From Octopus bimaculoides (lineage: Eukaryota), in NCBI RefSeq assembly GCF_001194135.2, contig NC_068985.1:65267233-65331232 (forward strand): a stretch of DNA of 64,000 bases, read 5' to 3'. A program made the position numbers and the translations under genes. Position 1 is the stretch's first letter, and each line of letters opens with the position of its first letter. The notes under the pieces were generated by a model. It had not been told where the DNA came from. It saw nothing but the letters and a program-made list of their open reading frames with translations, and searched no databases. Shown here piece by piece: positions 1-64,000 of the stretch.

Positions 1-356
1 ACCCTGTCTAAAGTGTAGTGGAGAAGGTGAAGGTTGTCCTGGATCAACCTGCCTGGGATTGCACAGGTTTGTGCCTTCCCGACAAGCTTCTCCATGACAG
101 CCGTCAACCTTTTAGCTAACACCTTGGCCAAAATCTTTATCAGCGTCACAATTCCCCGGCTTACAGAACTGGGAATTCTCCCATTCTGCTGCCAGTTTGC
201 ATAGACACCTGCCAGGACATCCCCAAACAAGTTCGGCATTAAACGATAAAACTCGTAGGGCAGACCATCCAGTCCCGGAGACTTTTCCCCAGCGCACTCG
301 GCCAGCACCCCTCTTACCTCCGTGGGAGTGATCGGGCCTTCACAGCATTCAGCCTC
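1..356 (-). pseudogene. Tx1-like ORF2 reverse transcriptase N-terminal fragment
   Basis: Manual translation: EKSPGLDGLPYEFYRLMPNLFGDVLAGVYANWQQNGRIPSSVSRGIVTLIKILAKVLAKRLTAVMEKLVGKAQTCAIPGRLIQDNLHLL. Confidence 0.85.
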
Positions 357-1160
357 NNNNNNNNNNNNNNNNNNNNNNNNNNNNNNNNNNNNNNNNNNNN
401 NNNNNNNNNNNNNNNNNNNNNNNNNNNNNNNNNNNNNNNNNNNNNNNNNNNNNNNNNNNNNNNNNNNNNNNNNNNNNNNNNNNNNNNNNNNNNNNNNNNN
501 NNNNNNNNNNNNNNNNNNNNNNNNNNNNNNNNNNNNNNNNNNNNNNNNNNNNNNNNNNNNNNNNNNNNNNNNNNNNNNNNNNNNNNNNNNNNNNNNNNNN
601 NNNNNNNNNNNNNNNNNNNNNNNNNNNNNNNNNNNNNNNNNNNNNNNNNNNNNNNNNNNNNNNNNNNNNNNNNNNNNNNNNNNNNNNNNNNNNNNNNNNN
701 NNNNNNNNNNNNNNNNNNNNNNNNNNNNNNNNNNNNNNNNNNNNNNNNNNNNNNNNNNNNNNNNNNNNNNNNNNNNNNNNNNNNNNNNNNNNNNNNNNNN
801 NNNNNNNNNNNNNNNNNNNNNNNNNNNNNNNNNNNNNNNNNNNNNNNNNNNNNNNNNNNNNNNNNNNNNNNNNNNNNNNNNNNNNNNNNNNNNNNNNNNN
901 NNNNNNNNNNNNNNNNNNNNNNNNNNNNNNNNNNNNNNNNNNNNNNNNNNNNNNNNNNNNNNNNNNNNNNNNNNNNNNNNNNNNNNNNNNNNNNNNNNNN
1001 NNNNNNNNNNNNNNNNNNNNNNNNNNNNNNNNNNNNNNNNNNNNNNNNNNNNNNNNNNNNNNNNNNNNNNNNNNNNNNNNNNNNNNNNNNNNNNNNNNNN
1101 NNNNNNNNNNNNNNNNNNNNNNNNNNNNNNNNNNNNNNNNNNNNNNNNNNNNNNNNNNNC

Positions 1161-2046
1161 TTAGCTGATTGCTAAATCTAATGGACTCAAGACGGATGGC
1201 TCTCTTGAGGGCGTGCCACTATCTATTATTAATGGTGGTGCCACATAATGCCCTCTGCACTAACTCCTTAATCCGGGTACGGAAAGCTTCACAAGCCAAA
1301 ATAGACTTGTTCATTTTCCAATACCCGGGTCCCTGTCTATGACACTTATCTAAATGAACCTCACACGTCACAAGTTTGTGATCCATGTAAGGCACAATAC
1401 AAAAATGTGGACAGCTAAAGCTATGCTTATCTCTTTCCTTAACAAAAATTCTGTCTATGTACTATCTGAGTGAGCTGTCATTATTACTCCACGTCCACTG
1501 TGGAACGCTCGGGTCATCCAGTCGGTAGTGGTCTACTAGATTAAAACTCTCTAGTAGACCCTTGAGGCAAGGATTCCCTTTCCTATTGGTGGAGCCTACA
1601 CTATCGACGCGCGCATCGAGAATAGTGTTGAAGTCCCCTAGCAAAACTATAGTTTTAGACGTCAATGAAAAGTACACCAGGTTCCGAAAAAAACCCGACT
1701 GCCCCTGTCCATTAGGAACATAGGCAGCTACCAACCTGAAGGACTGCTTACTTTCATGTGTTACATCTAGGACGACCAGCCTACCTTCTGGGTCCAGAAA
1801 GACAGTACATATCTGTAAGTCCAAGTTTTTCTTGATAAGGACTGCTACGCCTGCACCTCCCCTCTGGCTCAGAGAAATAAACTTCTCGTAACCATTGAGG
1901 AGGGGCAAGAATGCTTCAGGTCCCTTCATCTTGGACTTGGTGATCACAGCCACATCTATTCTATGTGAAATGAGGTCGTCCAGAAAACAAGCCTGTTTCC
2001 ATTTCGACCCCATTCCACGAACTTTTAAACATCCTAACTTAATCAT
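1161..2046 (-). pseudogene. Tx1-like ORF2 apurinic-type endonuclease domain
   Basis: ORF track 1462..2727: MIKLGCLKVRG, GGAGVAVLIK, RLVAAYVPN, VLLGDFN, WTW motifs; in-frame stop at 1462. Confidence 0.85.
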
Positions 2047-2630
2047 CGAGAAAAGAAAGGTATTTACTGACGNNNNNNNNNNNNNNNNNNNNNNNNNNNN
2101 NNNNNNNNNNNNNNNNNNNNNNNNNNNNNNNNNNNNNNNNNNNNNNNNNNNNNNNNNNNNNNNNNNNNNNNNNNNNNNNNNNNNNNNNNNNNNNNNNNNN
2201 NNNNNNNNNNNNNNNNNNNNNNNNNNNNNNNNNNNNNNNNNNNNNNNNNNNNNNNNNNNNNNNNNNNNNNNNNNNNNNNNNNNNNNNNNNNNNNNNNNNN
2301 NNNNNNNNNNNNNNNNNNNNNNNNNNNNNNNNNNNNNNNNNNNNNNNNNNNNNNNNNNNNNNNNNNNNNNNNNNNNNNNNNNNNNNNNNNNNNNNNNNNN
2401 NNNNNNNNNNNNNNNNNNNNNNNNNNNNNNNNNNNNNNNNNNNNNNNNNNNNNNNNNNNNNNNNNNNNNNNNNNNNNNNNNNNNNNNNNNNNNNNNNNNN
2501 NNNNNNNNNNNNNNNNNNNNNNNNNNNNNNNNNNNNNNNNNNNNNNNNNNNNNNNNNNNNNNNNNNNNNNNNNNNNNNNNNNNNNNNNNNNNNNNNNNNN
2601 NNNNNNNNNNNNNNNNNNNNNNNNNNNNNN

Positions 2631-3389
2631 TACATCCCTCCACCGATACACGTATGGTATGCCCCTCCCCTACGAAGACTCTATCTGGCAAATTTTCGAG
2701 GATTGTATTATCGGCCTGAATGACCATTTCAAGGCTCTGACCTTTCCAATTTGTCGCCTCTTTTTTTTAATACTTAGAATCAATAGCTTTCTTTCTACGT
2801 TGTAGATAATAGCAGTTGCTACCCAATACACGTCATAACCATCGGGAATTTCTTCCACTGTAGTTTTTGCCATTCTGCGGCCTAAGTACGTAGGCAGCAG
2901 CATTATTTGTTCGTTTTTAAGTGTCTGGGTTGACACCTCTTTCGCTACGTTTTCTGACTTGAAGTGTGCTTCTATTGTTGCACTCCTCACGCCTCGGCAA
3001 ACGTAGCGAATCTTCTTCCCTATTGGTGACAAGCACCGTTCAACAATTTCATTCTTAACGTCCATAATTTTCTTTTCTTTTAAGTTGTAAACTTTGTAGA
3101 CTACGGTTCTTTTTTTAATGGCTTCGATAGTCTCAGGGGGCGGTACCAACTTTGTTATTTCACCTGTTTTTTCAATTAAGTTTCTGAACTGGAAGAGTTT
3201 CTCCATAGCTACTTCCAGTTCAATTACGTTGCCACCTATGGTGTCAGAAAAACTTTGTTTTGCCTTGTTGTCCTTGGTTGTAACAGTATTTTTTCCTTCT
3301 CCCATCTTGGGAAAGTCGGTCTTTGAAGATAGTTCAAATTCCATATTGTATGTAAACCTTGTCGCAAATGATAAGAAAATAATTTTCAC
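2631..3389 (-). pseudogene. Tx1-like ORF1, frameshifted
   Basis: 239-aa ORF directly upstream of the endonuclease; continues after a frameshift into LPDRVFVGEGHTIRVSVEG, typical of the stretch before an ORF1 zinc knuckle. Confidence 0.6.
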
Positions 3390-4648
3390 AATAACCTAGA
3401 AAGGTTAACAAAAAAACAGAAATTTTCTGCCCCGTAAGGCGAAAATAACTGCAAAACAGTTCAGCATAAAAGTCCAAAATAAATTACTCAAAAAACCACC
3501 AACAAATAAGTAACCAAAGAACGAACTCACATCAAAAATGGTAGCAACAATAAAGACATCCACGACCAGCTGTTTGAAAAAGCCTGTCTAGCCTTCACAA
3601 ATATATATTTTTTCAGTGAAAACACATTCACTGGTTACAAAATTAGAAATGATCATAATTATAAATCTCACAGAGATACATAAGCAGCAGTGTTATGATA
3701 AAGCAGTTGTTTACTGTTGACTCAGAAACATGTCCCTGAATGCAGACTAAAGCTGGGTGAGGAAGCTTGTCTCCGCTTCACAAATATAAGGACACAGGAA
3801 ATGTGTCAAGGCCAACAGGAAGTGGTCCAGCTTCCTAGGGCTAAATAGCAGCAGTATGATTCCCTTAATGGGTCTGTCACATTAAGTTGACAGTAAGCAA
3901 CTGCTTTATCGTAACACTGCTGTGAAATTTATAATTAGATCTCTGTGAAATTTATAATTAGATCATTTATATATATATGTGGAAAAAAGACAAAGTAGAA
4001 AATGCTAAAATACTTTTATAAAGAACATTACAGTACAGGTCTCGATCCTTGAGATTTTTCAACAGTAAATATGAATAATAAATTTTTGAAAAATTATTGA
4101 AAAGTTAAATTTTGGTAAATTTAAAAGAAAAGTCATTTTAAAGACATTTGTATAGTATTCAAATAACGGGCATTTTTCTTGTTTCTGTCTGTCTCTGTTT
4201 CACTTGTTAACTCTTGTGGGTTCGAAGAAGGAGTGCTATGATAGTAGCAGAGTGTTAATTGGTTGGGTGTTCTGACATTGACCTGTTGAAGGTCGTAGTG
4301 ATCTGTATTGTTTATAATGTTTGTGTAGGTGTTATTCTAAACAGCAGTAGTAGTAATAAAGTAAGGGAAGAGGTGGTGGAAAGGAAGACGAAGATGATGG
4401 AGGAGATGAGGGATGGGGAGAAGAAGAGAAATAGTAATAATAGAATGCAGGATAGTGTGATAGTAACTAGTCAAGTGTGTAGTGATTGGGGTTGTTTTTA
4501 TATATTTGTTTATAATTCCTTGAGTATCTATTTGGAGTTTATCATTTTTAATATTTGTGTGTGTTATTCTAAGGTTGTGGTGGATATGTCATTCGTTGTA
4601 AATGCGTTCAGAAAAGGTCTGTATTTTGTGATGAAGAGAGACTTTTTA

Positions 4649-5089
4649 CTAATTCTTTGGCTGTAGGTTGTATCGTCTCTGAATTGATAGAGGGGAAAAA
4701 TTCTGAAACTCGATGTGTTGGCTGAATGCTATTTTTCTGTTTTGGGGAATTTTGATTTGGGATTTGTGCAGAGCCATCCGTTGATGCAGGCTGTTTTTTG
4801 TTTGGCCTGTGTACTGCTCTTGACACCCAGAGCAGGTTAGTGCATATATCAGGTTCTCCGAAGTACATGTGAAGTTACTTTTCACTTTGAAATTTTCTCC
4901 CTGTTTGAAGGACAACTCTGATCCTTCAATTAGATTGATGCATATTCCACAGTTGGGTCTACCGCATTTTTTTACTGACGGCTTCAGTGTTTTTGGTGAG
5001 GGTATTTGAGCTTGTGTTAGGAGACTTTTCATAGATTTGGGCTGTCTCTTGCTTTTTATAATGGTGTGTGTTTGGAGCATTAAGTTCAT
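4649..5089 (-). pseudogene. Penelope-like GIY-YIG endonuclease with Cys linker
   Basis: CGRPNCGIC, NFTCTSENLIYALTCSGCQEQYTGQTKNSLHQRMALH. Confidence 0.88.
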
Positions 5090-5605
5090 TCTGTGGTCCT
5101 TTTTTAGCAGGGGAATGTTTTGAAGTATGGTGTCGAAGGCTTCGTTGTTAAGAGGGTTGTAGGTGGAAATGTATGGTAGGGCTTTTGGTTGTAAGACCTT
5201 CTTTAATTTGGGATGTCTGAGTTGGTGGATGCTGAGTTGAAGGGCTCATTGAAAGCATGTGTCAATTAGTGTAGATGGGTAGTTCGTGGTGGTGAGAGTA
5301 TCTTTTAGTTCATGTAGTCGAGTGTCCCTGGTGGTTGCATTAGAAATTATAGTACATATCCTTTTTGCTAGGTTGAAGGGGATGTTCATTCTGGTGTGTC
5401 TGGGGTGGCATGAGTTGAACGGTAGATATTGCTTTGAGTGCGTGGGTTTAAAGTATATATCTGTTTCTATTACGTTGTTAGATTTCTTAATAAGGATGTC
5501 GAGAAAGGGAAATTGTTGGTGGCTATATTCCATCGTGAATTGAATGTTTACATCAAGTCCATTTATAAGTGCTTGAAATTCTTTAAGTCTCTCTATGCTC
5601 TCATG

Positions 5606-6538
5606 TCACAGAATGAAACAGTCATCCAGGTATCTCTTCCAGTTATTTTCTATGTATAGGGAGAATGGGCTGTCGTATCTTTTTTTAACCTTATTATAAA
5701 GACTAATTTCTAGATATCCCATGACTAGGTTAGCAAAGGAGAGGGCCATTCTCGTACCCATCACAGTCCCCGATAAATGTCGGTAGAAGTTATCATGGAA
5801 TGCAAAATAGTTGTTCTCCAAGATAAATTTGAGCACTTCTATCACAAATTCTTTTTTGATACGCTGGGGGAGTTCGTTGGTGTAATTCTCTAGCCAGAAT
5901 TGAATTGCTTCTATTTCTAGGTTATGGGGGATATTGGAATAGAGGTTGACTACATCGACGGATACTAGTAAAGTGTTTTTGTTTATTGTTTCAGGAAGGT
6001 GGTTGAGCATATCCAGGTCGTCTCTTACGTAGCTTTTTACATGTTTGAGGAATAGTTTTAGGAGGATATCTAAACAGTTACTGAGGCGGTGGATTTCGCA
6101 TGTGGGACCTGCTATTATAGGTCTCAATTTGAGGTCATTTGGGGTAGGGACATTGATTATTATGTCTGTAGCTATCTTGCATGCGTTACTTATTTTTTCA
6201 CTTTTGTGTATCTTGGGAATGCCGTAGAATTGACTGATTTTAGTTTTCAAATTGGTCATGCAGTCATATTCTTTGTCGGTGAGTCCTTCTGTGTATAGGT
6301 TTAACATGGATTTTAAGTCTCTCATTGTCTTCTGTTGACTGTAGTGTTGAGTCTTTTCATAATATGTTGTGTCTTCTAACATGGATAATACTAAAGTTAT
6401 ATAGTATACTGTGTCTATTAAGACGACTGCACTCCCTTTATCAGCCTCTTTGATAGTTATTGTTTTGTCATCTTTTAATTTGTTTAGCTCAGCCCATTCT
6501 TTTTTGCTGAAGTTTGGTTTGTGTTTTTGTTTGTGCAT
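5606..6538 (-). pseudogene. Penelope-like RT core
   Basis: 310-aa ORF with ADKG, KIHK, RPII, YLDD; adjacent pieces at 6626-6880 and 5246-5533 are in other frames. Confidence 0.9.
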
Positions 6539-7529
6539 ATGTTGATATGTGTAATTCGAGATGTGTTCACAGAAATGATCAAGAGTTTTGTTCTTACCTT
6601 TTGAGGGGGTGTAGTTACTTCTATTTCAGACTAACGATTCGTCCTCATTGTATTTGTCGTATAGCTCCTCAGAGAGTCGTAATTTTCTACAGAATTCCAC
6701 AATGTCTTCTTTCATTTCATTGTAGTTGGAGCGTTGTGGGATGGGTGTAAACTTGAGTCCTTTGGAGAGTATACTGATTTGGTCTCCTGTTATTTCTTTG
6801 TGAGTTAGATTGATAATTTTTATCACATTTGGTTCCTTCTGTGTTATCTCGTGTCTCTGTGTTTGTGTGCTGATAAACTTCCAATAGATACTCAAGGAAA
6901 TAAAAAAACAACCCCAATCACTACACACTTGACTAGTTACTATCACACTATCCTGCATTCTATTATTACTATTTCTCTTCTTCTCCCCATCCCTCATCTT
7001 CTCCATCATCTTCGTCTTCCTTTCCACCACCTCTTCCCTTACTTTATTACTACTACTGCTGTTTAGAATAACACCTACACAAACATTATAAACAGTACAG
7101 ATCACTACGACCGTCAACAGGTCAATGTCAGAACACCCAACCAATTAACACTCTGCTACTATCATAGCACTCCTTCTTCGAACCCACAAGAGTTAACAAG
7201 TGAAACAGAGACAGACAGACAGAAACAAGAAAAATGCCCGTTATTTGAATACTATACAAATATGTCTTTAAAAAGACTTTTCTTTTAAATTTACCAAAAT
7301 TTAACTTTTCAATAATTTTTCAAAAATTTATTATTCATATTTACTGTTGAAAAGATCTCAAGGATCGAAACCAGTACTGTAATGTTCTTCATAAAAGTAT
7401 TTTAGCATTTTCTACTTTGTCTTTTTCCATATATATATCTACTCGTGTGTTCCTCTTCAACCTTTTACATATATATATTTTTTTTTTTTTGAAAGAAATG
7501 AAGCTAGTATGCTTGACTGGATGTGAGTG

Positions 7530-8075
7530 TGCATGCATGAGAGTGTGTAAATATCTTAAGAGAAAAGCTGGGCATAAGAAGCATCAGATGTAGTGTACAA
7601 GAGAGATGACTGCTTTGGTACGGTCATGTGATGTATATGGATGTGGACAGTTGTGTGAAGAAGTACTAATCTCTACCAGTCGAAGGAAGCTGTAAAAGAG
7701 AGAGACCCAGGAAGAAATGGGATAAGGTGGTGAAGCATGATCTTCCAATATTGAGCCTCATGGAGGCAATGACTAGTGACTGAGTCCTTTGGCAATATGC
7801 CATGCTTGAGAAGACCAGTCAAGCCAATTGAAATAGTAGTTGTTGCAGATATTGGTGTCATGCAAACTGACACCTGTACTGGTGGCATGTAAAAGCACCC
7901 ATTACACTCTCAGAGTGGTTGGCATTAGAAAGGGCATCCAGCTGTAGAAACCAATGCCAAATCAGACTAGAGTCTAAAGCAGTGCCTCAGCTTACCAGCC
8001 CTGGTCAAGCCATCCAACCCATGCCAGCATGGACAACAGACGTTAAATGATGATGATGATGTTGATATATATATA
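7530..8075 (+). mobile_element. RTE-type LINE 3' end with (ATG)n tail
   Basis: Decayed GRPRKTWDEVVKHDL-like coding end, GCATGTAAAAAGCACC..GGAAGGGCATCCAGCTGTAGAAA 3' UTR, ATGATGATG tail; homologous to 21109-21770 and 26040-26890. Confidence 0.75.
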
Positions 8076-8089
8076 TATATATATATATC

Positions 8090-8930
8090 ATCATCATCAT
8101 CATCATTATCATCATCATCATTTAACATTTGCCTTCCATGCTGATAGGAGCTTGCACTAGACTTCTGTGTCTGTTTTGACAAGGTTTTTACAGTTGGATG
8201 CCCTTCCTAACACCAACCACCCAACAGAGTGAACTGAGTGGTTTTTACATGGCACAAACTTAGGCAATGTCAATTTTGGCATGGTTTTTACAGATGGATG
8301 CCCTTCCAAATGCCAACCACTTTACAGTGTAGACTGGATGCTTTTTACGTGGCCTCAGCACCATTAGGATCACCAAGTAACTTGCAAAACAAATATACTT
8401 TGAGAGAGGAGAGGGCATTGGAGGAGGTAACCTTGTGTCAGATGATGAAAGGTTATAGTGAGACAGAGAGATGGAAACAGGTGTCTTGCTGCAGAGGAGG
8501 TACATGGTTACCCAGCCATTGACAGAGAGAGAGAGAGACTGAGTGATCAAAAATGAGGACAGAAACAGGTGCGCTGCTGTAAAGGAGATACATGGCTACC
8601 CAACCTGAGAGAAAAGCAGGGGAAGGAGAAAGTGCAGGAGACAGCAAGAGTACAAGAGAGAGCAGGAGATAGATGGTGGCAAAGTGCCAGGCATACTCAC
8701 AAGGGACAAGGGTCAGAATATAAATGAGATGGTTGAATAAAAGAAGGAAGAGATAGATGGTGGCAAGTGCCAGGGCATACCCTTGAGGCATTGCCAAAAA
8801 AGTGTGAGCAGAGAGTGGGATAGGGGAATACAGTGAGTGGTAGGCCACCAGATAGCAATGATATAGAGAACGGGGCCAAGAGGACAGGATTCAGGAGTGA
8901 GAGATAAGCATAGTACATGAAAGAGATGTG
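8090..8930 (-). mobile_element. Non-autonomous element/SINE sharing the RTE 3' tail
   Basis: (ATC)n tail then two reverse-strand copies of the GGAAGGGCATCC 3' module; GA-rich body. Confidence 0.6.
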
Positions 8931-8963
8931 TATACTAACAAATATGGTACCAAAAAATCAATA

Positions 8964-10200
8964 TCTATAAAACACAAGATGTTTGTGTGTGTGTGTACGT
9001 GATGTGGGTTATGCACGTCCACAAATTAGCATGCATGTCGCTCCAATTTTAGGAGGACATTGTTCATGACCCTATCTTTGTTTTTGTCAACTTTTTCTCA
9101 CAGAGGCACCCGCGTATAGCTGTAAAAATCGATAAACTTTTACCAATTTTGAAGTTTGTTGACATGGCGAAGTCAAATCTGTGCGTACACGCGTGAAGGA
9201 GAGAGAGCAAGAGAGAGAGAAAGAAAGAAAGAGAGAGAGAAAGAAAGAAAGAGAGAAAGAAAGAGAGAAAGAAAGAAATAGTGTGCTTGTGACAAGGGGA
9301 GAAACAGAGTGTTTGCCAAGGGTCTACAAAAAAAAAATGAAAAAGTTGAAGAGGGAGACAAAGCGGCTATGGAAAAAAAAATTTCTCTCACCNNNNNNNN
9401 NNNNNNNNNNNNNNNNNNNNNNNNNNNNNNNNNNNNNNNNNNNNNNNNNNNNNNNNNNNNNNNNNNNNNNNNNNNNNNNNNNNNNNNNNNNNNNNNNNNN
9501 NNNNNNNNNNNNNNNNNNNNNNNNNNNNNNNNNNNNNNNNNNNNNNNNNNNNNNNNNNNNNNNNNNNNNNNNNNNNNNNNNNNNNNNNNNNNNNNNNNNN
9601 NNNNNNNNNNNNNNNNNNNNNNNNNNNNNNNNNNNNNNNNNNNNNNNNNNNNNNNNNNNNNNNNNNNNNNNNNNNNNNNNNNNNNNNNNNNNNNNNNNNN
9701 NNNNNNNNNNNNNNNNNNNNNNNNNNNNNNNNNNNNNNNNNNNNNNNNNNNNNNNNNNNNNNNNNNNNNNNNNNNNNNNNNNNNNNNNNNNNNNNNNNNN
9801 NNNNNNNNNNNNNNNNNNNNNNNNNNNNNNNNNNNNNNNNGGGTTAGGGTTAGAGTTAACATAGAAGGGACAGGCTCCTTATTTTTTGGTTAAGGTTGTT
9901 GGTAAGCTTTCCTAAGTTACTCCAATCCAGATCCCCAATGCAAACCTTCAGATCAACCTTCTCCTATGCAGATCTCTAATGCAACATTTAAAAAAAGAGT
10001 CAATAAGTGAAAATAACCAATAAACTGATTCCTTATGGGATTTCCCAATCAAATTGCCAGCAAACCATTTTCAGCCAAACCAATTTCAACGGATTTCGCT
10101 CAAATCTGATGTCGATGTTACTTATTTTGGTTTGAAATAAAGGATTTAATCATTTAATAATCCTAGCTTAATCCCGGGCAGCACCGGGTTATACTGCTAG
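8964..10200 (+). mobile_element. Non-autonomous Helitron
   Basis: A|TC 5' end (8964), GT and GA microsatellites, 3' hairpin CCCGG-gcagca-CCGGG then CTAG|T at 10197-10201; 5' part homologous to 63829-64000. Confidence 0.8.
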
Positions 10201-10773
10201 TTGTTAATAAAAAAGACAAATATAGAGATGTGTGTGTGTGTCTTTATATATGTGTTTATATTGCCAATGCTTAAAAATTAGTGTTCTTTGGTTTATATCC
10301 AATAACTTGGTGATTCAACAAATAACCAATATGGTTGCAGTCCCATGATTAAAACAAGTATAAAAGTAAAAATAATGATAGAAACATGGTGTTTATTTGA
10401 CATTTGCTAAATGCAGGTTAATAGGAACCAATAACAGAGCTCAGAGAGAAGGAAGGGGGGAGATATGCATGTATAGCTAAAAGTTAGTATTAATTATTAG
10501 CTTAGTACTTATTTGAATTCCTTCAGCCCTCAATGAGAGATGGATGAGAGGGAGAGATGAAAAGAATTTTATACATGAACACTTATCTTACCTGAACCCT
10601 AACAGTTGAGAGTGATGAAATTTAGTGATATGTGCATCACAGCTAAAGGTTTGTAGGCAGACACTAATAAATTAGATTCTAATAAATATACTAAATCTAA
10701 TTTGAGCAGGTATTTTGAACACAGTTGCTGTTTTAAGTGACTTACATTAGAGAAAAACTCTTCTGGTTTAGTA

Positions 10774-12044
10774 CAAGGAGTGTTCATTAAAGATCTCCCT
10801 TGACCCACTTCCAGTTTTGTAGGAAATGGAACTTGTACAGGTATAATCATACATGTCGCTACATGTCACATTGTAAATTGCAGCTGGTATTCATTTGTCT
10901 TTTACAACTGCTGAAGTGGACTAAAGTGTTATAATGGAGGTAGTTGAATGATCAAGTTCTTATACTTGAAAGGTTACACACCAAAAGAGACTTTCAATGA
11001 GATGAAAGAAGTTTATGATGATGATGCACCATCAGATGACATAGTCAAGCACTGGCATTGCCAGTTCAAATGTGGTCTGACATTGGTAGAAACTGCTCCT
11101 ATTTCTGGATGACCAGATTCCACCATTGATGACGACACCATCCATAAAGTGGAAGCTGCCACTTTGGAGGATTGTTGCACAACTACTTGGCAACTAACCC
11201 AAGAAGTGAGGATAAGTGTATGGTTCATGGAAAAAAATCATTTACAATCATTTGCACATGCTACAGAAGTTGTCTGCACGATAGATTCCCTGGATGCTCA
11301 CACCTTTTCAGAAGCAGGAACAAGTCAATTGTTCCCAGGCTCTTTTGGTAATGTGCCTAGAAAATGAGGACTTTTTCGGCAGACTTATCACACAGGATGA
11401 AACATGGGTCCATCACTATGATCCTGAAACTAAAGTCCAGTTGAAGCGATGGAAACATAACTCACCACCTCCAAACAAAGCTCATGTCCAACCCTCAGCA
11501 GGCAAGGTGATGCACACAGTCTTTTGGGACCAGTGCAGCGTAGTGATAGTGGATTTTCTGGTAAAGGACACCACAGTTAACAGGGCATATTATGCTTCTC
11601 TGCTGCAGAAATTGCAGGATGCTATCAAAGCAAAGAGGCGAGGCATGCTGACCAAAGAAGTCCTCTTCCTCCAAGACAACAACCCAGTTCACAATGGGTA
11701 TGTTGTCCAGATGAAAGCACACTCCTGTGGCTATGAAATCTTTCCTCATCCCCCTTACTCTCCTGATCTCGCACTATCTGACTTCCACTTCTTTCCAACC
11801 ATGAAGTCTTTTTTGAAGGGGAAGCACTTTTCGGATGATGATGAATTTATTACTGATGTAAAGTCTCGGTTCCAGATACAACCTGCTGACTTCTACAGAC
11901 GTGGTCTTCACAGTTGCGTAAAGCAATGAGAGTGTGTCAGTATTGGTGGTGGCTATGTAGAGAAGGACTAATAATTATGCCAAGTCTCATTTATCCCAGT
12001 CCTTAGGAAGTGGGTCAGGGGAAGTCTTTAAAGAACACTCTTCG
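10774..12044 (+). mobile_element. mariner (DD34D) transposon, full length, decayed
   Basis: ~40-bp TIRs (CAAGGAGTGTTCATTAAAG.. / ..CTTTAAAGAACACTCTTCG) flanked by TA; ORF with QDETWVHHY, QDNNPVH, HPPYSPDLALSDF. Confidence 0.93.
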
Positions 12045-12439
12045 TAATAACACTGAAACTGATAACTTTGATAAAAAATAATTATAGAAAATTTTATTTT
12101 TAAGCATCTAAGCTTTGTTCTTGGATTTATTTGGTGTAAGTAATTTTATTTTTATAATACAATGAAGGTAAAGTGTGATGTGCCTGAATTTTACCTGGTC
12201 TTAGTCTACATGGGTTGATAAAAATAATTAAATCATAAATAGAAGAAAGATTGTTTTAATTTTGATTTGAGAAATCTGTATTTGTTGAATAACATACTTC
12301 TTTGTTTCTTTTGACAAATAATAACTAGTTTTCTGATAAATATTTCAAAATTCTTTATGATTATACCTTATACACTATTTGTTTGCAAATTTTAGCAGGT
12401 CATAAACATGACATTATGTAATAATGATATACCCAAAGT

Positions 12440-12640
12440 GTTAACTTTCTTACTTCTCTTTCCGATATGGCTGTGACAGATTCCAGTTTGACACAGAAAA
12501 TGAAAAGCATGCTTAAACCACCAATCAATCATTGCCAACATCTTCAATATGACTGTGTCCTTTGTGTTCAGTATCAGGAAATAGCTACTGAGGAACTGTC
12601 ATTTGTGGCCAAAGGAAAAAATATTTTCAGTGGTCAAATG
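12440..12640 (+). pseudogene. Buster-type hAT transposase fragment
   Basis: VLCVQYQEIATEELSFVAKGKNIF resembles the hAT LLxFVRY..EExLF..GxxIF block; highly decayed. Confidence 0.4.
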
Positions 12641-14769
12641 TTATTAGGATAGCTGAGTTCACCCAGCAGGTCCAGAACGTTAACAATGCCAGTCTTAGGG
12701 TGCTGCACAAAGACATCAGATTCAATTTTTTGAAGACTAGCAAAACCCAGGAGGGGTGTGGTGGGTTGCATGTGTAGGGTCCACTTAGCATGCAGTTATT
12801 TTAGTGGCTGCATCATATTTTAGTTATTTTAGTGATGGCATATTTTGGGGTCAAGATTGGGCTGAGGGTGATTTGTTGAACGATTTGTTTCTCTGGTGTA
12901 TCCAACTAAATGGATCTGCCATTTTTGCAAGGGGAATATGTTGTTTTTCTCTTTGGTGTCTTTCTTTTTCCTTGTGTTTATGCCCCTTAAACAAGTCTGA
13001 CTTAGACAAAACACTGCTCATCTAGTATGAGATATAGAATAGGTGATATATTATGAGTTATATTTATACTCGTAATGTTATATATGTATTCTTGTTTGAG
13101 CATGTGGCTAACTTCAAGTTCACACGATTGAAAAGACCCAATAAGGCCAAAATGCATCTGATATTCTGACCAGATTGCCAAATGCACTTGTCCTAATAGT
13201 GGCTGGCAAGAATGCTCTCTAAGTAACAGGCCAGCTTTCTGTCACTTATTTTATCTATTTAATTTACTATTGTATCTTTAGCTTACATTTATTTACATTT
13301 ATCTCATCTTATACCCTTACAAACTAGCAATTCCATACACACAATATATGCATTCATTTCTATCCTTCCAACACTAATCAATGTCCAGTCTACTCAATTC
13401 CATCTGCTATATTTCATTTCGTTGGTTACCCACTACCAAAATCCATTTACTACTCAAGATATACTATGTTGCTTCAGCTGTACTTTCTGACAACTACTGA
13501 AGTTTCTCTCTAAATTACATTATGATATAAGAAATATTACATTATTTATGCTCACATGAATGTCATATATTTTTTCCATAACAGTATTTTCTATTTGATA
13601 TTTTATGACAACCATTGATTAATACACCCCATTTGCAGCTTAGAGATTAATTGCCAGTATAGTTCATAGGGGTTACTGAAAAATCATACTGGCCAGAGAA
13701 CATAATAAATGATGAAGAGACTGAAAAAAACTAACCAGGTTGTAAAAAATTGAAATGTTTTAACTATTTTTTATAATCCTTTATTTTTATTTTGCTATTT
13801 TTATTTTATTTTATTTCTCTTGACACATTTCATCCACTCTTTGGTAAAAGTCATCTTCAATTCCTTCATATTTCTACTTTAGGTTTTTTTTTATTTATTT
13901 AACTGCAACTATCACTCAAGTAAGATTAGTTTTTCTTTTCTGTTAACACTATGAAGACAACTCGAAGACAACCATGGCTCTTTTACTGATATTGTTGCTG
14001 GTGGTTTTATTGCAATATTACTTATATGTTTGTGTTTGCATCTCCCGGAATCTGATAATGTGATTGGTGTGAAGTAATGTACATTGTATACCCAGAGTAT
14101 TCAGTAAAATCTAACAGCAATTAAACATATTCCACCCAGTGAAGTGCCCACATACAACTGATGCTGAAAAATATTCAACTATGTAGTAATTATAAAGAAT
14201 GACCTTTTATAATGATAAAAAAAACTTAGCAACTTAAAGCTGATGTATGATGCAGAAACAAATGTTGTGACCTACTATTAAAGTGTGACATCCTCCATCC
14301 TTATGTTATATTGTTTTTGTATTATTCTTATGCAAAGAGGAGTGTCACATGTGTATCCAGTCCAGGAATATAGCCTACTGTAAGATAACATGTGAGAGCC
14401 AAATAACAACATAAGGGCTCTGAATGCACACTACAAGGTTTCTACCCAAATTATATTGTTGCTGGTGGTATTATTGCAATATGTATGTGTGTGTGAATGT
14501 CTGCAGTATATACGCATATAATTCATATGTAATTTCACCCTAGTTTGGAATCAAGTATTCTCTCCCCCACCCCCTCTCTCTCTCTCAGCTGTGTACATGT
14601 GTACATTTAATGAAATTCTCAGACAGAATCAGTATGACACAGTGTGAAAAGGCTGGACTTCAAATTACAGGTCAATCCATTTGATAGAGTTCTACACAGT
14701 TTCCAGCTACCCAATTTTACACTGTAGGGCTGGGTCAATCCAATTTATATTGCTTACAAAAATGGTCAA

Positions 14770-15260
14770 CTTTATTATACAAAGTTCATTCTGAAATGTA
14801 TAAAAAAATTGTGAAGTAATCTGAACAAAGAACTCAGAAATCTCTTAGTATATACAGAAATTTGGTTGCTAGGTAGGAAAAGAGTCCTAAATTGAGTGTT
14901 TGAGTCATAAGCTAAATTACAGGAATACTTTCAAGAAAACAACAATAAGCTGAAAATGAAAATGATTTCAGAAATTAGCTGAAAAACAAATCAGCTGAAC
15001 AATTCAAATAAAGGCCATGGAGAAAATGTATTGACTTCAAATGACAAAATTCTTAGATTTAAAAGACGGTTCATTCTTTGGAAAAATCATGCTGCAAAAG
15101 GAAATTTTGAAATGTTTCAACTACTGCTAAGGCTTAGGACTGAAGAAGAATACCAGCTACTGCAAGTCTTATTGAAACCTACCTGGAAGAACTTGTGATC
15201 AACATTAAACATTATTATCTCTCCATTCTCTCTCATCTAAAGTGTATAAAACAAGGGGTC
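14770..15260 (+). pseudogene. Buster/ZBED-type hAT transposase fragment
   Basis: LLVYTEI.WL.GR.RVL (cf. HTEVRWLSRGKVL) and GHGENVLTSNDKILRFKRRFILWKNHAAKGNFEMF. Confidence 0.65.
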
Positions 15261-15869
15261 CATACTTTGTCTTTTCTACTCAGACTGAGAACTTGACTTT
15301 AAGGGAAGAGGAAGAATTAAAAACACACACACAATGACATTTTCTTGACTTACCATTAAAAAAAAAGAGTAACCGGATTCTTTTTTTTTTTTTTTTAGCA
15401 AATATCAAGACCAAAAATAGAAATCATCTCCTCTAATTTGAAGATGTAATCTCTGTGTGCTAATCTCTGTGTTTGACACCGAATTAAGTATTTGGTTACC
15501 AAAAGACAAACGCAGGTTTCTCATTGGAGAAGCAAATTTCTTTATTTACATTGCCTTTAAAAATTATATTTGCCTGTTATGTATGACATACTGTCTTGAT
15601 TTATCATATGCATTTTTTACCATTATGTTCAAAGTTATTTTAATAGTTATTAACTGATCTCATATTTTTGCATATATTACATAGAATGTTGGTTATTTAT
15701 GTTTATCTTTTTTGAGGTCTCTTGAACAACAATTTGATTTCTGTTATTTCTTTACCTTTTGAAATTTTACTTTATGAAAGAGAAAGAAAAAGAGAAATAA
15801 AGATAAAAAATTTTATGTAGAAATTCCAGGTGTGGAAGCAAAACTAGGAAAGGTGTAGGCAGAAACTCC

Positions 15870-16194
15870 ATACAGTGTACCCAGTATAAGCTATGGGCAC
15901 ACCATCAGAGGAGATAGTTTTCGTACGTGGAAGATGCAAAAGATCCATAAAAACTTTAGAAACTCAGGAAATTGATTTACTCAATTCCCTGTGGTTCATT
16001 AGAGGCAGTAGATAATTTCTGCTACCTAAGGGACCAAACTAAGTAGTGGGGGGCGGATTCACAGAGAGTGTGATAGCTAGAATAAGAATAGGATGGAGGA
16101 AATTCAATGAGCTGTTAGCTTTGTTGACCATGAAAGATTGCTCTCTCTGAGTGAAAGGAAGATTGTATGGTGCATGTATATGGACAGCAATTCT
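15870..16194 (+). mobile_element. RTE LINE RT C-terminal fragment, left half of a split copy
   Basis: LEAVDNFCYL...GGFTESVIARIRIGWRKFNELL; the sequence resumes at 21109. Confidence 0.8.
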
Positions 16195-16538
16195 GGTCAA
16201 ATTAAAGCGTTTGACCCGGTGACAAAAATTTAAAAAATTAGTCTAATAGGTGTAAAACAACTTGCTGGGAACGAATACGAAGAAAAAAATGTGCGTGAAT
16301 GTTCCGAGACGCCTCACAGGAGCCAAGAAACAAAAGTAAAATAGTGTAATAGATGTAAAACGACTTGTTGTGAACGAATATGAAAAAAAAATGTGCGCTT
16401 GCGATCAGTGGGGTAGGGAGAGGACTCGGAACATTCACATCATCACACATCGTCAGTCCATGGTCTCTAAACTATAGTGTTTGACCCGAGCTCAAAGACA
16501 AAAAATAATTAGTGTAATAGGTGTAAAACAACTTGCTG

Positions 16539-16593
<55 letters not shown>

Positions 16594-16814
16594 ATTTCTT
16601 AATTAATATCAATTTAATACCATGGAACTAACACATTGAAAGAATCGCGATTCAGAAAAATTATCTGAGATCTCAAAGGATTATTGTATATGTTTATATA
16701 TAAAGGAGATCACTAGGTGGACAGCTAATGTGCTAGAAGAATGTGATCTTCTTCTAGCACATTAGCCGTCCACCTAGTGGTCTTCTTTATATATACATAT
16801 ATGTATGTATGTAA

Positions 16815-19800
16815 ATAATAATAATAAATGGAGCAAAACGCATATAATCAATAAGTTCCTTTAATTCCTACACATGTTTCAAAATTATATGCACTCTACT
16901 CCAAAGGAGTAAGAGATGTTGGTTTATACATATGATTTTATCATCAGGGAACCATTTTACAAATGCAAGACTTGTGCTGAATGCTAAGATTATGTACAAG
17001 GAATAACATTATATAGCTAAATTAAATGACCGTTAGTTACAAAAATGCTAGTTTACAGGGAGCTGTTTTGGGAGAGAGGCTATGAACGCTATACTAAGAG
17101 TTTAAATTAAAAGAAGACATAATGAACTGCAGAAAATTCTTAAAATTAATAATAATGGTTATAAAAAAATTTTTTGTAAGTAGAAGGAGAAAGGGAGAGA
17201 ATCCAATAGATTTGTGTAAAGAGTGAATTTTCATATTCGTAAATAAACGTTTAGAAGGAAGGAAATCAAAGATGGATAGTAAATATAGGTAACCAATTAA
17301 TGTTGTATCATATTAAGTTATGGTAATTAACCTAAATAAATGGCAATACAAGGTACAAAACTATAAAGTAATGAAATAATAAAAGAATACATAATGTAGG
17401 TAAATGTATATGCAAAAATACCTATTTGATGTAATATTGTAAATCATGATAAACTAACGTATTATATCCCGCCAGAGAAAAACGTGCTTCTTATATATTA
17501 CTATATAGCATAGAGGTATATTAATGAAAAACGGGAGTGAATATTGGACATAGCATAGAAGAAAGTACGATTAGAAAGATATCTTAGAATATTCTAATAG
17601 ATAAGGAAAGAAGTGAAATAAAGCTTGATTCGAGAAAGTTGAACGAAGGGGAATAGGCATGAAATTTATTTTGCAAAATTACTTACAATAGCAAGAACTT
17701 TAGTATATACATAAAGATATGTGTGAACTATATAAATATGACTATATCTGGAGTAAAAGAAAAACTGTGCAAACTTGAGAAGTAAAGAGAGTAGAGATTA
17801 ACTTACAATGGGGGATAACCATTGATATTGTATCATATTAAGATACAGTAACTAATCCAAATAAATGGCAATACTTGATGCAATATCGTAAATTAATAAA
17901 AGAATACGCATGCAATGAATACATATTTAAAATTATGTTGGAATACTTGTCTAACTAAAACATTATATCCCGTCGGGAAAAAACGTGCTACATTGCATAT
18001 TACTTTGTAGCATTGCTACATTGCATATTACTGTGCTAATAGAAGTAGAGGTAAAAGTAGGATAGAATATTGAGATAAAGTACAAGTATCGATATATCTT
18101 AACAAAAAATATACTTATAGATAAAGAAATAAATGAATTAAATGTGGATTTAGGAGGATTTGGGGGAGATGAACGAAGGGTTGTTAGCATGAAATTTACT
18201 TTATAAACTTACTTACGATAACAAAATCGATAGTATATACGTAAATATACTTAAAACTCTATGAATATAACTTTACGGTGGTAAAACTAGCTTTACTAAC
18301 TTGAGAAGGAGAGAGAGTGGGATCAACTGGTGTTGGAGTTAGATATAATTGTTACTTTAGATAATATTATAATGTTATTGTTCTTATTATTATTATTATA
18401 AATATAAAAAATAAATTTATCATTATTACTATTATTGTTAATATTATTAATATTATTAAGGAGATGGATATGTTATAATAATATTTTCATTACTATTAAA
18501 AAATAAATAAATAAATAAATGAATGAATAAACAATTTAAAAAATAAAATAATAGAAAAAAACCTATGTGTATAGGTAGTGGGAGCAGTATCATTGAAAAA
18601 TTAAAAGAAATATTGATGTCAATGAAAACTTGATATTAAAGTTATGGTCCAGTGTGAACGATTCAGAGACGCTGCATTAACATATCTGGTTACAAAGGTG
18701 GGAAACAAAAATTACAAAGTTATAATTAACTAAAATATATTTGAGTATGATTATAAACCCACTGGATAAAAAAACTACAAAGAGAGTTGATAAGAATAAT
18801 AATAATATTAAAAGGTCTATCAAGCAATAAGGAAAAGTTGTAGGGATGGACCAAATGGGTAAATGGAGGTAACTAGATGAGATTTATTGTCTAAAGTTTA
18901 ATAAAAATAAATACAAAAAGGGGTGATAGTTCATACCACATGTAAAGTGGCTGTTAACTAGTGAGTATGTAGGTAGGTGAAAAAAATAATAACTAAAATT
19001 AGTAAAAAGGATGAAATTAATGAAACGAGCTGAAGGTGTGTTTCCTCTAATACTGGCATCTGTATGCTCTCTGTGTTATCTGGTTCACTAAATTATTCTT
19101 GGAGAACAGAATGTGGAATAGCTTCAAGTTACAGAGAGGACAAAAATCTTTACCCTTTAAGTTTCCAGATAAACTTACTAAGACTATTATATTTATTACT
19201 ATTATATTTAGTAATAAATTTATTTTGCAAAATTACTTACGATAGCAAGAACTTTAGTATATACATAAAGATATGTGTGAACTATATAAATATGACTATA
19301 TCTGGAGTAAAAAAAACTGTGCAAACTTGAGAAGTAAAGAGAGTAGAGATTAACTTACAATGGGGGATAACCATTGATATTGTATCATATTAAGATACAG
19401 TAACTAATCCAAATAAATGGCAATACTTGATGCAATATCGTAAATTAATAAAAGAATACGCATGCAATGAATACATATTTAAAATTATGTTGGAATACTT
19501 GTCTAACTAAAACGTTATATCCCGTCAGGAAAAACGTGCTACTTTGCATATTACTTTGTAGCACAGAGGTATATTAATAGAAGTAGAGGTAAAAGTAGGA
19601 TAGAATATTGAGATAAAGTACAAGTATCGATATATCTTTAAAAAAATGAATTAAACGTGGATTTAGGAGGATTTGGGGGAGATGAACGAAGGGTTGTTAG
19701 CATGAAATTTACTTTATAAACTTACTTACGATAACAAAATCAATAGTATATATGTAAATATACTTAAAACTCTATGAATATAACTTTACGGTGGTAAAAC

Positions 19801-20285
19801 TAGCTTTACTAACTTGAGAAGGAGAGAGAGTGGGATCAACTGGTGTTGGAGTTAGATATAATTGTTACTTCAGATAATATTATAATGTTATTATTGTTAT
19901 TATTATTATTATAAATATAAAAAATAAATTTATTATTATTACTATTTATTAATATTATTATTAAGGAGATACAAATCCATTGGATTCTCTCCCTTTCTCC
20001 TTCGACTTACAAGAAAAATGTTTATTACCATTATTATTAATTTTAAGAATTTTCTGCGGCTCATTATGTCTTCTTTTAATTTAAACTCTTAGTATAGCGT
20101 TCATAGCCTCTCTCCCAAAACAGCTCCCTGTAAACTAGCGTTCTTGTTACTAACGGTCATTTAACTTAGCTATATAATGTTATTCCTTGTACGTAATCTT
20201 AGCATTCAGCACAAGTATTGCATTTGTAAAATGGTTCCCTGAACTTATTGATTATATGTGTGTTGCTCCATTTATTATTATTCTT
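16815..20285 (-). mobile_element. Non-coding Penelope-type derivative with inverted terminal repeats
   Basis: 16815-17218 is the reverse complement of 19970-20285; hammerhead motif in the left arm; internal ~500-530-bp diverged tandem units and direct duplication 17662-18465 / 19217-19970. Confidence 0.6.
16863..16953 (-). ncRNA. Type I hammerhead ribozyme candidate
   Basis: GGUUCC-CUGAUGA-(U)-13-bp stem II with a distal hairpin-GAAA-CAUGUG-UA/GGAAUU; complete core and all three helices by manual pairing. Confidence 0.8.
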
Positions 20286-20434
20286 TATATCAACTAAAAA
20301 TACATCACTTTAACATGGAATTTCTACCCCTTATAATATCCCAGTTTCTGTGAGATTTTTGCTACCCTGTTAACTATTAACATATTTACAAGATAATATT
20401 AATATATACATAAATAAAAACATATGTATGTATG

Positions 20435-20475
<41 letters not shown>

Positions 20476-21108
20476 TCTTGATATTCTTTCAGAGCAAGCT
20501 GTTTTACATCTATTACACTATTTTACTTCTGTTTCTTGGCTCTGGTAAGGCCTCTCGGAACATTCACCATGTGAATGTTCCGAGCCCTCTCCCCACCCAC
20601 TGCCCATTTGCGAGCGCGCATTTTTTTCTTCATATTCGTTCCCAGAAAGTTGTTTTACACCTATTAGACTAATTTTTTAAAATTTTTGTCACCAGGTCAA
20701 ACGCTTTAGTTTGACCACCATTCTATAAAGCAGTGAGATGCGGGCCCTGAATGTGAANNNNNNNNNNAACACTATAGTTTAAAAGCCATGGACTGACGAT
20801 GTGTGACGATGTGAATGTTCTGAGTCCCCTCCCCACCCCGCCTTTCGCGAGAGCACATTTTTTTTTTTTCATATTCGTTCAGAGCAAGTCGTTTTACATC
20901 TATTACACTATTTTTCTTTTGTTTCTTGGCTCCAGTGAGGCATCTCAGAACATTCACACCGTGAATGTTCCAAGCCCTCTCCCTACGCCCCCCCCCCGTT
21001 CGCAAGCGCGCATTTTTTTCTTCATATTCATTCACAGCAAGTTGTTTTACACCTATTAGACTAATTTTTTAAAATTTTTGTCACCAGGTCAAACGCTTTA
21101 GTTTGACC

Positions 21109-21770
21109 ACCATTCTATAAAGCAGTGAGATGCGGGCCCTGAATGTGAAGGTTAGAAAGGAATGAGGCAAGTATTGCTCTGCTGGATGTATAATGTACAT
21201 GTTCAACAGAGTGCTAGTGTAAAGGAATTTGTTGCCATGTGCTCTGGTTTGGTCATGTAATGTATGGATGCCGACAGCTCCATAAAGAAGTACTGATCTC
21301 TCAAAGTAGATGAAACACATGGAAGTGGGAGACCCAGGAAGCCATGGGATGAATTACTAAAGAATGACCTCAAGATGCTGAACCTTTCAGGCAAGGTGAC
21401 AAAGGACTGAGATGCCTGGTACCTTGCTGTACTCAAGAAGACCTGTACTCTGCAGCAGAAATGTTAAGACTAGTCCCTCTGTTGGTTTAAAGCACTCATG
21501 GTGGTGCCATGTGAAAGCACCCATGTGGGTCCATGTAAAAATGCCTGTGCAATGCCATGTAAAAGCACCCATGTAGCATCATATAAAAGCATCTCTGCAG
21601 CGCCACATAAGAGCACCCAGCACACTCTGTAAAGTGATTTGTATTAGGAAGGGCATCCAGCCATTGAAACTATGCTAAATCAGACTAATCAAATCATTCA
21701 ACCCATGCCAGCATGGACAATGGACGTTAAAAGATGATGGTGATGATGATAATGATAATGATGATGATGA
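21109..21770 (+). mobile_element. RTE LINE 3' end, right half of the split copy
   Basis: Continues the RT C-terminus, GRPRKPWDE motif, 3' UTR repeats, (ATG)n tail. Confidence 0.8.
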
Positions 21771-21902
21771 TAGTTCCCTGAGATATGAAATTTATTTCAA
21801 AGGTTCCCTAAGGATAAAACAGTTGGGAAATGTTTGTCTAATCAATGGCAGTTACTCTTCGTTATGAAAGAGTATAAGTTCTTAGATAAAAGCAATCTAA
21901 AC

Positions 21903-22192
21903 CAATGCTACTCAAAGTAGTGGTCCGCGAACTTGTGCCTGTCCACAAGCCATCAGCTGCCAATATGCATCGAGTTTCCAGAAAAGAAAGAAACATTATA
22001 AAATGCTTATGTAACATTGTATTATTCGTTTACAAAATAAATATAAGATTTTAAAAATTGTCAACTTTTATTATATTCATTATATATATTGTTTCCGGTA
22101 TAAATTAAAATTACTAAGAAATATTACCGGTCCCTGGCACATTGGAAAAAATAACTGCCAGTACACCACATCAGATAATTTGAGAAGCACTG
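21903..22192. mobile_element. hAT (Buster-type) MITE
   Basis: TIRs CAATGCTACTCAAA / TTTGAGAAGCACTG; perfect 8-bp TSD ATCTAAAC with central TA. Confidence 0.85.
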
Positions 22193-22239
22193 ATCTAAAC
22201 TATTCATATAAATTGAAGTTATTGAAGTTATTCAAAGTT

Positions 22240-22560
22240 ATTGAAGAAGAGAAAGATCTAGGTGCAATCCTCAATAAGGATTCAAAGATCCTCCAAACAT
22301 TACAGTGATTGTCAAGAAAGCTTATAATAATATGACTCTTAATGATTAACAAAATACTTTTTTCTCATATTCACTTAGACCATGATTCAATATGTTATCT
22401 TCACTAGGGGACCACAATTCATCTAGCAATGAAGAAACTGAGTAAATTCTCAAATTCTATCATCCCAAACTTAAGGCACTTGATTTAGGCTTTACTGTTT
22501 CTAAGACCTTTAAAGCAAGGTGTGATAAATATGAATGAACTAGTAGCAAATTGTCACCAA
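22240..22560 (+). pseudogene. CR1/L2-group RT C-terminal fragment
   Basis: EEEKDLGAILNKD..HITVIVKKAY matches the EKDLGV..HI..KA block. Confidence 0.5.
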
Positions 22561-22884
22561 CAAACACTCTTATACTTGTGGAACAGGATTCATATTAGAT
22601 TAATCATCAAAGAAGATTATTACTGAATGAACTCATTATAAATGAGAAATATTTGAAATATTTATCTTTTCTTTCATCAATTTCAGGCTGATGAAATGAA
22701 ATTAGAAACTAAGGAAAAGAATGATGATCCAGTACTGAAATGGAAAAAAGCAAGCTTAGCTGTTAAATCTATCATTGTATAATTTGTTGAGCATTGTATA
22801 TTATAATAGTTGTTGTTGCTGTTGTTGTGAAGAATGAGCTGGAAGAATTGCTGGAATGTCAGAAAAAATGCATTGCAAGATCTC

Positions 22885-23030
22885 TTTTGGTACTTTACAT
22901 TATAAATTCATATCCTACCAAGATCAGTATTACCTTTCAGAACTGATAAAATAAAGTACCAGAGTTGACATCATTGATTCAAAACTGTTGGCCTTGTACC
23001 TAAATTAGAAATAATTATTATTGTCATCAT
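22885..23030 (+). mobile_element. SINE fragment
   Basis: Decayed GATAAAATAAAGTACCAG..GGCCTTGTACCTAAATTAGAAA module, reverse-homologous to 23330-23510. Confidence 0.45.
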
Positions 23031-23329
23031 CATCATTATTTGCATTTTCTTATTATGGAAATTTCCTCTTCTGTTGCAGATTTTTATGTTTACATTCATA
23101 TTCTCTTTTTGTACCAGTTATTTGAGTTTTATAATCATCCTTGGAATTGTCAATGTTGTTGAATAAATACATATGTTGAAAAATTTTTTTGAGTTTAATA
23201 GCTATCTCTTACACTAGTTAAAGGTCAATTTACTAATTCTTTGAATATGTTGATGTCATCTCTATTTCTGGTTTCTAGTAAAAATTTTATCTTACAACAG
23301 AAGTGCATTTCCTTCTATTTATATAGCAT

Positions 23330-23510
23330 CGATAATAATGATTTCAAATTTTGGCACAAGCCCAGCAATTTCAGATGTGGAGATAAGTCGATTACATTGA
23401 TCCCAGTACTTAATTTATCAACTCCGAAAGGATGAAAGGCAAAGTTGACCTGGGTGGAATTTGAACCCAGAACATCGCGACAATTTTTCCAGCTTGCCAC
23501 CTTAGAAGTA
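23330..23510 (-). mobile_element. tRNA-derived SINE
   Basis: Reverse strand GGTTCAAATTCCACCCAGGTCAACTTTGCCTTTCATCCTTTCGG B-box/core; homologues at 52095 and 63375. Confidence 0.7.
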
Positions 23511-23626
23511 GTAATAATAATGAAACTCAATTTTATTGGCCTGTGATCAATATTACCGCTATATTACTGATGAGATTTGAACTCAGAGTATAAAACACAT
23601 AACAGTACCACAAGACATTTTGACAG

Positions 23627-23722
23627 ATACTTTACCAATCCTCCATCTACTGCCCTACATTCTACCATTCAGACTGATACTTTACCAATCCTCCATCTAC
23701 TGCCCTACATTCTACCATTCAT
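23627..23722. repeat. Local ~50-bp tandem duplication
   Basis: GATACTTTACCAATCCTCCATCTACTGCCCTACATTCTACCATTCA occurs twice. Confidence 0.85.
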
Positions 23723-25221
23723 CACTCTTTCAATGATAATAAATTGCAATATTCTTGGTGTGTCTGCACTGGATTACTTTGATACTTGTGGCAGCCATAT
23801 TGAAAGTGATAGTCCAGACATCTGAGAAAAAAATGTTCTCTAAAGGATCCACAGGTGCATATTCCTAAGATGGGGACATGAAATGATGCATCATTATTCA
23901 TATTAACTCAAAGTCACACACTGAGTATGGGATTATTATCCTGTATTGTTAAACTATAATTTTTGTATAGCCTTTGCTGTTAGATTTTAAACATCTTGTT
24001 ATTCTCCACACACAGAATAACAAATAGATTGTCTTGACATACTTCACAATCTGTTGACACTTGTTGATAAATGAGTGCCTTGCATTCTTTTGCTCTCTAA
24101 GGAAATTTACAGCAGATTACTACTTAAATCAAACATGAACCAGAATTTAAATGTGTGTAAAAAGAATAACCAGACGTATTTACATCTGTTTACAGTTTCA
24201 GAGTGAAGACATTCAAAAGGTTTGGTTTCACCATTTTATATTTATTTCAAGGTTTTAATATATATTATGTTGTACATAAATAGTTCTTAATTAATTAGTA
24301 ACACATATGAATGCATGATATGCAATCTAGTCTAGTCATTACAGATAAGTTCTTGTTTGTATTTGATTTAAATAGTGATATATTATAAGATTTCTTTATA
24401 GGCTGAAGGATGAATGAATATTTATTGTCTGACAAGTGATAAAAGACTATGAATCATATCAAAATAATTTCCATTTTACTGTTTATAAAGAGGAAATCAA
24501 GGTGTATTTATATGCTTAGTTACCAGTGAAATTATGCACATATTGTGCATAAATACTTCTTAAAAATGATATTATATATATATATGTGTCTTCCAAAGAA
24601 CAGATTCTTTGAAACTTTTGAAACTGATATCATAAACTTGTCAATTAACAGACCACAAACATATTTGACCTTGAGTGCTGCTGTTCCTGCTATTAGGTTT
24701 CTGGGCTTGCATCTTGAGGTGGTGGTGTTGGTGGGATGACTGATGCTGAAGCTGTCTTGTCTACAAGACATTTTGATTGTCCCTTATCTTGCTCTTTTTC
24801 TATCTTCCCTGTTATATACATTGGGAATGGTTGTGAGTGTACACAAATGTATATGCGTAACTGCCCACTTAGATATAAAAAAGACAGTGCTTTATTTGCT
24901 TGTCTCCTATTATATTGTCCTAGGTTCAACCATCCTACTAATGTCTATTGATAATTTGCATATTGAGGATATGTATTGAGCACTTAACACCATTCTTTGT
25001 GTTTTTTATTAAACACTGAAGAAGTGAATAAGATTATGTAATATTTCAACATGCAGTTATGTAATCCTGGCAGTTAGTTTGGTGAATTGTATATATGATT
25101 TATAAAACATAAAATGCCATATGTGTTTTCTGTAGTTTATGAGCAACCACAATTAATGTCAGTATAATGAAAGGAAGGATAGGTGAGTGGATTTGGTTGA
25201 CGGAAACTGAAAGAAGCCCAT

Positions 25222-25254
<33 letters not shown>

Positions 25255-25274
25255 ATTTGTGTGTCTGTGTTTGT

Positions 25275-25465
25275 CCCCCAACATCACTTGACAACCGATG
25301 TTGGTGTGTTCACATCCCCGTAACTTAGTGGTTCAGCAAAATAAACTGATAGAATAAGTACTATGCTTACAAAGAATAAGTCCTGGGGGTCGATTTGCTC
25401 GACTAAAGGTGGTGCTTCAGCATGGCTGCAGTCAAATGACTGATACAAGTAAAAGAATGAAAGAA
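25275..25465 (+). mobile_element. SINE 3' half
   Basis: GATAGAATAAGTACT..GGGGTCGATTTGCTCGACTAAAGG..CAGCATGGCTGCAGTCAAATGACTGA; similar tail at 57045-57150. Confidence 0.65.
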
Positions 25466-25499
25466 TATGCTCCACAATCCAGGCTGGCAGATGGACAAA

Positions 25500-25660
25500 A
25501 GAACCAATTTGACAACATTGGGGGTGGGGCAGATGTATGCTAACTACATGATGCTAGTCTCCAGCTCATCAAGTTGTCTACAGGGCCTGCTCAACAAGTG
25601 CTCAGAGTTTTACCAGGAGATAGTATTTGCAATTAAAGTCTCAAAATGCACCTGGTTCAC
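25500..25660 (+). pseudogene. Decayed non-LTR RT fragment around YADD
   Basis: MYANYMMLVSSSSSCLQGLLNKCSEF..IKVSKC resembles YADDxxL..LQxLL..N..K. Confidence 0.45.
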
Positions 25661-26039
25661 ATATTTATGAGTCACAATCAACCCATGGTTGACTTGAGAG
25701 GTGGGTATTTCACTAGAGTGTGTGTCACAGTGCATAAGTAATACCTACCTAGGTTGTTTGACAGCCTAATGCAGTCTGTGCCTGACTGGGGAGCACTCGA
25801 GATTTAACACGGTCATTTGTGTGGAGACCTGAATCTTCAGGAGTTGCTTTCTGTCCACATCTTACAGGTGTTATGTCCATCTGTCTAGTCCTTCTTGACA
25901 GTCAAATGGCTGGATAAATGGTCACAATGTTTTTTCGGGATTACAAAAGGAGGTAATCAGGAAGGTTTTTAGTGGAAAAAATGTGAAAAAGTATGATTAT
26001 TTAATGGATATTGAGTTTTACGACAAAGTCTCAGCACCC

Positions 26040-26890
26040 TGAGATAAATGTTGGACATAAAAAGCATGGGATGTGGCGTGCAAAAGAGATATCTGTGCTG
26101 GTATGGTCATGTACTATGGATGGGTGAGGAGAGCTGTGTGAAAAAGTGCCACTCCCAAACAGTAGAAGGAACCCATGGTAGAGGGAGACCCAGGAAGACA
26201 TGGGATGAGGTGGTGAAGCATGACCTTCAAATGTTGGGCCTCACAGAGGCAATGACAAAAGACCTCTGGAGATATGCTGTGACTGAGAAGACCTGGCAAA
26301 TAAAGTGAGATCACAGCTGTAGCCTACACTAGTGTCGCATAACCAGCCCACTCAAAAAATGCCTTTGGATCGTGGGGTGACATGCCATGCTTGAGGAGAC
26401 CTATTGAGTCAAGTACATCAATACCAAAATCAAATCAAACCACAATCAAATGAAAATTGTAGTTGTAGCCGATGCCAGTGCTACCTGTCTGGCTCCCCGT
26501 GCCAGTGACACATAAAAAGCACCATCCAAATCTAGTTGATGCCAGCCCACTCACCCCGACTGGCTCCTGTGCCAGTGGCATGTAAAAAGCACCATCCGAG
26601 CATGACTGATGCCAGTGCTGCCTTGACTGGCTCCCGTGCCGGTGGCACGTAAAAGCACCATCCAAACATGGTCGATGCCAGACCCCTCTGGCTCCCATGC
26701 CGGTGGCACATAAAAAGCACCCACTACACTCTCAGAGTAGTTGGTGTTAGGAAGGGCATCCAGCTGTAGAAACACTGCCAGATCAGACTGGAGCCTCATG
26801 CAGACACCTGGCTTCCCAGACCCGTCGAACCATCCAACCCATGCCAGCATGGAAAATGGATGTTAAACGATGATGATGATAATGATGAAA
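26040..26890 (+). mobile_element. RTE LINE 3' end with ~60-bp tandem 3' UTR repeats
   Basis: LCWYGHV..GRGRPRKTWDEVVKHDL ORF; about four repeats of GATGCCAG..GGCTCCC..GGCACATAAAAAGCACC (26470-26720); (ATG)n tail. Confidence 0.85.
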
Positions 26891-28099
26891 TTACCTTTCA
26901 TTTTTTTTTTTCGATCTTTTAAAAATTCCAGCGACAAGGATTAACTCTGGATCCCCCCCCCCCAGTATAGTTTGTTAGAGGGTTTAGATTTGCGATACTC
27001 TACCTCTGTTTCCCATGGTAGATGGACAGATTTGGGCGTCTATCCATCTGTCTGTCTCTTTATCTGTTCCCTCTTCAAGGACAGACAGCTGGACCAATGG
27101 TTACGATATTTTTCAGGATTACAAAGACAGTCATCAGGAAGGTTTTTAGCATAAAAAATCAGAAAGGATGATTATTTCATGGATATCAATTTTTGAATTG
27201 ATAAACCACCTTCACATTTCTATTAAAAATTCACCGACTACGAGTAACTCTGGATTTTCATCATATAGTTCATGGCCCCATTGTAGATGCAAAGGGAGTC
27301 GCGAGGACAGTTGATAGTGAAAATAAAATGGAAAAATTGTGCATCAGTATGTGTGATTATTTAGTGGTTATTGAAGTGTGTCAGTCTCATGCAGGATTCA
27401 AAATGGCTAATCGAAGCAACTGTTGTTTACGTCAATCAAAATAACCCATGGTACCAGAACATCTAGATATTATTCATATAGAACAGTGAGAGGTAAGTCT
27501 TAGTTCAATTTTTTGCAACCCTAAAGATTCTGCTCATGCAAATAAGGCACAGAGCCAGACTTTAGATTGTGTAGGTGTATTTTACCCACTCCAATGTTTA
27601 CACATGGCCAGTTATACATCGCAACAGACTTCAGTAATTTGAAAATTAGTGTCGACCAAACAGAAAATATCATCTACAAAGAAGTTTTGTAATCATATTG
27701 ATATGATTACAAGGAATATGATTCATAATTTAAATAAGGAAATTTGTGAACTTTGAATGTATAAGAATAAAAAACAGTGTAAACAACTAAAATAAAAGTA
27801 TATCTTAATACTTTTTATGTAGTGGTCGAAGGAAGCTCTGGCTTTTGTTAGGAGTTGTCCACATAACCATTTATGATACAGGGGCTGGGAGCCTATTTCA
27901 GTTTGGGAGTGAATCATCATCACATGTCACTTAGTCGCAAACACAAGTCACATAGCTGCAATAGAATGCTGTATCACCAACAATAATGTGATTTCTCTAA
28001 GACATCATCCAGTAATTTATCAAGTCCATTTACACATTTCTTAATATATACTGCTGTTATGACTTCGCTCCCTCATTTTATGCCTCCATCGTAGATGGG

Positions 28100-29580
28100 T
28101 AGATTTCCTAATATTTTTAATTCAGTGAAATCTTTCATAAATATAGTATACACAGCTATAAGTAAATGTATTACTTAGTAATCTGAAAAGTGTAAGTGAG
28201 AAAAATTGAAAATCAATAGCAATGAATATTAGCTTGCGAAAAGAATTTTTCATTTTCCAATTTTTGAATGATTTCACAGTAATATGCAACATTTTCGATA
28301 TTCATGTTTTTACGAAAGGTTGAAGCTTTAGTGAAATATTTGGAAAGTATAACCTTCACGGCTATTAGTAAATGAATTTTAATGCATTACTTCTCAATCT
28401 GAGAAATGTGAGTGAGAAAAATTGAGTCACAAAACAAATTTTCATTTCACCATTTTTGAACGAATTCATGCTGATTTGCAACATTTTCGATTTACATGCT
28501 TTTTGTGAAAGGTTGAAGCTTCAGAGAAATGTTTGGTAAATACAATCTTCACAGCTATTAGTAAATATGTATTAACCTATTTATTCTCAATTTGACCAGC
28601 GTTGGTGAGAAACATTGAAAGTCACAAATATGCAATGGTATTAGCCTGAGAAAACAATTTTTCATTTTGCCATTTTCGAATGATTTCATGCTGCTTTGTA
28701 ACATTTTTGGTGTACATGTTTTCTGTGAAAGGTTGAAGCTTCAGGGAAATGTTTGATACATATAATCTTCACAGCTATTTCTAAATGAATATAAACTCAT
28801 TACATCTCAATCTGACAAGTGTTAGTGAGAAAAATTGAAAGTATATGCTGAATAACAGCCTGAGAAACCAACAATTTTTCATTTCAAAATTTTCAAGTAA
28901 TTTGATGCTGATTTGCAAATTTTTCATTTATATGATTTCTGAGAAAGGTGGAAGCTTCAGTGAAATATTTGGTAAACATAATCTTCACAGCTATTAGTAA
29001 ACATATATCAATTAACCCAATACTTTTCAATCTGAAGGGTATGTATGATTTTGCACTGATTTCTAACATTTTAGATATTAATGTTTTCTGAGAAAGGTTG
29101 AAGCTTCAGTGAAATATTTGGTAAATGTAATCATCACAGCTATTAGTAAATGAATTTTAACACATTATGTCTCAATTTGACGAGTGTGATTGAGAAAGTT
29201 TGACAGGCAAATGTTGAATATTAGTCTGAGAAAACAAAAATTTTCCATTTTGCAATTTTCGAATGATTTCACGCTGTTTGCAACATTTTTGATGTACATG
29301 ATTTCTGAGAAAGGTGGAAGCTTGAGTGGAATGTTTAGTAAATGTAATTTTCTCGGCTATTAGTAAATATATGTTAATTAACCCAATACTTCCTAATCTT
29401 ATGGGTATGAATGTAAAAATGGAAAGATTTTTCATATACCATTTTTTTTAATGATTTCAGGCTGATTTGCAACATTTTTAACAATCCTCACAGGTATTAG
29501 TTGATGTATATTCACCAATTATTTCTCCATCTGAAAAGTGTGAGAAAGTCACCAATTTCAAAAATGTAACTCAGAAACAT
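28100..29580 (+). repeat. Diverged ~217-bp tandem satellite, block 1 (about 7 units)
   Basis: GAAAGGT(T/G)GAAGCTT anchors at 28314, 28507, 28727, 28943, 29092, 29309 (spacings 193, 220, 216, 149, 217). Confidence 0.85.
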
Positions 29581-29589
29581 TAATGAGAC

Positions 29590-31870
29590 TTGGAAACACA
29601 AGCCCTAATCTAAACCTTAGTCCTCACCCTAAGAATAACCTTAACACTAACTATAAATCTATATCTAACCCTCAAGCTACCCATAACCCTAACACTAATT
29701 CCAACCCTAACACCAAACTTAACATTAACACTAACCATAAACCAACCCTAACCCTAAACGGCTACATGGTTGATGAAAACATTATATTTATCAGAATTCA
29801 CCGAAGTCACAACGTTTTTCACAAAACTCAAACTCACAAAATTTTGCAAATAAGCATGAAAAAACAACACAATTTGAAAATGCGAAATTCGTGTTTTCCA
29901 GTAGTTTTTTTACACTTTTAGATAGTTTTCATTTTTGCAAAACGCACTTTTCATTTTGAAGTCTNNNNNNNNNNNNNNNNNNNNNNNNNNNNNNNNNNNN
30001 NNNNNNNNNNNNNNNNNNNNNNNNNNNNNNNNNNNNNNNNNNNNNNNNNNNNNNNNNNNNNNNNGTGGTTTTGCAAAAACGAAAACTACCTAAAAATGTC
30101 TAAAATCGACTGGACCTAACACTAAACCACACCCAAACCCTAAAGCGAATCCTAATATTACACCTTACATTAACCATAACATTAACACTAACCACAATAA
30201 TAACAATAATAACATTAACCCTAAACCATAGACTAAACATGGCAGTAACTTTAGCCTCAAACTATAAATGTGATCCTAACCCTAACCTTTACACTAACCC
30301 TTACTCTAGCCCTCACCCTCAACCTCAACCCTTAAACTAACCCCAAACCCTAGGCTTACAACTAACCATAGCTCTGACCCTAATCGTAAAACCTAAACCT
30401 AAAATTAAAATTAAACCCAACTGTAACCCTAACACTAATCCTAACATCCAACCTTGAAACTAACTTTAAATTTAAACCTACCCTAACACTAACCTTTAAC
30501 CTAAATATGATGTTATCCTGAAACCAAGTGTAACCATAACTCTAATCCCAACAGCTAACACTAGCTCAACCTAACCCAAACCCAACCCTAAAGCTAACCT
30601 GAATCCTTACCTCAACCATAACCCTTCCCTGCACCTAAAACTAAAATTTATTGAAACCCTAACTCTAACACTAAACCTAACCCAATATATAACACTGCAC
30701 TAAACTTTACTCTAACCCTAATCCTAACCCTAACTCTTACTCTAAACCTAACCCTAACCATGAACTTAAACATGAAACTAACCTTAACATTAACCCTAAA
30801 CCTAAAACTATGCCTAACCCTAATCTCAAACTGAACCCTAATATTTAACTTAAACCTAGATCTAGACTCTGAACATAACCCTAACACTACAGAAAATCGA
30901 ATCCCAAACCTCACTGTAACCCTTACTCTAAACCTAGGACCTAATCATAAGCCTAATCCTAACTCTAATACCAAACTGAATCCTAAACCTAGACCTAACC
31001 ATAAACCTAGCACTAAATTAAAACCAATCCATGACCATCACTTGAAACCTAAACCTAAATGCTGCCATAAACTTATCTCTAGCCTTAATCCTAATTCCAA
31101 ACCTAACACTAAACCTAAGCCTAACCTGAATGCTGACACTACTCTAACCCTAGCCCTAACATTAATGCTAAACCTACCCCAAACCCTAACTTTCACCCTA
31201 TCCACAACCGTAACCCTAACCTAAACCCTACTCCTGAACCCTACTCCACACCTAAATCTAACCCCCAAATTATTCCCTATCCCAATCCCAAACCTTCAAC
31301 TGAATTCCAAATGTAACCCTAAACCTAAACCATACACTACTCTGAACCTTATACTATTCTATCTAACTCTAATTTTAACTCTAAATGTAACTTTTACCAT
31401 AACCCTAACCCTAACTCAAACTCTAATGGGAACCCTAAACCTAAATGTAACCCTAACCCTAGCTAACACTGACCCTATTCATAACTCTAAACCAATTGTT
31501 TCCTCTGAACTTAAATCTAACTTAACCCTATAGCCCTAATGCTAACCTAAAAATAACCAGGACCCCAGCCCTAGCCTGAACTTTAACATTAATTCTAACC
31601 CTAGCCATAGCATAACCTATCCCTACAGTAACCCTGAAACTAAACCTAATCCTAACCGTTTCCTTCCATAATATTAAACAGTACCAAAATTAGTCCTAAG
31701 ACTAATTTTAACCCTCAACTTACCCTAATGCTAAACTTAACCCTAACTCTTAAGTGAAACCTAACCCTAACATAAACATAAATTTACCTTTAACACTAAC
31801 CCAAAATTGAAACCCTTACTCTTATTCTAAACTTAACCCTAAACCTCATCAAAACTTAAGCCCTGGCCCT
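29590..31870 (+). repeat. Degenerate (CCCTAA)n-like hexamer array
   Basis: 6-bp periodic AACCCT/AAACCT/AACACT variants; interrupted by a MITE and a gap. Confidence 0.9.
29758..30112. mobile_element. Hairpin MITE-like insertion within the hexamer array
   Basis: TTTAGATAGTTTTCATTTTTGCAAAAC mirrored by GTTTTGCAAAAACGAAAACTACCTAAA across the N gap. Confidence 0.5.
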
Positions 31871-31874
31871 AACA

Positions 31875-32305
31875 GGGAGAAATGTTGAAGTTTCTATGAA
31901 ATGCTTTTAGTGATTGTATATCACATCTATTAATAAATGTATATCAACCCATTATTTCTCAATCTGATAAGTGTGAGTGAGAAAACTAAAATGTCACAAA
32001 TGTTCAATATTTGTCTGAGAAAATAACGATTATTTATTTTGCAATTGTTGAACGATTTAACGCGAATTTCCCACATTTTTGATGTTTATAATTTCAGAAG
32101 AACAAAACTTCTGAAAGGCTGTTAAATAAAATCTACTAGATATATATTAACACATCACTTCTCAGTGTGACAAGGGTGAGTGTGAGATGTAAAGTCTCTA
32201 ATGTTGAATATTAGCCTCGGAAAACATCCATGCTAGTTTTGAATGATTTCACACTGATATTCACCATTTTTTGTGTTCATGATTTCTAAGAAAATGTTAA
32301 GTTTT
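31875..32305 (+). repeat. ~217-bp satellite, block 2 (about 2 units)
   Basis: Same CTCAATCTGATAAGTGTGAGTGAGAAAA and GTTGAAG motifs, same orientation as block 1. Confidence 0.8.
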
Positions 32306-32309
32306 CGTG

Positions 32310-33640
32310 TTAGGGTTAGTTTAAGGGTGTGGTTTAGTGTAAGGTTTAGGTTTATAGTTAAAGTTAGGGTATGTGTTAGGGTTAGGATGTCTGCTAGGGT
32401 TAGGGTCAAGGGTGAGAATTAGGGTTAGGATTAGGGTTAGGATGAGGGTTAAGGATAGAGTTAAGATAGGTTTGGAGTTAGGTTTAGGGTTGATGTTAGG
32501 GTTATGGGTGGGGTTAGGGCTCCGGTTAGTGTTAGGGTTAAGGTTAGGTTTAGTGTTAGGATTAGGGTCAGGTTTAGAGTCAGGTTCATAGGTGAAGGTT
32601 TGTGTGAATGTCAGGTTTAGAGTTAGTGTTAAGTTTAGGGTTGGAACTAGGTTCACAGTAATGGTTAGGGTTTGGGTTAGGTTTAGGGCAAAGGTTAAAT
32701 TTAGGGTTTGGAGTTAGGATGTGGATAANNNNNNNNNNNNNNNNNNNNNNNNNNNNNNNNNNNNNNNNNNNNNNNNNNNNNNNNNNNNNNNNNNNNNNNN
32801 NNNNNNNNNNNNNNNNNNNNNNNNNNNNNNNNNNNNNNNNNNNNNNNNNNNNNNNNNNNNNNNNNNNNNNNNNNNNNNNNNNNNNNNNNNNNNNNNNNNN
32901 NNNNNNNNNNNNNNNNNNNNNNNNNNNNNNNNNNNNNNNNNNNNNNNNNNNNNNNNNNNNNNNNNNNNNNNNNNNNNNNNNNNNNNNNNNNNNNNNNNNN
33001 NNNNNNNNNNNNNNNNNNNNNNNNNNNNNNNNNGTGTTAGGGTTAAGGTTAGGTTTAGTGTTAGGATTAGGGTCAGGTTTAGAGTCAGGTTCATAGGTGA
33101 AGGTTTGTGTGAATGTCAGGTTTAGAGTTAGTGTTAAGTTTCGGGTTGGAACTAGGTTCACAGTAATGGTTAGGGTTTGGGTTAGGTTTAGGGCAAAGGT
33201 TAAATTTAGGGTTTGGAGTTAATATGTTAGAGTCATGGTGAGGTTTAGGATTAAGGTGAGGGTAAGGGTTATGGTGAAGGCTGAATTTAAGATTAGGGTT
33301 AAGGTATGGTCTAGGTTTAGGGGTAGGGTTAGATATTGGGTTAATGTTAGGTTTATGTTTATGTTAAGGGTTAGGTTTAGTGTTCGGTTATAGTTAGGGT
33401 TAGTTTAGGGTTATGGTTACAGCTAGGGATGGAGTTAGTGTTAGGATGGAGTTTAGAGTTAGAGGTAGGGTTAGGGTCAAGTTTAGGGTTCAATTTTGGT
33501 CTAGTGTTAGGGTTATGTTCAGGGTCTAGATCAAATCTAATTGTAGGATTAAAGGTTTGGGTAATTGTAATGTTAGAAGTAATGGAAGAATTACTGTTAG
33601 CAGTTTTGGTATAAGGTGAAGATTAGGTTTAGTGTGAGAG
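32310..33640 (+). repeat. Degenerate (TTAGGG)n-like hexamer array
   Basis: GGGTTA/GGTTTA periodicity; a sub-block is repeated on either side of the gap. Confidence 0.9.
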
Positions 33641-34620
33641 TTAGGGATAGTATGAGGATTCATGTTTCTGAGTCTGACTAATATTTCTGAGTTTCATTTC
33701 AAAATTTGTGATTTCAGTTTTTCTCACACTTGTCAGATGGAGAAGTATTGGGTTAATTAATATATAGCTGTGAAAATTATATTTACCAAACATTTCAGTG
33801 AAGCTTCCACCTTTCTCAGAAATCATGTGCATTGAATGTTACGAAGCAGCAGGAAATCATTCGAAAATTGTGAAATGATAAATTTTTTTCTCACACTATA
33901 TTTAGTATGTTGCAAATCAGTGGCTCATCATTTGAAAATTGCAATAGGAAAAATTGTTGTCTTCTCACTCATTTGTGAATGTCCATGTTTCTCACACACT
34001 TTTGTCTGATTGAGAAGTAATGGGTTAATGTACATCCATTGTTGCTGTCAAGATTATATTTATCAAACATTTCACAGCAGCTTCAACCTTTCTAAGAAAA
34101 CATAAACACAGAAAGTTTTGCAAAGTGGTGTGAAATCATTCAATCATTGTGATATAGAAAATAGTTGTTTTCCCATGCTAGTATTCAACATTAGTGACAT
34201 TGTTTTTCACACGCGCACTTTTCAGAATGAGAAATAATGGGTTAATATGCATCTGGTAGCTGCGAAGATTATGTTTGCCAAACATTTCACAGATGATGCT
34301 ACAATTCGTAGAAACTATTAACACTGAAAATGTTAGAAACCAGCGTGAAATCATTTGAAAATTGCAGAAGGAAAAATTTTGCTTTCTCTGGTAAATGTTT
34401 AACATCTGCAAGTTCCCATTTTTCTCACTCACACTTGTCGGATTGAGAAATAATGGGTTAATATATATCTCCAAGTATCTCTGAAGATGTTATTTACCAA
34501 TCATTTCATAGAAGCTTTAAGCTTTATTGAAAAACATGACTTATACATCTCCAAGTAGCTGTAATGATTACATTTACCAAATTTAGAAAACATGAACACT
34601 GAAAATGTTGCAAATCAGAA
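33640..34620 (-). repeat. ~217-bp satellite, block 3, inverted
   Basis: AAGCTTCCACCTTTCTCAGAAATCATG and CTCACACTTGTCAGATTGAGAA are reverse complements of block 1 motifs. Confidence 0.85.
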
Positions 34621-34624
34621 TGAC

Positions 34625-34770
34625 ATCAATTGTGAAAGGTAAAACCTATTACTAACTCTCACCCAAACCCTAAAATGAATCCTAACACTATTGCAAACCT
34701 AAATATTACTGTAACCACAATACTAACCGTAACATTCCCGTAACCATAATACTAACCCTAACAGTAACGG
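34625..34770 (+). repeat. Short degenerate (CCCTAA)n-like array
   Basis: ACCCAAACCCTAAAATGAATCCTAACACT..TAACCCTAAC. Confidence 0.7.
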
Positions 34771-34779
34771 TGGTTTCTA

Positions 34780-35740
34780 AACGGTGGTTTCTAAAAAAGA
34801 TTGAAGTTTCTGAGAATTGTCTGGTAGATATGATCTTTACATTCACTATGCAATGTATATTCACTTGTTGCTTCTCAATCTGACAATGTTGATTACAAAA
34901 AAGAAGCTTCTAATGTTGGATATTTGCCTTGGAAAACAATTACTTTTCATTTTTGCAATTTTTGAATGATTTTCTGCTGAGTTTTGGTGTACATGATTTC
35001 TAAGAAAGGTCGAAGCTTCTGTAAAATGTTTGATAAATATGATTATGACAGCTATATTAACCCATTGCATGTCAATCAGACAAGTGTGAGTGAGAAAAAT
35101 GGGAAGTTAGAAATGTTAAACATTTGCCAGAGAAAGCAAAACTTTATCATTTCACAAATCTTAAATGATTTCATGTTGATTTCGGTCTTCAGTAAAATAT
35201 TTGATTATATTTGGTAATATTTTACTCACTCACACTTGTCAGATTGAGACATAATAGTTGTGAGAAAAGTTGAAGTTTGGTGAATATAATCTTCACAGCT
35301 ATCAATCTGACAAATGTGAGTGAGAAAAATAAAGATTCACAAGTGCTTGAGAAAACAAGTTATTTATTTCACAGTTTTTGAAAGATTTACATGTTTAGTA
35401 TTTATGATCAAAGCTTCTGTGATGATTGGTAAACATAATTTTTAGAGCTCCTAGACATTATTTCAGTCTGATAAGTGTGAATGTGAAGCGTGCAAAGTCT
35501 CTAATGTTGAATATTAGCCCCGGAAAAAAAAACCCATCTTTCATATTTTTATGATTTCACAATGTAAAAATGTTGAAGCTTCTGTGAAATGCTTGATAAA
35601 TATAATTTTGACAGCAACATGAAAGTATGTAAGGAAAATGGAAATTCACAAATGTTCGATATTAACCACTAGGAGATGTATATTTATGCATTGCTTCTAA
35701 CTCTGACAATTGTGAGTGAGAAAAATTGAAATTGAATCCC
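34780..35740 (+). repeat. ~217-bp satellite, block 4
   Basis: GAAAGGTCGAAGCTTCTG and TCAGACAAGTGTGAGTGAGAAAAA motifs, forward orientation. Confidence 0.8.
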
Positions 35741-36206
35741 TAACTGCCACTTCTCACCCAACAACGTCTGTGCATCCATCTGATAGTTGGAAAATATCTA
35801 CACCAGTACCCTTATACTCTGTGTTGTGTTTTCAAATGCATGGATATAGGTGTCAAATTTGTTCCAATAACTATCGAGTAATAGATGGATGGATGGAGAG
35901 GGAGACAGACAGACAGACAGACAGACATATAGCTCGCTCCGGCCAGTCATGGTGTTGGCTGTCGGTGGCCGGAGAATCGACAGGCCAGCAACAGGCAGGC
36001 AGACAGACAGATGCTTCACTGGCAGTGAGCACTTTCACTTCTGACAGCTAATAGCATGATAGTGCCCTCATTTCTGTTACCGATCTAAACATTTAATCTC
36101 ACGTTTAAACACTGCTGTGTTTCTTTCAACTTTTTCCTAAAAACCTAATGAATTTGACCAGCATGATGTACTGCTGCATGTTCTCCCTCTCCCTCCCTAT
36201 TGTATT

Positions 36207-37106
36207 CTATCTCTCTCTCTCTCTCTCTCTCTGAATCACCACTTCTTCCACCATTTCCTCTTTGACTCGCGCGCGAATCCCAAACATATAACCAGCTCGC
36301 TTTCCAACACCATTTTGTACTGGAATCTCTATGCTAATAGAACCCACGACGAAGCTCCNNNNNNNNNNNNNNNNNNNNNNNNNNNNNNNNNNNNNNNNNN
36401 NNNNNNNNNNNNNNNNNNNNNNNNNNNNNNNNNNNNNNNNNNNNNNNNNNNNNNNNNNNNNNNNNNNNNNNNNNNNNNNNNNNNNNNNNNNNNNNNNNNN
36501 NNNNNNNNNNNNNNNNNNNNNNNNNNNNNNNNNNNNNNNNNNNNNNNNNNNNNNNNNNNNNNNNNNNNNNNNNNNNNNNNNNNNNNNNNNNNNNNNNNNN
36601 NNNNNNNNNNNNNNNNNNNNNNNNNNNNNNNNNNNNNNNNNNNNNNNNNNNNNNNNNNNNNNNNNNNNNNNNNNNNNNNNNNNNNNNNNNNNNNNNNNNN
36701 NNNNNNNNNNNNNNNNNNNNNNNNNNNNNNNNNNNNNNNNNNNNNNNNNNNNNNNNNNNNNNNNNNNNNNNNNNNNNNNNNNNNNNATGCTTGAACGGCG
36801 ACGCGTAGATCTGTGCTGCATCCAAGAAGTAAGATGGAGAGGAGGTTCTGCGAGGTTCCTCACAGGCAAAGAACACAGGTACAAGTTTTTCTGGGCAGGG
36901 AACACTGACGGAGTCGGGGGCTTAGGAATACTTCTAGCAGAGAAATGGGTTGATAAGGTAATCGAGGTAGTTAGAGTATGTGACAGAGTACTTAAGATTA
37001 GACTAGTGCTTCATCATAGGCTAGCTACTGTCATCTCAGCCTATGCCCCTCAACCGGGGCTCCCGGATGGGCTGAAAGACCAATTCTATGACACCCTCTT
37101 GCAAAG
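36207..37106 (+). mobile_element. RTE LINE 5' part with APE endonuclease, truncated
   Basis: RRRVDLCCIQEVRWRG..GVGGLGILL..VISAYAPQ..KDQFYDTL; ends abruptly at a G-rich hexamer array; 5' boundary uncertain. Confidence 0.85.
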
Positions 37107-37330
37107 GGTGAGGTTTACATTGAGTGATAGGTTTAGGATTACGTTTAGGGTTAGTGTTTTTGAGTTGGGAGTAGGTTTAGATTTAGGGTTAAGGTTAGAG
37201 TTAGGGATAGATTTGGAGCTAGGTTTTGGGTGAAGGTTAGAGTTAGGTTTAGGTTTATGGTTAATGTTAGTGTTAGGTTTTCTTTGCGCTTTAGGGATAG
37301 GTTTAAGGTTAGCGTTAATACTATGGTCAG
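37106..37330 (+). repeat. Degenerate (TTAGGG)n-like array
   Basis: TTTAGGGTTAAGGTTAGAGTTAGGG periodicity. Confidence 0.8.
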
Positions 37331-37668
37331 CATTATAATATAAGGCTTAAATAAATATCAAAGCTTGAAAATATTATATGCTTTCCTCTTATGAGCTCAT
37401 TCAACACTCAAATATGCAAAATATATGACTTAATTCACTGAAGTCAGTCCCTTTTATATGCGGCACTCTTCAAACATAAGTTAAAACATGATCGCTGCAG
37501 AAATGAACAAAAGATACAGTGCAGTGGGCTGCAGTTTGGTAACTCCAGTGTTAGATTTCAGATCATCATTGTTACCTCTTAGAAGTGAAGTGTACTAGCT
37601 AATTGCAGAGCTTTGATAACTCACCCATGTGGTACACTATTAAATTCTTCTTGATAGTCCAGCTACAC

Positions 37669-40600
37669 CAGCGATGTGGAACCTGCGGCCTTCTGGGCCA
37701 TCAAGTGTGGCCATTGGTATATTTTCTTCTTTTTTTGAGATTGAATATTTTTTGTCTAAAATCATTATATGCCTTAACCCTTTCGTTACTATATTTCTGA
37801 CCAAAATACACCCCTCATGAGTTTCAATTAAATTCTAAAATAATCATGAATTTAGACTAGTCTCATTAAACACCTGTAACTTTTTTATTTCTCAACATAT
37901 TAATGTGATATTTGGAACATAATTAAAGAAAGGGTTCTTAATCAATTCTATTGCATAATTTTTGTCTCTAAGTTCTCCACGTNNNNNNNNNNNNNNNNNN
38001 NNNNNNNNNNNNNNNNNNNNNNNNNNNNNNNNNNNNNNNNNNNNNNNNNNNNNNNNNNNNNNNNNNNNNNNNNNNNNNNNNNNNNNNNNNNNNNNNNNNN
38101 NNNNNNNNNNNNNNNNNNNNNNNNNNNNNNNNNNNNNNNNNNNNNNNNNNNNNNNNNNNNNNNNNNNNNNNNNNNNNNNNNNNNNNNNNNNNNNNNNNNN
38201 NNNNNNNNNNNNNNNNNNNNNNNNNNNNNNNNNNNNNNNNNNNNNNNNNNNNNNNNNNNNNNNNNNNNNNNNNNNNNNNNNNNNNNNNNNNNNNNNNNNN
38301 NNNNNNNNNNNNNNNNNNNNNNNNNNNNNNNNNNNNNNNNNNNNNNNNNNNNNNNNNNNNNNNNNNNNNNNNNNNNNNNNNNNNNNNNNNNNNNNNNNNN
38401 NNNNNNNNNNNNNNNNNNNNNNNNNNNNNNNNNNNNNNNNNNNNNNNNNNNNNNNNNNNNNNNNNNNNNNNNNNNNNNNNNNNNNNNNNNNNNNNNNNNN
38501 NNNNNNNNNNNNNNNNNNNNNNNNNNNNNNNNNNNNNNNNNNNNNNNNNNNNNNNNNNNNNNNNNNNNNNNNNNNNNNNNNNNNNNNNNNNNNNNNNNNN
38601 NNNNNNNNCATTATCGTTCACCACGTACTTTTGTAGCTCATTCATTCTTTTCTTCGATATCTCCATATCTTCTGTTGAAAAACCTTCAAATTCGGAATCA
38701 CTGCTTGATAGCATGAAACTCCTCTCCATCTTCAAAGTTGAAAAAAATTAACGCCGCAAAAAATGTGGAAAAAAATCTTCCAAAATTCACTGAGTTCAAA
38801 TATCACGCCAAATAATGTCAGAGACAATAACTCAACTGTTTGCAAAGTGAAATCAGGTGTTTGAACGAATGTACTAACGAAATTTGGGTTCAAATATACA
38901 TTTAAATAACAATGGGTATGCTCGGCCGGCTACGGCCGGGTTAGTCTTATGAACCAAAAAATGTTTCGGCCGGCTACAGCTGGGTTAGTAACGAAAGGGT
39001 TAAACTTACAATACACACACATAGACAAAAGGAAAGTTAACCGTGTTCAGTGATGTCGCTCCTAGAGATTGGAAGCATTTTTCTTTGAACCCAATGAATT
39101 TAAACTCAAAGCAACAAGTATATAAAGGTAATATTTCCCTGTCAGCTACACCAGCCTAGTGAGTGTAAGTGACTTCACATATGATACATGAAGAGTTCTT
39201 GCCTTTACTTAGTAATTGTGTAGTCTTGGCCAACTTCATACTGACTTGTTCTGTGAGATTGAGTTAGTTATAGCCTTATTTGAAACTGTAAATTCATCAG
39301 TGTGTGCATTAATTTTACAAACTTACTTGTTATCATTGAGACTTGATAAGTGATACAGTGATCGTATTCAATGCTACTCTGCTAAGCCAGCTGCACACTG
39401 TTTCAGAGAAAACGGTTTTAGACAAGATACTATCAATCAGTGTCCAAAACCATGTTCTTGGAATCTTGGTCATAACTTCAACAATTGTCATTATTGGAAA
39501 CCATCAATATTTGACATTATTTCTGTAACAATGGTAAATAATAGTACTAATTACAGAAATAAAATTATAGCTAATCTAGATGTTGTTCAGTCTCGAATGG
39601 TAGTAACAATTGCTAAAGTCATGGTTTTGGATGACTTTTATTTGGGTCAGTGTGTGGCCGTCTTTACTAATGCATTAGTAAACTTTTATTTTTCCATAGC
39701 TTTTCAGAATAAATACATTTCTTTTTAACCCATAATTATGTCAAAAAAATTTAAATGAACTTTCATAGTAGAAAACAGGATCCTCAATGAAGAATGGGAA
39801 CTGCAATATCTTTTAGTAAATAGTGGAGGCAAAATGTCTCGCTTGTTTTGTGATACCACAATTCTAACGGTTAAGAAATTCAATGCACGCCAACATTATG
39901 CTCTTCATAAAGACAATAAATATGCCAAATTAGGGCGTGAGTCTTGAAAGATAGCATTGCAGAAATTGAAAGATGGAAAACAAAAGCAAAGACAATTTTT
40001 CCAATTTGCGTTGCACCAAGGGAATGCTAAGACAGAACACTTTCCTCAGCTTACGAGGGTAATGAGTGAAAATGAATCTTCTGAATCTTTTGAAGAAATA
40101 TAAGTCAGTTTTAGACTCATTAATAGAAGAATATAATAAAAGATTCAATGACTTTAAAAAACATAACATCACTCTGAAACTTGCTTTTCAGCCTCTCTTA
40201 GTTGATGTATCAGAGGCTCTTGAATAGTTATAAGTGGAGTTTATTGAAATGTCTGAAGATAATATCCTCAAATCTTCGTTCGACAAGATGGAAAATCCCA
40301 TCGAAATTTGGAATAATGTGGTAGAATATCCTCATCTTTGTGTACATGCATGGCGACTAATTTCCTACTTTTCTTCAACATACTGTTGTGAATCTACATT
40401 TTCGTACTTGACGCAAATCAAGAATTCGCTGAAAATGCAATTGACAGATGAGCATTTGGAGGACCAATTGAAACTAAGAACCATTATGTTAGAGCCTGAT
40501 GTCAAAATGCTTTCTCAAAAAAAAGCAAATTGAAAGAAGTCATAAATTTGTATAAAAAGTACCTACTTACCTAAATTAAATATTTGAAAATATTTTCTCA

Positions 40601-40914
40601 ATGTTCATAAACTGTCTTTTTTTATAAGTTTATTATTCATTTACTTATTACTTGTATACAATGTACCTACTTAAATGAAATATTTGAAAATATCTTGCTT
40701 TTGATATTATTCATTTACTTATTATTGTATAAAAGTACTTAAATAAAATATTTGAAAATGCTTTGAATTTCTACACACCTGTCTTTCTTTTATTAGATTA
40801 CTAATATATTATTTAAGGAAAAAAATAACTAAAAACAGAAAAATAATTTGTTCAATGTGGCTTCTGAGGGAGAATGAAGTAAAGGGTGACCTTCATGCAC
40901 AAAGAGGTTCCTTG
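37669..40914 (+). mobile_element. Buster/GTF2IRD2-type hAT, internally deleted, with nested inserts
   Basis: 8-bp TSD AGCTACAC at 37661-37668 and 40915-40922; 5' end CAGCGATGTGGAACC; BED-finger-like piece near 39790-39950; dimerisation domain FSSTYCCESTFSYLTQIKN at 40234-40533. Confidence 0.8.
37778..38999 (-). mobile_element. Internally deleted piggyBac
   Basis: TTAA|CCCTTTCGTTAC...GTAACGAAAGGG|TTAA; acidic N-terminus SSDSEFEGFSTED. Confidence 0.9.
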
Positions 40915-40929
40915 AGCTACACCACAGCC

Positions 40930-41720
40930 AAATTTTTCTAATTCTTTGTTGCATCATCTTATCAAATGGTAGGTGCTTAATACATCCCCACATCTACTTA
41001 CAATATTGCAAGTGGTACAATGATCCTCAAGAAACAAGTTGAGGCAACCAGTATACATGTTTTGACAGGTAAATTTTAGCCTCGGTGGTTTAGTTATGTT
41101 TGGGGATAAGGGTGATAGCTGTTGATAAGCTATGTAGCTAATGTTTAATATGCCTTTGATACTCCTCCCAAACAGTCTTATTAAATGTTGCTGATAGCAG
41201 TTGAAATTTTTTAACCAGTATCCAGTAATAAGATCTGGGCCTCAGAATTCCCTATTTGGTATCTCCACTGTCAATTTTGTAGAGTTTTTGTTTAACATGT
41301 TTGCAGTATCCCTGCTCTATCTCATCTATCCATTCAGCCTTTTCACTGAATCCATCATTCCTTTCCCAAATTGATTTACAGTAACTTTCTACTTCTGTTG
41401 ATGGGTTGCTTTTTTTGTTGAAGCGACAATAGACATCAAAAGATTGCTTGGCTAGTCTGTTTTTCATGCCAAGTACCCATGTAAAATCTTAGTGAAGTGG
41501 TCCATTGAGTTCTTATAGTGACCAGTCCAGAATTCCAAATATAGGCCAAAGGACAAGCACTGCAAAGCTGTTGCAAGCAATATGCTTGTTGTAAGCTGAA
41601 AGTTCTGATATTCATATTCTCTTTACTCTCCTGAGGTATTCATTTCTTGTCCTCTCCTTTTTTATGGGTCTATCATATCTGACATTCTCATCTTGTCCAA
41701 GATACCTATAATTGTATGTG
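40930..41720 (-). pseudogene. R4/Dong-like non-LTR retrotransposon fragment
   Basis: YCKSIWERNDGFSEKAEWI followed by GPDLITGYWLKNF; matches the FW..IW..A.W / GPD.I..YW.K block. Confidence 0.6.
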
Positions 41721-42186
41721 TGTGTGCGTGCGTGTGTGTGTATTAACTTGCAGGGTTTGGAAGTCTCCAAAAAAACTTGGTTATTTTAAGTCTCCATAGA
41801 CTAATGAGACTGGTGTGATTAATCCTTTAGCATGTAACTACATCTGGCCCAAATATTCTATCTACTAACCAGATCTAACCTCTCACACCTACCCTAAAAA
41901 AACAAACACACTATTGAAATCTTGAAGCTACAAGATAATGCATGATAATTCAAACAATATGTATAAATAATATTACATTTGATAAAGAAATATGAAGTCA
42001 ACACCTGCAAGGTGATGAGCTGGGAAGGAATTCTAGAGAGTCAATGTTCTTGGAAGTAAGTAGTGATTAGTATGGCCTGGCAGCAAGGTGGGGATGGAGG
42101 AAGAGATACAAGACACAAATACCAGACTGGAGATGGCATGAGCCTAACTTGCTCAGAGAAGCAGAGACTATTAGGGCAGTGGTTAA

Positions 42187-44773
42187 CCCTTTCATTACCA
42201 AACCGCCCAAAGCTGCCCGAAAAAAATTTTGGTTCATGTGAACAAGCCGCCCAAAACTGCCCGTAATCACATATTCATATTTAAATGAGAATATCTGAGC
42301 AAATCTCGTTAGTACATTCGTGAAAACACGTGATTATACTGCGCAAACAGTTCAGCTATAGTTTTGTACGACGATCGACGTGTTATTTTAATTTTATGAA
42401 TTTTGTGAGATTTTTTTCCAAATTTGTTCCTGTTGTGTTTTTAAAATTTGTAATTCTGACAAAAAAATGGATACAAATTNNNNNNNNNNNNNNNNNNNNN
42501 NNNNNNNNNNNNNNNNNNNNNNNNNNNNNNNNNNNNNNNNNNNNNNNNNNNNNNNNNNNNNNNNNNNNNNNNNNNNNNNNNNNNNNNNNNNNNNNNNNNN
42601 NNNNNNNNNNNNNNNNNNNNNNNNNNNNNNNNNNNNNNNNNNNNNNNNNNNNNNNNNNNNNNNNNNNNNNNNNNNNNNNNNNNNNNNNNNNNNNNNNNNN
42701 NNNNNNNNNNNNNNNNNNNNNNNNNNNNNNNNNNNNNNNNNNNNNNNNNNNNNNNNNNNNNNNNNNNNNNNNNNNNNNNNNNNNNNNNNNNNNNNNNNNN
42801 NNNNNNNNNNNNNNNNTTTTCTGAAGAAACTGGACCAAGTCACAGTCTTACCCAGGAGAGCAAAGCTTCGAACTATTTCTTTTTGCTTTTTCCGATGTAC
42901 CTATTTGAAATGATTACGGCAGAAACAAACCGTTACGTTGAATGTAAACAAAGCATAAAAAAGGATAGTTTGTGGTTTCCCACAAACTTGAATGAAATTA
43001 AGGCATATTTTGCCATAAATATTATTATGGGCATTAGAAAGTTACCCAGAATAACAAATTAAGTATAATAACGAGGACACGATTTTTGAAATTAACTCAA
43101 TATCTACATGTAAGAGACACGAGCAGTACACCAGTACGTGGAGAACCAGACTTTGATCCCTTATTTAAAATAAGACCCCTCATTGACTGTGTTCAAAACA
43201 CATATAAAACAGTTTATAGACTAGGGAGACATCAATTGATGAAGGTATGGTGGGCTATAAAGGCCGAGTGCGTTTTCGACAGTATATGCCAGGAAAGCCC
43301 ACAAAATGGGGGATCAAAGTTTGGAAGATTTGTGAATCAAATACTGGGCACTGCTCTGGATTTGAATTTTACACAGGAAAAAGAGACAATTATATAAGTC
43401 AGCATGGCCTAGGGTATGATGTGGTCTGGAATTTATCACTTCGATACCATAACCAGAGCCGTATAATATTTTTTGACCAATTTTTCAGTACAGTCAAACT
43501 TGCAGAGAATTTAGATACTGTGGCAACACATTCATGTGCTACAGTGATCGCTAGTAGAAAAGGACTGCCGTTGGATATAAAAAAAGCAAAATTAAAAAAA
43601 AGGTGAAATAATTCAACGGCAGAAGGGAAATTTGCTAGCGACTGCATACAGAGATAAGAGACAGATTAATTGTCTGTCTACCTGTGCACGGCCACATGTG
43701 GATGAAAATGGCATGCCATTTGTGAACCTCGATTATAACAGGTACATAGGTAGTGTAGATCGGCTGAATCAGATGATGTCTTATTATCCAGTTGGCAGAC
43801 CGGGGAATAAATGGTGCCGATACCTGGTTTGGTATATAGTAAATATGAGTATTACTAATGCATGTATACTATATACCAAATCGGGGCCGGCTCAAAAGCG
43901 ATGCAACCATCTGCAGTTCCATGCAGATGTAGCAACGCAACTAAGAGCTGGTTATTCCTCAAAAAAAATAACTGTAGGGAGAAAAAGCAAAGCCTGCCAG
44001 AGAGATATCCCTCTGAATTCAGCCGATCTCTGTAAATTAGAAAAAAAATCGAGGGTCGCAAATGCCTTCATCAAAAAAGGAAAGCTCCTAGTGGAAGAGC
44101 TGTTGGAACAACTTTCCAATGTGCATTCTGCAAGGTTGCATTATGTAGAGCAGGGTGCTTTTACAAGTTTTCATGATAGAAATATTGCTTGATTTTTATA
44201 AATATTTTCAAATTTACTTCGTTTTTATTTTTCTTTATGTTTAATTTTAATTTACCTGTAAGGTGAGTGACGAATTTTGATTAATTTCTTTTGTAAATCA
44301 TTATTGTATATTTCTGTGTATCTATGTATATGGGAGAGCTTATTTAATCTAGTCGATGGTGTGTGTGTATTTTGTTTTCTAGTTTTCTTCACAGACAAAT
44401 TCTAGTCTTTTGTTTTATTTATACCTTTATGGTACACCTGTCTTTTGTGTGTTAAATTCACCTGATGAATCCAGTAATGTGCACAACTCTTCTATAATAA
44501 TATTTTGTTGTATACCCAGCTGAATATTAGCTAATAACCCATTTTCTATAGCAATGTTTGAACAAAAATTTTAATAATTTTATATTTTGTTGAATTTACC
44601 TGTATTTACCTGTAATTAGAGTCACTTTGTGACAAAAATTTTGGTATAGAATTGGTTGAGAACCTTTCATTAAATTATCTTCCAATGAAACCAGACTAAA
44701 TTTATGATTATGTTAGAAATTAATTGAAACACATATGGGGTGTATTTTGGTTAGAAATATGGTAACGAAAGGG
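42187..44773 (+). mobile_element. piggyBac transposon, full-length termini, decayed transposase
   Basis: TTAA TSDs, CCC..GGG ends; DPLFKIRPLID, YKGRVRFRQYMPGKPTKWGIKVW, FFDQFF, DYNRYIGSVD, KWCRYL, Cys-rich tail; frameshifted. Confidence 0.93.
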
Positions 44774-45513
44774 TTAAAAAGGCAGAAAGAAGTGACATCA
44801 TGCTGCGGACCATATCTGTGAATGACCTTCCGCTAATTAGATGAAACCTATTCTGAATGCAGTACAGTGCCAGATGTTAGAGAAATACTGCACTAAAAGC
44901 CTCACCCAAGAATTATAGTATATCAATCATTGTTGGAGACTGAAGAAAAGACCATTATTGAGATGCTTTCACTGATATGCTCATTTTGTGTTGATGAGGC
45001 CCAACAACTAGAGCAATGTTGAGGGCTCTAGCTAACTGCTGCACATGATTAAGGGAGGTATGGTATGATGGCATTTTCTTGTTATGATTAGTATTTGCAT
45101 ATCCAGAACAGCATATCTCAGTTGGAAGATACTTTTAAACTAACTGTTTATGAAGTTAGCATGTATGTAGTGTGTAGTGTTTAAGCTGCAAGAGGATGGT
45201 GCATGGTTTGAGAATGTTAAGGAATGAAGGGTAATGTTCTCTGTTTAAGAGAGCTGTGTCAACATGGTGTAATAATGTGATCTGATAGGAACCCCAGATG
45301 GTGGAGTAGTTTTGATAGGATAATGTGTATATAATAGGAATATTTATTTTGGATTTCACTCTCTTTGATAATTCTTCTATTGTGTATTGTGATTAGTTAT
45401 TATCAATGTGTATGTGTATACTGTGTGTGTATACTGTGTGTGTGTGTCAGAAGTATGTAAATTTGAATACAGAATAAAGAATGAAGTAAAATATTCTTTG
45501 ATGAAAACATGTC

Positions 45514-45519
45514 CTTTAT
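45514..45519 (-). promoter_or_regulatory. Candidate polyadenylation signal for UMPS
   Basis: AATAAA on the minus strand about 110 nt after the stop; an alternative lies near 45343. Confidence 0.3.
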
Positions 45520-45626
45520 TTCTTCTTAAATTGTGCATAACCAAAAGGTTTGAAAATTACAAGTATGATTAGTAATGAAAGAAATGTAACATGATTAAAT
45601 AGTTGTTTATATAGTTGATAATTCAA

Positions 45627-45814
45627 TTACTCAACTTGGGTTTCATATGCAGTATATGCTGCTGCCTGAAAAATTTTTGCAGCTGCCACAGGGTCAGGGT
45701 CTTCAATAATTCCACGACCTACAATTATTGCATCAGAACCATTTACACAAATAGCTTTCTCTGGAGTCAGGTATTGCTGCCCAAGGTCATCTTTTCCCGC
45801 AGACATTTGGACAC
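45627..45814 (-). CDS. UMPS: UMP synthase (OMP decarboxylase domain), last coding exon
   Basis: After acceptor ttttattgaAG, phase-1 exon translates (G)VQMSAGKDDLGQQYLTPEKAICVNGSDAIIVGRGIIEDPDPVAAAKIFQAAAYTAYETQVE*; has the D.LGQQY..P and DxIIVGRGI ODCase motifs; no disruptions; upstream exons not found. Confidence 0.92.
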
Positions 45815-45892
45815 CTTCAATAAAAATTTCAAAAAGTTACCCTTAAATTTGAAATCAATTTGAAAAAAATTTGAAATGAAAAAGTTCTCTAA

Positions 45893-45936
<44 letters not shown>

Positions 45937-46912
45937 GGTATTATCTAAATAGCCAAACACATACCACAAATACAAAATCCTGTTTCCTATAAAAATCTAT
46001 ACAAATACTTCAAAACAGTATCACTGACGTCAACCTAATGCCATTTCAACCAGCCCATATCTGGCCCATATATTCTACTTGTTTTATGTTCAAACTTGCC
46101 AGCTCTGGCTTCTCACACCTACCCTACATTGTCATTCTCAAAATATATAATCATGTCATTGAAATCTCAAAGCTACAGGTAATGCATGATTAATTCAAAA
46201 TAATGTGAATAAATAAGTATTATATTTGACAGGATAATCGGAATGCTGAAGGATAAAACAATGTAACTGACTTAGTTTGCACCTAGATATCTGTGTCATC
46301 AAAAATGCCGACAGTTTTATTAATGATAGGAAATGGCATATCAAACCCATGAGAGAAACCATTGCTGGATATCAGCAATCAAGTATGCATATACACAGAA
46401 TTTCGCACTTGAAGAATCAGATACAGTAGTAATGCCTTGGTTGAAAATATTGTCCACATAACATATATATATCCATATAATAAAAATGAACATCTGTGGG
46501 TGTGTTTGTCTGTTGATTTATAGGAAGAAAGGCTAGAGCATCTACATAAAAACTAAAAGTTAATTCTTGTGTAAAATTTTCCAAGGAAGATGATGGAAGT
46601 GGTCCTGAGTCTCTAGTCTTCTGAACAACGGGCTCTTTTCCGAAATATTGCACATAGCGCAATCCCCACCACAAAAAAAAAAAAGACGATGTTCTTATTC
46701 CTCACTTCCTTTAATACCTTCCAAATAGGCCCGTCAAGTTCAAAACGGAGAAAACTAAAAACATTTAATGTTCTTTAGTGCCATGGTAGTGCAAAAGAGC
46801 AATCATGGCACCAAAGAACAGTATTGTGAATAATTTAAATGAAAGACTCAAGAAAGTTTTACCAGGAAATGAACATACAAATATATAGACTCTGTTGTGG
46901 ATAACTCAGAAA

Positions 46913-47240
46913 TAGTTAAAATATAAAAATATTTTTAAAATCTTTACTCCATTCTGGTGTAAAATCATCCTCGCTGTCGCCATCGCTGCTTTCAGTTTCG
47001 GATACAGAAATATCCAATTCATTATCGTTCACCACATGCTTTTGTAGCTCATTCATTCTTTTCTTCGATATCTCCATATCTTCTGTTGAAAAACCTTCAA
47101 ATTCGGAATCACTGCTTGATAGCATGAAACTCCTCTTCGTCTTCAAAGTTGAAAAAAAAATCTTCCAAAATTCACTGAGTTCAAATATCACGCCAAGCAA
47201 TGTCGGATACAATAACTCAACTGTTTGCAAAGTGAAATCA
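46913..47240 (-). mobile_element. piggyBac 5' fragment, same subfamily as 37778-38999
   Basis: Near-identical SSDSEFEGFSTEDMEISKKRMNELQK; cut off at 47240 by the Penelope pseudo-LTR. Confidence 0.85.
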
Positions 47241-47754
47241 TTGGAGGGACTATAAGAATCACAAACAAACCTCGGTGCTATACCAGCATGCCAAAGAACA
47301 ACATGGTGGTGTACTGAACCGAATTAGCATAGAAATCCTGTCTAGACACACTAGTGACACATCGTTGCGGCAAATACAAGAGTCAGTCCTCATAACTGAA
47401 ACACAACCAATTTTGAATAGCAAGTACACGTAGATAAAAGCCTTACAATTACCCATGGTTGCGGATGCTGTTCACACATAAAATACAGAATGCGAACGTA
47501 AATAAAAAAAGATGCATTTACGAAGAAAACAGAAAATAATAGAAAGGAAACTAAAACCAAGTCCAAAGTCTCTATCTTATCTGATATGAACGAAATTGTT
47601 ACAAATACACTTATGGATGCACATACTTACATATAAGCACGAACACATAAGTGCGTGCACACATACGAGCTTGCACACACTCACATGCTCATACCGAACA
47701 ATTTCAAAACAACGCCAAATCATACATTCAAAATAAATGGAAGTGGAGAGACAA

Positions 47755-47795
47755 GTTACTGAAGAGATTGCAAGAGTGCAATGAAATGATTTAAC
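47755..47795 (+). ncRNA. Minimal type I hammerhead candidate, upstream pseudo-LTR
   Basis: GUUA-CUGAAGA-G-AUUGCA agag UGCAAU-GAAA-UGA-UU/UAAC. Confidence 0.6.
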
Positions 47796-48639
47796 AAAAA
47801 AACTAAATACTATTTATAAATTAATAAAGGACTGAACCAGTGCATGTGTTTATTACCGGCATAATGCCTCTCCCAAGGTTTAATTGTATTTCTTTCAACA
47901 NNNNNNNNNNNNNNNNNNNNNNNNNNNNNNNNNNNNNNNNNNNNNNNNNNNNNNNNNNNNNNNNNNNNNNNNNNNNNNNNNNNNNNNNNNNNNNNNNNNN
48001 NNNNNNNNNNNNNNNNNNNNNNNNNNNNNNNNNGAAAGACACTGTGTTCTGCTGTCTAAAAATCAAAATAACAACCAGACAGCTCTACTTTATTAAAAAA
48101 TGCATCACTTCCAAGTTATACACGAATGCCATCAACTCAGCTGTAAGAAGACTGAGGCTCACAGAGGGCCAAGCAGGCAGACTAAGACACACACTACTGG
48201 TCAACATCAAAAAGAGAATATACAAAGAAATTAGCCAGTACCAAAAGAGAAAAAGGTTCTTACAACAAAACCTCAGGAACATGATAACACCGTATGAGGA
48301 GTTAAAACTCGCAGATATCATCCATCAGGAATATAACTATAATTAACCGAGCCTGTAACAAACACTTCAGCAACAAATTGAAATGGATGAGACAACAACA
48401 ACAACACACAGGAAACAAAGACAAATACCCAAATAACATTGATGGGATTCTGATGTCGGACTGCGAACTACAGGGGATATACAATGCCATCGCAAACAAA
48501 AATAATCACACACCTGGAATGTATGGCTCAGTACTACTGGATGAAAATGAAGCGTGTGCCCTGGGATTACCACCGAAATATGCCGTGTATAATAAGGTCA
48601 GTAAGATCAATTGTTTACTAAGATTAGATGGAGTTAGGA

Positions 48640-48930
48640 CACCACTACAACAACAACTCAGTTATAAGAAACCACCACGACAGTATTATGCATAATATTC
48701 ACAATGCAACCAACAGTAACAATGGAAATGGCAACAACAACTACACCTCCACCACCACCAACAACAATAATGATTACACTACCACCATCAGCAACAGCAA
48801 TGATAACAGCAATAGCAACAACCACACGAACAGCACCATACACACCAGGAACAACAGCAACAACAACAGCGACAGCAACAACAGCAGCCACACATACAAG
48901 GATAACAACAATGGCAACAACAACACCTTC
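48640..48930 (+). repeat. AAC/AGC/ACC trinucleotide low-complexity block inside the PLE
   Basis: Asn/Ser/Thr-rich in the frame of ORF 48628..49038. Confidence 0.85.
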
Positions 48931-51562
48931 GAAAATCTCTTTTATAACCCAATTGACAAATCCTATGATATGACCCAAATCTATCCAACAAAAGAATGTA
49001 CATCCCGCCTTACACGGATGATAAAACAGAAGCCATGATCTCTTTAGCTAGAAACAGACTCAGGAAAACATTAACACGTTATAGAACAACTGCCCCAACA
49101 CAAAACGAAGTAGAGGCCCACCAACTCGGTACAGTAGCTGCAATGGGCATACGAAAACTAAAACTTAGAGTTAGAAACAATGAGATAGTATGCCTCCCTA
49201 CAGACAAATCAGGCAGGATATCAGTAGACAGCCTGGAAAACTACACCCATACGATGCAAAAACATATAGAAGATATGAGAGAAGTTACACCGCAAGAATA
49301 TGAAAAAGTAGAGAAAATTCTCAACGCACACATGGGAATGTGGTATAACATACTCCAACCTAAGAGACGCACAGCACAGAACTTCACATCATCCAACGAC
49401 ATTCTTACACTCTATGGGTTACGAAAAGACCATAAACCTGTTGCAGACCCTATCATAGGCCCCCCATGTCGACTGATTTGTGGTGCCATTATTGCCAGCA
49501 ATTATAGGCTGTCATTCTTCCTCTCGCAGGTATTAAGACCACACATCGAGATGTCTCCTGATGTTTGTGAAAGCACAAAGGACCTCCTCAGCAGAGTCAA
49601 TGAATGTAACTGCTCCCATGACCTGACAAATTGTATTATAGGCAGTATGGATGTAGTATCTCTCTATCCATCCATTGACATTGACTTTGCCATAGAAAGA
49701 TGTATGGAAATTATTTCGGAAAGTGAAATAACTTTCCGTGAAGTGAACACAAGGGAACTAGGCCTCCTCCTAAAGCGCGTTTATAATAATGAATACTTAG
49801 ATCACCATAACCTAACTAGATTCTGCCCCACCAGGTCAGGACGGGGTAGACCACCTACGATCACATCAGCTGCTAGAAAAACCACCGCGGAGCGTTGGAA
49901 TGGATGGAATACACCCACCCACGACCCAGAGTATAATATCCAAACACGAAAAATGGTTGCACATGCTGTAGGTGCAAGTCTGAAGACCACCCTGCAGAAC
50001 CATATAATTAAATTCAATGAAAAACTATACATGCAGATCCAGGGAGCGGCTATTGGTGTCAGTGTGGCTGGGGACGTGGGACAAAAAACTGAAAAAAACT
50101 CTCGAGGAGCACTCAATAACAATCAAACTCTACGGGAGATATGTGGATGACATTAACATCGTAGTCAAAACACCATCAAACATTCAGACTGAAGAGAACG
50201 AGAAGATCGTGATGGAAAACATCCAGAATATAGCTAATACAATACACCAGAGCATCAAGGTAACAATAGATTACCCAACAAGACACCTAAACAAGAGACT
50301 CCCGATACTTGACACAGAACTTTGGTTAGAAACAATTAACGACAAAGTTCAAATCCTCCACTCACATTATATGAAACCTATGTCTTCAAAGTATGTTATC
50401 CATAAGAATTCGGCTCTATCACAGTGTGAAAATTAATATATTAATAGCCAATTTAGTCAGAATAATGAAAAACATATCCCCCCTGTGCAGTCCCTGGGAA
50501 AAGCAAAGACATATACAAGACTTCATGCATCGCATGCATTTTTTAAGGATACAGCCAGAAAGATAAGATCCGAGTATACAGAGGAGCTAGCAAGAAATTT
50601 GAGGAGATCGTTGTCAAAAATACAGATGGAACACAACCTAGGTACCATAATAAACAGTGGAATCGACTACAAAGCATTAGTGACAAAACAAACAGAAAGA
50701 ACACGTGGTACAATACCGACAAGTTCCAAGGAGTAATGTTTATAGACGCCACACCACACGGAGAACTAGCCCGCAGATTTAGAAAAATCCTCAAAAGTAC
50801 TAAGTTGAAGATAAATGTCATAGAAAAATCAGGGAGATCCATTAGGTCGATAATATGCAAAACATACCCCTTCAGAAGGACAAAGTGTGTAGAAGAGAAT
50901 TGCATTGTGTGCAAATATAGTCCTGTTATCAACTGCAAAGCCAGAAATGTGGTCTACAAAATAAGCTGTATGGATGGTGATTGTAAAAACGGAAACATGG
51001 CATACATAGGTGAAACGGCAAGAAGTTTGGCTGAGCGTGTAAATGAACATTGGAGGGACTATAAGAATCACAAACAAACCTTGGTGCTATACCAGCATGC
51101 CAAAGAACAACATGGTGGTGTACTGGACCGAATTAGCATAGAAATCCTGTCTAGACACACTGGTGACGCATCGTTACGGCAAATACAAGAGTCAGGCCTC
51201 GTAACTGAAACACAACCAATTTAGAATAGCAAATATACGTAGATAAAAGCCTTACAATTACCCATGGTTGTGGATGCTGTTCACACATAAAATACAGAAT
51301 GCGAACGTAAATAAAAAAGATGCATTTACGAAGAAAACAGAAAATAACAGAAAGGAAACCAAAACCAAGTCCAAAGTCTCTATCTTATCTGATATGAACG
51401 AAATTGTTACAAACACACATATGGACGCACATACTTACATATAAGCACGAACACATAAGTGCGTGCACACATACGAGCTTGCACACACTCACATGCTCAT
51501 ACCGAACAATTTCAAAACAACGCCAAATCATACATTCAAAATAAATGGAAGTGGAGAGACAA

Positions 51563-51603
51563 GTTACTGAAGAGATTGCAAGAGTGCAATGAAATGATTT
51601 AAC
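51563..51603 (+). ncRNA. Minimal type I hammerhead candidate, downstream pseudo-LTR
   Basis: Identical to 47755-47795. Confidence 0.6.
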
Positions 51604-52094
51604 AAAAAAACTAAATACTGTTTATAAATTAATAAAGGACTGAACCAGTGCGTGTGTTTATTACCGGCATAATGCCTCTCCCCAGGTTTAATTGTAATAA
51701 TTTAGGATTTTACCTTATAAAATGCTGGGTAAGGGGATACATTGGCTGCTATTTTTAGCGTCTCGAGCAAACAGGTAGAGGCTTTTTCATTGGTTTGATT
51801 GCATGATGAGATTTTTTTACTCATATATGTATAATATGCATATATATCATTGGCAGAAGTTAGAGAGTAAGTCAAAACCTGAGAGTTCCGTGTTTTGGCA
51901 CTTATCAAACACGAATTTGTCCATTGTAACACTGTAACTTGTGATGAAATAACTTCTAAAATACAAAATTTTGTCAAAAATGTTAAGAGTAAACCCTGTT
52001 GTAATGTGACACATTGTACCAATATCGGAAGTTTCAAAGTGTTTAGTTAAAAAAAATTAAATAAATAATCTGTACGTCAAATTGAATAGATCCG

Positions 52095-52215
52095 AAATGG
52101 ATAAAAAGCAAAGTCGACCTCGGTGGAATTTGAACTAAAAACATAAACACGGGTGAAATACCATTAAGCATTTTGCCCGGCGCACTAATGTTTCTACCAG
52201 TTCACCATCTTAGAA
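52095..52215 (-). mobile_element. tRNA-derived SINE 5' fragment
   Basis: AAAAGCAAAGTCGACCTCGGTGGAATTTGAACT motif. Confidence 0.65.
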
Positions 52216-52689
52216 CGTAAACATTCATTTTAGCAATATATTCTTTAATTAATATTCTTATTGATAAGTGTTACTTCCTTACTCCCTTACTTACACGAAA
52301 TTTCGTGGTATTTCACTCCATAACTTTTCTTCTACTAATTTTTGTTCTGAATTTCTCATACATTTTTCTATCATTTAAGCCTAAGAAAAGCATACTTTTA
52401 TTTTAAAATTAAAAAGTCTATGTTAATTTAAGGTGAATAGGTGCCTTACTGCTCCCCTTGAGGTCGCAGATATTTTGATGTAACCTTTTTTTCTACTGAA
52501 CCAAATCTCAAACTATTTATGCCAAAGTGTAGCTGAGGAGGTGTCCGCTATAAAACTGTTAACAGTTTTCAATTTAGTTGAGAACTGAATTATTGGTGGA
52601 ACTTGGAAGCTGCTGCGATTGATGAAATGGTGGACTTAAGAATATATTCAACCACGCTAGTGGTTGAATGGTACATATATACATACAGA

Positions 52690-55110
52690 GAGAGAGAGAG
52701 AGAGAGACCGAAGTGTATGTACGCCGCTATACATATGTAAAAAACGAATACAAGAAATGGGACAAAAATGCAAAACATCCAGACAGTTTGATGATACAAA
52801 AAAAGGGACAAGAAAAAACAAGGATGGGTCATTCGGAGTTTTCTTTTGTCAGTTGAGTTCCAGATTATCTTTGTAGTTTAGGCTGGTTATACTCGAGACT
52901 GCTCTAATCTGGCCAGGACCAAGGAAATTCTAAGCTAAACGCACTAGATTCCTTGGAAGAAAGCAGTGAATGTATACGAAAACAAGGACGAGAAAGAAAA
53001 AAAAGGCGAAATGGTACACAAATACAAACAACAGGACATTAACAATAGGTGTCTTTCAACTAAGGACAAATTAAATTAAGCTGGCGTGTGTGGAAGTGAA
53101 GCCTTATGGCAGGGACATAAGCGATGACAGGCATGGGAAGGAATATAGATGTTGCACAGATGGTAGTCGAACCAAGAAATAAAGGTCAGGCTTGGCCGAA
53201 CACCGTGGAAGGAGAGGAGAGAGGTAGAGGCAGAGGGATAGAAGAATTAGGGAGGGATGAGAAAAAAAGAAAAGGACAGAGTGAAGTGAAAGAGGAGGGA
53301 AGGCCAGGAAATGTGAGAGATGGGAAGCGAAAGAAAGAAAAGTGGAAAGAACGAAGTAAGTGTGAAGGGGCTGATAGAAAGAAAGAAAGAATGAAAGAAG
53401 AGAGTTGTACAAAATTTATATATATATATATATATATATNNNNNNNNNNNNNNNNNNNNNNNNNNNNNNNNNNNNNNNNNNNNNNNNNNNNNNNNNNNNN
53501 NNNNNNNNNNNNNNNNNNNNNNNNNNNNNNNNNNNNNNNNNNNNNNNNNNNNNNNNNNNNNNNNNNNNNNNNNNNNNNNNNNNNNNNNNNNNNNNNNNNN
53601 NNNNNNNNNNNNNNNNNNNNNNNNNNNNNNNNNNNNNNNNNNNNNNNNNNNNNNNNNNNNNNNNNNNNNNNNNNNNNNNNNNNNNNNNNNNNNNNNNNNN
53701 NNNNNNNNNNNNNNNNNNNNNNNNNNNNNNNNNNNNNNNNNNNNNNNNNNNNNNNNNNNNNNNNNNNNNNNNNNNNNNNNNNNNNNNNNNNNNNNNNNNN
53801 NNNNNNNNNNNNNNNNNNNNNNNNNNNNNNNNNNNNNNNNNNNNNNNNNNNNNNNNNNNNNNNNNNNNNNNNNNNNNNNNNNNNNNNNNNNNNNNNNNNN
53901 NNNNNNNNNNNNNNNNNNNNNNNNNNNNNNNNNNNNNNNNNNNNNNNNNNNNNNNNNNNNNNNNNNNNNNNNNNNNNNNNNNNNNNNNNNNNNNNNNNNN
54001 NNNNNNNNNNNNNNNNNNNNNNNNNNNNNNNNNNNNNNNNNNNNNNNNNNNNNNNNGGCGGCCTTGGCAACGGTCACGCTCAAAATGGTGCATTTCATGT
54101 GTCACCCGCACAAGAGCCAGTCCAGGGGCACTGGCAACAATCTTGATCGAAAATCCCACGAAGGCCAGCCAGGCGGCACTGGCAACGGCCATGCCAAAAA
54201 TGGTGCATTTCATGTGTCGCCCGCACATGAGCCAGTCCAGGGGCACTGGCAACAATCTCGCTCGAAAAATTTCATGTGTCACCCGCACATGAGCCAGCCC
54301 GGGGGCACCAGCAACGATATGTATATAAAAAAAGGGACAAGAACTCAAAACATCCAGACAGTGAGATGATACAAAAAAGGGACAAGAAAAAACAAGAACG
54401 GGTCATTTGAAGTTTTCTTTTGTCAGTCGAGTTCCAGATTATCTTTGCATGTATGGGTGTTTTGTTATCGCTTTTTTGTATCATGTCTGGATGTTTTACG
54501 TTTTTTGCATTCTTTTTTTATATACATATAGCGGTGTATGTACACTTTGGTCTCTTATACGTAAGTACATATATATATATATATATATATCTAAATTTTG
54601 TATGACTCTCTTATTCTCATTCTTTCTTTCTATCAGCCTCTTCACACTTACTTCATTCTTTCCACTCCTCTCTATTTCGTTCCCCGTCTCTATCATTTCC
54701 TGGCCTTCCCTTCATTCTCACCTTCCCTCCTCTTTCACTTCACTCTTTCCCTTTTCTTTTTTTCTTGTCCCTCCCTAATTCTTCTATCCCTCTGCCTCTA
54801 CCTCTTTCCTCTCCTTCCACGTGTCCAGTGTTCAACCAAGCCTGACCTTTCTTTCTTGGTTCCACTACCATCTGTGCAATGTCTATATTCTTTCCCATGC
54901 CTGTCACCTCTTATGTCCCTGCCATAAGGCTTCACTTCTACACATGCCAGCTTAATTTAATTTGTCTTTAGTCGAAAGACACCTGTTGTTTGCATTTGTA
55001 TTTGTGTACCATGTCTCCATTTTTTTTCCATTCTTGTTTTCATATACATTCGCTGCTTTCTTCCAAGGAATCCAGTGCTCTTAGCTTAGATTTTCCTTGG
55101 GGCTGGCCAG
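52690..55110. repeat. Inverted-repeat composite (~530-bp arms plus shorter modules)
   Basis: 52900-53430 is the reverse complement of 54575-55110; 52690-52860 recurs directly at 54320-54445 and inverted at 54460-54560. Confidence 0.75.
54057..54320 (-). repeat. ~60-bp tandem repeats of RTE 3' UTR type
   Basis: GGCACTGGCAAC..AAAATGGTGCATTTCATGTG units, reverse-similar to 26470-26720. Confidence 0.6.
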
Positions 55111-55139
55111 TATATACCAATTGATGAATATTTACAGAT

Positions 55140-55408
55140 ACCATCTGATAAGTTACCTCTTTCAAATGCTATGCGCCGAGTTTTGTTCAATACTGATGCA
55201 GAATTGAAAGCTTGGTTGGATCAATTTTTCAAGTCGAAATCAGGTGATTTCTACCAACGAGGTATTGAAAATCTTTGAACGTTGGGAAGAAGTTGTAAGT
55301 AACAAGGGTGAATACATTATTGATTAATTAGTTGTCATTTTTTTTATTAAACCTTTTAAAAAAATTTAAATTAAAAAAAAACGCAGGAACTTAGTTGCCA
55401 ACCTAATA
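55140..55408 (+). mobile_element. mariner 3' fragment with right TIR
   Basis: FNTDAELKAWLDQFFKSKSGDFYQRGIEN..RWEEVV..GEYIID*; GAACTTAGTTGCCAACCTAA|TA end. Confidence 0.85.
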
Positions 55409-57279
55409 CAAAGATTTGATAAAACTAGTCTATAAATTAAAACTGACCCCATAAAACAGGGACAAGCAAAATCTGTAACAAGTCTTTCTTCCTGATACCT
55501 TAGTAGCTTCTAATCTGAAGTGAAGGCAGCATGTTCTTTGTCTATCTCCTTAACATCTTGGAGATTTTAGGTAAAATTATACTAATGTGTCCATCTGTTT
55601 TAAATGAATTAAACTCTATGTCTTTATGCAGCCGAGGATTGCTCTGTATTCAAATTAATGTAATGGTTGAATTGTTCAATTAAATGGAGTTGCTTGAAAT
55701 GATCGTACCGCATTACCTCTGGATATTCTTGTTGCTTATTTTGATATATATATATACATATATATGTATACATACATANNNNNNNNNNNNNNNNNNNNNN
55801 NNNNNNNNNNNNNNNNNNNNNNNNNNNNNNNNNNNNNNNNNNNNNNNNNNNNNNNNNNNNNNNNNNNNNNNNNNNNNNNNNNNNNNNNNNNNNNNNNNNN
55901 NNNNNNNNNNNNNNNNNNNNNNNNNNNNNNNNNNNNNNNNNNNNCAATTCTGAAGGTAGTAGACAAGTTTGTCTACCTGAGCAGCACACTCAGCTGTTCA
56001 GTAGATTAAGAATATTTAAGGGAGTGTAAATTCAAAACAATTATGAAGAATAAAGAGACTGGTACATCATATTATTTTCTTTTAAACATTTATTTTTACA
56101 GTTAATTATAAAGCATAATTGGTTTATATGACTGACTCATGTTTCCACTGTATAGAGAGTATCCAGTTGCATTTTCAACCAGCTATTTTCAACTATGCAC
56201 CTTCATTCAGGGTCTATCTACAAACTTGGTTCAAAGTGAATGGATTTTATTTGTGTGATTTAATAAAGTGAAGGGGAAATTTAGAAACTTGATATGGTTA
56301 TAAAAATTTACCTCACATTTAACCTCATTTCGACTTTAGGTTTAAGGATGAAACTGAGAGTCCTTGAGCCTAATAGATCAATTGAGTTTTAGGTTATATG
56401 CAGTGTCTATGTTCTGTATGTGTTGCTATGGTTTCTAAAAAAGATATTTCAATTGCTGAGGATATTGATAGTTACTTGAAAGTCAAACCAGACATTGTCC
56501 TGACATTTATCCCTTAAATTTGGGCACCTCCCATTTGTGTAGCAGATACTAACTTATCCATCACTTGCATGGAAGTATTTAAATGTTATCTTGTGCAAGT
56601 GTGGACATCTTAAGTCTTGTTCTAGTATACAGTTAAGCAACTGGTGTTTAGATGTAAAAATCTGGAAAATTATCTCTTATGCACAAGTTTCATCTTTTTC
56701 CGCCTATTATATAAGGTACAGCCATGTTACTTTTTTGTCATTCTATCCTTAAAGGATCGGATGGTGTTACGCCTTTTAAGCCAATCCTTAAACAAATGTA
56801 AATGGTTTGCCAGTCACGATTTGAAGTTTGTTGAGCACACACCAATATAGAAGTAGGAATTTCCAACATAATCTTATAATGGTACACTAAATTTTCCCTC
56901 ATACATTCAGTATGTAAGGGACAAATTTTATTTTTACCACATTTTACAAAGATTTTTTCCATACTAATACTACTTCTGTTAGTGGATCAAGAACTAGAAC
57001 TAGAAACCCTCCTTGTTTTTGTGTCTATTGATTTGCTGTTTACATTCTGACTCCAGCATGGCCACAGCCTTTGGGCTGAAACATATAAAAAAAAAAAAAG
57101 ATGGTGCTCCAGCATGGCCACAGTCAAATGACTGAAACAAGTAAAAGAATATGCGTGTGTGTATGTGTATTTATATATACACACACATATCTATATAGAT
57201 GTATATATACATATGTATATATACTGTCTCCTTCACTAAAGTGAGGCCATGCTTGCTAGGTTTCACTCAATGTTTCTAG

Positions 57280-58490
57280 CCATTGCTTATTGTCTCATTT
57301 TAACAAAATTCAGTGGCTTCTCTTCTCCATTGTAGTCGCATGATATTGCTCATGGTGGTATTTGCTTTATGATGAATTAGACATAGTGACAACAACAATC
57401 GCCTCACACTGTGTCCAATGAATCCTCTACATCCAACTTCAACTGGTAAATTCTCTACTTCCCAGCCTGCATCTTCTTATTCCTCAAGGAGGTTTTTATA
57501 ATGGTTGATCTTTCAAGCCTAAGATGCATCCATGATATTTTCATGAGGAACCTTTAACTTAATTAGATTTACTACTTTCTGTCTTTCACAACATATCATT
57601 ATATTAGGTTTCTTCATAACTAGAATGGGAAGAATTCTTGGCACCCTGGTGAATTCTTGGCACCTCCCATTAGCAATTCCACTTTTCATCATTCACAGGA
57701 AGTTTCTTCTTCTTCAAATGGATCTGCTGTCCTGAATGCACGAAAGTAATGAAATATCTGGTTGGTTTTTTCTGTGGCTTTATGCCACTGTTGATGAGAG
57801 TAATTTGGTTCTTCATAGCATTGAAGAGAACCAGATTGTGTCTCCATGTATATCTAGTTAATGCTAGTGAACTGTTGGAAAGAATATGTTTCAGTGTTCC
57901 AACTTTTCTGTATCTGTATTTATCATTCTTTGATATGTTCTATCTTACTAAGTTTGTAGCCGATGGCAAGGCATCATAAGATGAATGAATCAGAAAACTC
58001 AAATGTGATGTACTCCACTTTCCTATTTTAGTCCAACTTATTTTTCTCTCAACTGCATATTCTTCCCAACTTGTCATCTGTCCTTGTTGAGAGCATTGAA
58101 TCAAATGAAGCTCTTTTCTCTCTGTTTCTCTTGCTTTGATGCTGTTGCTAACAACAAATCTGCATTCGTTCCACATCATACTTGAAAATGGTCTGAACCA
58201 ACCTGCACCAAGTCCAATCTCTTCTGATCAATCCACTATATCTCAGTGTGTAGTGAAGACAAGATGCCATTAGTCTCTGCTTCTATTTTTCACTTCCTGG
58301 CTGTTTCTACATCTGGTGAATTACGTCTGATTTCCATATCTTTTGACTCTGAGCATAACTGTTTGTACCTTCCCTACTTTATAGTATATACTATATACTG
58401 TTATACACTCAGTAGACATGAATGGATTCCTGAAGTAAAACTAGTGGCACTTATATCCATACTGTCGACGACATCAGGTAGCTGAAGACA
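57280..58490 (-). pseudogene. RLE-type (R2/NeSL-group) non-LTR retrotransposon C-terminal fragment
   Basis: QQGQMTSWE..RKISW..LSFLIHSSYDALPSATNL, GTLKHIL, RYTWRHNLVL, PVEVG. Confidence 0.75.
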
Positions 58491-58574
58491 GTGAATGTGC
58501 TATAAATGGCATACTACCAGATGTATACCCAAGTTTAAAATTATTACTTAATGATTCAGCAAATCATTGTAAAC

Positions 58575-58730
58575 ATAACCTTAACCCTAACCAAAAACAT
58601 TCATTCCAAGTGCTTCCACCCTAACCTTCAATCCTAAATGTAAGTTCTTATCTCAAAACTCTAACTCTCAGCTTACTTCTAAATCCTAAACACTAATACT
58701 GATCCAAATCCTACTCCTAAAGCCTGCATT
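58575..58730 (+). repeat. Short degenerate (CCCTAA)n-like patch
   Basis: AACCTTAACCCTAACC..CCCTAACCTTCAATCCTAAA. Confidence 0.6.
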
Positions 58731-58849
58731 AGGTTCTCATGTCTCAATATCATGTTATTAGACATGGGCCTGTACTTTTTCTAGCAACTGCTAATTAGGT
58801 TACCAAGGTAAGACACCATCTATAAATCCTCTTGTGTACTCGAGAAAAT

Positions 58850-59065
58850 CAATTGATTACAACAGTTACATAAGTGGTATAGATAACATGAATCAGATAA
58901 TGAGCGATCACCTGATTGGTAGACCAGGTAATTAGTGGTGGATACCTGATTTGGTACATATGTGTGTTATGAACACATTTTTATTACATACAAAATCAGA
59001 AGAGACTCAAAAACCTATGCAACCATCTGCAGTTCTGAGCAAATGTAGCAATGCAATTTAGGACA
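58850..59065 (+). pseudogene. Older piggyBac transposase fragment
   Basis: DYNSYISGIDNMNQIM..GRPGN; homologous to 43730-43950. Confidence 0.7.
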
Positions 59066-59069
59066 GACT

Positions 59070-61780
59070 TCTTTTTCTTCTTCTTAGGTCCATTGGCTGT
59101 CTTTGAGGAGCATATCGGGCAGTCAGTGATCACCAATTATCTCTGGCTCTGACCAACCGGTATGCTTCTTCCCAGGTGATGTTCAGTCTGTGTAGGTTTT
59201 CTTTGAAGGTACTATGCCATATCTTCCTTGGCTGGCTTCTTTTTCTCTTACCTTTCAGCAGCATCCCATCGCTGTTTTGACAAGCCTTTCCTCTGGCAGT
59301 CTTAGTTCGTGTTCAGCCATTCTCATTTGTTGTTCAGTTACAATTGCATACAGAGCCTTACTCTTGCTGCTTGGAGAATGGCTTCATTTGTCACTCTGTC
59401 TTGACAAGTGATTCTTAGGATCTTTGTGAGGCACTGCCGATAAAATATGTTGAGTTGGCAGGCGATTTTTGCTGTTATCTTTCAGGTCTCACATGCATAG
59501 ATCACTATTGGCAGTATTGCTGTTTTGTACAGAAAAATCTTCAGCTCTATACTTATGCTATTGCTACATCTAAGTGTTGTCAGTCTCTGCATCACTGTTG
59601 CCTGTCACTATGCTTCCCTGATATGTGAAGCTTTTAACTTCAACTGGCTCTTGTCGAACTTTCACTGGTACACTTTCTACTTGTTTCCTAACTTGCATTA
59701 CCTTTGTTTTTTGACTGCTGATTCTCAACCCAGTTTTTGTTGCTTCCCTTTCCCTTTTTGATATTTCTTGTAATGTTGGGTGATTCTCAGCCAACAGGGC
59801 GATGTCATAGGCAAAATCCAAGTCTGTTAGCCAGTCCCTCGCCATCCATGATATGTCTATAGCCAGTCCAACCATTGATCTTTGCATAACAAAATCGATG
59901 ATCATTGGAAACAACACTGGTGACAGGAAACAGTTTCGTCTTACTCCAGTGATGATCTTAAAAAAACCAGTGTATCCATACTCTGTTCTAATGCAGCAGC
60001 TTGAGTTGTAGAAACTGCTAAACAGACTGATGTAATCGTCCAATATTCCATACACTTTTGCAATCTTCCAAAAGGTTTGTCTATGCACACTGTCAAATAC
60101 CTTTTTGGAGTCAATGAAGTTTATTATTAATGGTTTTTTGGTGTTCTATGCATTGTTCTACGATGTTGCACAGTGTGAATATTTGCTTGCAGCACAATCT
60201 GCTGGGTTAAAATTTGGCTTGTTGTTCTCTCAGCTTTACATCTAATGCAAACTTCAACTGGAACAGCAACAATGAGCACAGCACTTTACCTGGCGTTGTT
60301 ATTCCCCTCCAGTTTTGGCAGTTGCTCAAATCTCCCTTCTTTGGTAGTTTAATAATTTCTTCTTTGGTCCACTCTTCAGGTACCCTTTTTACCACCCAGC
60401 ATGCATTACATAACTGTGTCAACCTTTCAACCATGATCTGGCCACCCACTTTCATTAATTTTGCTGAAATGTTGTCCAGTCCAGGTACTTTATTGTTTTC
60501 TAGTCTCTTCACTGCTTCTCTCACTTCATCTTCCCTTATCGCTCCCCTTCCTCCTGCCAAATGTTCTATTTGTTGGTCCTCTAAATTCAATTTTATTGTT
60601 AGTGCTGGTTGGTTTAGGGTTTCTTTAAAGTGTTCCACCCATCTTGCATTTTGTTGTTCTTCACTTAGCAAAGTCTTCTCATTCTTAGCTTTCACTGGCA
60701 GACTGCCCCCTCCTGTTTGATCCTGTTAAATCTCTCATGATTCTGTATAGAGTTCTGATGTCATTTTTGTTTGTTTCTGAGCTTCTTTAATCTTTCCTTC
60801 CACCCATCTTCTTTTGTCACTCCTGCATCCTCTCTTCACCTGCCTATCTGCCACTCGACACTACTCTTCTGTTGCTTTTCTCTCTTTTTCTGTTTTTGTT
60901 TAGTCCCTTCTTCTTTTCTTTTCCTTCCTGCTGTCAATCAACAGCCATGTATCTGGTGTAATCCATCTTTCCTGATATGTTTTTTTCCATCCTTGCACTT
61001 TGGGTAAAAGCACTTTTGAACATATTCCATTGTTCTTCCAAATCTCCGGTCTGTTGCAGTGGTTGGGACCGGTTAACTACCATAGTGTCATGGTCTTGAA
61101 AATGGGAAGAAAGTATTGCCAATGTACAGATCATTCATACTGCAGAATAACAAAAAGTGCTCTCCATTTTCAGTTGTTTTGCTTCCACTTGCATGCAGTC
61201 CTTTCACTTGCTCTAATTCGAATCTAGCTGAGCATTCCAGTCCTTCACAACCAACTTGATGCCAAAGTGTGGTGTGCTATTCATCACATCATGTAGTTGT
61301 TAATGAAAATTATCCTTTTCTGTTTCTTCTGTTGGTGGATAGGATGATGGTGGTCTTGACAAATCTGGTTTGAAATCATGCAGAAATAATGCAATCATTG
61401 ACTGGTTGCCAGCTGATAAGAAACTTTGTGGCCTCTTTATCTAGCACCAGCCCCACATCTCAGACATGGCGCTCTTGATGTCCAGAGTAGAGCATGGTAA
61501 TTTTCCCCCTTTCTATCCAACATATTTCACTTATTCTCGAGATGCTCAACTAATAGTTGTTAAATTTTCGCAGCAACAGTGTCAGTCCCCACATTCCAAT
61601 CCTTGTTAGTTTTTTTTGCAGTTATGAGTTGGCTCTTCACTAGGGTCCAGGACACCTCCCAGTTTTCCCCTGGATCAGTCACGAAATCTTTGTTTGCAGC
61701 ACTCTAAGTTTTTACAGGGTCAGATTGCTAGCCCAAAGCCTAACCCTCCTCCTTTCTCATCCTGGACTTGGGACCAGGCC
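59070..61780 (-). mobile_element. RTE/RTEX-like LINE, near full length, decayed
   Basis: WNV endonuclease start near 61590, KVPGLDNIS, KKGDLSNCQNWRGIT, REQQAKF, LDFAYDIALL, KTKVM, FTYQGS; (AAG)n tail at 59070-59090. Confidence 0.8.
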
Positions 61781-62024
61781 ATATGACTATCCATTAAAAA
61801 ATTTAACTGTTGAAAGGAAAGCAAAAGCCTGAATTCCATAAATAACAAAAAAAATCTTTTAAATCAATGACTGCAAAGAGACTGTGCTGAATACCAACAT
61901 GAGAAAAGCCCCNNNNNNNNNNACCACCCGTGGACACTCAAATGAAATGACTTTCCATGATTCTCTCACTGTATCCATGTATGTCATGGAAGCTGTTATG
62001 ATGTTTGCTAACATGTTCATTTAA

Positions 62025-63137
62025 CCCTTTCGTTACCATATTTCTAACCAAAATACACCCCTTATGTGTTTCAATTAATTTCTAACATAATCATAAATTT
62101 AGTCTGGTTTCATTAAACAACTCTAACTTTTTTATTTATCAACATATCAATGTGATTTTTGGAAGATAATTTAACGAAAGGTTCTCAACCAATTCTTTTG
62201 TCACAAAGTGACTGTAATTACAGGTAAATTCACGTAAATTCAACAAAATATAAAATTATTTAAATTATTCAAACATCGCTATAGAAAATGGGTTATTAGC
62301 TAATATTCAATTGGGTATACAACAAAATTTTACTATAGAAGAGTTGTGCACATTACTGGATTCATCAGGTGAATTTAACACACAAAAGACAGGTGTACCA
62401 TAAAGGTATAAATAAAACAAAAGACTAGAATTTGTCTGTGAAGAAAACTAGAAAACAAAATACACATACACCATCAACTAGATTAAATAAGCTCTCCCAC
62501 ATACATAGATACACAGAAATATACAATAATGATTTACAAAAGAAATTAATCAAAATTCGTCACTCACCTTACAGGTAAATCAAAATTACACATAAAGAAA
62601 AATAAAAACAAAGTAAATTTGAAAATATTTATAAAATCAAATCACACATATATACAAATCAAACAATATTTCTATCATGAAAACTTGTAAAGCACCCTGC
62701 TCTACATAATGCAACCTTACAGAATGCACATTGGAAAGTTGTTCCAACAGCCCTTCCACTAAGAGCTTTCCTTTTTTGATGAAGGCATTCACGACACTGC
62801 TTTTTGCGACCCTCGATTTTTTTCTAATTTACAAAGATCGGCTGAATTCAGAGGGATATCTCTCTGGCAGGCTTTGCCTTTTCTCCCTACAGTTATTTTT
62901 TTTTAGGAATAACCAGCTCTTAGTTGCGTTGCTACATCTGCACGGAACTGCAGATGGTCGCATCGCTGGCCCCGATTTGGTATATAGTATAAATGCATTA
63001 GTAATACTCATATTTACTATATACCAAACCAGGTATCGCCACCATTTATTCCCTGGTCTGCCAACTGGATAATAAGACATCATCTGATTCAGCTGATCTA
63101 CACTACCTATGTACCTGTTATAATCGAGGTTCACAAA
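62025..63137 (-). mobile_element. piggyBac 3' half, near-identical to 43720-44773
   Basis: TTAA|CCCTTTCGTTACC end; DYNRYIGSVDQLNQMMSYYPVGRPGNKWWRYL; breaks at 63137. Confidence 0.9.
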
Positions 63138-63316
63138 CCCTAACCCTAACACTGTAGTGAAAATCATACAGGTGTTAATCTGAAAATTTAACAATCTTTT
63201 TTAAAACACTTTTACTTACTAACATTTTTTTTATTTAGTGTGTGTGTGTGTTGCCCATATACACTTAAGACTTAGTTGTGGGTTGGGATCTTGATCGGCA
63301 GAGGTCATTATTATTA

Positions 63317-63367
<51 letters not shown>

Positions 63368-63374
63368 TTAAATT

Positions 63375-63510
63375 TTTCCCATAAGGGTGGCTTTGGGCAG
63401 GTGGAGAATAGTCGATTATATTGACCCCTGTGTTCAACTGGTACTTATTTTTTAGACCCCGAAAGGATGAAAAGCAAAGTCAACTTCGGTAGAATTTGAA
63501 CTCAGAACGT
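63375..63510 (-). mobile_element. tRNA-derived SINE with (TAA)n tail
   Basis: CCCGAAAGGATGAAAAGCAAAGTCAACTTCGGTAGAATTTGAACTC; (ATT)n at 63308-63366. Confidence 0.7.
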
Positions 63511-63828
63511 AGAGATGGGCACAAACCTCCCATCACTACACTGGTTCTGCAGAACAGGGTTGAGTGTGAAAACCAAATTCAAAGTGTAAATATAGATGTT
63601 TTTGAATACACACTCATACATACAAATACACACATACATACAAATATCTGTCATTCTCTTCCAAATACGATCGACAGTCAAACATTTATTCCTTACAAAC
63701 TGAATTTTTTTAATATCTTTCTTAAAATGCATTTACTTACTACCATAGACACAGAATACACATCAATACACACATACATACAAATACCTGTCATTTTTTA
63801 TATTTAGTGTGTATGTGTTTGTTGCCCA

Positions 63829-64000
63829 TCTGTATATATATAAAAGAGAGGATGTGTGTGTGTGTATGTACGTGAATGAAGTTTATGCACGTCCACAAAT
63901 TAGCACGCATGTCGCTCCAATTTTAGGAGGAGATGTGTCATGACCTTATGTGCATTTTAGCGAAGTTTTTCTCTCAGAGGCACCCGCGTATAGCTGTAAA
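63829..64000 (+). mobile_element. Non-autonomous Helitron 5' end, same family as 8964
   Basis: A|TC start, (GT)n, TTATGCACGTCCACAAATTAGCA..CAGAGGCACCCGCGTATAGCTGTAAA shared with 9010-9125. Confidence 0.75.

What the first reader, a model, noticed from the sequence alone, without database searches (positions are those of the whole stretch)
28100..37330. 9-kb locus of alternating 217-bp satellite blocks and telomere-like arrays with switching polarity
Seen order: sat(+) 28.1-29.6k, C-rich hexamers 29.6-31.9k, sat(+) 31.9-32.3k, G-rich hexamers 32.3-33.6k, sat(-) 33.6-34.6k, C-rich 34.6-34.8k, sat(+) 34.8-35.7k, unique DNA plus RTE piece, G-rich 37.1-37.3k. The module C-rich + sat + G-rich occurs twice, with hexamer arms pointing outward like a miniature chromosome. 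Both times the satellite starts at about the same phase (..TTGAAGTTTCT). The arrays are very degenerate but keep 6-bp periodicity. Inference: a composite foldback- or Helitron-type repeat with telomere-like arms and a tandem core, not a simple interstitial telomere.
Basis: partly seen in the sequence, partly recalled or inferred. Interest (0 to 1): 0.7.

Follow-up and report, generated by a model that had tools for sequence, protein, structure and literature searches.

The report
Decayed satellite and telomere-repeat mosaic
This stretch of an octopus-type genome is an old, non-coding patchwork of a roughly 200-bp satellite and worn-out TTAGGG telomere-like tracts that was copied locally in both orientations; it is a real but fairly ordinary kind of repeat scar, not a demonstrated mobile element.

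Summary
A 173-220 bp AT-rich satellite (monomers about 70-85% alike) occurs only at 28121-35742. It alternates with tracts whose consensus is TTAGGG (70-77% identical to a perfect array, strong 6-bp periodicity, strict strand asymmetry).

Four corrections:
- The "C-rich 29.6-31.9k" block contains a missed inverted satellite piece (29771-29964). That piece forms a palindrome across gap 29965-30064.
- Gap 32729-33033 is an unmerged overlap (flanks 99.5% identical), so the G-rich block is about 848 bp, not 1.35 kb.
- Block I (37.1-37.3k) lies on another contig, so its polarity rests on scaffolding.
- The "C-rich + satellite + G-rich" module is clean only once.

The satellite-side junctions are copies of each other: satellite end into C-rich at 29590 and, inverted, at 33660; C-rich into satellite at the same phase at 31870 and 34785. 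The best reading is local direct and inverted duplication of a [telomere-like tract + satellite array] unit, followed by neutral decay.

No transposon termini, target-site duplication or transposase were found. A tandem-repeat-carrying Helentron-like or foldback-like element is not excluded, because genome-wide copies could not be searched here.

The parts
28121..29589 (+). Block A: satellite array, + orientation, about 7 monomers. It starts at profile position ~88 next to unique DNA and ends in junction J2.
   Evidence: nhmmer hits; TRF periods 193/220; J2 alignment
29590..29759 (-). Block B1: degenerate telomere-like tract, C-rich on the + strand (TTAGGG on the - strand), 170 bp.
   Evidence: 73% identity to a perfect TTAGGG array, lag-6 periodicity 0.57
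29771..29964 (-). It runs into gap 29965-30064.
   Evidence: nhmmer E=6.6e-6 for 29771-29885 on the - strand; reading of the sequence
29897..30114 (.). Palindrome across the gap: arms 29897-29947 and 30065-30114, 84-85% complementary. The right arm is a satellite end in + orientation that abuts block B2.
30110..31870 (-). Block B2: degenerate telomere-like tract, C-rich on the + strand, 1.76 kb.
   Evidence: 71.5% identity to perfect TTAGGG, 28 exact TTAGGG against 2 expected
31871..32307 (+). Block C: satellite, + orientation, about 2 monomers. It starts at junction J1 (phase ~62-73) and ends at phase ~87-95 directly against the G-rich tract.
   Evidence: sequence
32308..33660 (+). Block D: degenerate telomere-like tract, G-rich on the + strand. 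Apparent length is 1353 bp, but 32529-33033 is an assembly duplicate plus gap, so the true length is about 848 bp.
   Evidence: overlap of the gap flanks
33661..34644 (-). Block E: satellite, - orientation, about 4.5 monomers. Its left end is junction J2 in inverted orientation; its right end (phase ~6) abuts C-rich block F.
   Evidence: 64% alignment of 33385-34538 to 29760-28495
34645..34765 (-). Block F: short C-rich telomere-like tract. Its best match is the first 135 bp of B2.
   Evidence: score 48 against median 25
34766..35742 (+). Block G: satellite, + orientation, about 4.5 degenerate monomers. It is preceded by a 14-bp x2 repeat and junction J1, and contains a 38-bp-stem hairpin at 35218-35331.
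   Evidence: DNA fold -27.9 kcal/mol, z = -7.1
35743..35775 (-). Short C-rich remnant (ATCCCTAACTGCCACTTCTCACCCAAC) directly after block G. It resembles the hexamers next to J2 in block D.
   Evidence: read from the sequence; weak
36787..37098 (+). Fragment of an RTE-type retrotransposon (N-terminal part of the endonuclease domain). Its start is lost in the gap and it is cut off on its 3' side at the G-rich tract.
   Evidence: Pfam Exo_endo_phos, E=0.0044, below the cut-off; 71-89% identical octopus proteins, one named craniofacial development protein 2-like; intact relatives continue past the cut
37105..37330 (+). Block I: G-rich telomere-like tract, 226 bp, on a different contig from blocks D-G.
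   Evidence: gap flanks unrelated

Best explanation
The locus is an old, non-coding composite repeat in an octopod genome. Its building unit was a TTAGGG-type tract (C-rich strand up) followed by a short array of a 173-220 bp AT-rich satellite that begins at a fixed phase and ends in a characteristic terminal variant.

This unit was copied several times within a few kilobases, both head-to-tail and inverted. At least three further inversion or fold-back events followed: at 29760, at the palindrome in gap 29965-30064, and at 32305 and 34644, plus a small hairpin at 35218-35331. Everything then decayed at roughly the neutral rate.

The switching polarity of the hexamers is therefore a by-product of inverted duplications of the whole satellite-plus-hexamer unit. 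It is not the signature of designed terminal inverted repeats.

Shown: the blocks, their orientations, the shared junctions, and the assembly artefact in block D. Inferred: the order of events, the neutral decay, and the mechanism of inversion. The likely mechanisms are fold-back or template switching at hairpin-prone satellite and at telomere-like tracts, which are known to stall replication forks. The tracts are now too degenerate to act as telomere-protein or G-quadruplex sites.
For: 1. Junction J2 (satellite end into C-rich) at 29590 and, reverse-complemented, at 33660 shares an extra ~25-bp segment (CTCAGAAAY-ATTARTSAGACTYRGAAACAY). I did not see this segment at the ends of the internal monomers I read. 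The two junctions align through it, within a 1.29-kb, 64% inverted alignment.
2. Junction J1 (C-rich into satellite) at 31870 and 34785 shares CCCTAACAG, the same satellite phase, and the variant GAAGTTTCT where the other monomers I read mostly have GAAGCTTC. Block A starts within ~25 bp of that phase. By my own estimate, three starts within about 30 of 215 positions would occur by chance roughly 2% of the time.
3. Block F best matches the start of B2.
4. Ages are similar. Divergence from consensus at A/T sites is 15% in the satellite and 15-19% in the T-T-A positions of the hexamers.
5. The switches at 29760, 32305 and 34644 lie within contigs, and contigs 2 and 3 overlap by 188-194 bp at 98.5-99.5%.
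6. Local inverted duplications recur at small scale: palindrome arms 84-85% complementary, and a hairpin with z = -7.1.
7. No coding capacity or RNA family was found. There is only one G3-type quadruplex motif and two perfect (CCCTAA)2 in about 3 kb of tracts.
Against: - The hexamer sides of the junctions show no positional homology above the background similarity of any two hexamer stretches. Common descent of the junctions therefore rests on the satellite sides and short linkers only.
- Monomers show no colinear block-to-block correspondence.
- Fixed start and end phases of the satellite arrays are also what a mobile cassette would show.
- The number of polarity switches (at least five in 9 kb) is high for unaided rearrangement.
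- Only one 64-kb window of one draft assembly was available.
Confidence: 0.5

Rival explanations
1. The unit is a non-autonomous mobile element that carries tandem repeats. One candidate is a Helentron/HINE or DINE-1-like element, with the order left flank, eroded microsatellite, tandem-repeat array, short right flank. The other is a foldback element of the Tetris type. On this reading the locus is a cluster of tandem, nested and rearranged insertions.
For: - The order 'microsatellite-like tract, then tandem-repeat array with a fixed first-repeat phase, then a short characteristic end' parallels the mollusc Cg_HINE architecture described in PMC7492417. There the left flank ends in a short, eroded microsatellite of 3-8-nt motifs, followed by 100-500-bp repeats and a conserved 60-bp right flank.
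- The host is a mollusc.
- A fourth satellite fragment inside block G also begins at phase ~62 (35257, read).
Against: - No left-flank sequence lies between the satellite end and the hexamers; the linker is at most ~50 bp and partly satellite-like.
- I saw no 3' palindrome on reading J2.
- No subterminal inverted repeats or target-site duplication could be defined.
- The tracts reach 1.8 kb, against the 'short' microsatellites of HINEs.
- There is no second, independent insertion context in the window: the satellite occurs nowhere else in 64 kb.
- No Rep/helicase or transposase lies nearby.
Confidence: 0.2
2. The locus is a fossil of chromosome-end biology. Breaks inside a (sub)telomeric satellite were healed by telomerase. 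Telomere-capped ends were later fused or copied (breakage-fusion-bridge or break-induced replication, as in yeast Y'-TG1-3 or human subtelomeric islands). The result was a set of satellite blocks separated by telomere tracts, which later became internal and decayed.
For: - Three kinds of junction have the polarity expected of healed ends. These are C-rich into satellite (31870, 34785), satellite at phase ~95 into G-rich (32305), and satellite at phase ~125 into G-rich on the other strand (29760).
- The breakpoints fall at different satellite positions, and near-perfect TTAGGG repeats lie right at those junctions.
- Fold-back palindromes are the hallmark of breakage-fusion-bridge cycles.
- Degenerate TTAGGG-like blocks in subtelomeres, and ITS flanked by satellite DNA, are documented (PMC6410037).
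Against: - Junctions J2 and E|F have the opposite polarity (telomere tip joined to satellite) and need extra fusion steps.
- J1 occurs twice with shared derived features, so it is a copied junction and not two independent healings.
- Chromosomal position is unknown.
- Nothing else in the window is telomere-like, apart from two tiny CCCTAA dimers near 58.6k and 63.1k.
Confidence: 0.15
3. The alternating polarity is largely an artefact of a gappy short-read draft assembly (chimeric contigs or wrongly oriented contigs).
For: - There are 13 gaps in 64 kb.
- One gap in the locus is a failed overlap merge.
- One gap sits in a palindrome centre.
- Block I's orientation depends on scaffolding across gap 36359-36786.
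Against: - Three switches lie inside contigs.
- Copies differ by 15-40%, so they are effectively unique for read assembly.
- The palindrome arms are 84-85% complementary, not 100%.
- The contig 2/3 overlap confirms their relative orientation.
Confidence: 0.1

Closest known systems
Interstitial telomeric sequences associated with satellite DNA (heterochromatic and subtelomeric ITS)
   Same: [quoted passage not shown] They are viewed as scars of rearrangement and as fragile, rearrangement-prone sites (review PMC6410037).
   Different: The tracts here are 0.1-1.8 kb, not the very large cytologically visible blocks of het-ITS. They are much more decayed (70-77% to consensus) and interleaved with one specific satellite at recurring junctions in both orientations. 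Chromosomal position is unknown.
Tandem-repeat-carrying non-autonomous Helentrons of molluscs and flies (Cg_HINE; from my own knowledge also pearl/CvA/DTC84 and DINE-1)
   Same: The order is an eroded microsatellite, then a short array of repeats of similar size (100-500 bp in HINEs), then a short conserved end. The host is a mollusc (PMC7492417).
   Different: No left flank, subterminal inverted repeats or 3' palindrome was recognised. The microsatellite is telomere-like and up to 1.8 kb. No dispersed copies could be examined.
Foldback elements with repeat-built arms (Drosophila FB from my own knowledge; Tetris as cited in PMC7492417)
   Same: Long inverted arms are made of tandem repeats around a central segment, and hairpin-forming potential is strong.
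   Different: The arms here are unequal (about 1.6 kb against 2.3 kb homologous parts). They end in different satellite phases. No terminal sequence or target-site duplication is present, and there is only one instance.
Fusion-type ITS such as human 2q13-q14
   Same: Degenerate telomere arrays of opposite polarity lie close together inside a chromosome.
   Different: A fusion gives head-to-head G-rich then C-rich arrays in direct contact. Here the G-rich and C-rich tracts are separated by 0.9 kb of satellite (blocks D-E-F), and the other pair points outward (blocks B-C-D).
Telomere-repeat-associated retroelements (SART/TRAS of Bombyx, Athena-type Penelope-like elements; from my own knowledge)
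   Same: An element with a constant 3' junction is flanked on both sides by telomere repeats of one polarity and repeated head-to-tail (A-B-C and F-G have this look). Penelope-like elements are present in the window.
   Different: The 'element' is a non-coding satellite array. There is no poly(A) or other retroelement tail. The Penelope-like copies in the window carry a GIY-YIG endonuclease and are 13-20 kb away. Both polarities occur.

Membership tests
Interstitial telomeric sequence (ITS), degenerate type | Tandem array whose consensus is the lineage's telomere motif (TTAGGG) | tested here: met
   The in-phase weight matrix gives T .85, T .81, A .83, G .65, G .61, G .59. Exact TTAGGG is 12-25 times over expectation. 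That TTAGGG is the telomere motif of molluscs is from general knowledge, not tested here.
Interstitial telomeric sequence (ITS), degenerate type | Internal, not terminal, position | tested here: met
   More than 26 kb of TE-rich DNA lies on both sides within the window. Position on the chromosome is not testable.
Fusion ITS (2q13 type) | Head-to-head arrays, (TTAGGG)n directly abutting (CCCTAA)n | tested here: not met
   The G-rich block D and the C-rich block F are separated by the 0.93-kb satellite block E. B and D face outward.
Foldback transposon (FB/Tetris type) | Two inverted arms with matching outer termini | tested here: not met
   Inverted homology exists. However, the outer ends are at satellite profile positions 88 (28121) and 6 (34644).
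Foldback transposon (FB/Tetris type) | Target-site duplication flanking the arms | tested here: not met
   For the B-C-D module the flanks are inverted copies of each other (J2), not direct repeats.
Foldback transposon (FB/Tetris type) | Multiple dispersed copies in the genome | not testable with these tools
   No eukaryotic genome collection is searchable by DNA. There are no relatives in the protein collection or in JGI metagenomes.
Helitron / Helentron (autonomous) | Rep-helicase gene | tested here: not met
   No ORF of at least 110 aa lies between 12 kb and 43 kb except hexamer translations, runs of gap letters and a microsatellite.
Non-autonomous Helentron (HINE / DINE-1 type) | Microsatellite segment upstream of a central tandem-repeat array | tested here: met
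   C-rich hexamer tract into satellite at a fixed phase, seen twice (31870, 34785). Compare the architecture in PMC7492417.
Non-autonomous Helentron (HINE / DINE-1 type) | Conserved left flank with subterminal inverted repeat, and right flank (~60 bp) with subTIR plus palindrome | tested here: inconclusive
   A shared ~25-50 bp end follows the last monomer (J2). I saw no palindrome in it by eye, and no non-satellite left flank precedes any hexamer tract. No dedicated inverted-repeat scan of J2 was run, and with only two copies no consensus can be built.
Functional telomere-like or G-quadruplex array | Runs of intact TTAGGG, or four or more G3 tracts | tested here: not met
   There is one G3-type quadruplex motif (32499) and two perfect (CCCTAA)2 in about 3 kb of tracts.

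The most novel reading that the evidence does not exclude
In octopods a short satellite array with defined ends travels together with a telomere-like microsatellite as one cassette. This could be a Helentron/foldback-like or telomere-repeat-targeting non-autonomous element that seeds both satellite DNA and interstitial telomere tracts. Alternatively, the locus is the decayed relic of an ancestral chromosome end that went through breakage, telomerase healing and fold-back fusion, marking a karyotype rearrangement in cephalopods.
Probability: 0.15. Interest if true: 0.55.

Novelty: new member of a known kind. Interest (0 to 1): 0.27.

Why it matters
If it is only a decayed local mosaic, it matters mainly as annotation. 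It shows that polarity switches in telomere-like tracts can arise from inverted duplication of a satellite-plus-tract unit, and it flags one unmerged overlap and one palindrome-centred gap in the assembly.

If the same cassette proves to be dispersed, it would link satellite DNA, interstitial telomere tracts and mobile elements in cephalopods, whose repeat landscape is poorly described; three literature searches found no octopus report.

If it marks an old chromosome end, it would be a landmark for cephalopod karyotype evolution.

Tried and rejected
- Colinearity of monomers between blocks: pairwise identities of 66-89% show no diagonal pattern. There is no higher-order repeat and no block-to-block order.
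- Positional homology of the hexamers next to each junction: none above background, except block F against the start of B2. An apparent alignment of the two C-rich-into-inverted-satellite junctions is therefore not taken as evidence.
- A 'symmetrical break at the TGAAGCTTCA palindrome healed on both sides' idea: dropped. The junctions lie 23-30 bp left and ~10 bp right of the palindrome centre, and they overlap by ~35 bp.
- Reading the fragment right of gap 29965-30064 as a continuation of the inverted satellite: rejected. Its match to the reverse complement of the left arm scores 34, against 13 for the alternative.
- Hammerhead or other structured RNA in the satellite: no Rfam family. Only generic hairpin hits at 35217-35332, far below gathering scores.
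- Coding potential: the 111-112 aa ORFs at 29583 and 32321 are translations of the hexamers (P-N/L-T repeats).
- Relatives of a 98-aa satellite ORF in the 5.8-billion-protein collection: none.
- Exact-pattern scan of JGI metagenome contigs with the best conserved 25-mer: none.
- The one octopus locus fetched (Octopus sinensis, L001): no satellite match.
- Whether the RTE fragment continues to the right of the G-rich tract: it does not. The best Octopus sinensis relative is a paralogous copy, not an orthologous locus.

Full report
**Setting**

The window is a gappy draft assembly of an animal genome, with 13 runs of N in 64 kb. It is full of transposon remains:
- Penelope-like elements with reverse transcriptase and GIY-YIG domains;
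- mariner and piggyBac transposase fragments;
- RTE-type pieces.

The closest relatives of two of these proteins are annotated in Octopus vulgaris and Octopus sinensis at 55-89% identity. The host is therefore an octopod or a close relative. The species is not established.

Yes, in outline.

*Satellite.* A profile built from the best monomers finds the satellite only between 28121 and 35742:

| Block | Coordinates | Orientation |
|---|---|---|
| A | 28121-29545 | + |
| C | 31877-32302 | + |
| E | 33714-34644 | - |
| G | 34785-35731 | + |

Monomers are 173-220 bp apart (TRF periods 193 and 220). They are 66-89% identical over their alignable parts.

*Hexamer tracts.* Between the satellite blocks lie tracts with extreme strand asymmetry: GC skew reaches about -0.8 or +0.86. 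They have strong 6-bp periodicity. Identity at lag 6 is 0.50-0.58, against 0.13-0.25 at lag 3 and about 0.29 in satellite or control DNA.

Aligned to a perfect array, the tracts are 70-77% identical to TTAGGG. The T-T-A positions are kept at 81-85% and the three G positions at 59-65%, replaced mostly by A or T. C makes up only 2-7% at any position. Exact TTAGGG is 12-25 times more frequent than composition predicts. These are decayed telomere-type repeats.

**The gaps, tested first**

| Gap | Flanks | Conclusion |
|---|---|---|
| 32729-33033 | Direct duplicate: 32529-32716 equals 33034-33221 at 99.5% (98.5% over 194 bp) | Most simply two contig ends that overlap and were not merged. This confirms the order and orientation of the two contigs. 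About 505 positions are artefactual, so the G-rich tract is about 848 bp. |
| 29965-30064 | Reverse complements of each other at 84-85% over 47-51 nt | The gap sits in the centre of a palindrome. The arms are too different to be the same reads placed twice. What lies in the centre is unknown. |
| 36359-36786 | Unrelated | The left side is unique DNA. The right side begins inside the open reading frame of an RTE-type endonuclease whose upstream ~50 residues, present in an Octopus vulgaris relative, would fall in the gap. The 37105-37330 G-rich tract is on its own contig, and its polarity relative to the rest rests on scaffolding only. |

The 'C-rich 29.6-31.9k' block is not continuous. After 170 bp of hexamers there is an inverted satellite piece at 29771-29964 (E=6.6e-6 for 29771-29885). 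It runs into the palindrome described above. On the far side a satellite end in + orientation (30065-30110) abuts the 1.76-kb tract B2.

The module 'C-rich + satellite + G-rich' is clean only once (30110-33660). In the second case, block G is followed directly by a short C-rich remnant (35743-35775). Then come about 0.6 kb of unique DNA, a gap and the retrotransposon fragment before the G-rich tract.

**Junctions**

Expressed with the satellite in its own + orientation, there are recurring joints.

*J1, C-rich into satellite.* It occurs at 31870 and 34785. Both copies have CCCTAACAG. Both enter the monomer at nearly the same phase: profile positions 73 and 65 by nhmmer, about 57-62 by eye. Both carry GAAGTTTCT where the other monomers I read mostly have GAAGCTTC. 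Block A starts within about 25 bp of that phase, but next to unique DNA.

*J2, satellite end into C-rich.* It occurs at 29590 and, reverse-complemented, at 33660. Both copies carry an extra ~25-bp segment, CTCAGAAAY-ATTARTSAGACTYRGAAACAY, that I did not see at the ends of the internal monomers I read. They align through it, inside a 1.29-kb inverted alignment of 33385-34538 with 29760-28495.

These shared derived features indicate that the junctions are copies of ancestral junctions and not independent events.

The other junctions are single:
- satellite phase ~95 into G-rich at 32305;
- satellite phase ~125 into G-rich, read on the minus strand, at 29760;
- G-rich into satellite phase ~6, read on the minus strand, at 34644.

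The hexamers beside the junctions show no positional homology above the 60-64% that any two stretches of these tracts share. The exception is block F, whose best match is the first 135 bp of B2 (score 48, median 25).

**Age**

Divergence from consensus at A/T sites is 15% in the satellite and 15-19% at the T-T-A positions of the hexamers. At G/C sites it is 24% in the satellite and 35-41% at the hexamer G positions, with an excess of G-to-T changes.

Satellite and tracts therefore look about equally old. The faster loss of G may reflect an AT-biased mutation spectrum and damage-prone G runs, or original variant repeats; this is inference. The palindrome at ~30.0k (15% divergence between arms) and the hairpin at 35218-35331 (38-bp stem, -27.9 kcal/mol, z = -7.1) look younger.

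**Most likely explanation (confidence about 0.5)**

A unit of [telomere-like tract + short satellite array with fixed start and end] was duplicated locally, head-to-tail (B2-C and F-G; A-B1) and inverted (A-J2-B1 against D-J2-E). It was further rearranged by fold-back or inversion events and then decayed.

The polarity switching follows from inverted copying of whole units. The apparent 'miniature chromosome' (B2-C-D) is where two such copies face each other.

The switches at 29760, 32305 and 34644 are inside contigs, and the copies are 15-40% diverged, so collapse or chimerism of near-identical repeats is unlikely.

The tracts are no longer functional telomere-like DNA: they hold one G3-type quadruplex motif and two perfect dimers in about 3 kb.

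**Rivals**

1. *A tandem-repeat-carrying mobile element (about 0.2).* Mollusc Helentron derivatives (Cg_HINE) have the order left flank ending in an eroded microsatellite, tandem repeats of 100-500 bp, then a 60-bp conserved right flank with a palindrome (PMC7492417). The order 'tract, fixed-phase array, characteristic end' here is similar. However, I found no left flank, subterminal repeats, 3' palindrome or target-site duplication. The tracts are far longer than HINE microsatellites, and the window offers no independent insertion. A foldback element fails on unequal arms with different outer phases and on inverted rather than direct flanks.
2. *A fossil chromosome end (about 0.15).* Several junctions have exactly the polarity of breaks healed by telomerase, at varying satellite positions. 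Fold-back palindromes are typical of breakage-fusion-bridge cycles. But J2 and the 34644 junction have the opposite polarity, and J1 is a copied junction.
3. *Assembly artefact (about 0.1).* See the gap results above.

**Comparison with the known**

The locus belongs with degenerate interstitial telomeric sequences flanked by satellite DNA and transposons, which are regarded as scars and promoters of rearrangement (PMC6410037).
- It is not a fusion-type ITS, because there is no head-to-head contact.
- It resembles HINE/DINE-1-type and foldback-type repeat carriers in layout, but it fails or cannot be tested on their defining terminal features.
- No report of such a composite in octopus was found.

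**What could not be done**

It needs a searchable octopod genome, and none is available here. The attempts through the protein collection, a metagenome pattern scan and one fetched Octopus sinensis locus found nothing.

**Verdict**

This is a real, old, non-coding satellite/telomere-repeat mosaic shaped by direct and inverted local duplication, with one assembly artefact inside it. It is a new member of a known kind and of modest interest (0.27). There is a roughly 15% chance that it represents something more notable: a mobile satellite-plus-telomere-repeat cassette, or a fossil chromosome end.

Noticed in passing
window 47239-51696: Penelope-like retroelement on the + strand. It has 650-bp direct terminal repeats (47239-47888 and 51048-51696, 96.9% identical), RT-like ORFs at 48996-50436 and a GIY-YIG ORF at 50736-51224. 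Gap 47901-48033 lies at the end of the left repeat. Closest proteins are from Octopus vulgaris at 55-62% identity.
   Followed up: partly
window 4010-7400: Second Penelope-like copy on the - strand (RT ORF 5606-6538). It is bracketed by ~500-bp inverted repeats (4010-4507 against 6898-7400, 96.8%) that each carry a near-identical ORF beginning MVGCSDIDLL.
   Followed up: partly
window 43247-44192 and 62829-63194: piggyBac-type transposase fragments (DDE_Tnp_1_7, E=1.6e-24). The two places share a nearly identical peptide (VNLDYNRYIGSVD.LNQMMSYYPVGRPGNKW). A perfect (CCCTAA)2 lies at 63138-63149, inside the second fragment's span.
   Followed up: no
window 20475-21149: The 10-N gap at 20758-20767 is flanked by a 285-bp direct repeat at 90% identity (20475-20757 against 20865-21149). 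This is a tandem duplication or another assembly join problem.
   Followed up: no
window 26042-26886, 7559-8066, 21237-21750: A dispersed repeat (67-80% identical copies) lies just left of the locus. An embedded 66-70-bp tandem repeat at 26471-26721 is related to the 62/115-bp tandem repeat at 54057-54331.
   Followed up: no
window 35218-35331: A 38-bp-stem hairpin formed by an inverted duplication of satellite positions ~146-183 inside block G (DNA fold z = -7.1). It draws weak, sub-threshold microRNA-precursor hits in Rfam, which I take to be generic hairpin matches.
   Followed up: yes
window 11294-11929: Mariner-type transposase fragment (Transposase_1, E=2.6e-17).
   Followed up: no
window 37774-37953, 44624-44777, 62021-62200: A short dispersed repeat (87-88% identical copies) lies just right of the locus, next to gap 37983-38608.
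   Followed up: no
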